Source: a bacterium (GTDB lineage Bacteria > Patescibacteriota > Saccharimonadia > Saccharimonadales > JAGQNK01). From it: a stretch of 51,838 nucleotides of DNA. Position numbers and translations under genes: made by a program. Below the pieces are notes generated by a model, which saw nothing but the letters and a program-made list of their open reading frames with translations, was not told where the DNA came from and did no database searches. The stretch lies in the NCBI GenBank assembly GCA_029557815.1, contig JAKQHX010000024.1, positions 1-51,838 of the forward strand, read 5' to 3'. Shown here in pieces: positions 1 to 51,838 of the stretch; the stretch's first letter is position 1, and each line of letters begins with the position of its first letter.

Positions 1-336
1 TTCAAGGGTGCAGAGATTCATATGCTCATGGGTGACGATATGCTGGTTCATTTTGCTGACTGGCCACATGTCGAAGAGTTGGTCAATACACTCTATTTTG
101 TGATCGGCATTCGCCACTTCACTCGAAAGGAAGTGGTCGAACGCATTAAAGTACTGCGAAAAACTCGCGGCATGGAAGTACGATATAGATTGTTTCAGGC
201 CAAAATTCCTGAGTTTGCATCCAGCAAAATTCGACTGGCGATTAAGCAGGGCAAGGAGCCCGATGGGGTGCCATCCGCAGTGTGGCGCTACATTCGGGAA
301 CACGGCCTTTACGCTTCTTCGAAGCTTGGCTCGTAG
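1..336 (+). CDS. nadD: nicotinate-nucleotide adenylyltransferase, C-terminal fragment (5' end outside window)
   Basis: Frame 1 is open from base 1 (FKGAEIHMLMGDD...) to the stop at 334-336. The C-terminal pattern SSKIR..I.....VP..V..YI...GLY is typical of NadD-type cytidylyltransferase-fold enzymes. Confidence 0.6.
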   Translation, partial: FKGAEIHMLMGDDMLVHFADWPHVEELVNTLYFVIGIRHFTRKEVVERIKVLRKTRGMEVRYRLFQAKIPEFASSKIRLAIKQGKEPDGVPSAVWRYIREHGLYASSKLGS

Positions 337-2003
337 TGCGTCTGTAGATAGGCCAGGTGTTTTGCACGGTACTGCTTGAATTCAGCCTTCCTAAAGCCAT
401 TCTTGCGAATAAAAGCGCTCAAACGTTCGTTGCCGACGAAGTGCGGCATCATGACGTAGCTGGCGCCTTCATTGTAAAGCTCCGAAGCATTGGCGGCGTT
501 ATCCGAAGTGCAAACAAAGACGGCCCGCGGATTGTGCTGCTTCAGCCAGTTGGCTAGGAACTCGTTCGTCTTGAAGTCCGATATCGTCGAAACAATCAGA
601 TGAGATTTTTCGAGCTGTAGTTCTTCTAAGAACTCGGAGTCTGTCGCATCGCCGTACAGAAATTCCTCGTCATGTCTCTCTAGTGTTTCTATCATGTCGG
701 GGTCATAGTCGACGATAACGAACCGCTTGCCCATGTTCCGGAATGTCTTAATGAATTCATGGCTGTTGCGGCGGTAGCCGAACAATACAATTGGATAGTG
801 AGGAGCGATATGCTTTTTGTCCGGAACGGTCACTTTGCGTTCGAACATCCGAAGTGCATTTTCCAGCCTTCCGAACAATGAGTTATCAAACTTAATGAAA
901 TACGTCGAGATAGCAAAAGTAATAAGTGCCGTGAGTGTCAAGGTATCGGCAACGTGTTGTCTGGCCAGATTGGCGTGGACGGCGGCGACGGCAAAGACTA
1001 GCGAGAACTCACTAATTTGACTGAGTGATACGGCAGCCTTGAAGCTAGTGCGTTTGGTATAACCGAGCAGCCCCATGCTAATAAGTGCAAAAATTGGCTT
1101 GATAAACAACACGAATGAACTAAATATAACTGCCGGCAGGACAATATCCGATAGGCTACCCGGAACTAAGCCCTGTCCGAGCGTGACAAAGAAAATGATG
1201 ATGAAAAAGTCGCGCAGAGGCTTGAGGCGGGATGACATTTCCCGACTGTAAGGTAATTGTGCCAAGCCGATGCCGGCAAATAGGGCACCAATTTCGATGG
1301 AAAGGCCGATTTCTTTGAAGAGCAGCGCCCAACCGAGTCCCCAACCGAGCGCAAAAAGCAGCAGAATCTCTTTTGAGCTGCCGATCGACCTTGCCAAATG
1401 CGGTACGAGACGTTTGCTGGTCAAGTACAATAGTCCTGTTACAACGATGCCCATTGCGAGGAGATGGATAACAGCGTCCGTCGTACCGTCCGTGGTGCGT
1501 GCCGCTAGCCCGAATTTACCGGCCGTGACGAAAACATCCTGGACAATAAGCATACCGATGACAATCTGTGCATACAGGCGCGTCGTTTCGCGTTTATCGT
1601 TGAATAACTTGACGATAATGATCGTACTGCTGAGCGCCAGTGCCAAGCCGATGACGGCTGACTCCATGCGTCCGAAATCCAGTAACCGGGCAATGAAAAA
1701 TCCGAAAGCGGAAGTTGCGGCAATCTGGACGGTTGAAGTGATAAAAATCGTCTTGCGAAGCCGCAAGAATACACGCGGACTTAGTTCGAGGCCAATGATA
1801 AAGATGAGTAGCGCGATACCGATTTCACTCATACCATTCATGGCGTCGGCGCCTGAGATGATATTGAAGGCAGCCGGCCCGGCTAGAATACCGGTTAGGA
1901 TATAGCCGATGATGAGCGGTTGGCGCAATCTGTGCATGACGAAGGAAATTGCTGCGCCGAGCGCAATAACGAGGCTAAGTTCTGAATATATGTCGCCATG
2001 CAT
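309..2003 (-). CDS. cation:proton antiporter (CPA2/Kef-type) with C-terminal RCK/TrkA-N domain
   Basis: 564 aa. The N-terminus LSLVIALGAAISFVMHRLRQPLIIGYILTGILAGP plus about 12 hydrophobic helices is typical of CPA2. The C-terminal Rossmann-like IVLFGYRRNSHEFIKTF..FVIVDYD..GDATD matches an RCK domain. Confidence 0.85.
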   Translation of the reverse strand: MHGDIYSELSLVIALGAAISFVMHRLRQPLIIGYILTGILAGPAAFNIISGADAMNGMSEIGIALLIFIIGLELSPRVFLRLRKTIFITSTVQIAATSAFGFFIARLLDFGRMESAVIGLALALSSTIIIVKLFNDKRETTRLYAQIVIGMLIVQDVFVTAGKFGLAARTTDGTTDAVIHLLAMGIVVTGLLYLTSKRLVPHLARSIGSSKEILLLFALGWGLGWALLFKEIGLSIEIGALFAGIGLAQLPYSREMSSRLKPLRDFFIIIFFVTLGQGLVPGSLSDIVLPAVIFSSFVLFIKPIFALISMGLLGYTKRTSFKAAVSLSQISEFSLVFAVAAVHANLARQHVADTLTLTALITFAISTYFIKFDNSLFGRLENALRMFERKVTVPDKKHIAPHYPIVLFGYRRNSHEFIKTFRNMGKRFVIVDYDPDMIETLERHDEEFLYGDATDSEFLEELQLEKSHLIVSTISDFKTNEFLANWLKQHNPRAVFVCTSDNAANASELYNEGASYVMMPHFVGNERLSAFIRKNGFRKAEFKQYRAKHLAYLQTHYEPSFEEA

Positions 2004-2079
2004 AGGTGTAGATCAGTGCTTTCTTTGTTTCCGTATAATCTGAAATTATTTTATAACATCACAAAGCATAAGAACAGTG

Positions 2080-2108
2080 TTGACGAATAGAGGATGTCGT
2101 GCGATAAT
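2080..2108 (+). promoter_or_regulatory. sigma70-like promoter (TTGACG-17 nt-GATAAT)
   Basis: TTGACG at 2080-2085, a 17-nt spacer, GATAAT at 2103-2108. The predicted TSS is near 2115, about 290 nt upstream of the ATPase ATG. Confidence 0.5.
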
Positions 2109-2114
2109 GCGCTT

Positions 2115-2360
2115 ACTTCTAAGTGGCCGCGTAGGCTATCGAAGACAAAAATTTATCAAAAATAACAAAAAGAGACGGGTGTGGTGAGGAGTAGTCAGAA
2201 GGTGTGTAGCCAGGCTTTGCCTGTAAAAATAAAAACTATAACTTCACGGAGCACAAAGGTGGAAGTAAAAGTACGACGGCCCAAGTGGCAGCAGTTCATC
2301 ACGTACTAACTGACGTGACGACACGACTAAAACCAGCGTTTTGCTGGTTTTAGTGTTTTT
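2115..2360 (+). promoter_or_regulatory. candidate structured 5' leader / riboswitch-like attenuator of the P-type ATPase gene
   Basis: About 245 nt non-coding between the promoter and an intrinsic terminator. Candidate closing helix GUGGUGA (2181-2187) pairs with UCAUCAC (2296-2302). A GGAGUAG motif follows at 2188-2194. An alternative hairpin UCACGU/ACGUGA overlaps the 3' arm. Confidence 0.4.
2327..2360 (+). terminator. intrinsic terminator inside the ATPase leader
   Basis: 11-bp stem CTAAAACCAGC/GCTGGTTTTAG, loop GTTTT, followed by TGTTTTT. There is no upstream plus-strand gene for it to terminate. Confidence 0.7.
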
Positions 2361-2404
2361 GGGACAAGCGTTGCCGGATGTTACTATAGAAGTAGTACTT
2401 AGTC

Positions 2405-4933
2405 ATGCAACACGAGAAAGAAAAACAAACATACAACCTGGAAATCAATGAAGCCTTGGAGTCATTCGGCTCGACTCGCAACGGGCTGAGTGCTGTCGAC
2501 GCACGCCAGCGGCTCGCCGAATATGGTCGCAATGAACTGACCGCTCGCAGGACTCCGTTGTGGCGGCGGATTATTGAACCGTTTGCCAGCTATTTCGTCT
2601 TGGTGATTATCGCTGCAGCCGTCATAAGCGCCTTTGAGCGGAAGTGGTTCGAGACGATTATTATCAGTGTGATTGTGGTGGTGAACGCCATCATATACTA
2701 TTTCCAGCAGTTTTCGGTTAGCCGTGTTCTCAAAACGCTCCGCGAACAGGACAAGCAGTTCGTCTTGACGCTCCGCGACGGTGAAGAAGAAAAAATAAAC
2801 AGCGAGTTGCTGGTGCCGGGTGACGTTATCTATATTTCGGAGGGCATGAAGATTCCGGCTGACGGCCGGTTAATCGAGGCAAACAACGTACAGGCTGATG
2901 AGTCGCTGCTGACGGGCGAATCGTTGCCGATTCACAAGCATGCCGGTGCTGTTGCCGGTACCAAACAGATTTATGACCAGGCAAATATGCTGTTCAAGGG
3001 ATCATATCTGAGTAGCGGCTCAGGTATGCTGCTCATTTGCGGCACAGGGAATGCCACCGAACTTGGGGCGATCAATACGCTTGCCGCTGAGGCCGATGAT
3101 GGTAAGACACCAATTGAGATTAAAATTGACGACCTGACCAAGAAGCTGCTCATTGGCATCATGGCGGTGACCATCGTTGTGTTCGGTCTGGCTATTTATC
3201 GGGGCATTCACCTCGAAGAGGCGATTGCCTACACGCTTAGCATTCTGGTTTCCGCTGTTCCCGAAGGTCTGCCCGTCGCGATGACGCTGGTGTTGCTCTT
3301 TAGCGCGCGGCGCATGGCTAAACAAAAGGCGCTCGTGAAGCATATCGCTGCGATGGAGACCATGGGAGCGATTACGCTGATAGCAACTGACAAAACCGGC
3401 ACTATCACCCAGAATAAGCTTGCGGTAGCTGACATGTATACTGCCCATAATGACAAAAAGACGTTCCATGAAGCAGTACGGGCCAGCCTAAACGGCGATG
3501 TCGATAACACCGAAGACCCTCTAGACAAAATATTGCATGTCGAAGTTGAACATACACGTATACCTCGTGACTGGAAGAAAGTAAAGGAATTCCCCTTCGA
3601 CCAGCGACTAAGGTTGAGCGGTGTATTATGGCAGCATCCGAAAGGCTACTCGCTATACGTTAAGGGTGCGCCGGAGCAGATTTTGCATCACTGCCGACCT
3701 ACTAAAGCATTGGCCGAAGCCAAGACGCAGCTCGCGGCATTCACCAGCCATGGATACCGGACGATTGGTTTTGCCCAAAAGGACAGCAAGAGCATGCCAG
3801 AAGCGCTTGACCATGGTGTACTGTCGAATATGTCGTTCGATGGGTTCATCGGTCTGAGCGACCAGCTGAGAGCCGGTGTCAGTAATGCTATAAAACAAGC
3901 GCAACAAGCCGGTATAAAAGTTGTTATGCTGACCGGCGATCACGTAGAAACAGCTGGACATATCGCTCGAAAGGTCGGTATTGCCAATGGTCACGGTGGT
4001 ATTACTGACAGCAGTGTGCTTGCCAGCGGCTCGCCTGAGGAAATTCGTAAAGCACTTGAGACAAACACAGTATTTGGTCGTGTGCTACCAGAACATAAAT
4101 ACGCGTTACTCAAGGCAATCAAGAAGCATGAGATTACCGCCATGACCGGAGACGGTGTAAATGACATACCTGCACTCGTTGAAGCGGACGCCGGCCTAGC
4201 TATGGGTGCCGGTACGGATGCAGCCAAGGATGCGAGCGACATTGTGCTTATCAACAGTAATTTTCAGACTATCATGAATGCCGTTCGTGTCGGCCGGACC
4301 GTCCTGGCTAATATCCGCAAAATGGTTGTTTATCTCGTCGGTACCAATAGCGGCGAGATACTTATCATGCTCCTTGCATTGTTATTCAATATGCCGCTGC
4401 CACTTACGGCGGTGATGATTTTGTGGGTCAATCTGGTAACGGATGGCGTATCGGTTATACCGCTCGGTCTGAGTCCGGCCGAAGAGCACCATATGAAGCA
4501 GCCACCCAAGGATCCGCGTGCTCCGCTGCTGGAAGGCTACATGCTGAATCGCTCCATCCTGCTGGCTATCATTATGGCGACGATGGTGCTATTTATCTTT
4601 AGCTTTACGCTGCACCACGGTGAAGCGTATGCCCGCACGGCGGCATTCCTCAGCCTGATTGTTATCCAGTGGGCAAATGCGTTCAATATGAACTTTGAAT
4701 TCAAGTCATGGGTATATAACTTCGTGCATCCAAATTACAAACTGGTTGTTGCTATCAGTGCATCAATTCTTGTAAATATTATTGTATTTATGACGCCTAT
4801 AAAAGAGTATTTCAATCTGGTTTCACTTCTCCCATACGATGCGCTCATAGCCATAGTATTGCCGGTACTTGCGACGCTCCTTCTGTGTGACATGCACAAA
4901 CTAATTTCCAACTTGTTAATCAAGCACCGCTAG
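2405..4933 (+). CDS. P-type cation-transporting ATPase (type II, Ca2+/Mg2+/Mn2+-like)
   Basis: 842 aa carrying TGES (LTGESLP), PEGLP, DKTGTITQNKL (phosphorylation site), TGDHVETA and TGDGVNDIPAL. The N-terminus is of Cation_ATPase_N type (GLSAVDARQRLAEYGRNEL). Confidence 0.9.
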   Translation: MQHEKEKQTYNLEINEALESFGSTRNGLSAVDARQRLAEYGRNELTARRTPLWRRIIEPFASYFVLVIIAAAVISAFERKWFETIIISVIVVVNAIIYYFQQFSVSRVLKTLREQDKQFVLTLRDGEEEKINSELLVPGDVIYISEGMKIPADGRLIEANNVQADESLLTGESLPIHKHAGAVAGTKQIYDQANMLFKGSYLSSGSGMLLICGTGNATELGAINTLAAEADDGKTPIEIKIDDLTKKLLIGIMAVTIVVFGLAIYRGIHLEEAIAYTLSILVSAVPEGLPVAMTLVLLFSARRMAKQKALVKHIAAMETMGAITLIATDKTGTITQNKLAVADMYTAHNDKKTFHEAVRASLNGDVDNTEDPLDKILHVEVEHTRIPRDWKKVKEFPFDQRLRLSGVLWQHPKGYSLYVKGAPEQILHHCRPTKALAEAKTQLAAFTSHGYRTIGFAQKDSKSMPEALDHGVLSNMSFDGFIGLSDQLRAGVSNAIKQAQQAGIKVVMLTGDHVETAGHIARKVGIANGHGGITDSSVLASGSPEEIRKALETNTVFGRVLPEHKYALLKAIKKHEITAMTGDGVNDIPALVEADAGLAMGAGTDAAKDASDIVLINSNFQTIMNAVRVGRTVLANIRKMVVYLVGTNSGEILIMLLALLFNMPLPLTAVMILWVNLVTDGVSVIPLGLSPAEEHHMKQPPKDPRAPLLEGYMLNRSILLAIIMATMVLFIFSFTLHHGEAYARTAAFLSLIVIQWANAFNMNFEFKSWVYNFVHPNYKLVVAISASILVNIIVFMTPIKEYFNLVSLLPYDALIAIVLPVLATLLLCDMHKLISNLLIKHR

Positions 4934-4937
4934 AGCA

Positions 4938-6293
4938 TCAGGAGCGCTGGTGCTTTATGCCGAGATGCAACCCGAGCAGTAGCCAAAAAACGGTAATGAT
5001 ACTTGAGCCTACGAGCACGGTGGTTAGGCCGAACTCATGTATAACAATCACGGCGGAAGCCGTCACAATACCTCCGCCCATGAACGGCTCGAATACTAGT
5101 TGCTTATAGGCAAAGCTTTCGCGTGCTTTGGACTTGTTGGATGGATCGGCCAAACGCTGCAGGAGCAAGCCAGTGGCGGTCATACCCATAGACTGCCCCA
5201 TATTTGTCAAACCTTTTTCGAACCAATGAGAACGGAACATGGCAGGCGCGAGCACTACAAAGCCGAAAACAATCCATGCGATACCAGCGACACTAAGAAT
5301 AATTATGATCGGTAGTTTGTCGCTCAGAACGCTGAGCGAAATAGTAGCGACCGCGCTCGCGATGAGAATGTCCAAAGCAATAGCATTGATGATTTCTGCG
5401 GTACGTCGTTGGATGAGTGTCTGTTTGCCGGCTTTTCTAAGGAGCATTTGGAGGATAATCCCTCCAATCATAGCGAGTGGGAACATCGGCAGGTATTTAA
5501 AGAAGCGGATGTCGGTAAGACCTCCGAGAATAAATTCTTCACCGATGATGAGCCCCTGCCAAAGGAGCCAGCCTATACCAATGGATAGCGCAAAGGCAAC
5601 GAGGTTTATAATGATTGCTTTCGGGTTAGTACTGAGCTTCTCACCAAGACGGAGCAGATTATAGCCGCTGCGGATCATTTGCTTTTCGCGTCGTGCGAGC
5701 TCCGCTTGGCGAGCCTTGTGATTTGATGCGTGTCGATTGTGCCAGTTTACAAAAAACACCCCGATAAGTATGGCGCTGATGAGGCTGATTGTTGCGAGCG
5801 TCAGGGCGATGTCAGTGCCCTCTTGCCAGCCTAACTGCTCAAAGGTCGGAGACAAGCCGGCAGCTGTACCGTGACCACCTTCGAAGCTGACCTCTATGAG
5901 TGCCCCAGTCAGTGGGCTGGCGTTGAAAACGGGTACGAGCAGAAACATCGTTAACAGGGCACCAATGACATATTGGCCCCATGCCAATACATTCCCAAAG
6001 GCGATCATAGGACCGGCCATTCTCCAAATCTTTTGGCGGTCGGGGATAACCCTTCCAAGAAACAAGCCGGCAAATACGATGTTTATGAGGTACTTGGGAA
6101 GCTTGGCCCATTCCGTAGTTATTTGCAGCGGTATGGTTTCCAGGACTTGCGGCCCCAGGATAAGCCCAATTACGCCAGCTACCAAAGAGCTTGGTATGAA
6201 AAATTTTTGCAATATTCCGGAGCCGCGTTTGATAAAACGAGCAATCACCAGGATGATGGCAAGTACTACGAGGCTTTCTTGAACTGGTGTCAT
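4938..6293 (-). CDS. sodium:glutamate symporter family (GltS-like) transporter
   Basis: 451 aa, polytopic. LQKFFIPSSLVAGVIGL at the N-terminus and the SFEGGHGTAAG motif resemble E. coli GltS (KKYTIPEPVAGGL, SGGHGTGAAW). Confidence 0.6.
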   Translation of the reverse strand: MTPVQESLVVLAIILVIARFIKRGSGILQKFFIPSSLVAGVIGLILGPQVLETIPLQITTEWAKLPKYLINIVFAGLFLGRVIPDRQKIWRMAGPMIAFGNVLAWGQYVIGALLTMFLLVPVFNASPLTGALIEVSFEGGHGTAAGLSPTFEQLGWQEGTDIALTLATISLISAILIGVFFVNWHNRHASNHKARQAELARREKQMIRSGYNLLRLGEKLSTNPKAIIINLVAFALSIGIGWLLWQGLIIGEEFILGGLTDIRFFKYLPMFPLAMIGGIILQMLLRKAGKQTLIQRRTAEIINAIALDILIASAVATISLSVLSDKLPIIIILSVAGIAWIVFGFVVLAPAMFRSHWFEKGLTNMGQSMGMTATGLLLQRLADPSNKSKARESFAYKQLVFEPFMGGGIVTASAVIVIHEFGLTTVLVGSSIITVFWLLLGLHLGIKHQRS

Positions 6294-6341
6294 GTTACTC
6301 CGACTTCACGGGGCAGTTGGCATCGGCCCACCCGCTATGTT

Positions 6342-6986
6342 TTATTGGTTTTGCTTTTGCTTGATGGCGTCGTCCAGTAGTTTGGTAAATGCATCCAGGC
6401 TGGCCGGATTATCGATTTTCTGGCCATTCAACTCAAACGTAGGTGTGGACTGGTAGCCGAGCCGTCTCGCTTCGGCACGATCAGCTTGCACGATATCGTT
6501 GGTCTGCTCGCTCTTTATGTCGGTGCGAAACTTGTCCATATCAAGCCCAAGTTTTTCGGCATAGCCTTCGAAAATCGGGGTAGGATTGGTGCTATCACTC
6601 CACGATGTTTGATTTTCGAACAGCATGTCGTGCATTTCCCAGAACTTACCTTGCATAGCAGCGGCTTCGGCGGCGCGAGCACTGACAAGAGCGTTCTGGT
6701 GGATTTCGACAAGTGGATAGTGGCGGAACTGGAAGGTAACTTTACCTTTGTATTTTTGCTTGAGTTCTTTGAGCAATGGGTGGTACTGCCCGCATGACGG
6801 ACACTGGAAATCACCATATTCTATCAAGACAACGCCGGACGAACCCTCAAGCTTGTGCTGGGTCAGTTCCGCTGTTTCTTTGCCGCCATTTTCGGTAGGG
6901 GTATTCGTTTCGCGCTTATTGAATACCAAAAGACCACCAAAGACGATGACGATTGCGGCCAAGATAAATAAAAATCGTTTGCTCAT
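6342..6986 (-). CDS. DsbA-family thiol:disulfide oxidoreductase, membrane-anchored
   Basis: CPSC active site in YGDFQCPSCGQYHP and an N-terminal TM anchor. Start trimmed to ATG 6986, which is preceded by AGGAGG with a 9-nt spacing. The ORF-track start at 7025 lacks an RBS. Confidence 0.85.
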   Translation of the reverse strand: MSKRFLFILAAIVIVFGGLLVFNKRETNTPTENGGKETAELTQHKLEGSSGVVLIEYGDFQCPSCGQYHPLLKELKQKYKGKVTFQFRHYPLVEIHQNALVSARAAEAAAMQGKFWEMHDMLFENQTSWSDSTNPTPIFEGYAEKLGLDMDKFRTDIKSEQTNDIVQADRAEARRLGYQSTPTFELNGQKIDNPASLDAFTKLLDDAIKQKQNQ

Positions 6987-7048
6987 CTGGACTATTTTCC
7001 TCCTAAAATATGTACAACTAATCATACCATGCTGGTACTATTAAAATC

Positions 7049-8101
7049 ATGAATACGTTTACGGTTATTTTGTTTACGGCGCTCGCGCTCATGTCAGTCG
7101 GGCTTTTGAAATCTTACCGCAATGTATCGGAGCGCGAGTTGCGGCGGCGGGCCCGGGAAGGCGACGAACTCGCTGCTGTACTGTACAAGGCGGTCGCATA
7201 TGGGTCGAGCTTGGGCGCGGTGTTGTGGTTTTTGGTGGCCGCCACGAACGCTATGTTTTTTGTGTCTATCGCTCGTTCAGCGCCGGCGTGGTTTGCCGTT
7301 GCGGCAAGTGCGGCGCTCATATGGTTTGCCTTCGTTTGGATGCCCGCCCGCGACGTGACCCGTTTCAGTACCTGGGTTGCCGTCAAGCTAGCACCGGTTC
7401 TGGCCTGGATCCTTAATTATCTCCACCCTATATTCAGCCGCATCGCAAGGTTTGTTGGCCAACACCGCCCGGTTACCATCCATACAGGTATTTTTGATCG
7501 CGAAGACCTGGTTGACCTTATCCAGGATCAAAAGGTCCAGCCATACAACCGCATAGACAAAGTCAGCCTGGATATTGCACTGCATGCGTTGACCTTTGGT
7601 AGTGTGCTCGTGCGTGATGTCATGGTTCCGCGTCGCGCGGTTAAGATGGTCAAGTCAGACGAAACGGTCGGTCCGGTGCTGATGAGCGAACTGCACAAAA
7701 GCGGTTTTTCGCGTTTCCCTGTTTTTTCCGGCAAGAAAGACAATCTCGTCGGCACGCTTTATATGAAGGATCTCGTGAAAGCCAAGGCTGGTGGCAAGAT
7801 CGAAAAGATCATGCGTGATGATTTGGCGTATATCCATGAAGAGGAGCCATTAACTGATGCACTGCAGGCCATCCTCAAGACGCACCGCCAGCAGTATGTC
7901 GTAGTGAACAGTTTCGAGGAATACGTCGGTATTATTACCATGGAGGATGTGCTGGAGCAGATCGTCGGTAAACCAATTCTGGATGAGTTCGATCAGTACG
8001 ACGATATGCGAGCCGTAGCAGCCCGTGCGGCACAGAAGGAGCATGCTGAGCACCTAGGGAAAGAAAAGCCTACCGAAGAATCTCCAGAGGTGGTAAAATA
8101 G
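7049..8101 (+). CDS. CNNM/DUF21 transmembrane domain plus CBS-pair protein (HlyC/CorC-family transporter-like)
   Basis: 350 aa. Four N-terminal TM helices are followed by a CBS-pair region (DVMVPRRAVKMV...FPVFSGKKDNLVGTLYMKDL...ITMEDVLEQIVG). No CorC_HlyC C-terminal domain is visible. Confidence 0.8.
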   Translation: MNTFTVILFTALALMSVGLLKSYRNVSERELRRRAREGDELAAVLYKAVAYGSSLGAVLWFLVAATNAMFFVSIARSAPAWFAVAASAALIWFAFVWMPARDVTRFSTWVAVKLAPVLAWILNYLHPIFSRIARFVGQHRPVTIHTGIFDREDLVDLIQDQKVQPYNRIDKVSLDIALHALTFGSVLVRDVMVPRRAVKMVKSDETVGPVLMSELHKSGFSRFPVFSGKKDNLVGTLYMKDLVKAKAGGKIEKIMRDDLAYIHEEEPLTDALQAILKTHRQQYVVVNSFEEYVGIITMEDVLEQIVGKPILDEFDQYDDMRAVAARAAQKEHAEHLGKEKPTEESPEVVK

Positions 8102-8227
8102 ACCAAATGATTGTATTACGAGCAAATCTCAATATGAATCCCGGGGCTGGCGTATAGCAACGCTTGTATGCATGTACGCCCACAGCCCACCCCAAGCAAG
8201 TGCTCACCTAAATAACTCGGGAAAATT

Positions 8228-10000
8228 ATGACAATACGCACACTCAGCATCGACACCAAAAACAAAATCTCAGAAGAGATAATCATGAAAGGATGGGTGA
8301 ACTCTCGGCGCGACCACGGCGGGCTTATCTTTATTGACGTGCGCGACCATACGGGCGTCACGCAGTTGGTATTCCAGCCGGAGCATCCAGAAGCTTTTGC
8401 GGTTGCCGAGCAGCTACGGGACGAGTATGTGATTTCGGCCACCGGCACGGTCAAAGAACGCGCGGAGGGGCTAAAAAACCCAAACATTGAGAGCGGCGCT
8501 ATCGAGGTTGTCGTCAGCGACCTAACTATCCTCAACCGTTCGGAGCCATTGCCGGTTCAGTTACACGGCGAAGCGCAGAGCAGCGAAGATGTACGGCTTC
8601 GCTATCGTTACCTCGACTTGCGTCGGCCAAAAATGCAAACCATGCTGAAAAAACGTGCACAGTACTACAAAATGATGCGTGATTTCATGGAATCGCATGC
8701 ATTTACTGAAGTCACGACACCGATTTTGGCAAACTCCAGTCCCGAAGGGGCGCGTGACTTTTTGGTGCCATCACGGGTACACCCTGGGAAATTCTATGCC
8801 TTGCCGCAGGCGCCGCAACAGTTCAAGCAGCTTCTTATGGTTGGCGGTGTGTCGCGGTACTACCAGCTAGCAACCTGTTTTCGTGATGAAGATCCGCGCG
8901 CTGACCGGCTGTACGGTGACTTTTACCAGCTCGACCTTGAGATGGCCTTTGTTGAGGACGGCGAAGAGGTGCGAGTTACGACAGAGCCGTTGATCAAGCA
9001 GCTGGTGACTGAGTTTGGTAAAAAGAAGTTACTGGCCGAAGAAATCCCACGTATCCCATACCAAGAAGCAATGGACCGCTATGGTTCCGACAAACCGGAT
9101 TTACGTTTCGGTATGGAACTGGTGGATCTTTCCGATGCATTGCGTGCGACAGAATTCGGTGTTTTCAAAAGTACGCTGCAAGCGGGCGGTGTCGTGAAAG
9201 CCATCCGGGTAGAAAATGCCGCAGCTATGAGCCGGTCGCAAATCGATCAGTTTACTGAGATCGCCAAAAGCGAGGGTGCAGGCGGTTTGGCATACCTGAC
9301 ATACGAAAACGGAGAGGTAAAGTCGCCGATAACAAAGTTCCTGTCCGAGGCAGAACTCACTGCAATCCGCTCCAAGACCGGTGCCAAAGATGGCGATGTC
9401 GTATTCTTCGGTGCTGACACGCGGACAACTGCAAACAAGGTGCTCGGTCGGCTCAGGAACGAATTTGCCGACCATTTTGGGCTCAAGGATCCAAACGTCG
9501 TGGCATTGGCCTGGATTGTCGATTTTCCGTTCTATGAGTGGGATGACAAAGCGAACAAGCTTGATTTTGGTCACAACCCATTTTCTATGCCCAAAGGCGG
9601 CATCGGGGCACTAAAGTCAGAAGACAAACAAGCCATTCTGGCTGATCAGTTCGACATGGTCATGAATGGCTACGAAGTCTGCTCTGGTGCGGTACGAAAC
9701 CACAACCCGGATGTTATGTACGAGGTATTCGGTGCCCTTGGCTATGATAGGACATACGTCGACGCCAAGTTCGGCGCTATGATAAATGCCTTCAAATATG
9801 GCGCGCCGCCGCATGCCGGCTGTGCGTTCGGTATCGATCGTATATTTATGGTGCTCATGGGCGAAGAAAACATCCGTGAGATTATCGCTTTCCCGAAGAA
9901 CGGCTCTGGGGTAGACGTTATGATGGACTCGCCTTCAGAAGTTGACCCTATCCAGCTGAAAGAGCTGGGGATAGCGTCGCCGACAGTCTCTCATACATAA
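8228..10000 (+). CDS. aspS: aspartate--tRNA ligase
   Basis: 590 aa. OB-fold N-terminus GWVNSRRDHGGLIFIDVRDHTGVTQLVF, class II motifs (FRDEDPRADR, GGVSRYYQLATCFR, GCAFGIDR) and a bacterial-type insertion domain. Confidence 0.95.
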   Translation: MTIRTLSIDTKNKISEEIIMKGWVNSRRDHGGLIFIDVRDHTGVTQLVFQPEHPEAFAVAEQLRDEYVISATGTVKERAEGLKNPNIESGAIEVVVSDLTILNRSEPLPVQLHGEAQSSEDVRLRYRYLDLRRPKMQTMLKKRAQYYKMMRDFMESHAFTEVTTPILANSSPEGARDFLVPSRVHPGKFYALPQAPQQFKQLLMVGGVSRYYQLATCFRDEDPRADRLYGDFYQLDLEMAFVEDGEEVRVTTEPLIKQLVTEFGKKKLLAEEIPRIPYQEAMDRYGSDKPDLRFGMELVDLSDALRATEFGVFKSTLQAGGVVKAIRVENAAAMSRSQIDQFTEIAKSEGAGGLAYLTYENGEVKSPITKFLSEAELTAIRSKTGAKDGDVVFFGADTRTTANKVLGRLRNEFADHFGLKDPNVVALAWIVDFPFYEWDDKANKLDFGHNPFSMPKGGIGALKSEDKQAILADQFDMVMNGYEVCSGAVRNHNPDVMYEVFGALGYDRTYVDAKFGAMINAFKYGAPPHAGCAFGIDRIFMVLMGEENIREIIAFPKNGSGVDVMMDSPSEVDPIQLKELGIASPTVSHT

Positions 10001-10049
10001 AACTCCGCGGTATCTTATGGCTATGCTAAAATAGTGCAAGAGAACCCTT

Positions 10050-12107
10050 ATGCTAAAAAACCATAAGATACAGCTTAATTTCGCACTGTCGTTTCTTGTA
10101 CTTGTATGCAGTTTCTTCGTGGCAACGGCCAGGACGGAGGCCGCTACGATAAGTGTGAGCGCAGGTACTGATACAAAAGTGACGGATTCGGTTTGCCGCT
10201 TGTCCGAAGCCATAGAAAACATAAACAACCAGGCACAAACACATGCCGACTGTGCGGCCGGTACTGGCAATGATGTTATCCAATTGCCGACAGGGACTAT
10301 TGCGTTGAGTGCAGACTTGCCGATGCTTACGAGGTCAATCACTATTCAGGGCAGCGGTACGGACAGATCTATTATCAACGGTGGCGGACAATACTTTGTG
10401 TTTCGGTTTAACGCTCCGACTGGCGGCTTTGTATTCAAGGACCTTAAGGTAAGGTCTTTCGGTGGCAGCGCAATTATGGGTCAAGATGCGAAAAGTATAG
10501 ACATAAAAAATATCGAAGCAGACGGCAACGGTTCTATATCCAAGGATATGGGCGATGGGACGACATTCATAGGTGGCTTTGCATTCATTAGCTCCGGAGT
10601 TGAACCTCCGCAGATTTCCATTGATGATTTCTATGCCCATGATTTTGTATCATCGGATGCTGTATTTATGGCCGGAGTGGCAGTAATGGGTCCGAATAAT
10701 AAGATGCAAACAGTAATCGGTCGGAATATTACCATATCCAATCTCGTGTCTACCACCCCTAATGGGCAGCTGATAGGAGTCTTTAGCACTGCTGGTCTTG
10801 GAGGAGGCTCTCGTTCCATGGCCGGTACGTATGAAAATATTACAGTCGAGAACATAGAGTCGATGAATGGAGCAAACGTCTCTGCCTTTGCCCTCTCTGG
10901 AGTTATCGGTGGGGGTGACAGTACGGGTAATATTACCTTGCGAAACGCAACTATTCGAAATATCACAACCGGGCCTAGTCCTTATGCAAGTGGGGCGGTT
11001 AGCGTGGTCGGGGGTGCTAGTGGCCCAGGGGAGCATTTCGAAGGAAGCATCAAGCTACAAAACGTTGTCATTGCCAATGTGTCTGTAGGTGGCACATCAA
11101 AGAGCTGTAGCAAGAACGACATAAGCACGTCGCTCGGGGGTCAAGGTAGCGCTTCACTGTCAATCGAGAGTTTAGGTGGAAATATTTCTGATGATAAGTC
11201 CTGCAATGCTTACTTTAAGCATGCCACCGATAAGACAAACCAGACGAAGCTCAAGGACACGCTCGGCAAGTTAAGCAACAACGGCGGGGTAGTGCCAACT
11301 ATACCTCTGCTTGCCGGTAGCCTGGCAATTGACGCCGGTATATGTGAAGATGCGCCAGCAAAAGATGCGCGTGGTATATCCCGCCCTCAGGGGGTGACTT
11401 GTGACTCCGGTGCGTTCGAAGTACAACAAGCGTCACTATCAAGTCCTGAGGGCTCGCCTGATCCTGTGACAGGTAAAAAGATATTTATTGATGCGCCTAT
11501 CCCCGGATCGGTGGTAAACTCCGCGTCGATTATTCCTGCTACAGAGGCTGAAGCCGACTCGTCCCATGAATACCCTCTTGGTTTGGTTGGCTTTACGGTA
11601 GAGGGAATTCCAAGTGGCTCTACCCAGACCATGAACCTGTATTTCGAGACTGACGCCAAGGCGGAAGAATTCGTAGCCAGAAAATACAATCAAAGTACCA
11701 AAGAGTACCGGGACATTCCTGGCGCAGTCCTCTCGAACGAAACCAGAAATGGCAGGCCAGTTATAAAACTGAGCTATCAGATTACGGACGGCGGCGAGCT
11801 GGATCTCGATGGTGCCGCGGATGGATCGCTTCTTGACCCGGTTGGTCTTGCAAAGCCAAAGAGCTTACTCGCAAGCACAGGTACGACTACCATAGTGACT
11901 TCATTGGTTGCGGCTGTGCTGATAGTAGCCGTAATCTTGGTCAATATTGATTACCGCCGGCATAAGGCACCTCTCATAGAGCTCGATAAGCAAACCCATC
12001 AGAACCTTGCTGCGAACTATACCTTCTGGCATCATGTCAAAGTCGTCACAATCCCAACTATGAAGTACCGGTTTACGATTGTCTTGGACAAAAAGACAAC
12101 TATCTAA
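10050..12107 (+). CDS. secreted parallel beta-helix surface protein with C-terminal membrane anchor
   Basis: 685 aa with a signal peptide. CRLSEAIENINN...C start motif and DARGISRPQGVTCDSGAFEV end motif, as in choice-of-anchor-Q-type beta-helix domains. A C-terminal TDGGELDLDGAADGSLLDPVGLA module is followed by LLASTG, a TM helix and YRRHK. Confidence 0.8.
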   Translation: MLKNHKIQLNFALSFLVLVCSFFVATARTEAATISVSAGTDTKVTDSVCRLSEAIENINNQAQTHADCAAGTGNDVIQLPTGTIALSADLPMLTRSITIQGSGTDRSIINGGGQYFVFRFNAPTGGFVFKDLKVRSFGGSAIMGQDAKSIDIKNIEADGNGSISKDMGDGTTFIGGFAFISSGVEPPQISIDDFYAHDFVSSDAVFMAGVAVMGPNNKMQTVIGRNITISNLVSTTPNGQLIGVFSTAGLGGGSRSMAGTYENITVENIESMNGANVSAFALSGVIGGGDSTGNITLRNATIRNITTGPSPYASGAVSVVGGASGPGEHFEGSIKLQNVVIANVSVGGTSKSCSKNDISTSLGGQGSASLSIESLGGNISDDKSCNAYFKHATDKTNQTKLKDTLGKLSNNGGVVPTIPLLAGSLAIDAGICEDAPAKDARGISRPQGVTCDSGAFEVQQASLSSPEGSPDPVTGKKIFIDAPIPGSVVNSASIIPATEAEADSSHEYPLGLVGFTVEGIPSGSTQTMNLYFETDAKAEEFVARKYNQSTKEYRDIPGAVLSNETRNGRPVIKLSYQITDGGELDLDGAADGSLLDPVGLAKPKSLLASTGTTTIVTSLVAAVLIVAVILVNIDYRRHKAPLIELDKQTHQNLAANYTFWHHVKVVTIPTMKYRFTIVLDKKTTI

Positions 12108-12147
12108 CATCTAGCCGTTCCTTGTTCTCTTTCGACAGATTTTTGGT

Positions 12148-12609
12148 TTATCTGATAATAATCCGTGTGGCTGATTCTTTGTTGCCGTCTTTTTTGACGA
12201 AGACCGTGACTTGATTGCCTTGCTTGACTGCTGAAATGTCCAAGGTATTGGATTGCTGGGTAACCTGTACGCTTTCGCTGAGGGCGATACGCTTTTCTTG
12301 GCCGTTCACTTGTTTTATGGTTATGACATTGTTGCCGACTTCTGTGACCTGTCCAATGACAGTACCGGGAAGAACCGGGTTATTGGCGATGAGATTGAGC
12401 GGATTTATGGCTTCGGTTATTTTCTTTATTGCAGCTTCTCCACCTTGTTCTTTGCCCTTTTGGAAGCCAGTATAGTAACCAATGCCTGCAGAGGCACCCA
12501 CGAGCAGTGTTATCACCACGACGGATTTGGCATAATGCCTTTTATTGGACTTGCGATGGTATGCCGGCGGTAAGACTTTTGGGTCTGATTTATCTTGAGA
12601 TGTTTCCAT
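12148..12609 (-). CDS. hypothetical membrane-anchored protein
   Basis: Start trimmed to METSQDK (ATG 12609), with TAATAT 7 nt upstream. One TM helix (VVVITLLVGASAGIGYY) is followed by a small beta-rich ectodomain. Divergent from the giant gene. Confidence 0.5.
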   Translation of the reverse strand: METSQDKSDPKVLPPAYHRKSNKRHYAKSVVVITLLVGASAGIGYYTGFQKGKEQGGEAAIKKITEAINPLNLIANNPVLPGTVIGQVTEVGNNVITIKQVNGQEKRIALSESVQVTQQSNTLDISAVKQGNQVTVFVKKDGNKESATRIIIR

Positions 12610-12680
12610 TACGTATATATTACCATAAGGACAATTGATTATATCATTACAAAAAGCTAAAATTAAAACAACCAACAATC

Positions 12681-15600
12681 ATGAAGCAGGGGCTTCGGGT
12701 GCATATATTTTCGGAGTTATCAAATCTCGTGCAAACAGACAAAAATATGAACTATAAGTTTCCATTGGTGCATTGGTACGCCTTTGTATTGCTCGCCACG
12801 TTGTTGCTCGCGGCTGTCGTTGTGCAAAACGGTTTTACGGCAAGCGCATTTAGCGGTAGTGGCGAAGGTACGACCAATGCGCCATATCTCATTAGTACAT
12901 GTGAACATCTCCAAGAGATTGCGTTGGATAAGGACGCAAACTATATATTGACTCAGGATATAGATTGCTCGAATACCACTTCCTGGAATGACGGTGCCGG
13001 CTTTGCGCCTATACACAACTTCATCGGATCCCTAGATGGCAGAAACCACACCATAACAGGTCTCTATATCAATCGACCGAGCGACTACGCAGTGGGACTA
13101 TTCGGATTTGCAGACGGTGCAATAATTAAAAATATACGGTTCGCAAACAGTCTGGCCACAACCGGACAGGTAGCTATTACCGGTAGGCAGAATGTGGGTG
13201 CTGTAGCCGGCGAATTACGATACAATGCTGTACTCTCCAACATTCATAGTGAGCTCTCCGTACAATCTTCGCCTGCCGGGACGTCAGGTAGTCTTACGGG
13301 AGGACTGGTCGGCATTAGCAGAGGTAATATAAGCCGGAGCTCAAGTAGCGGGACGGTTATTGCAAATGTACCCGATTCGGGAGGCGTTTATGCAACCGCA
13401 GGCGGATTGGTCGGCTACACGGATACCTGGGAAGGGGGCGTGGGACATGTACAAGACAGTTATGCCACTGGAACGGTGCGGCTCGCAAACACAGAAACGA
13501 CATATCCCGGGACTGCTAATTGTGGGGGGCTTATAGGATCCATCAGCTATCCAGCAACCGTACAACGCTCTTATTCAAGTGGGGATGTTAACTGTCCTGC
13601 GAATGATGGCAGTGCAGGTGGCTTTATCGGTATACTTATCACAAGCGGTACTACAGAAGTACAGGTGGAAAACAACTTTGCCACCGGCTCTGTTACCGGT
13701 CCGTGGGGCGGACGCGGTTTCATTGGCTGGACTGACTCGGATACAACCGACATATCGAGCAACTACTACGATGCCACGCAAACTGGTCAAACAACGTGTG
13801 TTGGGGAACAGGAGTCAGGATGTAACGCCGTTAACACAGACGGCTCAGACCAGGACTACTTCAAAAACCCAGATAACTTCCCATTCCCCAATTGGGATCA
13901 GGGAAGTGTATGGACAATCGGGCCAGACATGCCCGTTTTCAAGGAAGTCCAAATAAGCCCCGATCCTCCAACTAACCTGAACGCCATACGTGAAACAGAT
14001 ATAACGCTTAATTGGGAAGCGCCGATTCCGCTTGAGGGCAGAAGCAATAACATCAACGATTATAAAATAGAGTATAAGTTACCCACCGACACTGCGTGGA
14101 CGGTATACGATGATGGTGTGTCTGCGCTCACATCCGCAACGGTGAGCGGAATTGACGATGAAAGTACTTATATCTTCCGTATCCAAGCCGTGAATGATAT
14201 AGGCGCAGGGCTTTACTCGGCGTCTTTGCAGGTTTCACCGGACGCCCCTACTCAGGTGGTGGGGCTGACCGGAGAAGCCAACGCAAGGTCAGCGAGCTTG
14301 TCATGGGAGGCGACAGAGAGAACGGCAAGCTACAAAACCCAATACAAAGCAAGTTCAGACTCGGAATGGTCTGAAGGTATCAGTCTGGGTGAAGCGAGTG
14401 ATACAAGCAGAGCTATATATGGGCTAAATCCCGGTGTTGCTTATGAGTTCCGGGTGGCAGCAGTCAATGGGGGCGGTCAAGGACCGTGGTCTGAAGTGCT
14501 TGAACTAGCAACCACACAGCAACAGTCGTACACAATTGCGACATGCCAAGAGCTACAAGACATACAGAACGATCCATCAGGAATCTATACCCTTGCGAAC
14601 GACATCAATTGTTCGGATACGGTGAACTGGAATAGCGGCAAAGGCTTCTTGCCTATAGATGTTTTCATCGGAACGCTTAAGGGTAATGGCCATACAATCG
14701 ACAGCATATACATGAATACTCAGATAATCGGCTCACCGCAGGATACTTTTCATGGTGTAGGGCTTTTTGGCGTAGTGATGGATGCGAATATTACAAATGT
14801 TCGGTTACAAAATACTACTCTGATAGCAAGCTTTGCACTCGATGAAACTGTTGACGCAGACCAAGACGGTATTCCAGATGACGTACAATTGCCGACCAGT
14901 CCAGAGGAAATCCAGCAGTTGCTCGCGGGCGGCCAGGAAGAAATATTAGCAAGGCTGGGTAGTATCGCAGGCGTGGTGGGCAACTTTGGAAAAGTTGGCG
15001 CCGGCACTATGGCAGGGCTGGTTTTGGGTGGAACATACCAAGATATCACAAGCAATAACGCTGCGGTGATTGGTGGCGAAGCTGGCGGTATATTCGGAAT
15101 CGTCACACCATTTTCACTCCAGGCCCAGTTAGGAGGCGCCTCAGCACCGTTTACTGAAAGTGCTCCAATTACTATGTCCAGGCTATCATCTAGCGGCGCG
15201 GTTAACGGTGTGGTTTCTGGCGGGTTAATCGGTTTGATACTATCTGGCATATCCAATGACATCAATGTTCCACAGGTAAAAGTCCAAGATAGCAGCTCGA
15301 CTGCAACGGTTGACGGGAACGTTTCTGGCGGCTTGGCTGGTGTTGCTGTTTCAATCATGGAAATTTTGTCTCTGGTACAAACTCAAAATCCAGCAGAAAT
15401 ACCTGAAAAAGTAAGTTCAGCACTTTCTACCTATGATATAGAAATCAAAGACTCATCGGCGAAAGGCAATGTAAGTACATGCAATACGATCACGCAGGTG
15501 CCTATCGGAAGCTTGGGTGGGGTGCTTGGCGCGGGCGTTGGAGTGCAGCTTAAAGGGACCAAAGCCAGCGGTAGCGTAACAGCCTGTGCGAGCAATGCTG

Positions 15601-18600
15601 ACGAGATAGGAGTGTACGGCGGTGCGCTGGGCGGCCTGGCTGGCAGTTTGCTTGCCAGCCGGATAGATGACAGCCATGCCAGCGGGCGTGTAGGTGGTGT
15701 CCAGCCCTTGACTGGCCCTCGTCCAGATGAGAGGCTCAGGATTTTTGCGGGCGCAAGCGGTGGGTTGACTGGCATATTCATCTCTACCGGCGATCAGAAT
15801 AACAGGCCGGTGATTAGCAGCAGCTCTTCTACTGGACCGGTTAGAAATGACGGCGGCAACGGTTTGTTCGCCTTTAATGGAGGATTCTCTGGCATATACA
15901 TAGGAAGCGGAACTATCAAAGATTCGCATTCCAAGAGCGTGGTAGAAAATAAGTTGCCTCAAGACCACTACTTTGGCGCCAGTATCAGCGGAGGACTTCT
16001 CGGTTTATCAGTGGGTATTGATGTGAATCCGATTCTTAGTATGGTGTTTGGTAAAGGGCTGATTCCGTCACGGGGAATCGTGGTGAATAACTCCTACGCT
16101 ACCGGTGACGTCAAGACTACCAACAGTAGTGGCGGCGTCTTCGCGTCTATATCAGGCGGCATGGGCGGTATGATACTGGGCCACGCGAGCATAATTAACT
16201 CGCACGCTACCGGTAATGTATCATCGAACATGTCTGATGGCTTGCACATAAACGTGGAGAACCCTTTCCAGACCCAAGGAAACTCACTTGCGATAAGCGG
16301 TGGCTTACTGGGTTTTGCAGCTGGCATAGACCAGAATCAGATACTAACTACAGTAGCCGGCGCCGAGCCTAAAGACGGAGACGGTATTTTGATTAACAAT
16401 GTGTATGCTGCTGGCAACGTTAAGGGCACCATAGGAGGTGGCTTGATCGGCTATGCAGAGTTACGAACAAGGATTAATAAAACATATGCCGAAGGCAAAG
16501 TGCGTGGCACAATTGTCGGTGGACTCGTGGGTTCAAGTGGTGCAGGCGCAACGGCTGGACTAGCAGGAGCGAGTGCGGTGCTAAGTAGTATCACTGACCC
16601 GGACGGTATACCTGCAATGGTTATGCCGTTAATCCAGAAGGGGGCCGAGATGGTCTCGCCTTTGGTTATTACTAATACGTATACGACTGGTGACATAGCA
16701 GCTGTGCCGTTAAGTGTTAAGGTGACGCAGGGAAACTCTCCAGGCCCGGTTGCGCCATTTGAGCTCCCAACCATGGCTGGTGGGGTAGTGGGGCTTTACG
16801 CCTCTCCTGCGGGCAAGGTAGAGGATTCGTATGCAAGTGGCAAAATAACAGTTGCTAACGATACAACCCTAGAAGCTGCTTTGCCAGAACAGGTAAAAAT
16901 TCCCCGCATATCGAACATGGTCGGCGGTATCTTTGGAGTAGCAGTAGCCATGCCGCAGCCTGACATGGCCCAGATACTCGCTGGAGCAATTGATAGAGAT
17001 AATCCTCCGCCCCTTGAGGCTTACTTCAAAACCCCGATGATTGTGAAAGATGTTTTTGCAGTGAGCGAGCTGCGCGTTCCGGACAAGACACTGGTCGGCG
17101 GTGTTGCCGGCTTGTTTGGCTCGCCACTCAGCGCTGCTTTTCAGGATTCGGTTCCGGCAAATAAATTCTACGACATAGACAATATATACTTTGATGAGTC
17201 GCAGATTCGTGTGAGCGGTTGTAATGGTCCCCGGAAGCCCGAGATGTTCTTTAATGAGTTATTTGAAGGACTTGAGGTGCCGGACGAAGCAGTGGAGGCT
17301 GGCACGCTACCCCCACTACCGGAAGACTCACCCGTAAATATTGTGCTGCCGTTCTTCAAGGTTGCAAATTGTAACAGCGTAAACAAGGCTAATACCACGC
17401 CTGCGTACTTCAAGAATAATAAAGTGAATCCACCCCTGGATAAATGGGACTTTGACAAAACCTGGGTCGTAAAAGAGGAAGATTATCCAAAGTTTGTTGC
17501 CGGCGCTCATACCTCTACGCCCGTTGATCCGCCCACTCCTACCGTTCCTACAACTCCTTCAATCCCTACGGGTACAACAACGACAGGCACACGGCGTCTG
17601 CCGCCTAGTGGTTTTGGGGCCGGATCGCCAATCGATCTCGATACTACCGAGACCGCAGGCAGACTTGATAACTTCATGACGAATAGATTTGGTAATGTGT
17701 CTGAAAAACTCGCCAAGCTAATCCCTTATATTCTCCTGCTATTGCTCGTAGCGCTCGCTTTGTTGTATACCTACCTGTCCATCCTCGAAGACAATAGACG
17801 GAAGCGCTTGCAAGCACTGGTTACGCGGTTCAAGGAATCGCAGATTGCACGATCCGTATATCTAAAGCTTACCTCGCACTTCATAAACACCCCTATTACA
17901 GAAATGCGAACAGCGGTTGAGTTGTTGACCGGCCTGAAGCAGCTGGATGGCCAGGTTGCTGGCGTCGTTCAAGAGCAGCTAAAGCTACTTGGCGGAAACG
18001 CACAAATGCTCCTAAGTGCCGCCCAGGAGTTGAGTCAGGCACAGGAATCAAGTCTGCAAAAAGTCCAGGCCATCAAGATACCTTCCCTTGTCAGGAAGCC
18101 GGCAGTATGGGTGCCCGTAGCGGTGACCGTGACGCTCGCACTATTTGCAAATATACTATTCGTACAAATAGATAAATACGAACCAAGTGTCATAAATTTT
18201 GCTACGCAGGTCGCCTTGGCGGTAGTAGGGGTTGTGGCGCTGGTCATATCCTGTTACTTCCTTGAACAATCAAAACACATAACGGCAACTGTTCGTGCTC
18301 AGCATGATTTGGAAAAATCAGTTTTTGACCAGCAAAACTACTTAATTCATTCGATTGCGTCTAGTCTCGATAGGGAAACGCAAGAATTAAAGAAATATGA
18401 AAAAGAAATTGCAGGTAAGCCGAAAGGTACTATATTCACCGATGGGCTTAAGGATCTGGAGTATCTAACCAGTCGTTTTGATAAGCTATCGCAGCTATCC
18501 AAGCACGTACCTGGTCTTAGCTGGTCGACGAACGTTAGTCTCGTAGCGCAAAAGGCACTTGCTGATGTAGCGCACTATGCCGAACAGGCCCGAATTACCA

Positions 18601-18992
18601 TCAACTCATCAATTGACAGTACCGTTCATGCAAATGTTGATACCGATTCGCTCTATCATATACTCTACTCATCGTTAGAGAATGCGGTGAAATACAGTAA
18701 GCCTGAGTCACAGGTAGCTTTGGTTGTAGGCGCGCAACGAGAATATGCCATTATCGAAGTACAAGACCACGGCAAAGGAATCTCCAAGGAGAACATCGTA
18801 CGGTTGTTCCAGCCCTTTTCACGAATCAGTCCGGTTGAGCAGTTTGACGATCAAGGAATAGGTCTGGATCTGTACTTTTCTAAGGTAATTGTCGAAAACT
18901 ACGGCGGATCAATCGTCCTTGTTTCACAAGAAGGTCAAGGGACCACGGCGAAAATAAGGCTGCCCCAGAGTCGCAAGCCGGCTAAAAAGTAA
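12681..18992 (+). CDS. giant surface protein (two GLUG-motif modules, two FN3 domains, long GG[LIF][ILV]G repeat region) fused to a C-terminal membrane-embedded histidine kinase
   Basis: Uninterrupted 2103-aa ORF; an alternative start at ATG 12747 would give the signal peptide MNYKFPLVHWYAFVLLATLLLAAVVV.
- GLUG-type modules lie at about 12870-13945 and from 14520.
- The FN3 pair lies at about 13950-14515.
- A Pro/Thr linker lies at about 17510-17590.
- TM helices lie at about 17718-17787, 18103-18165 and 18199-18263.
- HATPase_c boxes: N (SLENAVKYS), G1 (VQDHGKGIS), F (FQPFSR), G2 (GIGLDLYFSKVIVENYGGSI). Confidence 0.9.
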   Translation: MKQGLRVHIFSELSNLVQTDKNMNYKFPLVHWYAFVLLATLLLAAVVVQNGFTASAFSGSGEGTTNAPYLISTCEHLQEIALDKDANYILTQDIDCSNTTSWNDGAGFAPIHNFIGSLDGRNHTITGLYINRPSDYAVGLFGFADGAIIKNIRFANSLATTGQVAITGRQNVGAVAGELRYNAVLSNIHSELSVQSSPAGTSGSLTGGLVGISRGNISRSSSSGTVIANVPDSGGVYATAGGLVGYTDTWEGGVGHVQDSYATGTVRLANTETTYPGTANCGGLIGSISYPATVQRSYSSGDVNCPANDGSAGGFIGILITSGTTEVQVENNFATGSVTGPWGGRGFIGWTDSDTTDISSNYYDATQTGQTTCVGEQESGCNAVNTDGSDQDYFKNPDNFPFPNWDQGSVWTIGPDMPVFKEVQISPDPPTNLNAIRETDITLNWEAPIPLEGRSNNINDYKIEYKLPTDTAWTVYDDGVSALTSATVSGIDDESTYIFRIQAVNDIGAGLYSASLQVSPDAPTQVVGLTGEANARSASLSWEATERTASYKTQYKASSDSEWSEGISLGEASDTSRAIYGLNPGVAYEFRVAAVNGGGQGPWSEVLELATTQQQSYTIATCQELQDIQNDPSGIYTLANDINCSDTVNWNSGKGFLPIDVFIGTLKGNGHTIDSIYMNTQIIGSPQDTFHGVGLFGVVMDANITNVRLQNTTLIASFALDETVDADQDGIPDDVQLPTSPEEIQQLLAGGQEEILARLGSIAGVVGNFGKVGAGTMAGLVLGGTYQDITSNNAAVIGGEAGGIFGIVTPFSLQAQLGGASAPFTESAPITMSRLSSSGAVNGVVSGGLIGLILSGISNDINVPQVKVQDSSSTATVDGNVSGGLAGVAVSIMEILSLVQTQNPAEIPEKVSSALSTYDIEIKDSSAKGNVSTCNTITQVPIGSLGGVLGAGVGVQLKGTKASGSVTACASNADEIGVYGGALGGLAGSLLASRIDDSHASGRVGGVQPLTGPRPDERLRIFAGASGGLTGIFISTGDQNNRPVISSSSSTGPVRNDGGNGLFAFNGGFSGIYIGSGTIKDSHSKSVVENKLPQDHYFGASISGGLLGLSVGIDVNPILSMVFGKGLIPSRGIVVNNSYATGDVKTTNSSGGVFASISGGMGGMILGHASIINSHATGNVSSNMSDGLHINVENPFQTQGNSLAISGGLLGFAAGIDQNQILTTVAGAEPKDGDGILINNVYAAGNVKGTIGGGLIGYAELRTRINKTYAEGKVRGTIVGGLVGSSGAGATAGLAGASAVLSSITDPDGIPAMVMPLIQKGAEMVSPLVITNTYTTGDIAAVPLSVKVTQGNSPGPVAPFELPTMAGGVVGLYASPAGKVEDSYASGKITVANDTTLEAALPEQVKIPRISNMVGGIFGVAVAMPQPDMAQILAGAIDRDNPPPLEAYFKTPMIVKDVFAVSELRVPDKTLVGGVAGLFGSPLSAAFQDSVPANKFYDIDNIYFDESQIRVSGCNGPRKPEMFFNELFEGLEVPDEAVEAGTLPPLPEDSPVNIVLPFFKVANCNSVNKANTTPAYFKNNKVNPPLDKWDFDKTWVVKEEDYPKFVAGAHTSTPVDPPTPTVPTTPSIPTGTTTTGTRRLPPSGFGAGSPIDLDTTETAGRLDNFMTNRFGNVSEKLAKLIPYILLLLLVALALLYTYLSILEDNRRKRLQALVTRFKESQIARSVYLKLTSHFINTPITEMRTAVELLTGLKQLDGQVAGVVQEQLKLLGGNAQMLLSAAQELSQAQESSLQKVQAIKIPSLVRKPAVWVPVAVTVTLALFANILFVQIDKYEPSVINFATQVALAVVGVVALVISCYFLEQSKHITATVRAQHDLEKSVFDQQNYLIHSIASSLDRETQELKKYEKEIAGKPKGTIFTDGLKDLEYLTSRFDKLSQLSKHVPGLSWSTNVSLVAQKALADVAHYAEQARITINSSIDSTVHANVDTDSLYHILYSSLENAVKYSKPESQVALVVGAQREYAIIEVQDHGKGISKENIVRLFQPFSRISPVEQFDDQGIGLDLYFSKVIVENYGGSIVLVSQEGQGTTAKIRLPQSRKPAKK

Positions 18993-19047
18993 AACCCGGC
19001 AAGATGGTAGCTAGTATATTGTTTTTGTGTTATAATATACAAAAGTT

Positions 19048-19965
19048 ATGAGTAGTATCGACATTCCGCAAGTGCGGGTTTTTGCTCCTGGTGTGCTGTC
19101 CTTTCCTAGTGGCGAGGCAATTGACTCACCTATGGCATGGCAGGAATATTTAGGTGACTTGAGTATCATGTCTATCGACGGCGTATCTTATGCCCCTCTG
19201 CCTGCAGCATTTGAAAAGACGCGTTCGAGTGAAATGCGGCGACCGATATGGGCTGGTGACCAGTATTGGCATCTTGACCTTTGTCGCGAGGGCAATCAAA
19301 TCGGTCGCCTGGTCACGGCAATATACTATGCTGAAGGCGATGAGAGTGCACCAGGTACCGATATCGTTGACACTACGCGCTTGCGTGAAGCTATGGAAGC
19401 TGACGGAGTTTTTGCCCGAGCCGAACTGGATGAAGATACTTTGTCCCGGCTCGAGACTGAGTTTTCCGCCTCAACGTACTTTACGGAAACGCTTCCACGG
19501 ACGGCTAGACAGGCCAGCCGGACAGAAAGAGCAGCAATTGCGGCGTTTCTAGAGAGCAGGCAGATTGACGGAAAAGAAGTTCCGCTACAAAAATATGCTG
19601 ACTACCTTGACGCAAGGCATCCCCCTGTCAGGTTGCCGCTTTTGCAAGAAAACCCTTTTGATCCACAGGGCGGTGTTGGGCTGATGTTCGATGTTGAGCG
19701 TGGACGTGACATCATTGATCCTCGAACAGGCTTATCGTATGGAGGGTTGCTGTATGCGATGCGCCTGTATCTTGACGTTAAAGAGTCGGAACTGCGAGAG
19801 CGGGGAGTTATTGACACTATTGAGCCGGAGCCGGGTAAGGTAGCACTCTTTACCCGAGAAGGTAGCCTTCACCGTGCACAGGCTGGTAATGAAGCTAATC
19901 GCAAGATTTTTCTAGGCTGGCTCGCCACCAAGCCGGATGGGGTTGCGCTTGACTTCAGTGATTAG
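19048..19965 (+). CDS. hypothetical cytoplasmic protein
   Basis: 305 aa with no TM or signal peptide. TATAAT lies 11 nt upstream of the ATG and there is no SD. A possible HxD (YWHLDL) ... H (GSLHRAQ) ... R (NRKIF) triad is reminiscent of 2OG-Fe(II) oxygenases, but this is unverified. Confidence 0.55.
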   Translation: MSSIDIPQVRVFAPGVLSFPSGEAIDSPMAWQEYLGDLSIMSIDGVSYAPLPAAFEKTRSSEMRRPIWAGDQYWHLDLCREGNQIGRLVTAIYYAEGDESAPGTDIVDTTRLREAMEADGVFARAELDEDTLSRLETEFSASTYFTETLPRTARQASRTERAAIAAFLESRQIDGKEVPLQKYADYLDARHPPVRLPLLQENPFDPQGGVGLMFDVERGRDIIDPRTGLSYGGLLYAMRLYLDVKESELRERGVIDTIEPEPGKVALFTREGSLHRAQAGNEANRKIFLGWLATKPDGVALDFSD

Positions 19966-20010
19966 GTAGCTGCAGTTTTTGGTGAGGCGTATAGTATACT
20001 CATTCTCACC

Positions 20011-20889
20011 ATGAAGGATACGCAACGTAACCGCCAAGCTCCGACCGGGCCGCTCTTTTCCTTCGGTATTATTGCCGATTGCCAGTATGCGGATATTCCG
20101 GACATGACTACCTTTGCCGATAGGCGGTTTCGTTTATCATTACAAAAACTTCGTCACGTAGCAGAGTTCTTCAACGCTAAAGACCTACAATTTGTAGTAC
20201 ATCTAGGCGATGCCATTGACCAAGATATCAGTAGTTTTGATACGATCATGCCCGTGTTCGGCCGGATGCGAGCGCCGGTTCTGCATGTCCTTGGCAACCA
20301 TGATTTCTCAGCAACTGGTGGAACGGGCCAGATAGATAGGCACGAAGTCTTGCGCAAGCTTGGGCTCGATCATCCGTATTACTCCTCTATCGTTATGGGC
20401 TGGCGGTTTATCGTAGTAGATGGCAACGAAGTAGGGGTTATCGAGTATCCTGAAGGCAGCAAAGAGTACGCAAAAGGCAAAGCCTTGCTGGAAACCCTGA
20501 TTAGGGCTGGGCGAGTGAATGCCCAAACGTGGAACGGTGCTCTCGGCCAAGAGCAGGTTGACTGGCTCATGTCTGAGCTTGAGGAAGCCGAAAAAAGCGG
20601 CCAACAAGTCGTTATATTCTCACATCAATCTATATACCCGAAACATCGGGAAAACATTCTGAACGACGAGGAACTGTTACCGAGATTGGCTCGCTATAAG
20701 AACCTCAAGGCGTTTATCAATGGCCATAATCACGACGGTAATTATGGCCAGTATGGCCACCTGCACTGCGTGACGATGCACGGTATGGTTGACACGGCAG
20801 AAAATGCCTACGCACTTGCGCATGTCCATGATGACAGGATAGAAATTGAAGGTTACGGACGTGAGCTGAGTAGAACACTTAGACTTTAA
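20011..20889 (+). CDS. calcineurin-like metallophosphoesterase resembling Mn-dependent ADP-ribose/CDP-alcohol diphosphatase (ADPRibase-Mn)
   Basis: 292 aa. LFSFGIIADCQYAD, HLGDAID, VLGNHDF, IFSHQ and NGHNHDGNY align motif-for-motif with the ADPRM family (FSFGVIADVQFAD...GDIID...GNHEF...SH...GHTHDGGY). Confidence 0.75.
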   Translation: MKDTQRNRQAPTGPLFSFGIIADCQYADIPDMTTFADRRFRLSLQKLRHVAEFFNAKDLQFVVHLGDAIDQDISSFDTIMPVFGRMRAPVLHVLGNHDFSATGGTGQIDRHEVLRKLGLDHPYYSSIVMGWRFIVVDGNEVGVIEYPEGSKEYAKGKALLETLIRAGRVNAQTWNGALGQEQVDWLMSELEEAEKSGQQVVIFSHQSIYPKHRENILNDEELLPRLARYKNLKAFINGHNHDGNYGQYGHLHCVTMHGMVDTAENAYALAHVHDDRIEIEGYGRELSRTLRL

Positions 20890-20906
20890 CAGAGTATACT
20901 AGAAGT

Positions 20907-21722
20907 ATGGCAAAGGACATTCATTATACCGATCCGAGCCGACAGAGCGGCGTACTTGAGTATGACAACGAAACCGCCGCTGAGTACGTGAACAGTTTGC
21001 AGCCGATTAAGGATGGTCGCCGCAGAAAAAAGCGAAACAGAATCTTGGCTGTAGTATTATTTTTGGCCGTGACATGTGGGGTGGCGGGGTATTTCTTTTT
21101 ATTGAAACCTGACAAGCCGGACCAACGACAAGGGCCACAGACTGCCCCGCCGCAACCAGTAGAAGAACAGGTACAGATTGCCAAACCGAAAAAATTTGTT
21201 TCTCAGGACATGAATCTGAGTTTCGAATACCCTGGCAATTGGAACGTTGACGACAGTATGCAAGGGCTCATACAAGTAGAATCGCCGGTTGTAAAACTGG
21301 CTGATGGTAATGGGGAGCAGTCGGATGCAAAAGTAGTCGTGAGCTTCCTGAGTACCGGCAGTGAAGTGCCGGGCTTTGGTGAGTCGAGCGCCACAGCTAC
21401 ACGTGATTCGGAAAAAATTACCTACAGCGCACCGTCGCAGAACCAGCGCGCCAAAACATACCTGAGTTTCGCAGCTTTTGGACGAAGCGGGATAGACGCG
21501 GTATTCATCACTGGCGACAACGGTTACCAGACGGATCAACTCATCCCTGAGAGCGATATCAAGAAGGGCGACCCGATTATTAGCGTGACGTTTAATAGCT
21601 GCGATGACGCCGATTGCGGCGGTGAGGGATCGGGTGCGTACACTATCCAGCCTGACGAGTGGGATGGTAACGAGGCACTTCAGGCCGTCCAAGCTTTGCT
21701 GAAGTCTCTAAGGGTTGAATAA
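20907..21722 (+). CDS. hypothetical membrane-anchored extracytoplasmic protein
   Basis: 271 aa. An RRRKKRNR stop-transfer segment and a TM helix (ILAVVLFLAVTCGVAGYFFLL) precede a Pro-rich linker and a globular domain. TATACT lies 6 nt upstream of the ATG. Confidence 0.6.
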   Translation: MAKDIHYTDPSRQSGVLEYDNETAAEYVNSLQPIKDGRRRKKRNRILAVVLFLAVTCGVAGYFFLLKPDKPDQRQGPQTAPPQPVEEQVQIAKPKKFVSQDMNLSFEYPGNWNVDDSMQGLIQVESPVVKLADGNGEQSDAKVVVSFLSTGSEVPGFGESSATATRDSEKITYSAPSQNQRAKTYLSFAAFGRSGIDAVFITGDNGYQTDQLIPESDIKKGDPIISVTFNSCDDADCGGEGSGAYTIQPDEWDGNEALQAVQALLKSLRVE

Positions 21723-21749
21723 TTCAGTGCACTGATTTACCTTGAAGGC

Positions 21750-22220
21750 ATGGCCATGATACAAATGTTTGCCCAAGCTACACGCGTGCCAGAAAATGGT
21801 GCCAGTAGAGCCGAAGATTTCCAGCCCTTGACGAGAAATCCTCAGGCAGCCGGAGGGGGTGTGCAGTCAGGTGTAGAGCCGCAAAGCGCCGGGGGACAAG
21901 ATATCTTAAACCACGAAAACGCCCGGATTATAGTACCCACAAATGATGTCCAAACGGCCACACCCATGCAGACTACTGCCAATGGTGCCAGTATTAACTG
22001 GTTTCTGGTAATAGTGATTTCCATAATACTAGTCGCTCTATTGGAGTATGTTTTCCGTAGGCGTGAAAAGGCCCCTATCCCAAAACAAGTGTCTTCTGTA
22101 GGTAGTGCCTTGCCGCAGGATACAGTCGCGGTACCTGCGTCTAGCGTTCAGGAAATAACGTCCAGCAAAAAGAAAGTATCGGCGAGGTCTAAATCAAAAC
22201 GAAAAAAATCTCGTAAATAG
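21750..22220 (+). CDS. hypothetical single-pass membrane protein with Lys-rich tail
   Basis: 156 aa. TM helix WFLVIVISIILVALLEYVF followed by RRREK and a C-terminal KKKVSARSKSKRKKSRK. Confidence 0.45.
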   Translation: MAMIQMFAQATRVPENGASRAEDFQPLTRNPQAAGGGVQSGVEPQSAGGQDILNHENARIIVPTNDVQTATPMQTTANGASINWFLVIVISIILVALLEYVFRRREKAPIPKQVSSVGSALPQDTVAVPASSVQEITSSKKKVSARSKSKRKKSRK

Positions 22221-22264
22221 AATCAAATTGCCGTTTTTGGTAAACTATATGTAGAGAACTCCTT

Positions 22265-24328
22265 ATGGCAAAAAAAGACACGAAAAACGAGAAAAAGACC
22301 GAGCTGGTACACGATGACGCTGAGGTTGTGGCACGTGTTGAAAAAATGATGGAGCCGGATACCAAAAAACCGCAGCCTGCTACAGCTGAAATGAGCGAAC
22401 CGACAACCGCACCGGAGGTGACGGAGCTTCCGGTACCAAAAGAACCGCTCAAGATAAAAATCCTGCGAGATAATGAAGCCGCCGATACTGATGAGCCAGT
22501 TTCTGCCCCGCTGTTGACGGGAGATTCTGCAGAGGCGGAAGGGCCTCAGGTCCCCGAAACCACGCCAGAGCCAGAAGTGCTCCCAGCGGAAGCTGATTCA
22601 CAACATGTCTCTGAGACAGATGGATCGCCAGAAGACCCCAAGACGGCTGAAGCGGTAGAAGACATCGTGCGCCGTGAAGGCGATGAGCTCCTGAAAGCCG
22701 AAGACGAAAAGCTGGCAGAAGCTTTCAAGCCACCGGCACCCAAAACCTTTTTCCAGAAGCTTAGGTCTACCCTTGGTGATATTTGGAAAGACCCCAGGAA
22801 GCGTAAGGTTTTGTTGGGCTCGTTGGCCATGTTGATCTTGATCATCGGCGTTGTACCGGTGAGTCGCTACTTTGTCCTAAATACCGTAGGCGTTCGAGCA
22901 AGCGCCAGTATACAGGTGTTAGACAAAAGTACACTCCAGCCGCTCAAGAATGTCGAAGTTACCCTACGAGGTGTGAGCGCCCTGACAGACGAAAGTGGAC
23001 TTGCCAAGCTCGAGAAGGTCAAGCTTGGCTCTACTCAGCTCAAGATCGAACGTCGGGCGTTTGCAGTGATTGAGCGTAAAGTTACTGTTGGTTGGGGTAG
23101 CAATCCGTTGGGCGAGGAAAGACTGCAGCCAACAGGTACGCAGTATGCCTTCATGGTCACGGATTACTTGTCGGGTCAAGGTATCAAGAAGGCTGAAGCT
23201 ACAAGCGGCGACGCCAGCGCTTTTTCCGACGAGAGCGGTAAGATTCTCCTCACTATGGAAAACCCCGCCGATGAGTTGGAGATACAGATCACGAGCGACG
23301 GACGACGGACGGAGACATTTACAATGAGTGGCGACGCCAAAGGTGAGCGAAAAATACAGATGGTACCAGCTCGTAAACACGCCTACATTTCGAGGCGTGA
23401 CGAAGGCCGCTACGACGTCTATGCCGCATATGCTGACGGCAAGGAGGAGACACTCGTACTTAAGGGGACTGGTAACGAACGTGACGATATTGTACTTGTC
23501 CCACATCCAACTGATGACGTAATTGCACTCGTTTCAACTCGTGATGGCAAACACAATGAGGACGGCTATTTGCTCAGCACCCTGACTATTGTCGATCTGA
23601 GAACAAAGAGCAGCGAAACCGTCCAATCATCTGAACGCATCCAGCTGACCGGCTGGTTTGGTGACCGATTGGTGTATGTACGGGTTGTATCCGGTGCGAG
23701 TGCCGGTAATCCACAACGAAACCGTCTCATGGCGTACCATTACAAAGACGATACCAATAACGAACTTGCAGCTAGCAACTATTTCAACGACGTGATGGCT
23801 GTCCGCGACAGGATCTACTATGCGCCCTCTGGAGCGTATCAAAATGGTGTGAATGTCAGTTTATTTAGTGTCAAAGCCGATGGTAGCGACAAAAAGATTA
23901 TCTTGGACAAAGAAGTCTGGAACATGTTCCGTACCGAACATGACCATATTGCTTTAGCTGCACCGGGTGCATGGTACGACTATAGGATCGGTGACGAGCG
24001 ACCCGTCAAGCTTGGCGGCGAGCCGGCGCGCCTAACCTCACGGGTGTTTGCGGATAGTCCAAATAGCGAAAAAAGCCTATGGGTTGATATCCGTGATGGT
24101 AAAGGTACGCTCATCGTTCACGATACTAAGAATAACAAAGACAAAACGCTTCGCACGCAAAGCGGACTCAAGAACCCCGTCCGTTGGCTGAACGACAGTA
24201 CAGTTGTGTACCGCGTGAAAACGGATATGGAAACTGCCGACTACGCACTAAGCCTGGATGGCGGCGACCCAAAGAAAATTGCCGATGTGACCAACACGGA
24301 CGGCATCGACAGGTGGTATTACTACTAG
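22265..24328 (+). CDS. hypothetical membrane-anchored protein (acidic N-terminal tail, TM, beta-rich/propeller-like ectodomain)
   Basis: 687 aa. A Glu/Pro-rich N-terminus of about 190 aa, TM helix VLLGSLAMLILIIGVVPV, then repeated beta-strand-rich segments with DG/W motifs suggestive of TolB-like blades. Confidence 0.65.
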   Translation: MAKKDTKNEKKTELVHDDAEVVARVEKMMEPDTKKPQPATAEMSEPTTAPEVTELPVPKEPLKIKILRDNEAADTDEPVSAPLLTGDSAEAEGPQVPETTPEPEVLPAEADSQHVSETDGSPEDPKTAEAVEDIVRREGDELLKAEDEKLAEAFKPPAPKTFFQKLRSTLGDIWKDPRKRKVLLGSLAMLILIIGVVPVSRYFVLNTVGVRASASIQVLDKSTLQPLKNVEVTLRGVSALTDESGLAKLEKVKLGSTQLKIERRAFAVIERKVTVGWGSNPLGEERLQPTGTQYAFMVTDYLSGQGIKKAEATSGDASAFSDESGKILLTMENPADELEIQITSDGRRTETFTMSGDAKGERKIQMVPARKHAYISRRDEGRYDVYAAYADGKEETLVLKGTGNERDDIVLVPHPTDDVIALVSTRDGKHNEDGYLLSTLTIVDLRTKSSETVQSSERIQLTGWFGDRLVYVRVVSGASAGNPQRNRLMAYHYKDDTNNELAASNYFNDVMAVRDRIYYAPSGAYQNGVNVSLFSVKADGSDKKIILDKEVWNMFRTEHDHIALAAPGAWYDYRIGDERPVKLGGEPARLTSRVFADSPNSEKSLWVDIRDGKGTLIVHDTKNNKDKTLRTQSGLKNPVRWLNDSTVVYRVKTDMETADYALSLDGGDPKKIADVTNTDGIDRWYYY

Positions 24329-24421
24329 GCCGTGAGAGCCGGATGGATCTTATCATCGCATAGATAAATGAGCCCGTCTGTTCTCTTTTGGCCTACGGTT
24401 AGTTTGAGATATCATAGTCAT

Positions 24422-24673
24422 ATGAATATGAAGAAAAGACAAAAACTACCGAAGCTCAAGAAAGGGATGTGGTTTTATAAAATCCGCGGCAGTTATCTGC
24501 CCGCTACTTGGCAAGGCTGGCTGACGTATTTGCCTTTTATCGCGTTTTTGGTCTGGAGCTGGACATATGCTATGAATACACGGCCGTCTGTCGGCGAAGC
24601 ACTGTTGGTAATATTTCCTGCTTGGGTGGCAAGCGCTGTCGTCATGACGTGGATTGCGTCACGTAAGTCATAA
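24422..24673 (+). CDS. hypothetical small membrane protein
   Basis: Start trimmed to MNMKKRQK (ATG 24422), which has TATCAT 6 nt upstream. Two predicted TM helices. Confidence 0.4.
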   Translation: MNMKKRQKLPKLKKGMWFYKIRGSYLPATWQGWLTYLPFIAFLVWSWTYAMNTRPSVGEALLVIFPAWVASAVVMTWIASRKS

Positions 24674-24713
24674 ACTAGCTCCCGTTCGCGTGCATACTCT
24701 ACAATAGTCTTAG

Positions 24714-25517
24714 ATGACAGATATACAATTGTTCCGAGAAGCGGTGTGGGAATACTATGCAAACCACAGGCGTGATCTGCCTTGGCGTCATCCAGGGACG
24801 GGTGGTGGGTTTGACGCATATAAAATCCTGGTGAGTGAGATTATGCTGCAGCAGACACAGGCTTCGCGGGTCACTCCAAAATACCTGAGTTTCATCGAAA
24901 AGTTTCCAGCTGCACAGGTTTTGGCTCAGACACCCTTGGCGGGAGTGTTAGCAGCCTGGAATGGACTTGGTTACAATCGTCGCGCCAAGTATTTGCATGA
25001 AGCAGCGAAACAACTAGCGACTACGCCGCACCCTTGGACCTTGGAAGATTTGGTTGCGTGCAAAGGCGTTGGGCCAAATACTGCGGCTGCGGTTTGTGTG
25101 TATGCATACAATCAGCCGCTCGTATTTATCGAGACAAACGTACGTACTGTATTCATCCATCACTTCTTCCAGGACAAGGTCGACATACATGATAAAGAAA
25201 TATTGCCGCTTGTCGAGTTGGCTTTGGATAGAGAACTCCCGAGAGAGTGGTACTGGGCGCTCATGGACTATGGTGTACATATAAAATCGACTGTTGGCAA
25301 TACGGCCCGCGCGAGTAAACACTACACAAAGCAATCAAAATTCGAAGGCTCCAAGCGCCAAATACGGGGACAGGTACTACGACTCCTTGGCGAAAGGGGC
25401 CAAACGCATCAACAACTTGCCAAATATATACCAGACGAGCGGTTAGAAGCGGTGCTCGTTGACTTGCAGCGCGATGGCCTGATTTCTGTCCGAAAGGGCA
25501 ACATTTCTCTCGGATGA
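24714..25517 (+). CDS. HhH-GPD DNA glycosylase, MutY-like N-terminal domain without Fe-S cysteines, C-terminal winged-helix-like segment
   Basis: 267 aa. LPWR, SEIMLQQTQ (MutY catalytic Glu context), GLGYNRRAKYLH and the HhH motif GVGPNTAAAVCVYAY are present. There are no Cys residues after residue about 130, where MutY/Nth carry C-X6-C-X2-C-X5-C. Confidence 0.75.
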   Translation: MTDIQLFREAVWEYYANHRRDLPWRHPGTGGGFDAYKILVSEIMLQQTQASRVTPKYLSFIEKFPAAQVLAQTPLAGVLAAWNGLGYNRRAKYLHEAAKQLATTPHPWTLEDLVACKGVGPNTAAAVCVYAYNQPLVFIETNVRTVFIHHFFQDKVDIHDKEILPLVELALDRELPREWYWALMDYGVHIKSTVGNTARASKHYTKQSKFEGSKRQIRGQVLRLLGERGQTHQQLAKYIPDERLEAVLVDLQRDGLISVRKGNISLG

Positions 25518-25563
25518 AACGGAGCGGTTGTGATAAAATAACCGTAAGGAGTAACGCTCATTT

Positions 25564-26214
25564 ATGAAAGTCATGAAGCTCATAATGTGTATGGTTTTGG
25601 CCATACCTTTGCTTGCTGGCGACGTTGCGTTTGCCCAGGAATCCGCCACCACTCCCCAACCAGCTACCAGTTCGCCTTCGAATAGTGGGGAGAATGGTAG
25701 CCAAGCCCGCGAAAAACGAGTCGAAGAGCGAAAAGAAAAATCCCAGCGCTCCCTAACGCAGCTTGAGCAGAATATAGTCAAATCCAAGTGCCAGACAATA
25801 CATGCCTCTGTCAAAACAACGCAGTCGCGACTAAGTAGCTTCGAGCCTAAGCGGACACAAGTCTATGGTCGCTTCGTCGAACGCTTACAGGGGTTTAGTG
25901 CTAAGCTCAAAGCAGCAGGGATAGATGTTACTACCTACGATCGGCAAGTTATGGTTCTCAAAACAAAAGCCCATGCGTTTAACGCGGAAATTGCCGCCCT
26001 ACAGCAGGCCGTTGATGACCTGAGTACCATGGATTGTACGGTAGACCCAGAAGGTTTTGCGGTCACTTTGCTAGAAGCGAAGGCTTTGCGCTCAAGCGTC
26101 ATCAATAAAGGCAAGGATTTCCGTACGTACCTACGAGATACGTTCAAGCCCGTATTCACGAACATTCGTACCGAACTACAACTACAAACTAACAATACTA
26201 AAGAAGAGGGCTAG
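25564..26214 (+). CDS. hypothetical secreted helical protein
   Basis: 216 aa. Signal peptide MKVMKLIMCMVLAIPLLAGDVAFA, AAGGAG 14 nt upstream, heptad-like helical composition. Confidence 0.6.
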   Translation: MKVMKLIMCMVLAIPLLAGDVAFAQESATTPQPATSSPSNSGENGSQAREKRVEERKEKSQRSLTQLEQNIVKSKCQTIHASVKTTQSRLSSFEPKRTQVYGRFVERLQGFSAKLKAAGIDVTTYDRQVMVLKTKAHAFNAEIAALQQAVDDLSTMDCTVDPEGFAVTLLEAKALRSSVINKGKDFRTYLRDTFKPVFTNIRTELQLQTNNTKEEG

Positions 26215-26217
26215 GCC

Positions 26218-26865
26218 ATGGATGATACTCAGCAGCACCAACACCGACCATATGCCCGCCGAGGAGGCATTATGGATATCCAGCCGCGGCGTCCCCAACA
26301 ATATGCCAATGGCGATGCGGCGTCGGCCGAATCGACCCAACCTGTGTTGGATCACGAGCCGGTGCCAAGCAACGTGGAAACTCCGAAGCCGGCTATCCCC
26401 GATACGGTACAAACTCAGCCGTCACCTACCGAAACAGCCGAACTCCAAGCCGAACCACCAGCCCCTGCGACCTCCCCAAAGCCCGGCCTCAGCCCTGAAT
26501 TATTAGCACAAGCAGAATCAGAGGCCAAGCAGCAGGAACAGGCAAAACAAGCGCTTCTGGCAGCACGGAAATCCCATAAAAATAGAGGTCCAATCATTGC
26601 AAGCATCTTTGCGATTGTGATAGCGTTCTCGCTCGCCGGTCTGACCGTATACGTGTATATATCACAGAACAGGACAGATAGCTCCAAGCAATCTGCCCAG
26701 GAAGCAGGGGCTGACAACCAGGCCAACTCATCAGAAACTCCCCAACCAGCTACGGCGGCAGAGGTTGAAGACCTTGCAAAAGAACTGGACGCAACAATCA
26801 ATGCCACCGACGAGTCTCAGGAAATTCCCGAAGAGGCCCTCAATGAAGGGTCGGTCGGACTCTAG
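26218..26865 (+). CDS. hypothetical Pro-rich single-pass membrane protein
   Basis: 215 aa, starting 3 nt after the previous stop. TM helix IIASIFAIVIAFSLAGLTVYVYI. The flanks are low-complexity Pro/Glu/Ala. Confidence 0.5.
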   Translation: MDDTQQHQHRPYARRGGIMDIQPRRPQQYANGDAASAESTQPVLDHEPVPSNVETPKPAIPDTVQTQPSPTETAELQAEPPAPATSPKPGLSPELLAQAESEAKQQEQAKQALLAARKSHKNRGPIIASIFAIVIAFSLAGLTVYVYISQNRTDSSKQSAQEAGADNQANSSETPQPATAAEVEDLAKELDATINATDESQEIPEEALNEGSVGL

Positions 26866-27758
26866 TTTTTAGCTGGTTCGTCGCCGGCCTGACCGACAAC
26901 TTTTATATTGTTCTTGGCGAAAGCTTTTTGGAGCAGACGGTAAAATTCACTGCGCGTCTGCCACTGCGCTGCAGCATTGGTTTTGGCAAGTATCCGTACG
27001 GCGATGCCTTTATCGGTCAGGCCTTTTATCCCGGCAAAATATGGTGGCTCGATTATACGATTTTGTATTTGGGGCAATGCTTGCAAGTCTTCGCCAACTT
27101 GTTTGATGACTTTTTCTAGTTTGTCCATGTTGGTATCAAAGTGTACGACGATTTCTTCGTTCATACGACTGTAGCCAAGTGTCTTGTTTGTTGTTACACC
27201 GATATTACCATTGGGCACATGGTGGACATCGCCGCTCATATCTCGAAGTACGGTCGTTCGGATAGTGAGGTCTTCCACTTTGCCTTCAATCCTTCCCAGC
27301 CCCAGCCCGGCTACGAGCGTCACCTCGTCACCGATACGGTATTGGTTTTCGGAGATGATGAATATACCTGTCGTGAGGTCTTTGATGAGACTTTGAGCGC
27401 CAAAGCCAATAATTGCACCCATTACACCGGCGCTTGTAAAGAGTGTCGTTCGGGCGTTAGGATATAGTTCGCCAATTACGAGGAGTGTCGCTACGATGTA
27501 TACGCCAAGCCGGACAACACCCCTGACTAAACTGCCGAGGGTCTTGATGCGCTTTTCGCGGTCGCTTTTGGTGGGATACACGTCCGGCCGAATAATATGT
27601 CGAAGAAATCTATGCGTAAAGTCATTGGCAACTCTTTGGAAAATCCAGGCGCCAATTAGAATGACAATAACGTTAATGAGGTGGTCGGTCATCCATATGC
27701 GCAGACTATCGGCAAACCACTCAAACCGGATAAACTGTTGTTCGATAAAGCGATCCAT
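26862..27758 (-). CDS. mechanosensitive ion channel (MscS family)
   Basis: 298 aa. Three TM helices followed by an MscS beta-domain signature: IGDEVTLV...GKVEDLTIRTTVLRDMSGDVHHVPNGNI. Confidence 0.85.
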   Translation of the reverse strand: MDRFIEQQFIRFEWFADSLRIWMTDHLINVIVILIGAWIFQRVANDFTHRFLRHIIRPDVYPTKSDREKRIKTLGSLVRGVVRLGVYIVATLLVIGELYPNARTTLFTSAGVMGAIIGFGAQSLIKDLTTGIFIISENQYRIGDEVTLVAGLGLGRIEGKVEDLTIRTTVLRDMSGDVHHVPNGNIGVTTNKTLGYSRMNEEIVVHFDTNMDKLEKVIKQVGEDLQALPQIQNRIIEPPYFAGIKGLTDKGIAVRILAKTNAAAQWQTRSEFYRLLQKAFAKNNIKVVGQAGDEPAKN

Positions 27759-27797
27759 GATTATGTATCATTATATAGAGGGAGTGGTGAAAAGCAT

Positions 27798-28388
27798 ATG
27801 GTTACATTCAGTACTTTACACGACAGCGAGATTGTGAATTTGTTACAAAACGGCTCAGTCGGTGTCATTCCAACGGATACAGTGTATGGGTTGGCATGTC
27901 TGGCTACGGACCGGACGGCGGTTGGCCGTCTATACGAGCTAAAATCCCGCGATGACAAACCAGGTACGCTTATAGCCGCTAGCATAGAGCAGCTGGTTGA
28001 GCTTGGCATACCGCGGCGTTACGTGACCGCTGCCCAGAATTTTTGGCCGAATCCCATAAGTGTCATCATCCCGACTACCCCTGATTTGCAGTATCTTGAC
28101 CTTGGTAGAATGAGTCTGGCGATGCGGGTGCCGATAGATCAAACAATCACCGCATTGTTGGCTAATACCGGTCCGCTACTTACATCCAGCGCCAACCATC
28201 CCGGCGAACCACCTGCATCGACGAGCGAGGAAGCCAAGACCTATTTCGGCGACTCGGTGGATTTTTATGTCGATGGCGGCGATTTGTCCGATCGAGCCGC
28301 TTCGACCATTATTCGGATAATAGATGACGCCGTTGAGGTGCTCCGTGAAGGAGCGGTCAAGATAAACGAAAAAGGAGAAATTATATGA
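27798..28388 (+). CDS. tsaC: L-threonylcarbamoyladenylate synthase (YrdC/Sua5/TsaC family)
   Basis: VGVIPTDTVYGLAC, KSRDDKPGTL and TSSANHPGEPP motifs. Start trimmed to ATG 27798 (GGAG upstream), because the track start at 27681 overlaps the divergent MscS gene. Confidence 0.85.
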   Translation: MVTFSTLHDSEIVNLLQNGSVGVIPTDTVYGLACLATDRTAVGRLYELKSRDDKPGTLIAASIEQLVELGIPRRYVTAAQNFWPNPISVIIPTTPDLQYLDLGRMSLAMRVPIDQTITALLANTGPLLTSSANHPGEPPASTSEEAKTYFGDSVDFYVDGGDLSDRAASTIIRIIDDAVEVLREGAVKINEKGEII

Positions 28389-28738
28389 GTCCTCTGACAT
28401 TTAACGAATACCAGGACCAGGCTTTAACAACTGATATTTTTGAACATAGGAGTTCCTCTGTAGCGGATCCTTCGTTTATGTCGAAAGTGTTAGGTCTCGT
28501 TGGTGAAGCGGGCGAAATAGCTGAAAAGTTCAAAAAAATTCTCCGTGACAAAGACGGTATCCTCGACGAGGCTGATAAGCAGGAAATTATCAAAGAACTC
28601 GGTGATGTCCTGTGGTATATTGGCGTACTTTCAAAGTATATGGATGTTCCGCTTCAGGATGTGGCGGATAGGAATTTGGATAAAGTCCTGAGCAGAAAAG
28701 CTCGCGGAGTCCAAAAGGGTTCCGGAGATAACAGATGA
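28385..28738 (+). CDS. small MazG-like nucleoside triphosphate pyrophosphohydrolase
   Basis: 117 aa. LGLVGEAGEIAEKFKK and ELGDVLWYIGVL helices (EXXE motifs). ATGA overlap with the tsaC stop. Confidence 0.8.
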   Translation: MSPLTFNEYQDQALTTDIFEHRSSSVADPSFMSKVLGLVGEAGEIAEKFKKILRDKDGILDEADKQEIIKELGDVLWYIGVLSKYMDVPLQDVADRNLDKVLSRKARGVQKGSGDNR

Positions 28739-29169
28739 GTGGCACAGTCAATGTGCCAGGTGTATGTGTACTGATACGGAAGCAAGGAAAAGCCCTCTTT
28801 GTCTTGCGGGAAAACACCGGATTCAAAGATGGTGAGTATGCTGTGCCGAGCGGCCACGTTGAAGATGGCGAAACATTCAAGCAAGCTGCATGTCGTGAAG
28901 CACTGGAGGAAGTAGGTGTGCATGTGCGCCCGGAAGATCTTGTGTACAAATTGACCGTGCAGCGTAAATCGGTTCAGGATATTAGGGTGGACGTTTGGTT
29001 CGAGGCACTGGCATGGACCGGAAAACCTACGAACGCAGAGCCAGATAAACATAGCAAAATAGAATGGATTGATATCGATAGTTTGCCGGAAAATGTCGTT
29101 GATTATATTTCTTTTGGGATTGAAAATATCAATGAAAATAACTACTATGGTGAATTCGGCTGGCGATAG
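28735..29169 (+). CDS. NUDIX hydrolase
   Basis: Nudix box GHVEDGETFKQAACREALEEVGV. ATGA overlap with the preceding gene. Confidence 0.85.
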   Translation: MSGTVNVPGVCVLIRKQGKALFVLRENTGFKDGEYAVPSGHVEDGETFKQAACREALEEVGVHVRPEDLVYKLTVQRKSVQDIRVDVWFEALAWTGKPTNAEPDKHSKIEWIDIDSLPENVVDYISFGIENINENNYYGEFGWR

Positions 29170-29196
29170 AAGCCCATTCTCTAGTATCATACATCT

Positions 29197-29565
29197 ATGA
29201 ATAAAACAGTACTACTCGTAGACGATGACAAGCTCGTGCGCGAAAGCCTCGCGCGCGTGCTGGCAGAAAAAGGCTTGACCGTACAAGAAGCCGCTAACGG
29301 CAAAGAAGGACTAGAAAAAGCCCTCGCCGGCCAGGTGGACTTGGTCGTAACGGACGTAATTATGCCCGAGGTAGACGGCCTGACGATGCTGGCTAAGTTG
29401 CGTGAAGACTCAAAGGGCAAAGAAATTCCAGCGATTATTCTCACCAACGATGAGCAGACCGAAACGTTGAACCAAGCTATGCAGACGGGCGTCACAACGT
29501 ACTTGTCAAAAGTGAGCCTGGATGCAGAGGCGCTATCTGAGCAGATTCTTGTCGCACTTGGCTAG
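29197..29565 (+). CDS. single-domain response regulator (receiver only, CheY-like)
   Basis: 122 aa. Acidic pocket VDDD, phospho-acceptor context VVTDVIMPEVDG, conserved T (ILTND) and K (YLSKV). No output domain. Confidence 0.9.
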   Translation: MNKTVLLVDDDKLVRESLARVLAEKGLTVQEAANGKEGLEKALAGQVDLVVTDVIMPEVDGLTMLAKLREDSKGKEIPAIILTNDEQTETLNQAMQTGVTTYLSKVSLDAEALSEQILVALG

Positions 29566-29567
29566 CA

Positions 29568-30923
29568 CTAGACTTTTTTCGCGGGCAGGGAAATAAAGAA
29601 TGTTGTGCCGACGTCTTCTTTGGAATTCATCCAGAGTCGGCCCCGATGTTGTTCAATAAGCATTTTTGTAACCCATAGGCCCATGCCTGTGCCATAGGCT
29701 TGTACTTTCGAAGCGTTGGCGGCCCGATAATAGCCGCGCAATACTTTGCGCTGTTCTGTCTTTGGGATTCCGATGCCGTGGTCACGTATGCCAATGACAT
29801 GCCTGTCGCCTTCGGTATGTAGAGCTACTTCTACCTTGCTGCCGTCAGGACTGTATTTGATAGCATTCGAGATGATATTGCTGAGTGCCCGCTTGAGTGC
29901 TCCCTGGTCACCAATAGTCAGTGCTTCTTTTGGCCATTTGCCTATGTGTACAAAGGTAAGTTCTCGTTCTTCGGCGGTCAGTTCGTGAAGTTTCAGTACA
30001 TCACGCAAAACGAGTCTTAGATCGACTATCTCGCGCTGGAGTTTGCTTTCTTTGCCCCGGTCAAAAATTGAGAAATCCAGTATCTCGTTGACAGTTGCCA
30101 GTGATGACGCGACATTGTTGTATATAGCGGTCATGGTTTTTTCTTGATCCGGTTGGTGCTTGGCTTTGAGCAATGACTGGATACCCCAGAGCGTACCGGT
30201 CAGGGGAGAACGTAATTCATGCGAAGCAATGGAGACAAACTGGGTTTTGAGCTCTGTTATTTCGTGCTGCTTACGTGCTAAACGTCGGTTGTAGATAAGA
30301 ACGGCCACCGGTATGGCTGCCAGAATCAAAGGAATCGTTGCCCGGACAGCGATTTGTTCATAGTAGTCGTTTGCGGGTGTGTCAATACCGAGGACAGCAA
30401 CGATTTTGCCTGATTCATCTTTCACCGGTGCTGCGGCCGTTACCCAATTACCATAACTATCCGCTAGTGGCCCTTCAATAATTGGCTCATCATTATAGAA
30501 CGTCGAGCGTAGCAGTCCGGAGGCTTCTGGGTACGCAAGCCCCGGCGCAGAGTAGTCGGCGCTTGAATCACTTTCTGAATCAGCTAAAAAGATAACATCA
30601 TTCCTATCGTTCTTCCCAAGCAGATAGACAAAACGGGTGCCTGAGTTACCTTGTCGGACACTGACGAGGCGTCGCTTCAAACTTTGATACGTAGGGTTTG
30701 AAATGTCACTGATGCTGCCACTCAGTGCCTCAATTTCATCACCGGAAAAAGCGGCTGCGGCAGAAACCGCCCTTGATTGCATAAGGTCCTTGTTGATTTG
30801 GATAGCATTGGCGCCAGCGAGGGCCGAGCCAATGATGCCTACTGCAATCACTACAGCAGTCGCAGAGGTGAGGTATTGCATTGGCCGAGCCAGCACTTGG
30901 GGTGTGCTCGCATGGAATTTCAT
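29568..30923 (-). CDS. sensor histidine kinase with periplasmic Cache-like domain
   Basis: 451 aa. H-box ASHELRSPLTG, N-box NAIKYS, G1 DHGIGIP, G2 GTGMGLWVTK. The sensor region between two TM helices contains GNWVTAAAPV..G.IVAVLGID. TGcTATAGT lies 6 nt upstream of the ATG. Confidence 0.9.
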   Translation of the reverse strand: MKFHASTPQVLARPMQYLTSATAVVIAVGIIGSALAGANAIQINKDLMQSRAVSAAAAFSGDEIEALSGSISDISNPTYQSLKRRLVSVRQGNSGTRFVYLLGKNDRNDVIFLADSESDSSADYSAPGLAYPEASGLLRSTFYNDEPIIEGPLADSYGNWVTAAAPVKDESGKIVAVLGIDTPANDYYEQIAVRATIPLILAAIPVAVLIYNRRLARKQHEITELKTQFVSIASHELRSPLTGTLWGIQSLLKAKHQPDQEKTMTAIYNNVASSLATVNEILDFSIFDRGKESKLQREIVDLRLVLRDVLKLHELTAEERELTFVHIGKWPKEALTIGDQGALKRALSNIISNAIKYSPDGSKVEVALHTEGDRHVIGIRDHGIGIPKTEQRKVLRGYYRAANASKVQAYGTGMGLWVTKMLIEQHRGRLWMNSKEDVGTTFFISLPAKKV

Positions 30924-30950
30924 ATCTAAACTATAGCACGATGTTTATTC

Positions 30951-32249
30951 TTAGGTTCGGGAGAATTCTTTTCTCACCCATTCGTCGAGGCTGTCGCCCC
31001 CGCCGCCAGCCATGCAGACAACCATATCACCATCATCCAGATGCTTTTGGATAGATTTTTTCAATCCCGTATTTCGTTCAGCAGCGATGGCAAATGATCG
31101 GTCTGGCAGATGAGAGATGAGCTCCTCTGGCGGTATGATACGTTGTGTGGGGTCTTCGCGGGCAAGGTAGCTGGGGATCCAGTACAACCTGTTTGTACCG
31201 GCAAAACAGTCGCCGTAATCGTCCAACATATAGTGTTGCCGACGATTGGTAAGCGGTTCGTAAACAACGACTAGATTTTGGTTTTTCTCCTCAGCTACCT
31301 CCAGCGCAACACTCATAGCACCCCGGATTTTTTCGGGCGTATGGGCATAGTCGCTGTAGAGGTTCGGGATGATTTGCTCCATGCGTCTCTGGAGTCCAGG
31401 AAACCCGTTCATATGGACAGTTAACGTGTTAACTGTTTCGTGAGTGATACGACGTACTGCCTGTATGGCAAGCCAGGCATCCAGTCGGTTGTAAAGACCG
31501 GCGAGTGTAATATCGGTTATTGCCTCGTCGGCCGAATCCTGGATGGATAGCTGCGGGGTTACTGCGAGATGTAAGTACTCAGCGTCTTCTTGCCAGATGA
31601 TTGTGTGATCGCTCTGGCTGATAAATTCTTGAAATGCCTGCTGATAGTCTTCACGGGTAGGAAAGATTTCATGATGATCCCATGTGACGCCAGTGATGAG
31701 GCTTAAGGCAGGTTCAAATGCCAGAAAGTTGCGGTCGAACTCGTCGCACTCATAGACAAAGTACTCAGAACCTTCCACATACTGGCCCATGTCACCAAAA
31801 GGAATCTTGGCTCCGACGGAATAGCTGATAGGCACACCAAGCTGCTTGAAAAGCCAGACGACCATAGTGGTGGTGGTGGTTTTGCCGTGCGTGCCGGCAA
31901 TAGCGATCATCTTGAGTTTCTTATCAGTGATAATCTGATTCAGCAGCTCGTCGCGTTTACTCGTTTTAATACCCTGTTCCCGACAAAAAGCAAGTTCCGG
32001 TGCATGTGGATTTTCGAGCGGCAAAGCAGAGGTGTAAACAAACCAGTCGATTGGCTTTTCGTTGTGTACCGTATCGATTTGCTCGTGTGTCTGGCCGATA
32101 TGAATGTTAGTCAGGCCTTGTTTTCTCAAATACTGAATATACTGCGAATCCTGTTTGTCAGACCCGGACACGGTATAGCCGGCCTGTTTGGCAATGAGCG
32201 CCAATGGCCCGATAGCTGTCCCGCCTATCCCAGAGAAGAATATATGCAT
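30951..32249 (-). CDS. Mur ligase family enzyme (MurC / Mpl-like UDP-N-acetylmuramate ligase)
   Basis: 432 aa. N-terminal Rossmann HIFFSGIGGTAIGPLALIAKQAGYTVSGSD and P-loop IAGTHGKTTTTTM. MurC versus Mpl cannot be resolved by eye. Confidence 0.75.
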   Translation of the reverse strand: MHIFFSGIGGTAIGPLALIAKQAGYTVSGSDKQDSQYIQYLRKQGLTNIHIGQTHEQIDTVHNEKPIDWFVYTSALPLENPHAPELAFCREQGIKTSKRDELLNQIITDKKLKMIAIAGTHGKTTTTTMVVWLFKQLGVPISYSVGAKIPFGDMGQYVEGSEYFVYECDEFDRNFLAFEPALSLITGVTWDHHEIFPTREDYQQAFQEFISQSDHTIIWQEDAEYLHLAVTPQLSIQDSADEAITDITLAGLYNRLDAWLAIQAVRRITHETVNTLTVHMNGFPGLQRRMEQIIPNLYSDYAHTPEKIRGAMSVALEVAEEKNQNLVVVYEPLTNRRQHYMLDDYGDCFAGTNRLYWIPSYLAREDPTQRIIPPEELISHLPDRSFAIAAERNTGLKKSIQKHLDDGDMVVCMAGGGGDSLDEWVRKEFSRT

Positions 32250-32305
32250 AGCTAAAAGTCTAAAGTTATTTAGCTCTAATGTCTACCAAGGTATACTAAG
32301 CACAG

Positions 32306-32920
32306 ATGCATAAGCGAAAACTCCATCATCTGCTCGTCGTGCTCCGGCCGATAAGTTATTGGTACTTTGTAATCATCTTTATTTTGGGCGCATCTGCAGC
32401 GGCCTTTGCATTGCGACAGAACAACCTGCGGGCAATCCAGCTGCGGGACAAGGTGCTACAGGTAGACAAAGAAAACGGTGATACCGAAGCAGCCCTCCAA
32501 GAGCTGCGTCAGTATACCTATTCCCATATGAATACGAGTCTGGCGAGCGACACAGGTATCTACCCGCCAATCCAGCTCAAGTACACATACGACAGGCTGG
32601 TTGCAGCCGAAAGGGCACGGGTGGAGGTTGACAACCGGGATATCTATAATGCCGCACAGGAATACTGTGAAGCAAACTTTCCACAGGGACTCTCGGGCGG
32701 TAACCGATTGCCCTGCATAGAGCAGTACATTGACGAAAACGGCCGTCCTGAAGCCCAGCCCCGACCCATTCCCGATGATTTGTACAAGTTCGATTTTGCG
32801 GCACCTGCCTGGTCGCCGGATTTGGCTGGGTGGTCGTTGGTGATAGCCGCTCTGGCCTTACTGCTCCTGGCGACCCGAGTCGTTGCCCAGCTGTGGCTCA
32901 GGCACCAGCTTGATGACTAA
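32306..32920 (+). CDS. hypothetical membrane protein (N- and C-terminal TM helices)
   Basis: 204 aa. TM helices YWYFVIIFILGASAAAFAL and WSLVIAALALLLLATRVVA. TATACT lies 8 nt upstream of the ATG. Confidence 0.5.
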   Translation: MHKRKLHHLLVVLRPISYWYFVIIFILGASAAAFALRQNNLRAIQLRDKVLQVDKENGDTEAALQELRQYTYSHMNTSLASDTGIYPPIQLKYTYDRLVAAERARVEVDNRDIYNAAQEYCEANFPQGLSGGNRLPCIEQYIDENGRPEAQPRPIPDDLYKFDFAAPAWSPDLAGWSLVIAALALLLLATRVVAQLWLRHQLDD

Positions 32921-32956
32921 TCTTTCAAAGACCTCATATTTTGATAAGATGGGTCA

Positions 32957-33442
32957 ATGAGCAAGGATAGTACCGCGGTCAAGAATATGCGTACGGTGAT
33001 AAATCAGCTAGCGAATATGCAGGGCGTCAAGTTTGAAAATACGTCGGATGGCGTATCATTGCAATCCTCTACTTTTAATTTGGAGGTTATAATAGAAGAA
33101 AATAGGTTGGGGATGTATCTTACGGTACTCGATACCAAGGGCAGGTATCTCATCGATCATTATTACGATACGCAGTATACCGACATGACTGAACTTAATA
33201 GAGTACAAATTCTTGCCGACCATGCTGATTCCATCAGTGCAAATATTAAGGCGATAGCCAATAATCAAGTTATGGTAGGTCGCCACAAGGGTAGGACTGC
33301 CATGATATTGCCATTCCAGACAGGATATATACGCGTTTGGGCTGGAGTCATTGTGCAGAGATCAAAGGAGTTCGAATCACTGGATGAAGCAATGAAAGAC
33401 GGACAGTACGAGCCCCTTAAGTGGAAGTGCTCAACCACCTGA
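32957..33442 (+). CDS. hypothetical cytoplasmic protein
   Basis: 161 aa with no recognisable motif. TAAGAT lies 6 nt upstream of the ATG. Confidence 0.45.
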   Translation: MSKDSTAVKNMRTVINQLANMQGVKFENTSDGVSLQSSTFNLEVIIEENRLGMYLTVLDTKGRYLIDHYYDTQYTDMTELNRVQILADHADSISANIKAIANNQVMVGRHKGRTAMILPFQTGYIRVWAGVIVQRSKEFESLDEAMKDGQYEPLKWKCSTT

Positions 33443-33483
33443 GCTTGGGTTAGGCAGGTGTTGCGTTAGCACCAAAGCGTATT

Positions 33484-34167
33484 TTACTGTGCTGTTTGAG
33501 GGGTAGTTGGCTGATTTTGCTGGCTTGACTCTTGCTGTTGGCTTTCTGTGTCCTGTTGCTTATCAGTGTCTGTCGGTGTGGTCTGCTGAGTGGTGGCCTC
33601 ACAGTTCTGTTGGCCATTAGGGTTGGCTTGTTTGTATGACTCGACTGCTTTGGCTACTTTACCATCTGCCTTGAGGTTTTCCCAGAAGACGACCTGGTCA
33701 CGGTTAATAAGCATTTGGTCCTGTGGTCCGTGTAGTTCACAACCCAGTTTTACGAGTGAAATATCCTGTGCCGACTGTTCGCCTTGCTTGGGTTGGACTT
33801 GTTGGTTTACGCGAAGGTAGTAAATATCCGTAACACCGACATACTTGTTGTTGAGCTCACGGATTTTACCAAAATACACTTGTCCGCCGTTGAGGAATAT
33901 GGCTTGCATTTTATCAGTTGCCACATACCGGCTCTCGTCTTTCTGCCGGTAATTCATAATGAAGCCGATGACAGCTACTGCCAAAAGCGTAATAGAAAAT
34001 AGCAGTATGACAGACGTGATGGTGTGAAAAGAAGACGACCTGCGTTTCGTCCTTTTTTCGTTACTTGAAGGAGTCTGTTGCGAGTGTCCTCCGGTCATGC
34101 CGTTCGTAGGTGATACGGTTTGGCCGGTATTACCCATTGGCTTGCCGGGGCGATTCATCCATTCCAT
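33484..34167 (-). CDS. hypothetical membrane-anchored protein with Gln-rich tail
   Basis: 227 aa. TM helix ITSVILLFSITLLAVAVIGFI and a C-terminal Q/T-rich low-complexity tail. AGGTGG lies 10 nt upstream. Confidence 0.55.
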   Translation of the reverse strand: MEWMNRPGKPMGNTGQTVSPTNGMTGGHSQQTPSSNEKRTKRRSSSFHTITSVILLFSITLLAVAVIGFIMNYRQKDESRYVATDKMQAIFLNGGQVYFGKIRELNNKYVGVTDIYYLRVNQQVQPKQGEQSAQDISLVKLGCELHGPQDQMLINRDQVVFWENLKADGKVAKAVESYKQANPNGQQNCEATTQQTTPTDTDKQQDTESQQQESSQQNQPTTPQTAQ

Positions 34168-34313
34168 AAGTTGTTTTCCACCTTTGTTGTTAGAAGTTCC
34201 ATTAGTTACAAAGGGTAGTGTAATGCATAAGCAGGTTGCCTTGCAACACCTTTAGAAACGGCTATAACAGAGGAAGTTGACAGCTTTCAAGAGGTAATTT
34301 GTACATAAAGCCA

Positions 34314-34343
34314 TTGACAAGCTAAATCTCCCCAGAGTATGTT
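34314..34343 (+). promoter_or_regulatory. sigma70-like promoter (TTGACA-18 nt-TATGTT)
   Basis: TTGACA at 34314-34319 and TATGTT at 34338-34343, upstream of the small ORF at 34387. Confidence 0.4.
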
Positions 34344-34386
34344 AGGGGTACCATTACTAATTACAAGAGAGGGAGATTTGCAAGCT

Positions 34387-34581
34387 ATGGCTTACAAGCA
34401 CACAAACTCTAAGGGTGTAACTTATTACTTGAATTCAAAGGCGGTCACACTTCGCGGTGGCAAAGAGCAGACCATCTACTACTTCAGTAAGGATCAGCGT
34501 CCAGAGGCAACTGACCTGCCAGACGGCTACACAGTAAACGAAAATCCACGCAACGGCTTTTTGACCGTAAAGCGCAAATAG
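34387..34581 (+). CDS. small conserved-looking hypothetical protein
   Basis: 64 aa: MAYKHTNSKGVTYYLNSK...IYYFSKD. GGGAG lies upstream of ATG 34387 and a strong terminator follows. Confidence 0.5.
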   Translation: MAYKHTNSKGVTYYLNSKAVTLRGGKEQTIYYFSKDQRPEATDLPDGYTVNENPRNGFLTVKRK

Positions 34582-34612
34582 TTCGTTTTTTTGGAAATAA
34601 AACAAAACTCCG

Positions 34613-34645
34613 AAAACACCTCGTTTACGCGGGGTGTTTTTATTG
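34613..34645 (+). terminator. intrinsic terminator
   Basis: Stem AAAACACCTCG/CGGGGTGTTTT (one G-U pair), loop TTTACG, followed by TTATTG. Confidence 0.65.
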
Positions 34646-34678
34646 CGCTCAGGCGGCTACCTCTATAGACTAGAGAGC

Positions 34679-35437
34679 ATGGCAAAAACTATCCTTGAAG
34701 TAAAAGACCTCACGAAAAAGTATGGCCGCAAAAAGGTCGTTGATAGCATTAGCTTCGATGTCAAAGAAGGCGAAATCTTCGGCATCCTCGGCCCCAATGG
34801 GGCGGGTAAGACCACGACGCTTGAGATGCTCGAAGCCCTGCGGCCGATTGATGCCGGCACCGCAACACTTGCTGGGTTCGATGTACAGAGTAGCCCGAAT
34901 CAGATCAAGGCTCTCATCGGTGTGCAGCCACAGACGCCTTCGTTCGAAGAAAAAACCAGGCTTACCGAACTTATAGAGTTTTTTGCAGCTACGTACGGCG
35001 AGACGGTTGATGCCAAAAAATTCCTGAAGAGCGTGCAGTTGGAGGAAAAGGCAAACAGCTACCCCGAGCAGCTGTCCGGCGGACAACGCCAACGCTTCAG
35101 TATCGCCGCGGCGCTCGTACATGGGCCGAAACTATTTTTTCTCGATGAGCCGACAACCGGCTTGGATCCGCAAGCCCGCCGAAACTTGTGGGACCTCGTA
35201 CGCAAAGTCCGTGATAGCGGCGTAACAGTCGTCATGACGACACACTATATGGAAGAGGCGGAACTGCTTTGTGACCGCGTGGCTATCATGGACAACGGAA
35301 AGATTATTGCGCTGGACACGCCCAAGAGTCTCATCAAAGCTTTGCTCAAAAAGGGTTTCAAAAAAGCCCAGCATGTCGAGCAGGCCAACCTGGAAGACGT
35401 GTTCATCGACCTAACAGGAAAGGCACTCCGGGATTAG
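34679..35437 (+). CDS. ABC transporter ATP-binding protein (ABC-2 exporter type)
   Basis: Walker A GPNGAGKTT, signature LSGGQRQR, Walker B LFFLDEPTTGLD. Start trimmed to MAKTILEVKDL. Confidence 0.9.
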   Translation: MAKTILEVKDLTKKYGRKKVVDSISFDVKEGEIFGILGPNGAGKTTTLEMLEALRPIDAGTATLAGFDVQSSPNQIKALIGVQPQTPSFEEKTRLTELIEFFAATYGETVDAKKFLKSVQLEEKANSYPEQLSGGQRQRFSIAAALVHGPKLFFLDEPTTGLDPQARRNLWDLVRKVRDSGVTVVMTTHYMEEAELLCDRVAIMDNGKIIALDTPKSLIKALLKKGFKKAQHVEQANLEDVFIDLTGKALRD

Positions 35438-35438
35438 C

Positions 35439-36545
35439 ATGAAAAAACAATTACTGCCAATCGTAACGTTCATAAAAATTGATGTCCGGCGTCTGTTCCG
35501 CGACAAAGTAGCGATTTTCTTTACCTTTGCATTCCCGCTTATATTTCTGCTGATCTTCGGCACAATTTTTCGGGGTGGGGGTGACGTGTCATTCCGGGTA
35601 GCCTTCATTAACAACTCCCAGTCAGAATTTGCCCGTCGGTTTGTTGACGAGTCAAAACAGAACTCCGTATTCAAAATTGACGATGAAGTTACAACCATGG
35701 ATCAGGCCCGGGAGAAAATGAATCGTGGCCAGCTTGACGCGACGATTATACTGCCGGAAAACTTTGGTGAGGTGAAAGACGCCGCATACCCAACCGGTCA
35801 AGCGCAAGTACTCTATGACCAGAGCAATGAGCAGGCTGGCCGGACGCTTGGTTCGGTTATGGAAAGCATCTTTACAAAAATAAACGGCCAGTTTGTAAAG
35901 CAGGTGACACCGTTTACCGTCAAGACTGAATCCACCGCCACCAAGGGGCTAACACAATTTGATTACACCTTCTCCGGGCTGCTTGGTTTTACGCTCCTCT
36001 CACTTGGAGTGTTCGGACCAACATCGGTCTATCCAAGGCTCAAGCAGCGAGGCGTGCTACGCCGTTACCAAACAACTACGCTGAAGGTCTGGCAGTATTT
36101 CACCGCGAATGTATTGTCGAACATGGTGGTTGGTATTCTGTCGGTCGCTACGATGTTTGCGGTGGCACTGACGATCTTTGACCTCAACATGCGGGGTAGC
36201 TACCTTGATCTGCTGGTTGTCATACTGGTCGGAGCGACACTTATGTTCGGTATCGGTCTTGCGATTGGCGGCTGGGCAAAGAATGAGAACCAAGCGGCAC
36301 CGCTCGCACAGCTTGTGGCCATGCCGATGATGTTCCTGTCCGGCGTGTTCTTCCCGACCTTCCTGATGCCGGAATGGCTGCAGGCAGTCACGCGCTTCAT
36401 TCCGCTGACCCCAATCGTTGAAAGCGTTCGTTTTGTGGTGACGGAAGGCAAATCCGTATTCGACCTCGGGCCACAGTTCGCATTGATGTTCGGGTGGCTC
36501 GTAATCATATATATCATAGCGTTTCGGGTTTTTCGCTGGGAATAG
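35439..36545 (+). CDS. ABC-2 type transporter permease
   Basis: 368 aa. An N-terminal TM helix, a large extracytoplasmic loop, then five C-terminal TM helices. Starts 1 nt after the ATPase stop. Confidence 0.85.
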   Translation: MKKQLLPIVTFIKIDVRRLFRDKVAIFFTFAFPLIFLLIFGTIFRGGGDVSFRVAFINNSQSEFARRFVDESKQNSVFKIDDEVTTMDQAREKMNRGQLDATIILPENFGEVKDAAYPTGQAQVLYDQSNEQAGRTLGSVMESIFTKINGQFVKQVTPFTVKTESTATKGLTQFDYTFSGLLGFTLLSLGVFGPTSVYPRLKQRGVLRRYQTTTLKVWQYFTANVLSNMVVGILSVATMFAVALTIFDLNMRGSYLDLLVVILVGATLMFGIGLAIGGWAKNENQAAPLAQLVAMPMMFLSGVFFPTFLMPEWLQAVTRFIPLTPIVESVRFVVTEGKSVFDLGPQFALMFGWLVIIYIIAFRVFRWE

Positions 36546-36601
36546 GCCCTTTCCACATCAGCAGGCCTGATACGACGTCCAAAGACTGGTATGATTTCAC
36601 T

Positions 36602-37216
36602 ATGACAGGTAAAAACTTACAGACTATTGCTTGGGGCTTGAGTACCCTTGTTGCTGTGGTGGCTATCGGAGCGTGGGGAGATTTTATCAATTGGCGGTTT
36701 GATAAGCTGAACCTCTATATCATCTTTCCGTTGCTCGGTATGCTGGCTTTCAGTCTCATGTGGGTCCATTACATTATCGGTGCACTCAGGCGGCGTTATG
36801 TCGTAGCAAAAGAGCAGCTGCAATTGTACTTTGATATGACATCTGCGCTGGTGCTGTCATTAATCTTGCTTCACCCGGGTCTGCTCGTTTGGCAGTTATG
36901 GCAGGATGGCATGGGCCTGCCACCGAATAGCTACAAAGCCTACGTTGGCCAGACATTGTATGGGTTTGTGCTGCTTGGTGTCATCGCGTTGGTTATCTTC
37001 ATATCGTATGAGTTCCGACGGATTGAGCGACTGAAACGATACGGCACATGGTTACAGTATGCCAGCGACGTGGCGATGCTACTGATATTTGTCCACGGCC
37101 TGAAGCTCGGGGGTACCCTGCAGTCAACATGGTTCAAATGGATATGGTTATTCTATGGCGTGACCCTACTCCTGGCAGTCGGTTATTCTCGCTGGCCGAA
37201 ACCCACTGAGACCTGA
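36602..37216 (+). CDS. hypothetical polytopic membrane protein with intramembrane histidines
   Basis: Start trimmed to MTGKNLQ (TATGAT 6 nt upstream). Five or six TM helices carry His residues inside them (WVHYIIG, LLHPGL, FVHGLK), a possible heme-b-binding (YedZ/ferric-reductase-like) fold. Unverified. Confidence 0.55.
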   Translation: MTGKNLQTIAWGLSTLVAVVAIGAWGDFINWRFDKLNLYIIFPLLGMLAFSLMWVHYIIGALRRRYVVAKEQLQLYFDMTSALVLSLILLHPGLLVWQLWQDGMGLPPNSYKAYVGQTLYGFVLLGVIALVIFISYEFRRIERLKRYGTWLQYASDVAMLLIFVHGLKLGGTLQSTWFKWIWLFYGVTLLLAVGYSRWPKPTET

Positions 37217-37258
37217 GGGTATATTGCAAAACTTTCATATCTGTGATATAATATACAT

Positions 37259-37588
37259 ATGGGTGAATGCAGCCAACCTAGCTTGTTTGATCAAACGGAA
37301 GGCAGAGAGGGGCATCAGCAAGCTGTGCCCCTGGATCCTTCGACTATATCCTCTCGTTCGTACGAGCACACAAGACACCTGTCCCAGGCTGCCCTGGATC
37401 AGGGCTGGGGTTGGCAGCCGGCAGTGGTATCTGAGACAGCTATGACGGCTGCTGTAGGAGATGGCATCGTATCTGCTGAGCCACTAGAGCAATCCGTAGA
37501 CTGGCAGCCTCCAACCGAAGAACAAAAGCAGCGTATTCGTGCTCTCATCGCGACGACAAGAGAAGGCTTGCGCAGGAAGCAACTATAG
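37259..37588 (+). CDS. hypothetical protein (weak call)
   Basis: 109-aa ORF with TATAAT 6 nt upstream of the ATG. No recognisable motif and low-complexity composition. Confidence 0.3.
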   Translation: MGECSQPSLFDQTEGREGHQQAVPLDPSTISSRSYEHTRHLSQAALDQGWGWQPAVVSETAMTAAVGDGIVSAEPLEQSVDWQPPTEEQKQRIRALIATTREGLRRKQL

Positions 37589-37610
37589 GCTGTATACTAT
37601 AAATCGTTTT

Positions 37611-38570
37611 ATGAATATTTGGGATGAATTACCAGAGCCATTCTTCGTTTTGGCGCCAATGGACGATGTGACAGATACGGTCTTTCGCCAAGTGATCGCC
37701 GACTGTGCGCCACCGGATCTGTTTTTTACTGAGTTCGTGAACGTTGATGCCCTGCAGAGCCAGGGTAGGGAGGCCACATTGAAGCGCCTGCGATTTACTA
37801 AAAAAGAGCGGCCTATCATCGCTCAGGTGTGGGGACTAAGGCCAGAGAATTTCCGTAAATCGGCCGCTGACATTGCCGAAATGGGCTACGATGGTCTCGA
37901 CCTTAACTTCGGCTGTCCGGATAAGAATGTGGTACGTAACGGTGCCTGTTCGGCTCTTATCAAGAGAGAGAACTGGGACAGGGCACTGGAAATTATCCAG
38001 GCGTGCAGGGAAGGGGCGCCTTCCCTCCCCTTGTCTGTCAAGACCCGGCTAGGTTTCGGTGAAGTTGATTTATCGTGGCACGAACTCTTGCTCAAGCAAA
38101 CACTTAACGCGTTAACTATTCATGGACGAACGCGTAAACAAATGAGTAAAGTGCCTGCGGATTGGGACGCGATAGGCCGGATTGCCGAACTCCGCACTTC
38201 CCTGGCCCCCGAGACAAAAATCATTGGTAACGGCGATGTATTGACCAAGCGGCAAGGAATTGAGCTGGCCCGACAGTACAAGCTTGACGGCATCATGGTC
38301 GGCCGCGGAATTTTCCAAGATCCGTTTATATTTGCCGGTCTGCAGACTGGCGGCAGTCCGTGGGCAATGTACACCAGGCAACAAAAGATGGAGCTATATG
38401 CTAAGCATGTTAAGCTTTTTGCCGAGACATGGGCTGAAGGCGAACGCAAAATCCATACGCTCAACAAATTTTGCAAAATCTATATACATGGCTTTGACGG
38501 CGCTAAGGAGCTCCGTGAGAAGCTCATGTCTGCCGATTCTACCGATGAGCTTTTAGGACTGCTGGTGTAG
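37611..38570 (+). CDS. dus: tRNA-dihydrouridine synthase
   Basis: LAPMDDVTDTVFRQV, DLNFGCP and IHGRTR motifs of the Dus TIM barrel. Start trimmed to MNIWDEL. Confidence 0.9.
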   Translation: MNIWDELPEPFFVLAPMDDVTDTVFRQVIADCAPPDLFFTEFVNVDALQSQGREATLKRLRFTKKERPIIAQVWGLRPENFRKSAADIAEMGYDGLDLNFGCPDKNVVRNGACSALIKRENWDRALEIIQACREGAPSLPLSVKTRLGFGEVDLSWHELLLKQTLNALTIHGRTRKQMSKVPADWDAIGRIAELRTSLAPETKIIGNGDVLTKRQGIELARQYKLDGIMVGRGIFQDPFIFAGLQTGGSPWAMYTRQQKMELYAKHVKLFAETWAEGERKIHTLNKFCKIYIHGFDGAKELREKLMSADSTDELLGLLV

Positions 38571-38580
38571 AATACTGTAT

Positions 38581-39147
38581 ATGAAGTACGATGACGACAT
38601 GGAGCATATTTATCTGGAAGACGAGGCTTCGCCTCCAGTCAAATCCCATGGCCATCATATGACACCAGCGGTAGAGAGCCGTGAAGAGTATAAGAAGCTT
38701 GGATATGTCCTAGTCGGCATTTTGATAGTTTCTTCTCTGCTAACGTTCATTCGAGGCATGGCGCTCGATCGGTTCTTGGCGGATTTCATGGCCGTGTTTT
38801 TCATCACGTTTGCAGCGTTTAAGTTCGTTGATATCGAGGGTTTCGCTCATGCGTACCGGAACTATGACGTTATTGCCAAGCGTATCCGTCCATGGGCCTA
38901 TGCCTTTCCTTTTATCGAGGCATTCATGGGTTTTTGGTACCTGTTGTCTGAAGGCCCGGTCAGTTTAAACGTATTGGCAATGATTATCACCGGTACTGCT
39001 TCCATCGGAGTGTTCCGTGAAGTGAAACGCAAGTCGCGCTTTCACTGTGCCTGTCTCGGTACGTTCATTCGGTTGCCGCTCTCGAGAGTTAGCCTGATCG
39101 AAAACATGACGATGTTTGTTATGGCGTTTGCTATGCTGTTCATCTAA
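38581..39147 (+). CDS. MauE/DoxX-family membrane protein
   Basis: 188 aa with four TM helices. The FHCACLGTFIRLPLS motif (CxC-x-G) is typical of MauE-like proteins. TAGAAT lies 7 nt upstream of the ATG. Confidence 0.65.
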   Translation: MKYDDDMEHIYLEDEASPPVKSHGHHMTPAVESREEYKKLGYVLVGILIVSSLLTFIRGMALDRFLADFMAVFFITFAAFKFVDIEGFAHAYRNYDVIAKRIRPWAYAFPFIEAFMGFWYLLSEGPVSLNVLAMIITGTASIGVFREVKRKSRFHCACLGTFIRLPLSRVSLIENMTMFVMAFAMLFI

Positions 39148-39306
39148 AACGTAGTTATTCTTACAATTACTATAGAGACTGAATTATCCCCCTTGTAGTT
39201 TGTTAGATATTTCATAGCCTAAGGTATGGCCCAGGCTTATGATGAGCGTGGCTCAAAACGAAGAGGCTTATAGTAGAAGCTTCGATTTGGTCAATCGGGA
39301 GGGTTT

Positions 39307-39861
39307 ATGCGAAAGTTTACATTCCATCAGGTCAGTCCAGGTACGCTGGTCACAGCTGGAATGAGACGAGTGCAGTTCCCCCGGTCGAAATACAAGCAGT
39401 TCGGATATGGTGCGGCCATCGTGCTCGCTGTATTAGGTGCGCCCTTTGCCGTTCAGGCGATGTCGGGGAATCTAGTATCCAAGGATGCGCCGCCCCAAGG
39501 CGAGACAACTTCCGGACAGCATGTAAGCCAACCTGGCTCAGAAGCAAAATCGAATGCGAGTGAAGGGGCAAAATCCATGGACAGTGACATCAAAGTAGAG
39601 TCAAAAATTGAATCTTCTGGAGCGGAACGTTCCGATGTCGATGTAACAGTAAATGGCCAGAACGTGCCAGTACCGGAAAATGGCACAGTCCACAAACGCC
39701 TCTCCGGCAATAATGGCGAAACGACAGTAGACGTGCGGGTAGACAATGGTTCAAGCTCACAAAGCTCATCGTCATCCACAGTAATTATTGAGCAGCATTC
39801 ATATAGTTCAGGTGACACAACGAACGAAGGAGGTACCGGACGGCATCCAGCGCGCAGGTGA
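39307..39861 (+). CDS. hypothetical secreted Ser-rich protein
   Basis: 184 aa. GGGAGGG lies upstream. Signal/anchor segment YGAAIVLAVLGAPFAVQA and a Ser/Gly/Asn-rich mature part. Confidence 0.55.
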   Translation: MRKFTFHQVSPGTLVTAGMRRVQFPRSKYKQFGYGAAIVLAVLGAPFAVQAMSGNLVSKDAPPQGETTSGQHVSQPGSEAKSNASEGAKSMDSDIKVESKIESSGAERSDVDVTVNGQNVPVPENGTVHKRLSGNNGETTVDVRVDNGSSSQSSSSSTVIIEQHSYSSGDTTNEGGTGRHPARR

Positions 39862-39952
39862 GAGCTTTGTCAATCGACTTTGCGGTCGGCCATTGTTGCT
39901 ACCACGAAGCCGGGTGATAAAGCCCGAAATAATAACTAATAAGGAGGGAAGC

Positions 39953-40534
39953 ATGAAAAAAATAGTAAGAATCGCGGCTTTGTCAGTGATGGCTCTCAGT
40001 CTCACCGGCGGGGTAGCTGCGGCTCATTCGGGCTCTATCGGTACTACCGGACCTGACTCGGTAAACAAGATTGAGCACAAGAATCGCAGCACACGCAATG
40101 TAGACAACAACAACGCATTGTTTGTCGTGAATTACAACCCGCAAGAAGCACGAACAGGCCGCGCACGCGTTAGTCACAATACGACTGGCGGTGATGCAAC
40201 AAGCGGCGACGCTACCAATGACAGTTTGCTGCGGGCACGTGTGACTGTCAATAACAGCGGATCGAACAGTGCGGCGCTGGGGAGCGGCAGCAGCGGCAAC
40301 AACTCAGGCACCATTAGCAAAACCGGACCAGACTCGTACAACACGATCAAGTTTGAAAACAGCAGTTACGTTAGGGTAACGAACAACAATCTTGTCGGTG
40401 TCGTAAACGTCAACGAGCAGAAAGCCAAATCTGGTAGCGCTCGAGTAAGCGGTAATACGACTGGCGGTGATGCAACAAGCGGCGACGCTTCTAACATCAG
40501 CACCAACGAAACAACTATATCAATCACCAACTAG
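39953..40534 (+). CDS. small secreted protein with two TGPDS...NTTGGDATSGDA repeat units
   Basis: 193 aa. AAGGAGG lies 5 nt upstream. Signal peptide MKKIVRIAALSVMALSLTGGVAAA. Two repeat units of about 75 aa share an identical 36-nt core (40178-40213 and 40455-40490). Confidence 0.75.
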   Translation: MKKIVRIAALSVMALSLTGGVAAAHSGSIGTTGPDSVNKIEHKNRSTRNVDNNNALFVVNYNPQEARTGRARVSHNTTGGDATSGDATNDSLLRARVTVNNSGSNSAALGSGSSGNNSGTISKTGPDSYNTIKFENSSYVRVTNNNLVGVVNVNEQKAKSGSARVSGNTTGGDATSGDASNISTNETTISITN

Positions 40535-40569
40535 TCAGGACATAGCTTGGTAATTCTATAGTGACACGA

Positions 40570-40609
40570 GCAGGGAAAGTCCGGGTCACAAGGCCACGGA
40601 CCTCCCTGC
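40570..40609 (+). other. intercistronic stem-loop
   Basis: GCAGGGA-AA-GTCCG-loop-CGGAC-C-TCCCTGC (7 + 5 bp), with no U-tract, between the short and long repeat-protein genes. Confidence 0.5.
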
Positions 40610-40646
40610 CCCATATCCAGATTATCACGAGAGGAGACGGTGGCGT

Positions 40647-42875
40647 ATGTTCGGCAAGACTTCGAGAAACGATACAAGTAATATGTATGAAACGCATGTA
40701 ATTATCCAATTGAGCACTTTGGAGCGCGCGCACCGCAGCCGTTCGACCTACCGATACGTCCCTGCTCCGCGATCAGTGCGTATTGCTTCTATTGTTACTG
40801 GAATACAGCTTGTTGCCGGCCGCAGCTTCGCCGGGTGTATGATTGTCCTGATGGCGCTGTTCTATCCGGCTGGCGCATATGCTCAGGAGGCACCAGCGGC
40901 AAATACCCCGACGCCGGCGTCAACCGCCGAAGTACAGACTCCGCCTTCAGTCTCACCAGCGGCTGCCGAAACACCCTCCCCATCGTCGGTGCCACCTGCG
41001 TCTGCCGCTCCAGTACAGACTCCGCCTTCGGCACCAAAAAAGTCGAAGACCGGTCCCAAAAAACCATCCCCAGCACCGGCTGCCCCAAAAACCGGTCCTC
41101 AGAAGCCAAATGGAGCAGATGCAAACAAATACACCTACAACAAAGCCACCGGCAAGTGGGAAAATGGCCAGTATGCCTGGGATCCGGTGACTGGCCAGTC
41201 AAAGCCGCTAAACGCCCCAGACTACAGCTACAACCCAGAAACCAATGCCTGGGATACGACCGATTGGCGGTACGACCAGGCAACAGGCAAATACGTGCCG
41301 AACACGGTGGCGATTGCGCCGCAGTCTGACGGTAACGAGATAGCGCTTGAGGACGACTCCACTCAGTTCTTTTCCTTATATAACAATGCTGCTATCAGTA
41401 ATACGGTGAACTCACATGCTCAGAGCGGCGACGCATGGGTAACGGGCAACACGCTGGCCGGAAACGCACTTACCGGCGATGCTCTGACCATCGCCAATAT
41501 ATTTAATATGATCAACTCCTCGGCTGGCTTCCAAGGCGGAAGTGAAATTGCGACCTTTAGCTCTGATATCTATGGTAACGTTTACGGCGACCTGTACGTA
41601 GATCCTGCGGCGCTCACTGCCGTTCAGCCAGCCGCTGGTATCGGTGCTGATAATGCTAACGTCGAGGTTAACGCGGAGCTGACCCACAAAGTAGAGAACA
41701 ATATCAGCCTTAATGTCCAGAGCGGTGACGCAAACGTCACACACAACACGACCGCAGGCAACGCCACGAGCGGTTCGGCAAATGCCGTCGCAAACCTAGT
41801 CAATATGCTCAATTCTGCTATTAGTAGCGGTAGTTCGTTCCTCGGTGTGCTCAACATTCACGGTAGCCTCAACGGTGACATTCTACTGCCTCCCGGACTG
41901 CTCAATGCCCTGCTGGCGAGCAATACCACTAACGGGCAAAGCGGTGACACAAGTAACACGTCAATGAACGTCAATCTCTCTGATACACAGTCAATCACAA
42001 ATAATATCAAGGCCAATGCTGCATCTGGAAATGCCAATGTTGCACAGAACACCCAGGCTGGAAATGCAACAACCGGCAATAGTCAGACCAACGTTACCAT
42101 ACTTAACCTAACTGGTCGGAATGTCGTAGCGGCGAATTCGCTGCTAGTGTTCGTTAATGTGCTCGGTCAGTGGGTCGGTGTTATCATGGACGCGCCGGCA
42201 GGCAGTACGTCGGCAGCACTTGGTAGCGGTGTAATTGAAAACAGTGGCAGCAATCTGGAGGCCGATTACGATGTACACACAAAGAGCGAAATCGTAAACA
42301 ACATCGATGTCACTGCCCAGAGCGGCGACGCCAATGTGACCGGCAACACAGTAGCCGGCAGTGCCACGACAGGTGATGCTACGGCGAGCGTCAATATAGC
42401 AAACATCACCAATAGCAACTTTAGTCTGTCGGGCTGGTTTGGAATTTTGTTCATCAATGTCTTTGGTAGCTGGAATGGCAGCTTTGGCGTCGATACGGCA
42501 GCGGGTAATAAACCAAGAGTACAAAAACCAAGTGGAAGCACGACACGGAGCGACACAACACCGAAAGCATTCCGCTTCGTTCCAGCTAGTGGAAACGGTG
42601 ATAGCGGCAGCACTATGACGCTGGCATCTGTAGATATGAGCAATGCGGCAAACGCGAAGGCTGTATCGAAAGCCGTCAAAGCTGCCCAACAGAAGATGGG
42701 TACCACTCCTCACAAGTCTTCAGAGCCGTCCTCACAACTTGCAGCGCCATCTACGGATGGCTCGATCAGCGGTCCTGACTACACACTTCCGATGCTTGGT
42801 TTTGCCTTCGGTGGTGTCTTGCTTGGCGGTGAACAGATAATCAGCCGCCGGCAGCGCCGCAAACTGCCCGCCTAG
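40647..42875 (+). CDS. large secreted/anchored repeat protein (Pro-rich linker, four QSGDA-NT-AG-A-TGDA modules, C-terminal hydrophobic anchor)
   Basis: 742 aa with GAGGAG 10 nt upstream.
- Signal-anchor CMIVLMALFYPAGAYA.
- VQTPPS-type Pro-rich region.
- Y-x-Y-N..TG.W repeats.
- Four modules of about 90 aa, for example AQSGDAWVTGNTLAGNALTGDALTIANIFNMINS and VQSGDANVTHNTTAGNATSGSANAVANLVNMLNS.
- C-terminus LPMLGFAFGGVLLGG..RRQRRKLPA. Confidence 0.85.
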   Translation: MFGKTSRNDTSNMYETHVIIQLSTLERAHRSRSTYRYVPAPRSVRIASIVTGIQLVAGRSFAGCMIVLMALFYPAGAYAQEAPAANTPTPASTAEVQTPPSVSPAAAETPSPSSVPPASAAPVQTPPSAPKKSKTGPKKPSPAPAAPKTGPQKPNGADANKYTYNKATGKWENGQYAWDPVTGQSKPLNAPDYSYNPETNAWDTTDWRYDQATGKYVPNTVAIAPQSDGNEIALEDDSTQFFSLYNNAAISNTVNSHAQSGDAWVTGNTLAGNALTGDALTIANIFNMINSSAGFQGGSEIATFSSDIYGNVYGDLYVDPAALTAVQPAAGIGADNANVEVNAELTHKVENNISLNVQSGDANVTHNTTAGNATSGSANAVANLVNMLNSAISSGSSFLGVLNIHGSLNGDILLPPGLLNALLASNTTNGQSGDTSNTSMNVNLSDTQSITNNIKANAASGNANVAQNTQAGNATTGNSQTNVTILNLTGRNVVAANSLLVFVNVLGQWVGVIMDAPAGSTSAALGSGVIENSGSNLEADYDVHTKSEIVNNIDVTAQSGDANVTGNTVAGSATTGDATASVNIANITNSNFSLSGWFGILFINVFGSWNGSFGVDTAAGNKPRVQKPSGSTTRSDTTPKAFRFVPASGNGDSGSTMTLASVDMSNAANAKAVSKAVKAAQQKMGTTPHKSSEPSSQLAAPSTDGSISGPDYTLPMLGFAFGGVLLGGEQIISRRQRRKLPA

Positions 42876-42900
42876 AGACAGGACTGCGTGGACAAGTAGT

Positions 42901-43242
42901 CTATCCAACCAGTAACAGCCAGAAGTTAAATACGAGCGCAGGAACCGCATACCCTATAAGAGTGATTTGTTCGTGATTTGGTTTATGTCTAGAGACAAAG
43001 CTAGTTGTTGTGCCAAGGATGGTGATAATAAAAACTCCGACAATCAATGCGGGGCCTAGAAATATATTATTGTTCCCAAAAGATGCTAGTCTCTCGGCAA
43101 TCAATGCAACGAAAAATGGACTAAAGATAATGCCGAGTCGTAATAGCACCTTTGACCAATCGCTTCGCATTACAGTAATGGTAGCACACTCCCTCGTATA
43201 GGTATATTGGCTTTCACAATGCCCATAATACAAGTCGGCCAT
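42901..43242 (-). CDS. hypothetical small membrane protein (AT-rich islet)
   Basis: 113 aa with three predicted TM helices. Lies in a low-GC segment next to a tRNA. Confidence 0.4.
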   Translation of the reverse strand: MADLYYGHCESQYTYTRECATITVMRSDWSKVLLRLGIIFSPFFVALIAERLASFGNNNIFLGPALIVGVFIITILGTTTSFVSRHKPNHEQITLIGYAVPALVFNFWLLLVG

Positions 43243-43248
43243 CTAATA

Positions 43249-43503
43249 TCAGGAAAACATTCCAGATGTGTAAGCAATCAGTAATATAAAGATACATATA
43301 AGTATCGCTAAGATCACTCGAAGGGTTAAGCCTATTGGCTTTGACAACGAATTAGTACTTTTATGTTGAGGATTAATCTTTTTGAATACTATGTCAGCGC
43401 CGCCAAAAAGTAAAAGAATAGGTAATATGACAAAGCAAAAAAGCATACATGTCCCGAGCACTACCCAAAGGATATTTAAATCAGAGCCAGGTTCCAAGGT
43501 CAT
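43249..43503 (-). CDS. hypothetical small membrane protein (AT-rich islet)
   Basis: 84 aa with two predicted TM helices, in the low-GC segment. Confidence 0.4.
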   Translation of the reverse strand: MTLEPGSDLNILWVVLGTCMLFCFVILPILLLFGGADIVFKKINPQHKSTNSLSKPIGLTLRVILAILICIFILLIAYTSGMFS

Positions 43504-43530
43504 AGCTAGATAATATAGGCTTTTGTATTT

Positions 43531-43562
43531 ACAAACAAAAAAACACTTCTCTCAAAGTGTTT
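43531..43562 (-). terminator. intrinsic terminator of the tRNA transcription unit
   Basis: Minus-strand AAACACTT-TGAGAG-AAGTGTTT followed by TTTTTGTTTG, directly 3' of the tRNA. Confidence 0.7.
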
Positions 43563-43567
43563 ATAGG

Positions 43568-43643
43568 TGGTGGGGGTGACAGGACTTGAACCTGTGACCA
43601 ATCGGTTATGAGCCGACTGCTCTAACCACTGAGCTACACCCCC
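43568..43643 (-). tRNA. tRNA with CAU anticodon (elongator Met or Ile2/lysidine type; resembles ileX-type)
   Basis: Cloverleaf read by hand: GGGGGTG-TA-GCTC-AGTGGTTA-GAGC-A-GTCGG-CTCATAA-CCGAT-TGGTC-ACAGG-TTCAAGT-CCTGT-CACCCCC-A-CCA. CCA is encoded and 1-72 is a G-C pair. Confidence 0.9.
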
Positions 43644-43760
43644 ACGTCGGTATGTAATGATTAGTTTGCCAAGTTGACCACAAAACAAGTTTGTTGATCA
43701 ACAGCGCCAAACTAATCAAGCTACCTCCTCTATAAATTTGCGAATCCTCTCGCAAATTTG
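43644..43760 (-). promoter_or_regulatory. conserved structured tRNA 5'-leader module, copy 1
   Basis: Hairpin C at 43734-43759 (AAATTTGCGA/TCGCAAATTT, plus-strand loop ATCCTC). Hairpin B at 43673-43702 with core CAAAACAAGTTTG. Enclosing stem A GATTAGTTTG (43659-43668) pairs with CAAACTAATC (43708-43717). Confidence 0.7.
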
Positions 43761-43788
43761 GATAGCTTCACTGGTATTAACAGAGAAG

Positions 43789-43797
43789 AGTATATCA
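43789..43797 (-). promoter_or_regulatory. extended -10 promoter (TGaTATACT) for the leader-tRNA unit
   Basis: Minus-strand TGATATACT about 22 nt upstream of hairpin C. The -35 element is weak. Confidence 0.4.
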
Positions 43798-43833
43798 TTA
43801 ATTTGTGTGGAAGTTGTATACTTACCTTAAGTA

Positions 43834-44280
43834 ATGTTGGAAAAAATAAAAACCTACCAAAAGCATCCTGTCGTCCAAGAACTGAAAGACGTTCGGGTGC
43901 TCGGCTTGATTGTTTTCTGTATTATTGTCCTGCTGGTCAGCTGGAGCGGAGTCCGGGTTATCGAGACTAACTATGAGCTTCAGCAACAGATTGCCCGCAT
44001 GGAGGAAGAAACGAAACTGCTGGAGCTGGAAAACGCCAATAAAAAACTAGAGAATGAATACTATAACACCGACCAGTACCTGGAGCTTCAGGCGCGCAGA
44101 CAGTTCGGTAAGGCTGCTCCTGGCGAAACGGTGCTTATCGTGCCAGAAAGTGTAGCGCTCGCCCATACGAAAGATCTAGGTCAAGAAACCAAAAAACCCC
44201 ACAAATCCCAGCATGCTTCCAAGCCTTTCTACCAGAAAAACTTCGAAGCCTGGATGAGCTTTTTCTTCCGCCGCAGCTAG
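43834..44280 (+). CDS. septum formation initiator family protein (FtsB/DivIC-like)
   Basis: 148 aa. N-terminal TM helix LGLIVFCIIVLLVSW followed by a coiled coil (LQQQIARMEEETKLLELENANKKLENE) and YLELQARRQFGKAAPGE. Confidence 0.75.
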   Translation: MLEKIKTYQKHPVVQELKDVRVLGLIVFCIIVLLVSWSGVRVIETNYELQQQIARMEEETKLLELENANKKLENEYYNTDQYLELQARRQFGKAAPGETVLIVPESVALAHTKDLGQETKKPHKSQHASKPFYQKNFEAWMSFFFRRS

Positions 44281-44292
44281 GTCGGGTCGGGA

Positions 44293-45717
44293 CTAGACTT
44301 TCTTTATCGCGCCCATGAATAGCGGTTCACCTGATTCTACGTCACGTATTATGAGGAAAAATGGTTTGTTGACTTCCATGTAGTATCGGTCAGTCGATGG
44401 GCCAACGGATTCAGTTGCTATACCTATACTGGTTACTGCAGCAGCCTCAGTACCTTCCTCGTTTACCTCGACGAAAGTTTTGTGCTTGACCTCACTGATT
44501 TTAAGACCGCGACCAATGCCGCTAAAGTCAGCGCTGTCAGAAAATGCTGTTTTTGCACCCAAGAGCTGTAATGGTTTCACGAGGCTCGTATCATATTCTA
44601 GTTTGAACCGAGGTAGGAGTAGCGTACCCTCTTTTTGCTTTAGTTTTCCTAAAGTTGCATTCAGCTTTTCATTGTCCAGTTCCTTGAGGTATGCATCTAG
44701 GTTATCTGGCAGTACGACATTCATGGCATATTTGCCCTCTTTGCCGTAGGGTAGCTCGATAGCCTGCAGGCCATCCTCTTCGTAGTACTTCAAATCTTCA
44801 GACTCTAGTGTCATGAGCGGGGTATCCTTCTTGCTACCGTCAGCGGCTGTGAACTCTCGATTCTTGGTATCTGCTTCGTCGAATTGATATTTCCAAGTGC
44901 CTTTAAAATACACGGCATTAATTAGCATCATGACGTAATCGTTGGGGATGGGGTTTGGGGCTATGGCTTGAATTTTGTTGTTGGTCTTTTGTTTAACCCA
45001 GTCATCTATTTTTTCTGCTGATCCGGTTGCCTGCAGGTCTAGGTTTTGTACCTCTGCCATATAGCTGTCTTTTAGCAACGCCACATAGGATGGTTCTACT
45101 GAAAATTTATCATCAATCCATGCGGAGTTAGCGATATTGGTCATGACATCGGAGCTGCTTTGCGTTAATCGCTGCTGTATGGCAAGGTTCTTGGTGTTCA
45201 ATTCCTCGTCGTCAATGTCACCTAATTGCAGGGCGCTTCGAATTTCGTTTTTTGTCTGGTTTTTTGCCCCTGCTTGTACCATAGTCAAAGCGGTAGATAT
45301 ACTGGTTGGAGAAATGAAAACGCTGTCATTGCTGTTACTGAGTTGTTGCAGCAGCTTGATTCCCATTTCGGTACGAGCTTTGGAGAGGTCATTAGTGGAT
45401 ATGTTGGGGGTGGTCTGCGGCTCCAATACTTGGTTGTGGGTAGGCGACTGCGGGGTCGGCGTTTCCGGTCTGGTCAATAAATACGCAGCCGCACCTGTTC
45501 CGCTCAAAATTACGAGCAGTAATAGTATTAGGACAGCGCGCCTTTTGCCTGATTTCTTTGGCTTGAGGGGTTCGTTTGATCTAATATTGGCTTCTTGAGG
45601 TGTGGCAGGGGTAAATTGGGGCATCAAACTCGGTTCGGTAGACGTTGTTGGTAGTGGTTCACTGCCGGAACTTTCGTTTTGATTATTGTTTTGGTCGGTT
45701 GACTTAAGTGGTGGCAT
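44293..45717 (-). CDS. serpin-family protease inhibitor with N-terminal membrane anchor
   Basis: 474 aa. Serpin motifs: FISPTSISTALTMVQAGAKNQT, NAVYFKGTWKYQFD, hinge/RCL EEGTEAAAVTSIGIATESV, VNKPFFLIIRD. These are preceded by a low-complexity N-terminus and TM helix AVLILLLLVILSGTGAAAYLL. GAGGA lies 8 nt upstream. Confidence 0.9.
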   Translation of the reverse strand: MPPLKSTDQNNNQNESSGSEPLPTTSTEPSLMPQFTPATPQEANIRSNEPLKPKKSGKRRAVLILLLLVILSGTGAAAYLLTRPETPTPQSPTHNQVLEPQTTPNISTNDLSKARTEMGIKLLQQLSNSNDSVFISPTSISTALTMVQAGAKNQTKNEIRSALQLGDIDDEELNTKNLAIQQRLTQSSSDVMTNIANSAWIDDKFSVEPSYVALLKDSYMAEVQNLDLQATGSAEKIDDWVKQKTNNKIQAIAPNPIPNDYVMMLINAVYFKGTWKYQFDEADTKNREFTAADGSKKDTPLMTLESEDLKYYEEDGLQAIELPYGKEGKYAMNVVLPDNLDAYLKELDNEKLNATLGKLKQKEGTLLLPRFKLEYDTSLVKPLQLLGAKTAFSDSADFSGIGRGLKISEVKHKTFVEVNEEGTEAAAVTSIGIATESVGPSTDRYYMEVNKPFFLIIRDVESGEPLFMGAIKKV

Positions 45718-45876
45718 TATCAGATCCTCTTATGCTTTTTATTCATATTAACAGCGCGGGCACCAATTTCATATTTCCATTTGACACATGCATAGTCGTC
45801 AGTGAATTATTCGGCAGAAAATATTGCAGTCGGTTGGTACGATACCTCTGCCATAAAGTAAGCAAGGAGGTAATAT

Positions 45877-46017
45877 ATGGCACGTGGAAACTTTGGGAAC
45901 CCTCAGCAACATTCTGAAGCCGGAAAGAAAGGCGCACAGGCGCAGCCAACAGAGGCGAAAGCTAAGGGTGGTAAGGCAAGCCGTGGCGGAGGCCGAAAAA
46001 CGAGCGATAACGCCTAG
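45877..46017 (+). CDS. small KGG-repeat general-stress-like protein (46 aa)
   Basis: Below the ORF-track size cutoff. AAGGAGG lies 7 nt upstream of ATG 45877. Translation: MARGNFGNPQQHSEAGKKGAQAQPTEAKAKGGKASRGGGRKTSDNA, which is YciG/GsiB-like in composition. Confidence 0.6.
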   Translation: MARGNFGNPQQHSEAGKKGAQAQPTEAKAKGGKASRGGGRKTSDNA

Positions 46018-46041
46018 AGTTTAGATGGTATGACTGAAGCT

Positions 46042-46068
46042 GAAATAGGGGCAAATTGCCCCTATTTC
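46042..46068. terminator. palindromic hairpin between convergent genes (putative bidirectional terminator)
   Basis: GAAATAGGGGCA-AAT-TGCCCCTATTTC, a 12-bp stem. The flanking U-tracts are weak. Confidence 0.5.
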
Positions 46069-46100
46069 GTTATCATCCATCAGCGTGCTCACTAGGTAGG

Positions 46101-46706
46101 TCAGTATGATTCGACACCTTTGAAGGCTTCCACAAAATCTTTCGGCAGGACTGATGACATCTCGTAGGATTTCTTGCACTGGTCATTGCCTTCAAGCTCG
46201 CCAGTAAAGTAATACACTTGTAGCGTTCTATTATCCTGTAGTGTAAAACTTGTCGCTTTTTCGGCAGGATTATAGGGATCTTGCTTGTCTTCAACCTTCA
46301 GACGGAGAAAGTTAGTGCATGCTAGAGTAGTTTCTTCCTGAGGATTCATGTATGCATCTGTCGTTATGTCTGCTTCTGTGGCAGGCCCACCTTCCAGGTC
46401 TTCCCTGAGGGTATAGAGTAATGAACGAGCTTTCTCGGTGTAGGGTACCTTTATCCTAAGTTCAGGTATGTATAAAGTATTTGAAGTGATATCGTAGGCC
46501 AGTCGTCGTAGACTATATGCTTCGTAAGGCAGTGCGTAGGCACGTGTGTTAGTAGCTACGATTTCTTCAGTGTTCTTTTTCGTCTCAGCCCGTAACGCGG
46601 TATTCTCTGATTTCAGGTTTTTGATCTGTTGGTTTGTGTCAAAAGCCACGAAACCGATGCTTGCGACGAGTAGTACAAGTACGACAGGAACGATTAATCT
46701 TTTCAT
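46101..46706 (-). CDS. hypothetical membrane-anchored/secreted protein
   Basis: 201 aa. AAGGAG lies 7 nt upstream. N-terminal anchor MKRLIVPVVLVLLVASIGFVAF, then a short coiled coil. Confidence 0.6.
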   Translation of the reverse strand: MKRLIVPVVLVLLVASIGFVAFDTNQQIKNLKSENTALRAETKKNTEEIVATNTRAYALPYEAYSLRRLAYDITSNTLYIPELRIKVPYTEKARSLLYTLREDLEGGPATEADITTDAYMNPQEETTLACTNFLRLKVEDKQDPYNPAEKATSFTLQDNRTLQVYYFTGELEGNDQCKKSYEMSSVLPKDFVEAFKGVESY

Positions 46707-46776
46707 GTATATTCTCCTTATGCTTAATTATTGCACAAGGAGAACAAAAAAGTACATTTTCTTGTGTAGTGGTATG

Positions 46777-48693
46777 TCAGTTGCTGCTTTCGTGAGATCG
46801 CGTAGATTTTTTAGCCCAGAGAACAGCGCAGATACAAAGTATAATGAATGCTCCCATCAACAGATATAGAGTATTGAGCCCAGTTTTTACCAAAAGGGCT
46901 GCCTTCTCTTCTGTGGCTGGGGCACCTGGTATATCTTCTGATGACCCCTCGCTACCTTCGGTGCTCAAGGAGGCTAGGCCTGCTGGGTCAGTAATGTTAC
47001 CGTCTACTTCACCATCGGTATCAAGTTCGCCGCCGTCAGTCACGTCGTAGGTCACGATTGTTACAATATTGCCACTAATTTCCGTTTGTTCGATGACAGC
47101 CTCTTGAATAGTGGAATATGTATTTGTGTTCGGGTCGTATTTGCGCAGTATCAAATCAGAGCTTGGCACATTGTAGTAATACTGTTTAATGGTTGATGTA
47201 AACCCGGGTGTTCCGCAAGCCAGAGTGAAGTCCATAAGGCCATTAATATAACTATAGTCTTCGTCACGTACGGGAATGGAAGTTTCACTTACTGATGATG
47301 CTGAATTTACCGTACAGGCATCGTCTGTTACGAGCACGACAGTTTTTTCCGTTACTGAACTTGTGTAGCTGTAGACATTAGGTTGGTCTGAGTCCTCGGT
47401 GCCGTCCTGATTAAGGTCGCTACCAAGTGCGGGGTTGGTAATAGTAACAGACGATGACCCTACATTGTTAGTGAGTGAACCGCTTAGACCGGAAAAGTTT
47501 ACCCCTGAGATCGCATAGGTACCCGCCGATGAAGAGACTACAGGAATGGATGCAACACAGTTTGCACCGCCGCTTACAGAACTTCCTGCGAGAACTACAG
47601 AATTGCTTCCTGCTGTTGCCGTGAGAGATCCTCCACATGTATTGGATAAGCCCTCGGATCCTATTACGAGTCCTGAAGGTAGTGAAACTGTATAGCCAAG
47701 TCCGCCCACTGTCGTTAGTTCGGTATTCACAATTGAGACATTAAATAACACAGGATCGTTCACATTGGTCGTATTCGAGGCAAACGATGCATTGAGATTT
47801 GTTCCTTGCTGGGTTGCGAATTGTTGAAAACTTGCGGTTTGTGTTCCTGGTGTCGAACCGAGATTCCATTGCATCATCAAGCCAGCATCGTGAATTGACT
47901 CAGTGACTGCAAAACCGATATCCCCACCATTACGCACGCTAGCGTATGGGGCACTATAATGCTGAGAAGTAGCACCATCAAAAGCTTTCGATCCCGAAAC
48001 TTCACGCAATCCAAACATGATATGAGAAGAGGTATTCAAAGAGATAACTGAGCGAACCGGGCTTGTGAGCATAATACCGTATCCTGAATCTGACGAACCA
48101 GGTGCAGTATCTCCACCAAGATAGAATTTGACTGGCTCAGTATTGCCTTCTGGAATCACGAAGCTGTAGCTATCTGTTACGTAATCATTAGGGTATACAT
48201 AGCTGACTGTGCGGGTAACGGTGTAGACCTGCTCATTGTGGTTGATGCTATAACGTAATGTGGCGTTTGAATTTCCGGTGGCGGACGTTCGTTCTCCGAC
48301 CGATGTTGCGCCAGAGCTGGAAAGTAATTCGATAGAGTCCCAGGTCTGACTACTTGTAGCAGGCCCTGACTGACCGTACAATGTTCCGCCTATGTTTAAC
48401 ATAGGCCCTCCAGCGGAGCAGCAATACTGATACGTATTGCGATACACCACTGCGTCTGCGCCGGCGTATGCGTTGTTGGGGTTACCCGAGGCGCTGTTTG
48501 AATTTATCGTGAATCGTATACCGTCAGAACCGTTAGCCTGCAGGCCGCCACCCGGATTTAATGTTACTTGGCCCACCGGTCCCACTTGCAGCGCTAGTGA
48601 TTTCGGTAGCCTTATGCCACTTACTACCATAGCAACGAAGACAAATACGGCAACAAAGAGACCGTTCCACAAATATTTGAAGCTGACTCTCAT
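46777..48693 (-). CDS. large surface protein with LPXTG-like (LVKTG) C-terminal sorting signal
   Basis: Start taken at MRVSFKYLWNGLFVAVFVFVAMV (48693; the track start is 48729). The body is beta-rich and Ser/Thr/Gly/Asn-rich. The C-terminus carries TDGGELDTDGEVDGNITDPAGLA, then LVKTG, a hydrophobic helix and KKSTRSHESSN. Confidence 0.8.
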   Translation of the reverse strand: MRVSFKYLWNGLFVAVFVFVAMVVSGIRLPKSLALQVGPVGQVTLNPGGGLQANGSDGIRFTINSNSASGNPNNAYAGADAVVYRNTYQYCCSAGGPMLNIGGTLYGQSGPATSSQTWDSIELLSSSGATSVGERTSATGNSNATLRYSINHNEQVYTVTRTVSYVYPNDYVTDSYSFVIPEGNTEPVKFYLGGDTAPGSSDSGYGIMLTSPVRSVISLNTSSHIMFGLREVSGSKAFDGATSQHYSAPYASVRNGGDIGFAVTESIHDAGLMMQWNLGSTPGTQTASFQQFATQQGTNLNASFASNTTNVNDPVLFNVSIVNTELTTVGGLGYTVSLPSGLVIGSEGLSNTCGGSLTATAGSNSVVLAGSSVSGGANCVASIPVVSSSAGTYAISGVNFSGLSGSLTNNVGSSSVTITNPALGSDLNQDGTEDSDQPNVYSYTSSVTEKTVVLVTDDACTVNSASSVSETSIPVRDEDYSYINGLMDFTLACGTPGFTSTIKQYYYNVPSSDLILRKYDPNTNTYSTIQEAVIEQTEISGNIVTIVTYDVTDGGELDTDGEVDGNITDPAGLASLSTEGSEGSSEDIPGAPATEEKAALLVKTGLNTLYLLMGAFIILCICAVLWAKKSTRSHESSN

Positions 48694-48802
48694 GTACTCT
48701 TTATAATCCTTATTACAATAATATAGCATAAGAATTATGTAGTATGACTAAACGAGCATCACCTTTAGCTGTTGCAAGTTGGAGGGCCGTGTCGCTCCAT
48801 AG

Positions 48803-48833
48803 CCAAAATAAAAACCCCATCTTTCGATGAGGT
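48803..48833 (-). terminator. intrinsic terminator of the tRNA-fMet unit
   Basis: Minus-strand ACCTCATC-GAAA-GATGGGGT followed by TTTTTATTTT, directly 3' of the tRNA. Confidence 0.75.
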
Positions 48834-48841
48834 TCATATTT

Positions 48842-48916
48842 TGGTAGCGGGGGGAGGACTCGAACCTCCGACCTTGTGGTTATGAGCCACACGAGCTGCC
48901 ACTGCTCTACCCCGCG
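48842..48916 (-). tRNA. tRNA-Met(CAU), initiator-like
   Basis: CGCGGGG-TA-GAGC-AGTGGCA-GCTC-G-TGTGG-CTCATAA-CCACA-AGGTC-GGAGG-TTCGAGT-CCTCC-CCCCGCT-A-CCA. The C1/U72 mismatch and the CGCGGGG 5' end match bacterial tRNA-fMet. Only two of the usual three G-C pairs close the anticodon stem. Confidence 0.9.
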
Positions 48917-49033
48917 GCGTCAAAGTGTGATACTTGGGTAGCTGATTTGCCGACAAAACAAGTTTGCTCGGCAAGTGTATCTACCTAAGCAAGCCTTCTC
49001 CTTATCAATTTTGCGAATCCTCTCGCAAAATTG
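48917..49033 (-). promoter_or_regulatory. conserved structured tRNA 5'-leader module, copy 2
   Basis: Hairpin C at 49007-49032 (AATTTTGCGA/TCGCAAAATT, loop ATCCTC). Hairpin B at 48948-48973 (TGCCGA-CAAAACAAGTTTGC-TCGGCA). Stem A CTTGGGTAG (48933-48941) pairs with CTACCTAAG (48981-48989). Confidence 0.7.
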
Positions 49034-49101
49034 GCAAAGCTCACTCTGCGTACATTGCCTGGGAAATACCGAAGTATCTCTCACGGCTGTTTAACTTGGT
49101 T

Positions 49102-49130
49102 ATCTTAGCAAACAGAGGTAGCTATGTCAA
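49102..49130 (-). promoter_or_regulatory. sigma70-like promoter (TTGACA-17 nt-TAAGAT) for the leader-tRNA-fMet unit
   Basis: Minus-strand TTGACA (49130-49125), a 17-nt spacer, TAAGAT (49107-49102). Lies just downstream of the RRM-gene terminator. Confidence 0.55.
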
Positions 49131-49133
49131 ATG

Positions 49134-49170
49134 CCTAAAACAAAATAGCTCCCTTTGAGGGGAGCTATTT
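49134..49170 (-). terminator. intrinsic terminator of the RRM-protein gene
   Basis: Minus-strand AAATAGCTCCC-CTCAAA-GGGAGCTATTT followed by TGTTTT. Confidence 0.75.
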
Positions 49171-49185
49171 CCGTGCGGTAATAAA

Positions 49186-49482
49186 TTACCAGCTGCGATT
49201 ATTGCCACCGCCGTTGAAATCACGACGTGGACGCTCTTCGCGCGGGCGAGCTTCGTTAACCGTAATGCTACGGCCACTGATCTCGGTGCCGTTCATTGCC
49301 TTTTCAGCTGCTTTGCCTTCGTCGTCGTTTTCGAACTCGACGAAACCAAAACCTTTGCTGCGGCCAGTTTCGCGGTCAGTGATGACCTTTGCGTATGCAA
49401 CTGTACCGTGGGCACTGAACAGCTCTGAGAGCTCTTCATCAGTGGTTGCAAAAGGCAAGCCACCTACAAATAGTTTGTACAT
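49186..49482 (-). CDS. RRM-type RNA-binding protein
   Basis: 98 aa. RNP-2 LFVGGLPF, RNP-1 KGFGFVEF, and a Gly/Arg-rich tail. AAGGAA lies 6 nt upstream. An extended -10 (TGcTATAAT, 49643-49635) implies a 5' UTR of about 145 nt. Confidence 0.9.
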   Translation of the reverse strand: MYKLFVGGLPFATTDEELSELFSAHGTVAYAKVITDRETGRSKGFGFVEFENDDEGKAAEKAMNGTEISGRSITVNEARPREERPRRDFNGGGNNRSW

Positions 49483-49661
49483 TCAATCTTCCTTGATTAA
49501 AACTTGTAGCAAGGTACGACCCCTTACTGTCTACAGCCGCTGAACCGTCGAACCTCGTTTTAATCACGAAACATCGAACATTTCTTTGCGCTAACAGTTA
49601 AGTTCCTGCCGGTAGATTTAAGCACAAACAGGGAATTATAGCAATAAAGAAAGAAATGTTA

Positions 49662-49689
49662 TTGACAAATAAGCAAAAGCGTGTATAAT
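49662..49689 (+). promoter_or_regulatory. near-consensus sigma70 promoter (TTGACA-16 nt-TATAAT) with no annotated gene downstream
   Basis: TTGACA at 49662-49667 and TATAAT at 49684-49689. A perfect 12-bp palindrome TTGATGCATCAA (49698-49709) sits at the predicted TSS. Confidence 0.6.
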
Positions 49690-50077
49690 ACATAGTGTTG
49701 ATGCATCAAAACAAACACCATTAACATAAAGGAAAAGAGTAGCCAGACAAATTAGGTAAGAAAACCGTGGTTTGTCTCATGCATACATCACAAGAAAGGG
49801 AAAAAGAGTAACGACTCTTTTGGGGCACCATGTTAGCGACACTCAAAGATTTGGCATACGAGTTGCTGCCAACCAGTAATGAGCAGATTCTCAAGATCGA
49901 CTCAGAACTCAAAGACATATTGTAAGTAGCGATACTTACTAACTAGTAAGGAAAACAAAAAGGAACCAAAATATGTTAATCCAAGACATCAGGCCGGTAC
50001 GGGTTACGCGTACAAGACGCAAAACCGCGCCGCCAATCCGCGGCAAGACAATAACCATTATCTCTGCCTAATATAGA

Positions 50078-50108
50078 AAGAGCTCCCACTTTGCGAGGGG
50101 GCTCTTTT
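50078..50108. terminator. bidirectional intrinsic terminator
   Basis: AAGAGCTCCC-ACTTTGCGA-GGGGGCTCTT with TTTTGATT on the plus strand and TTTCTATATT on the minus strand. It closes both the orphan plus-strand unit and the minus-strand tRNA unit. Confidence 0.65.
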
Positions 50109-50118
50109 GATTGCAGTA

Positions 50119-50195
50119 TGGTAGCGGCGACAAGACTTGAACTTGTGACCCCAGGCTTATGAGTCCTGTGCTCTAACCAGCTGAGCTACGCCGCC
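50119..50195 (-). tRNA. tRNA with CAU anticodon (resembles elongator tRNA-Met)
   Basis: GGCGGCG-TA-GCTC-AGCTGGTTA-GAGC-A-CAGGA-CTCATAA-GCCTG-GGGTC-ACAAG-TTCAAGT-CTTGT-CGCCGCT-A-CCA. G1-U72 wobble, an A31/G39 mismatch, and CCA encoded. Confidence 0.9.
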
Positions 50196-50312
50196 GCGTC
50201 GGCATGTGATGGTGATTTTGCCGAACTGCCGACAAAACAAGTTTGCTCGGCATTTCTGGCAAATTCACCAAACTGCCTCCTTTTCAGATTCGAGAATCCT
50301 CTCTCGAATCTG
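50196..50312 (-). promoter_or_regulatory. conserved structured tRNA 5'-leader module, copy 3
   Basis: Hairpin C at 50285-50312 (CAGATTCGAGA/TCTCGAATCTG, loop ATCCTC). Hairpin B at 50227-50252 (identical to copy 2). Stem A GGTGATTTTGCC (50211-50222) pairs with GGCAAATTCACC (50258-50269). Confidence 0.7.
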
Positions 50313-50339
50313 GAGGGCACATGCAATGCAACAGGGGAG

Positions 50340-50368
50340 AATATAGCACATTCTGCATCTGTTGGCTA
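50340..50368 (-). promoter_or_regulatory. promoter (TAGCCA-17 nt-TGcTATATT) for the leader-tRNA unit
   Basis: Minus-strand -35 TAGCCA (50368-50363) and extended -10 TGCTATATT (50348-50340), about 20 nt upstream of hairpin C. Confidence 0.45.
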
Positions 50369-50385
50369 GAGTTCCGGCGTGACTT

Positions 50386-50904
50386 TTAGAGCCATTCATA
50401 GAGCTCGGCGTTGCCAAGGTGGCTTGGATGGCTGAAGGGGAAGTCTTTTTTCACGAGGCTGCGAAGCGCCCGGCCGGTAGAACCATGGCTCACAACCAGG
50501 ATGTTGTCAGCTTGTTGGGCTTCTAGCCAGTTGAGGAATGCTCGCATGCGGTCGATGAGCTTTTCACTGGTTTCGGCACCATGCTCCAGCCGGTGGTCTT
50601 CAGAGTGGTGTGGCGAATAGGTCTGGGCTTCTAGTTTGCCGAAGTTGCGTTCAATCAAGCGGTCATCGATAATAATTTTATCTACTGGATATCCGATCTC
50701 GGTGGCTGCTATTTGCGCTGTCTCCAGAGCGCGGCTCAGAGGTGAGCTAACGATAAGATTAATATGTAAACCAGCAGCGTCGCTACCGGCTTTTTTGGCC
50801 TGGGCCCGGCCTTCGTCGGTGAGTGGGGTATCGGTGTGTCCGGCATAGAGGCCCTGCACGTTCAGTTCACTGATTCCGTGGCGGATAAAATAAAGTTTTT
50901 TCAC
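50386..50904 (-). CDS. histidine phosphatase family protein (phosphoglycerate mutase-like)
   Basis: 172 aa. RHG motif (YFIRHGISELN) and a second catalytic His (VVSHGSTGRAL). GTG start with TATAAT 8 nt upstream. Confidence 0.85.
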   Translation of the reverse strand: MKKLYFIRHGISELNVQGLYAGHTDTPLTDEGRAQAKKAGSDAAGLHINLIVSSPLSRALETAQIAATEIGYPVDKIIIDDRLIERNFGKLEAQTYSPHHSEDHRLEHGAETSEKLIDRMRAFLNWLEAQQADNILVVSHGSTGRALRSLVKKDFPFSHPSHLGNAELYEWL

Positions 50905-50920
50905 AGTGTAGAATTATAGA

Positions 50921-51808
50921 GTGGAAGTCAATATTCAGCCAGGATTGTATGTCATAGCAGTTTCGGGAGGTGTGGACTCGATGGCTTTGCTCAGCACGCT
51001 TCGGAGATATCCTGGTGTGGAGCTTATAGTAGCGCATTACGATCACGGCATCCGTCTGGATTCGGCCGAGGATAAGCACTTGGTCCAGGATGTAGCTCGC
51101 GAATATGGCTTGCGATTTGTATATGACGAGGGAAGGCTTGGCCCTGATGTGAGCGAGGAGGCTGCTCGAATTGCACGCTATGATTTTTTGCATCATGTAC
51201 GTAAGGTGAGTGACGCGAAAGGTATTATTACCGCACACCACCAGGACGACTTACTGGAAACAGCCGTACATAATATGTTGCGCGGAACGGGTCGGCGCGG
51301 ACTTGTATCACTACGTTCCAGGGACTACATACATCGACCATTACTGCATATTCCAAAAGCCGATTTAGTGGCGTACGCCAAAGGCCACGGTTTGCGATGG
51401 CGAGAGGACAGCACGAATAGTGACTTGCGATTTCGTCGCAATTATATTCGCCATAAAATTTTGTCTCAACTTTCATCTGCCCAGAAAAAGGAGTTACTGC
51501 AACACATTCGCGATATTCATAACAAGCATGACGAGTTAGAGGAGCAGCTTACCAATTATTTGCACTTGCAGCCTGCCGCAGACGTACTGGACAGACATCG
51601 GTTCGTTATGCTTCCCCATGTAGTGGCACGGGAAGTACTTGCCGCTTGGTTGCGCAACCATACTATTACTAACCTGGGGAGCGGTATGGTGGAGCGGCTG
51701 ACCGTCGCAGCCAAAACGTACACTATTGGCAAGCAGGCTGACATCACGAAACAGCACGTTTTAGTCGTTGAAAAGGACGTACTGGCAATCAGGCGGCGTG
51801 ACCGCTAG
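50921..51808 (+). CDS. tilS: tRNA(Ile)-lysidine synthase
   Basis: 295 aa. PP-loop YVIAVSGGVDSMALL, HYDHGIR and TAHHQDD motifs. GTG start with TAGAAT 6 nt upstream. Confidence 0.85.
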   Translation: MEVNIQPGLYVIAVSGGVDSMALLSTLRRYPGVELIVAHYDHGIRLDSAEDKHLVQDVAREYGLRFVYDEGRLGPDVSEEAARIARYDFLHHVRKVSDAKGIITAHHQDDLLETAVHNMLRGTGRRGLVSLRSRDYIHRPLLHIPKADLVAYAKGHGLRWREDSTNSDLRFRRNYIRHKILSQLSSAQKKELLQHIRDIHNKHDELEEQLTNYLHLQPAADVLDRHRFVMLPHVVAREVLAAWLRNHTITNLGSGMVERLTVAAKTYTIGKQADITKQHVLVVEKDVLAIRRRDR

Positions 51809-51838
51809 CAATGCGGAAAAACACTCTGTATAATAAAC

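Follow-up and report, generated by a model that had tools for sequence, protein, structure and literature searches.

A giant GLUG/FN3 surface protein fused to an atypical histidine kinase module, a probable member of a Saccharibacteria family

Results

Architecture and integrity of the gene

The window (the whole stretch of 51,838 nucleotides analysed here) carries a gene that probably belongs to a Saccharibacteria family of giant surface proteins ending in an atypical kinase module. The best reading of its product, with a probability of about 0.6, is that of a sensor kinase for surface or host contact with a split phospho-acceptor arrangement. Its kinase core departs from the usual layout, with a membrane hairpin splitting the His-bearing DHp from a His-less DHp and the catalytic (CA) domain. 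The protein is predicted to be a type-I membrane protein displaying about 1630 aa outside on a Pro/Thr stalk. Its features, together with the sole receiver of the window, are the following:

12681..18992, plus strand: whole gene, 2103 aa (ORF scan, matching public copies)
12768..12848, plus strand: N-terminal hydrophobic segment (aa 30-48) with a predicted signal-peptidase site ASA/FSG (aa 54-57) (hydropathy)
12849..13955, plus strand: ectodomain module 1, GLUG-type right-handed beta-helix (AF2, Foldseek, Pfam)
13962..14516, plus strand: two fn3 domains, aa 428-518 and about 529-612 (Pfam, PDB sequence matches)
14526..17480, plus strand: ectodomain module 2, in which some 900 aa of GLUG-like repeats come after a second PY.I.T/DI.CS head (motif, orthologue collinearity)
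17508..17591, plus strand: Pro/Thr-rich stalk, aa 1610-1637 (sequence)
17730..17786, plus strand: TM1, aa 1684-1702 (hydropathy)
17787..18080, plus strand: DHp-A, helical hairpin with H-box LTSHFINTPIT (hhalign, conservation)
17877-17879, plus strand: codon of His1733, in the H-box of DHp-A
18105..18263, plus strand: TM2 (aa 1809-1827) and TM3 (aa 1843-1861), tight membrane hairpin (hydropathy, AF2)
18303..18515, plus strand: DHp-B, second helical hairpin adjoining the ATPase domain (hhalign, Foldseek)
18639..18971, plus strand: HATPase_c catalytic (CA) domain (Pfam)
29197..29565, plus strand: stand-alone receiver, 122 aa (Pfam Response_reg, E 5.5e-26)

The preliminary description had proposed a single 2103-aa ORF joining an adhesin-like region to a kinase, and this was borne out by the uninterrupted frame, with zero internal stops, and by an independent JGI assembly. 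A copy of equal length on another JGI contig (19.9 kb) has 2102 of 2103 residues identical, a third copy is found in a JGI fragment (L006) whose C-terminus is 99% identical, and one entry of the public protein collection (P0130) is identical throughout. Because these independent copies give the same ORF, a chimeric join or a missed frameshift is effectively excluded. Nothing at the window locus spoke for misassembly of separate adhesin and kinase genes into one, dozens of divergent relatives keep the fusion, and this explanation can be given virtually no credence. Met23 (nt 12747) is an alternative start, which would yield a classical signal peptide. Among related contigs, L011, which represents a different locus, is visibly contaminated.

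Ectodomain

The N-terminal signal sequence expected from the preliminary description was supported by hydropathy and by an AxAFSGxGxG consensus kept among orthologues, cleavage being predicted from the sequence at the ASA/FSG site. Both copies of the PY.I.T...DI.CS.T..W module were found, near aa 67 and aa 616. The GG[LIF][ILV]G repeats occur far above chance (shuffle mean 0.11), but they number 9 in the strict and 18 in the relaxed form and not the dozens first described.

The AF2 model of module 1 (pLDDT 82, pTM 0.84) matched the N-domains of IgA1 proteases in Foldseek (7uvl_P, 6xja_P and 3n6z, TMq 0.55-0.59), and its sequence matched PDB 6xjb. In the Pfam scan that had been proposed as a check, fn3, Glug and HATPase_c scored above their cut-offs and HisKA scored below threshold. 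Glug was found in four stretches (22.8 bits, cut-off 20.5), while Peptidase_M26_N reached 27.3 bits, slightly under its cut-off of 27.7, and the Peptidase_M26 catalytic domain had no Pfam match in the window protein. The two FN3 domains named earlier were recovered clearly (82.1 bits against a cut-off of 25, E 3e-23, two stretches), and the same region also matches FN3 domains of titin and RPTP. Module 2 is collinear across about 14 orthologue clusters and terminates in a YFKNN...W.F...W...YPKF cap. The Pro/Thr stalk lies where it had been seen, and P-rich stalks occupy the equivalent position in three relatives (L002, L007 and L014). A TM helix does follow the stalk, although hydropathy places three TM helices after the ectodomain and not one.

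The C-terminal kinase module

After the stalk, the order is TM1, DHp-A with the H-box, the TM2-TM3 hairpin, DHp-B and the ATPase domain, so that TM1 and TM2 flank the H-box, which precedes the ATPase domain by about 250 aa. In the AF2 model of the module (pLDDT 77, pTM 0.64) TM1 runs unbroken into the H-box helix, and TM3 likewise into DHp-B. In 108 members the His follows the end of TM1 by 26-38 residues, the TM2-TM3 loop comprises 0-11 aa with 0.3 K+R across the family, and the distribution of K+R (positive-inside count) assigns both DHp hairpins to the cytoplasm.

In hhalign comparisons with a canonical DHp profile, DHp-A scored 98.3% (E 1.8e-14) with His placed on His, as a homologous hairpin with a conserved His, and DHp-B scored 92% (E 6e-7). 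At least 90% of 75 representatives keep the His at position 1733, T1737 and P1738 of the H-box are conserved at the same level, and the H-box His is present in 139 of 145 matches to the region. Pfam HisKA gave 12-13.4 bits against 26.9 on the window protein, at a match 250 aa upstream of the CA domain, while 13 of 17 module-only relatives matched it at E<=1 (best 1.2e-6). In canonical HisKA kinases the Glu/Asp that follows the His is the catalytic base. The window protein has Phe in this place, and among the 139 members the residue is Tyr in 122, Phe in 2, His in 6 and E/D in 7.

The HATPase_c domain that had been described as intact-looking was found as such, with N, G1, F and G2 boxes at aa 2000, 2029, 2043 and 2059 (72.5 bits against 26.4, E 5e-20, aa 1987-2097). 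The individual positions are Asn2001 (N), D2029/G2031/G2033 (G1), 2043-2046 (F) and G2059/G2061 (G2). Over 150 representatives Asn2001 is invariant, and D2029, G2031, G2033, P2045, G2059 and G2061 are conserved in at least 90%. DHp-B and CA together matched ZraS (Foldseek, TMt 0.79), and the DHp+CA of HK853 and DivL were also matched. Judged from these motifs, the kinase core looks functional.

Breadth of the family

An exhaustive profile search with the 420-aa module returned 192 cluster representatives at E<=1e-30; most of them are 1400-4400 aa long, and the match lies at the extreme C-terminus. When the 139 representatives with the first-hairpin H-box are considered, 83 have at least 1000 aa and the longest has 4413 aa. 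The ectodomains are swapped among relatives (GLUG, FN3, NHL, DUF285, DUF11, Ig), and the module is the constant signature of the family, joined to many different ectodomains. One Ca. Saccharibacteria MAG (L002) encodes a 3687-aa ORF with NHL, FN3 and GLUG before the same module; another relative (L007) shows FN3, stalk, TM1 and module in an ORF open up to the contig start. Collinear GLUG/FN3 orthologues at 33-46% identity make up about 14 clusters.

The fusion is therefore kept across many distant relatives, as the preliminary description had asked of orthologues. It had also taken the GLUG/FN3 sensor kinase for something undescribed, and literature and database searches indeed returned no named family or paper for such a module or architecture; the protein is not a one-off, however, but one case of a constant module with many ectodomains. 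All named relatives are Candidatus Saccharibacteria, which fits the suggested epibiotic organism with a small genome. These named members are annotated only as 'hypothetical' or 'FN3 domain-containing', labels with which annotation pipelines miss the kinase.

Genomic neighbourhood

A response regulator adjoining the kinase was absent from seven of the eight loci inspected (the window, L002, L012, L013, L014, L015 and L017); at the eighth, L016, a stand-alone receiver lies directly downstream. No receiver occurs within 10 kb of the window gene, in line with the earlier statement that the only one stands at 29197, and this receiver is tail-to-tail with a canonical HisKA/HATPase_c kinase (29568-30923, minus strand). 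It is a possible, unproven phosphotransfer partner of the giant kinase. No ABC transporter neighbours the window gene; an FtsX/ABC pair was seen only at L016.

Discussion

Proposed function

The contact-sensor reading is built on the integrity of the gene, the domain identities, the topology signals, the conservation of His1733 and of the ATP motifs, the breadth of the family and the swapping of ectodomains; ligand, catalysis, partner and signalling direction as described below are putative. Outside the cell, two IgA1-protease-like GLUG beta-helices and two FN3 domains would be exposed. TM1 would continue as one helix into DHp-A and place His1733 about 31 residues below the membrane, after which the chain would re-enter the membrane as the tight TM2-TM3 hairpin and descend again as the His-less DHp-B bearing an intact ATP-binding CA domain. 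A surface structure of the host or of a neighbour may bind or pull the ectodomain and displace TM1, and with it the DHp-A helix, and this shift could alter the reach of the CA domain held by DHp-B to His1733. Once phosphorylated, His1733 would pass its phosphoryl group to an unlinked single-domain receiver.

Several observations speak against a sensor kinase, namely Tyr/Phe after the His in 124 of 139 members where canonical HisKA has Glu/Asp, the HisKA score far under threshold, the CA-adjacent DHp without a conserved His and the rarity of an adjacent receiver. Some of these observations enter an alternative in which the module is a pseudokinase or ATP-dependent anchor that tethers surface proteins and binds or hydrolyses ATP, or scaffolds, with no His-to-Asp phosphotransfer. 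The non-acidic residue after the His, the mostly orphan state of the family and the His-less CA-adjacent DHp, as in DivL, itself among the fold matches, would agree with it, and since a single constant module bears many unrelated, freely swapped ectodomains, it might be a generic anchor rather than a specific sensor output. On the other hand, the His, the T-P and all ATP boxes are near-invariant across members with at most 25% identity, which is hard to explain without catalysis at the H-box His, and one locus has a receiver directly downstream; the anchor explanation consequently appears rather improbable. Far less probable still is that His1890, at the canonical CA-adjacent position in DHp-B, is the working acceptor of the window protein and the upstream H-box a relic. 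The canonical column does hold a His there (LIHSIASSL) with correct hydrophobic spacing, but only 5 of 75 aligned sequences, a canonical kinase among them, share it. Close orthologues carry N, T, P or A in this column, relatives in general A/P/G/S/T/D, and it is His1733 that is conserved family-wide.

A further possibility, tentative but more probable than the anchor, would refine the contact-sensor reading rather than exclude it. DHp-A and DHp-B would pack within one chain as a putative four-helix bundle mimicking two protomers, of which one kept the His and had its CA domain swapped for a membrane hairpin, while the other kept the CA domain and lost the His. The order TM1-a1-a2-TM2/TM3-a1'-a2'-CA is that of two covalently joined protomers, DHp homology extends to both hairpins, and below the membrane the His of A sits as deep as the corresponding column of B (medians 31 and 30 residues, 115 members). 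The pTM of the module model may also point to a defined global arrangement. However, duplication could simply account for the equal spacing, the similarity of the A and B profiles is weak (54%, E 1e-4), and a dimer built around eight core helices is no less possible. A bolder extension, which must be regarded as improbable, would make such single-chain kinases the main contact-sensing system of Saccharibacteria, TM1 relaying force or ligand binding on a giant, interchangeable adhesin directly to the His helix and one CA domain phosphorylating a His in the 'other half' of its own chain. Were this true, attachment to the host bacterium would lead to phosphorylation without dimerisation, with a shared orphan receiver.

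Comparison with known systems

With class I HisKA/HATPase_c kinases (HK853, ZraS, PhoR, WalK) the protein shares the CA domain with its four boxes, the DHp+CA fold, an H-x-x-x-T-P H-box and a TM helix running directly into the His helix. It differs from them by two TM helices and an additional His-less hairpin inserted between its His hairpin and CA, by an aromatic instead of an acidic residue after the His together with the failure of Pfam HisKA, by an ectodomain 5-20 times the usual size and by usually having no regulator next to the gene. Intramembrane-sensing kinases of the BceS/LiaS type likewise have a TM2-TM3 pair with almost no outer loop followed by DHp and CA, and BceS (8g3a_D) aligned over 370 columns in Foldseek. 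BceS, however, has its His in the TM-adjacent DHp and an adjacent ABC transporter partner, whereas here the adjacent DHp is without a conserved His, the His lies upstream, the ectodomain is giant and no transporter neighbour is conserved, which places the protein outside that class. DivL-type pseudokinases (4q20) share the HATPase_c-adjacent DHp without phospho-acceptor His, but have neither a second, His-bearing DHp nor an ectodomain.

CheA (class II) is alike in carrying its phospho-acceptor His on a separate helical domain and in having a His-less dimerisation domain next to the ATPase, but CheA has an HPt bundle in place of a HisKA-type His domain, is soluble and is coupled to receptors through CheW. 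Module 1 has the fold and motifs of the N-terminal GLUG beta-helix of the IgA1 protease/ZmpA family and related Gram-positive surface proteins, from which the window protein differs by lacking the M26 catalytic domain, by a TM-helix anchor instead of LPXTG and by the kinase fusion. Bacteroides hybrid two-component systems also fuse a large extracytoplasmic, probably glycan-binding sensor to a kinase, but with beta-propeller/Y_Y_Y sensors of about 700-800 aa, a canonical kinase core, and receiver and DNA-binding domains within the same chain.

Saccharibacteria live attached to other bacteria, and to our knowledge how they sense attachment is not known. The family, with adhesin-type domains and a conserved kinase module in many lineages, offers concrete candidate genes for this and may enable these host-dependent bacteria to sense the contacts made by their surface. 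As genetic manipulation of Saccharibacteria is now possible (PMC10633639), the contact-sensing idea is testable. The architecture is also an exception to the rule that the ATPase domain directly adjoins the phospho-acceptor hairpin. It provides a naturally asymmetric kinase, with one half donating the His and a distinct one carrying the CA domain.

Integrity and domain composition of the 2103-aa protein

The preliminary description had proposed that a single frame joins a surface ectodomain to a kinase, and the 2103-aa ORF at 12681..18992 (+) runs without interruption. The public protein collection holds the same sequence (P0130), a distinct 19.9-kb JGI contig carries a second copy of equal size that is identical at 2102/2103 residues (P0368), and the C-terminus on the JGI fragment L006 is 99% identical to that of the window protein. 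Since these three records agree, an assembly artefact is excluded. Scanning for sigma-70 promoters and terminators around the gene gave nothing above chance. The fn3, GLUG and HATPase_c assignments of the same description were recovered by Pfam, and four hydrophobic segments were located by hydropathy:

aa 30-48, N-terminal hydrophobic segment
aa 428-518 and about 529-612, two fn3 domains (Pfam, 82 bits)
aa 616-680, head of the second module, after the two FN3 domains; begins ~900 aa of GLUG-like repeats
aa 1610-1637, Pro/Thr stalk after the GLUG-like repeats
aa 1684-1702, 1809-1827 and 1843-1861, three further hydrophobic segments
aa 1987-2097, HATPase_c (Pfam, 72.5 bits)
Glug motif (Pfam, 22.8 bits; cut-off 20.5)
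M26 IgA1 protease N-terminal region (Pfam, match near threshold)

The GG[LIF][ILV]G motif is real: the strict form occurs 9 times and a relaxed one 18 times, where shuffled sequences give 0.11, but these are not the dozens of repeats originally reported. In NCBIfam only partial matches to the generic kinases PhoR and PnpS were obtained (aa 1926-2095), all far under their cut-offs. At the N-terminus, ASA|FSG follows the hydrophobic segment aa 30-48 and the consensus AxAFSGxGxG is kept in orthologues, consistent with a signal peptide that would be cleaved there.

The AlphaFold2 model of aa 49-425, computed from an alignment with 16 orthologues, is a beta-helix (pLDDT 82, pTM 0.84) whose top structural matches are the IgA1 protease N-terminal domains 7uvl_P and 6xja_P and BACOVA_03286 (3n6z), at TMq 0.55-0.59. 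A weak sequence match of the ectodomain to 6xjb is in line with the IgA1-protease matches; no protease catalytic domain was found by Pfam in the window protein. The ectodomain also carries an acidic motif, DADQDGIPDD (window 14850-14879, aa 724-733; NGLPD in GLUG-type orthologues), which by its sequence looks like a calcium-binding site.

A non-canonical kinase module

The kinase module of the window protein is non-canonical in arrangement. The stalk is followed by TM1, a hairpin bearing the H-box LTSHFINTPIT with His1733 (region A), TM2 and TM3, a second hairpin at ~1875-1945 (region B) and finally the ATP-binding catalytic (CA) domain. The first H-box does not vary among four aligned sequences, whereas the canonical His column of region B holds His in the window protein only (LIHSIASSL vs FIADAANKL, FIAEASNKL and FISEASNKL). 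Among 75 representatives Asn2001 is invariant and His1733, T1737, P1738, A2002, D2029, G2031, G2033, P2045, G2059, G2061, L2062 and L2064 are at least 90% conserved; the ATP-binding residues likewise hold in 75 further representatives. By HMM-based counts, region A is present in 145/150 representatives and the H-box in 139/145; the residue after the H-box His is Tyr in 122 of these 139, Phe in 2 and acidic in only 7. In the same 150, region B has A, P, G, S, T or D at the position equivalent to the His, and His itself only rarely.

Profile-profile comparison placed region A on canonical DHp domains, His on His (98.3%, E 1.8e-14), and region B on the same domains without the His (92%, E 6e-7). 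The match of the two regions to each other is weak (54%, E 1e-4), and a recent internal duplication giving both hairpins is thus not strongly supported. The Pfam HisKA model scores 12-13 bits on the window protein and reaches E 1.2e-6 in some relatives, with E<=1 in 13/17.

In the AlphaFold2 model of aa 1674-2103 (pLDDT 77, pTM 0.64), TM1 and the H-box form a single continuous helix, followed by a return helix and TM2; TM3 runs on into the first helix of region B, which is followed by a short return helix and the alpha/beta fold of the CA domain. With Foldseek, region B and the CA domain superimposed on ZraS (TMt 0.79, rmsd 3.5, 234 columns), with further matches to HK853, DivL and, over 370 columns, BceS. 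Family-wide, the mean number of K+R is 4.1 after TM1, 2.2 before TM2, 0.3 in the TM2-TM3 loop (0-11 aa long) and 3.5 after TM3, values that agree with a cytoplasmic location of both hairpins. The His lies 26-38 residues past the end of TM1 (median 31). Counted from where TM3 ends, the corresponding column of region B comes after a median of 30 residues, which places the two hairpins in register relative to the membrane. The hairpin connectivity and this equal register suggest that the two hairpins could form an intrachain four-helix bundle, that is, a single-chain pseudo-dimer.

A family of Saccharibacteria proteins sharing the module

Word-indexed homologue searches returned generic kinases almost exclusively, P0001, P0121 and P0267 being the only family members, and an exhaustive profile search (E<=1e-30, representatives of 50%-identity clusters) was required to reveal the family. 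At that threshold 192 representatives were obtained, most matching in two stretches at the extreme C-terminus. Members with the H-box (n=139) are often very large: 83 reach 1000 aa, 71 reach 1400 aa and 37 reach 2000 aa, up to a maximum of 4413 aa. Their ectodomains vary (DUF285+NHL+fn3; NHL+fn3+M26_N region; DUF11; Big_7). Proteins collinear with the window protein, its GLUG/FN3 orthologues, form about 14 clusters, with 33-46% identity in module 1. A pattern scan of genomes yielded locus L002, from a Candidatus Saccharibacteria MAG, with a 3687-aa ORF that has NHL propellers, three FN3 domains and GLUG-type modules, ending in the same module at 35% identity. In that locus a 654-aa Glug protein and a sortase (12054-15130) follow the family member, so that TM-anchored and sortase-anchored surface proteins are adjacent there. 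No second family member was found in the window.

Pattern scans also gave contig L007, where an ORF open as far as the contig start encodes FN3, a P-rich stalk, TM1 and the module, and P0001 (L001), which is open upstream through TM1. P0121 was rejected as a short form: its public ENA contig, L011, begins with an Illumina adapter (1-40), has a stop at the G1 box (2234-2236) and is contaminated or chimeric. The remaining short members look like pieces cut off at contig edges or by split gene calls: upstream of P0134 a P/T stalk is in frame at a contig end, and the P0197 cluster includes a 1921-aa member.

Two members are named by their sources, both Candidatus Saccharibacteria, as "hypothetical protein" (RTK94599.1) and "fibronectin type III domain-containing protein" (MFO0955449.1). 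In agreement with the preliminary description, neither the literature searched nor the family libraries yielded a described family that has the module or such ectodomains, and a literature search on Saccharibacteria/Patescibacteria kinases, giant surface proteins and tandem or pseudo-DHp domains returned nothing relevant.

Proposed function and comparison with known systems

Taken together, anatomy and conservation make a sensor kinase for surface or host contact the best-supported reading. The stalk would display the ectodomain outside, and TM1 would couple it rigidly to the His helix, as suggested by the constant spacing of 31 residues and by the unbroken helix in the prediction. The His-less hairpin may keep the CA domain near, allowing it to phosphorylate His1733, from which phosphate would pass to a separately encoded receiver. 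Two features call for caution: an aromatic residue follows the His, and the family is mostly orphan. A pseudokinase or anchor role of the module keeps a low probability beside the sensor-kinase reading.

The protein would work in the manner of a class I kinase, with which it has the CA and DHp folds in common; contiguous HisKA-CA, the defining feature of that class, is absent from the window protein, as is the acidic residue beside the His. CheA carries its His on a separate domain, as does the family module, while a DHp adjoining the CA domain without His is DivL-like and the TM2-TM3-DHp-CA segment is BceS-like. Large sensor kinases are known, for example among Bacteroides hybrid systems.

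Genomic context

The following genes surround the giant gene or encode receivers:

10050-12107, +, 685-aa surface protein with signal peptide, repeat-rich middle and C-terminal TM anchor, further upstream
12148-12678, -, small membrane protein, upstream and divergent
29197-29565, +, stand-alone 122-aa receiver, the only one in the window
29568-30923, -, canonical HisKA/HATPase_c kinase of 451 aa, tail-to-tail with the receiver
L016 11324-13713, -, 121-aa stand-alone receiver, then FtsX/MacB and ABC ATPase genes

The large surface protein at 10050-12107, placed beside the giant in the preliminary description, has a CSLREA-like motif (CRLSEAIENIN) and no Pfam match. Downstream of the giant come an uncharacterised protein of 305 aa and a metallophosphoesterase. 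The receiver at 29197 is the sole one in the window, as had been stated, but the canonical kinase beside it had gone unmentioned. Of the eight loci examined, L016 alone has a receiver beside a family member, lying 70 nt downstream of P0147 and convergent with it; none was found in L002, L012, L013, L014, L015 or L017. Orthology of the L016 and window receivers, at only 28% identity, is not established.

A SASA-family (PF03629) gene overlaps the giant's start codon in L015 (5529-7004) and L016 (4314-5738), suggesting a putative operon with the giant kinase in this subfamily. L012 and L015 both have a Crp-type regulator in the vicinity of their family members. The gene order MazG, Mur ligase (-), ABC-2 transporter, Dus is common to window 28385-38570 and L012 1-9665. 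In L012 the next gene after Dus is the family member P0136. The giant of the window is found 20 kb off, on the other side, and so the location of family genes differs between related genomes.

Elsewhere in the window, a full-length serpin (PF00079, E 8e-103; 44293-45717, -) with an N-terminal extension of ~110 aa is unusual in a probable Saccharibacteria contig. The 2 kb of highest GC content in the window (0.535 vs about 0.49) contain a 742-aa ORF without Pfam match (40647-42875, +). Three CAT-anticodon tRNA genes occur within 7 kb (43568-43643, 48842-48916 and 50119-50195, all -), presumably one initiator, one elongator and one lysidine-modified Ile tRNA.

Follow-up and report, generated by a model that had tools for sequence, protein, structure and literature searches.

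Genes A, B and C form a conserved and previously undescribed cassette in Saccharibacteria, in which B and C are best read as exported members of a Saccharibacteria-specific family made of one all-beta module. ORF calling placed the three genes on the + strand, which carries all features given below, of the window (the whole stretch of 51,838 nt that was analysed), at 39307..39861 (A; 184 aa), 39953..40534 (B; 193 aa) and 40647..42875 (C; 742 aa, with the ATG at 40683 as a possible alternative start), as in the original prediction. The same prediction had described three Asn/Gly/Thr repeat proteins, which was correct for B and C but not for A, in which repeats were absent. The short and long pair that it had proposed was confirmed, B and C being exported paralogues with one common module and a conserved pairing.

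Organization and distribution of the cassette

Of 82 loci, about 72 had gene C as the next gene after B, and 76 had an A-like ORF (130-240 aa) immediately 5' of B. Nearly all of the cassette loci were from MAGs of Saccharibacteria/Saccharimonadales, and the cassette was kept in genomes of about 1 Mb. The module family comprised 2458 representative clusters, in which the number of modules ranged from 2 to 6; relatives of B numbered 458 (E ≤ 1e-3), nearly all of 190-200 aa, and those of C numbered 640 (E ≤ 1e-3). Pfam, NCBIfam, PDB sequences and Foldseek gave no match to the repeat, which thus remained without a named family as first stated, and no paper on the module family was found in a literature search. 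The neighbors of the cassette in the window were an ABC transporter, Dus, a MauE-like protein, DivIC and a serpin, in agreement with the earlier remark that secretion or assembly factors are not recognizable nearby, and related loci had no conserved partner gene except A. The cassette is located amid housekeeping genes.

Gene A, whose ATG is preceded by GGGAGGG, is a fast-evolving positional partner of B. Protein A has a single N-terminal hydrophobic segment (aa ~33-52; signal peptide or signal anchor), followed by a Ser/Gly/Glu-rich linker (also described as Ser/Thr-rich), a small conserved beta domain (DVDVTVNGQNVPVPENGTVHKRL...TTVDVRVDN; pattern V.VNGQ.v.VP.NG.V.K) and a Ser-rich tail. This layout of hydrophobic segment, linker and small domain ruled out A as an Asn/Gly/Thr repeat protein. 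Its relatives were detectable with tblastn in about 40 loci, a word-seeded protein search returned only 8, and its sole Pfam match was weak and below cutoff (Glucodextran_B, 22.5 bits).

The predicted strong Shine-Dalgarno sequence of B, AAGGAGG, was present at 39941..39947, 5 nt before the ATG. Protein B begins with a typical Sec signal peptide (MKKIVRIAALSVMALSLTGGVAAA|HS, aa 1-24) that was conserved in the family. Mature B has 169 aa and 17.3 kDa, with 53% N+S+T+G and zero Cys and Trp; it is hydrophilic (GRAVY -0.77), and the family is acidic (median pI 4.5). It consists of two modules of about 75 aa with 55% identity, matching the two repeat copies initially described: module 1 (aa 27-101; 40031..40255; HMM i-E 2.9e-32) and module 2 (aa 119-193; 40307..40531; HMM i-E 4.9e-32). 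Between them is a Gly/Ser/Asn-rich linker, SGSNSAALGSGSSGNNS (40256..40306), with variable, gap-rich columns in alignment A1 and modeled by AlphaFold as a short helix or coil. In 257 of 270 homologs B terminated exactly where module 2 does, and the final residue was Asn in 256 of the 270. No capping sequence is present at either end of B. Across the class, 23 residues of B were invariant.

A 36-nt stretch encoding NTTGGDATSGDA was identical (36/36 nt, 12/12 codons) between the tip of module 1 (40178..40213) and the tip of module 2 (40454..40489), and was located within a 96-nt repeat of 75% identity. Gene conversion and strong constraint had both been offered as causes. Codons for identical residues agreed between the two B modules in only about 45% of cases in other genomes; the identity was therefore real and attributed to a lineage-specific conversion tract, and constraint across the family was rejected.

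A GC-rich RNA hairpin, GCAGGGAAAGTCCGGGTCACAAGGCCACGGACCTCCCTGC (40570..40609), was predicted by RNA folding 36 nt past the stop of B, without a U tract. Hairpins of -20 kcal/mol or lower followed B in 96% of 76-78 loci, C in 23% and other ORFs in 20% (Mann-Whitney p = 3.7e-26), and their stem sequences varied from locus to locus. This position-specific hairpin suggests that B is produced in excess over C, and we infer that it acts as an attenuator or a 3'-end stabilizer placing the expression of B above that of C.

The N-terminal region of C (40647..40883; alignment A3; helix 31-60 of P0121 by AlphaFold) begins with a cytoplasmic extension of about 45 aa bearing the clade-conserved motif IQLSTLE, followed by a hydrophobic helix and a signal-peptidase-like site (AYA|QE); signal peptides were conserved in the C family (A3). 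A low-complexity segment rich in Pro, Thr, Ser and Ala follows (aa 80-160; 40884..41126; pLDDT < 50). The original prediction of a Pro-rich stalk was thus correct as to composition but not as to place, because the segment lies toward the N-terminus of C and is distant from the anchor, and an anchor-adjacent stalk is absent. Next is a Trp/Tyr-rich beta-hairpin repeat domain (41127..41303; pLDDT 83-92) with invariant W and Y in A3 and A4, eight short strands in the AlphaFold model and the pattern YTYN..TG.WEN..Y.WDP.TGQ...YSYNP.T..WDTT.W.YD..TGKYVPN. Pfam and PDB searches with this domain gave no match, and it may bind glycans or the wall, or serve as a cap.

The HMM of the B module found four matches in C and none outside B and C among all ORFs of the window. 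With the motif SG[DN]A.V..NT beginning at four positions, they bear out the four related modules first proposed: module 1 (SGDAWVTGNT, aa 260; 41322..41651; i-E 7.9e-10; core pLDDT 96-97), module 2 (SGDANVTHNT, aa 359; 41652..41951; i-E 4.8e-8; core pLDDT 96-98), module 3 (SGNANVAQNT, aa 460; 41952..42257; i-E 2.3e-4; core pLDDT 93-96) and module 4 (SGDANVTGNT, aa 559; 42258..42506; i-E 3.5e-7; core pLDDT 95-98). The cores were modeled with long strands; module 2 has an additional hydrophobic strand (SFLGVLNIHGSLNGDILLPP), and modules 3 and 4 have the strands LLVFVNVLGQWVGVI and WFGILFINVFGSWNGSFG, respectively. The C ectodomain is acidic across the family (median pI about 4.05).

A low-complexity linker (42507..42782; variable columns in A3, low pLDDT), with one helix predicted by AlphaFold at 655-672 of P0121, is long enough to cross the cell wall. 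The C-terminal hydrophobic anchor and basic tail RRQRRK noted at the outset were present (TLPMLGFAFGGVLLGGEQIISRRQRRKLPA; 42783..42872), with the conserved pattern G...G..LLG.ER....R.RR in A3 and A4 and an AlphaFold helix at 701-726, and are predicted to be a transmembrane helix with a basic tail. LPMLG was rejected as a sortase signal, as homologs had no LPXTG-like conservation.

Covariation and module stacking

Module 1 of B is ordered as an I.TTGPDS.N loop, arm 1 (V.V.N.N.Q.A.SG.A.V), an NTTGG tip and arm 2 (A.SGDA.N......V.V.N). DCA of 985 unique modules gave a ladder at i+j=101 (40A-61A, 38Q-63N, 36N-65N, 32V-69, 30V-71V, 45A-56A, 43G-59G) that involved alternate residues only, every one of them on the conserved face. 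Covariation thus supports a module with two arms of about 20 residues opposed through a conserved V/N/Q/A/G face and joined by the NTTGG tip. It likewise supports a long beta-arch, possibly a hairpin, the choice depending only on the face of the salt bridges.

When every inter-module column pair of B was ranked for charge complementarity in an unbiased scan, the two best pairs were both exactly in register. Columns 73/160 paired as R-E (12), E-R (11), E-K (4) and K-E (4), with 0 same-charge pairs, and in columns 69/156 a basic residue was opposite an acidic one in 68 of 73 cases (Fisher p = 4e-33). Arm 2 carries both pairs on its outer, variable side, opposite the ladder face, and their charge states changed about 18-20 times each on a neighbor-joining tree. 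The best charge pair in C, C492-C591 (modules 3/4), ranked top of about 100,000 pairs, and its separation of 99 exactly equals the distance by which modules 3 and 4 are offset. Correction for phylogeny was partial in all of these covariation tests. The charge-swapping pairs, which are in register in B as well as in C, indicate that the modules would stack as rungs of a beta-solenoid, and ordered repeat stacking, which had been set beforehand as a test of the original prediction, was accordingly found as in-register covariation in both proteins. Covariation therefore supports a probable ladder-like stacking of successive modules in register. Most in-register couplings of B preferred identical and same-charge residues (1.70x), which points to concerted evolution; same-charge residues in register would be unfavorable for a tight stack unless ions were bound.

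Comparison with known systems

The initial likening to curli and chaplins was upheld for the stacked repeats and the short and long pair but not for homology (Pfam, hhalign). Pfam searches gave no Curlin_rpt or chaplin match with A, B or C (E ≤ 1) and no Curlin_rpt match with 28 C homologs (E ≤ 0.1). Homology to curli was rejected, since an hhalign comparison of the B family with CsgA of E. coli gave 9% probability, on the signal peptide only. Foldseek, from which a beta-solenoid or beta-helix had been expected, returned no match at E ≤ 0.001 for the B or C models; the best matches were insignificant (FapC for B, E = 0.09, TM 0.10; SufBD for C, E = 3, TM ≤ 0.13), as were other top matches to CsgA and ice-binding beta-helices (TM about 0.1).

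The curlin repeat (S-X5-Q-X-G-X-X-N-X-A-X3-Q; Pfam PF07012) builds the major subunit CsgA and the surface-attached nucleator CsgB. B and C resemble curli in their adjoining paralogous genes for major and minor subunits, with C as putative nucleator, in polar N/Q/G/S/T-rich repeats with conserved residues at alternate positions, in strand-turn-strand units stacked in register (here by covariation), and in a major subunit without caps. They differ in the length of the arms (about 20 residues against about 8), in the number of rungs (two in B against five in CsgA), in the monoderm host, in the absence of csgE, csgF and csgG beside the subunit genes in the window, and in a minor protein, C, that is large, multidomain and transmembrane-anchored.

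Chaplins of Streptomyces (PF03777) include the short ChpD-H and the long ChpA-C, the latter with a sortase signal. Short secreted and long anchored paralogs with 1-2 and several domain copies, a monoderm host, and the proposed logic of an anchored long form organizing a polymer of the short form are common to both systems. However, the chaplin domain has about 40 hydrophobic residues and two Cys, whereas B is hydrophilic and Cys-free, and the anchor of C has no conserved LAXTG/LPXTG.

HET-s and bacterial amyloid signaling motifs likewise have two repeats per subunit with a flexible Gly/Ser-rich loop between them, stacking of repeats in register, and salt bridges linking the rungs; those motifs are of about 21 residues, cytosolic and NLR-paired, whereas B/C modules are of about 75 residues and exported, and no NLR gene was near the cassette in the window or in related loci. 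FapC of Pseudomonas shares Asn/Gly/Ala-rich repeats, but the Fap system requires the outer-membrane channel FapF and FapB/D/E, none of which is beside the cassette. Sortase-assembled pili were rejected, as B ends at a module without a C-terminal sorting signal and no sortase was among the neighbors tested.

Proposed surface assembly and alternatives

We tentatively favor a cross-beta surface assembly of which C would be the membrane-anchored base and B the uncapped major subunit, polymerization being a step that we infer. The C-terminal helix of C would reside in the cytoplasmic membrane and the flexible linker would carry the protein through the wall, so as to present four rungs, extra hydrophobic strands and end domains as a base or nucleator. 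B, exported by Sec as two bare rungs, would be made in excess via the hairpin past its stop, which may attenuate read-through into C or stabilize the B transcript. B would then join the open edge of C, and subsequently other B molecules, by identical in-register stacking, and the outcome would be a cross-beta surface fiber or sheath anchored by C. Protein A, encoded upstream, may be a small membrane-tethered accessory factor of unspecified role. The strong conservation of B across the class and the housekeeping setting would be compatible, too, with a core envelope protein that does not polymerize.

It is less likely, though credible, that B and C are stable beta-solenoid-like surface proteins that do not polymerize, for example adhesins to the host cell of the epibionts, or wall spacers or binders. 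The in-register contacts require intramolecular stacking only, variants with 3 to 6 modules could be self-sufficient monomers, and the Trp-rich hairpin domain of C could bind glycans; in addition, some genomes have a B paralog without an adjoining C (L060, L074, L078, L083). The two uncapped ends of B argue otherwise, as does its AlphaFold model, which had low confidence (pLDDT 57), as expected if two rungs are unstable by themselves, against very high confidence for the modules of C. The close linkage of B to C, and a hairpin found specifically after B, suggest that the two form a stoichiometric structural pair, and adhesins usually diverge fast, unlike B with its invariant residues.

A two-component S-layer similar to archaeal SlaA/SlaB, with B as the lattice protein and C as the membrane-anchored stalk, is improbable. 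In both systems a secreted protein, lattice-forming in SlaA and putatively so in B, is encoded beside a C-terminally membrane-anchored partner, and a small, proposedly abundant secreted B and the retention of the cassette in ~1-Mb genomes agree with this alternative. Ultra-small groundwater bacteria reportedly have an S-layer-like envelope, which also counts for it, and a two-component S-layer would explain why CPR cells are reported to have a regular outer layer. The CPR envelope has been described as unresolved (PMC5220378). Nevertheless, mature B is much below the usual size of S-layer proteins and far smaller than SlaA, to which it has no sequence or fold relationship, and its conservation is far above that of typical S-layer proteins. 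SlaA and SlaB are not paralogs of each other, whereas B and C are. Known anchoring domains such as SLH or CWB2 were absent (Pfam, NCBIfam), and in-register stacking of rungs implies growth in one rather than two dimensions.

Very improbably, metal ions such as Ca2+ are bound where SG[DN]A / GG[DN]A turns stack, in the manner of RTX beta-rolls, for cation-dependent wall stabilization or biomineral or ice interaction without a polymer: the Gly/Asp-rich turns covary (43G-59G, 45A-56A), Asp-Asp pairs were in register at SGDA positions more often than expected (136 against 91) and both B and the C ectodomain are acidic, but conservation is lacking at the Asp positions, which vary among D, N, S, G and H, Pfam gave no match to RTX/HemolysinCabind or ice-binding families, and the Foldseek matches to ice-binding proteins were insignificant.

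The assembly of uncapped B on anchored C thus remains our tentative preference, and the B/C pair are good candidates for an unrecognized cell-surface building block of the tiny Saccharibacteria.

Architecture of the three genes

Three ORFs were confirmed on the forward strand as originally predicted, A (39307-39861), B (39953-40534; 193 aa) and C (40647-42875; 742 aa), as was the strong Shine-Dalgarno sequence of B (AAGGAGG, 5 nt 5' of the ATG). B was composed of a Sec-type signal peptide (MKKIVRIAALSVMALSLTGGVAAA|HS), two modules of approximately 75 aa and a Gly/Ser-rich linker. Mature B (169 aa, 17.3 kDa) had an N+S+T+G content of 53% and contained neither Cys nor Trp. B homologues stopped at the end of the module in 257 of 270 cases, with Asn as the terminal residue in 256 of 270; B had no extra sequence beyond its modules. 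The pI of B in the window (9.1) was atypical relative to the family median (4.5), and the binding of a basic B to an acidic C was dropped for this reason.

From the N terminus, C carried a hydrophobic helix and its AYA|QE site, then a Pro/Thr/Ser-rich segment, a Trp/Tyr-rich hairpin-repeat domain (aa 161-219; 41127-41303), four modules (SG[DN]A.V..NT from aa 260, 359, 460 and 559), a low-complexity linker and, at the C terminus, a transmembrane helix plus RRQRRK tail. A sortase signal at the C terminus was rejected, as the motif was not conserved in homologues. The profile of the B modules found all four modules of C (i-E 8e-10 to 2e-4), in agreement with the predicted relatedness of the modules, and matched no other ORF when the six frames of the window were searched, which identified B and C as paralogues. 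B and C were exported paralogues in a conserved cassette. A, expected to be a third Asn/Gly/Thr repeat protein, instead combined a single hydrophobic segment with a linker rich in Ser and a small domain of the pattern V.VNGQ.v.VP.NG.V.K.

In the window and in its closest relatives, C had an N-terminal extension of approximately 45-55 aa ahead of the hydrophobic helix (40647-40810; residues 1-55) with a conserved [IV]QLS[ST]LE; distant homologues had a plain short signal peptide without the extension. With extension and motif confined to near relatives, both termini of C might serve as anchors in this clade, or the added residues might act in the cytoplasm. The aromatic residues of the Trp/Tyr-rich domain of C (Y.YN..TG.W....W.YD) were invariant and its AlphaFold model was confident (pLDDT 83-92). 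Its likeness to hairpin repeats that bind cell walls or glycans was one of style alone, and the domain matched no entry in Pfam or the PDB.

Distribution, synteny and search for known relatives

A word-seeded protein search returned 458 relatives of B, nearly all of 190-200 aa and unnamed, 640 of C and 8 of A; A evolves fast. At E ≤ 1e-3, an exhaustive profile search with the module family reached 2458 representative clusters, of which 1420 passed ≤ 1e-10 and 339 passed ≤ 1e-30; the proteins had from two to four modules, and some as many as five or six. Cluster look-ups for family names returned 'hypothetical protein' only. A scan of one genome per species, entered through an 8-sequence alignment and a narrow peptide pattern for taxonomic breadth, resulted in 79 loci, almost all in Saccharibacteria/Saccharimonadales MAGs. 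C was directly 3' of B in approximately 72 of 82 loci, and an ORF with the size and architecture of A was directly 5' of B in 76 of 82. The genes flanking the cassette varied among distant genomes, so that A-B-C is the conserved unit; in the window, the neighbours were housekeeping genes (ABC transporter, Dus, MauE-like protein, DivIC, serpin). Some MAGs had two B paralogues, of which one was accompanied by C and the other was not (related loci L022/L060, L074/L076, L025/L078); at L083, too, a B paralogue lacked an adjoining C. P0048, a homologous three-module protein labelled Parcubacteria, adjoined genes for a YkuD L,D-transpeptidase and for LytR-CpsA-Psr wall attachment, and not C.

Scans of A, B, C and 28 C homologues against Pfam and NCBIfam gave nothing above cutoff. 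Profiles of the B and C families had no significant match among all PDB sequences, the best being insignificant hits to picornavirus VP4 (E = 0.095) and, in the Trp-rich domain, to an uncharacterised protein (E = 0.57). The repeat, which had originally not been assigned to a named family, gained no such assignment from these scans. Foldseek gave no match at E ≤ 0.001 for the B and C models against the PDB, or for C against BFVD, and the literature searched, including the motif strings NTTGG, TGPDS and SGDATV, yielded no description of the family. Alignment of the B family to E. coli CsgA with hhalign had a probability of 9%, in the signal peptide region only, and a curli relationship was discarded.

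Other genes of the window included a 2103-aa ORF (12681-18992, forward strand) that combined fibronectin type III domains with HATPase_c at the C terminus. It has the look of a giant sensor histidine kinase exposed at the surface, unusual in a genome of approximately 1 Mb. The serpin (44293-45717, reverse strand; Pfam E = 8e-103) had an N-terminal extension of approximately 110 aa with a transmembrane segment, and is therefore probably located on the cell surface. A 650-aa protein with a DUF7933 domain (46777-48729, reverse strand; E = 1e-11) near the cassette is probably another uncharacterised surface protein. Three tRNA genes with CAT anticodons lay within 7 kb on the reverse strand (43568-43643, 48842-48916 and 50119-50195), presumably for initiator Met, elongator Met and lysidine-modified Ile.

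Pairing of arms and probable stacking of modules

The AlphaFold model of B (42-sequence alignment) was all-beta with low confidence (pLDDT 57) and strands of up to 25 residues. The model of C (120 sequences) had a mean pLDDT of 68, with the four module cores at 95-98 and each module containing strands 21, 11 and 10 residues long. Within modules, mean-field DCA (985 unique modules, Meff 886) resulted in a ladder of couplings with i+j=101 (40A-61A, 38Q-63N, 36N-65N, 32V-69, 30V-71V, 45A-56A and 43G-59G), and coupled the TGPDS loop to the tip (8P-51T, 5T-52T). The ladder placed the two arms antiparallel around the NTTGG tip, with alternate residues of the conserved face in contact. The arms hence paired within each module.

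Between modules, the strongest DCA couplings in 270 full-length B sequences joined position i of module 1 with position i+87 of module 2. Much of this signal was identity, and same-charge pairs were enriched 1.70-fold. Modules 1 and 2 were 55% identical within one B gene, compared with 46% between module 1 and module 2 of other genes and 46% between orthologous module 1 pairs, so that concerted evolution contributes to the i/i+87 signal, which was rejected as proof of stacking. The 36-nt identity within B was real (40178-40213 and 40454-40489; 12 of 12 codons). Across 78 genes, codon match at identical residues was 47% within genes against 40% between genes, and similar identical tracts occurred in few other lineages (L028, L051, L074, L062). 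Of the two causes initially offered for the tract, conversion was therefore retained, as an occasional intragenic event, and constraint at the nucleotide level across the family was rejected.

Charge-complementary pairs cannot be accounted for by gene conversion, and were taken as the evidence of stacking. An unbiased scan of 6080 inter-module column pairs of B gave three pairs above thresholds, the best two exactly in register. Columns 73/160 occurred in both polarities (R-E 12, E-R 11, E-K 4, K-E 4), with 0 same-charge pairs. At columns 69/156, 68 of 73 basic residues had an acidic partner (Fisher p = 4e-33, phylogeny only partly corrected), and same-charge pairs were 0 observed against 19 expected. 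Charge states changed approximately 18-20 times at each of these column pairs on a neighbour-joining tree, and the chance of two in-register pairs topping the 6080 was approximately 1.5e-4 (phylogeny only partly corrected). In the C family, alignment columns C492-C591 were the best of approximately 100,000 column pairs, and their separation of 99 equalled the offset from module 3 to module 4. The modules were in register in both B and C, in line with the ordered repeat stacking initially proposed.

The salt-bridge columns occupied the variable side of arm 2, the reverse of the side in contact with arm 1, and a beta-arch stack fits this location better than two face-to-face hairpin sheets. In such a stack, the rungs would be hydrogen-bonded to one another and the conserved face would be buried between the arms. 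A stacked beta-arch arrangement of the modules, in proteins that are exported, is considered likely.

Acidic residues also co-occurred in register at B columns 10, 24 and 45 and their partners at +87 (residues approximately 35, 49 and 70), with Asp-Asp at the SGDA turn across the B modules observed 136 times against 91 expected. In a tight stack such acidic pairs would be unexpected, short of bound cations or an origin by gene conversion.

The hairpin after B and the possible surface polymer

A GC-rich RNA hairpin was predicted by folding at 40570-40609, 36 nt 3' of the B stop codon. The best 60-nt hairpin within 130 nt 3' of the stop was surveyed in 76-78 related loci. After B it averaged -26 kcal/mol and was ≤ -20 in 96% of loci, compared with a mean of -16.4 (23% ≤ -20) after C and -16.0 (20% ≤ -20) after other long ORFs (Mann-Whitney p = 3.7e-26). 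Stem sequences varied among loci (L001-L082) and most post-B hairpins had no U tract. The hairpin was specific to the position after B. By analogy with the major-subunit genes of pilus operons, the element is a putative attenuator or 3'-end stabiliser that would make B more abundant than C.

In the proposed mechanism, C would be a pre-formed stack of four rungs, with extra hydrophobic strands and end domains providing stability and a membrane tether. B would be a two-rung unit with open edges, unstable alone, joining C and other B through the same in-register stacking to form a surface fibre or sheath. In a polymer of the form ...r1-r2-r1-r2... (r1 and r2 being modules 1 and 2 of B), the R/E pair at column 69 would give an alternating charge ladder. 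The full model of B polymerising on C is tentative, at somewhat less than an even chance. The organising logic resembles that of curli (CsgA/CsgB), of short and long chaplins and of two-rung HET-s-type amyloids; this part of the originally drawn curli and chaplin parallel stood, but membership did not, as every sequence-based test for it was negative and Foldseek gave no significant fold match. The pairing of an anchored minor paralogue with a secreted major stacked-repeat subunit is of a known kind, but built from a new module.

A functional polymer of amyloid-like kind, specific to the phylum, is possible although rather doubtful; in it C, as a membrane-anchored template of four rungs, would seed the in-register stacking of abundant uncapped B into an outer surface structure of Saccharibacteria cells. 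Non-polymerising, solenoid-like adhesins or wall proteins, for which stacking within the molecule would suffice, are rather unlikely. A two-component S-layer, for which B and C would be the two components, is judged improbable. An ion-binding, beta-roll-like function is very improbable. In some respects these alternatives are compatible with one another.

The envelope of CPR/Patescibacteria is among the least understood bacterial cell surfaces. These bacteria live attached to host bacteria, which makes the cell surface central to their biology. The modules constitute a large unannotated family (2458 representative clusters) with a precise architectural hypothesis, in which long beta-arches stack, the base has four rungs and an anchor, and the two-rung subunit lacks caps; the finding also offers a putative regulatory element in the post-B hairpin. 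The CPR/Patescibacteria envelope has been reported as unresolved (PMC5220378). If B polymerises and a B/C surface polymer exists, both its class of functional cross-beta fibre and its fold would be new, and its assembly system minimal. Its Sec-only assembly would then also be a new route to a cross-beta surface polymer, in a monoderm whose genome is minimal. If B does not polymerise, B and C would still rank with the best-conserved surface proteins of their class and be candidates for host contact.
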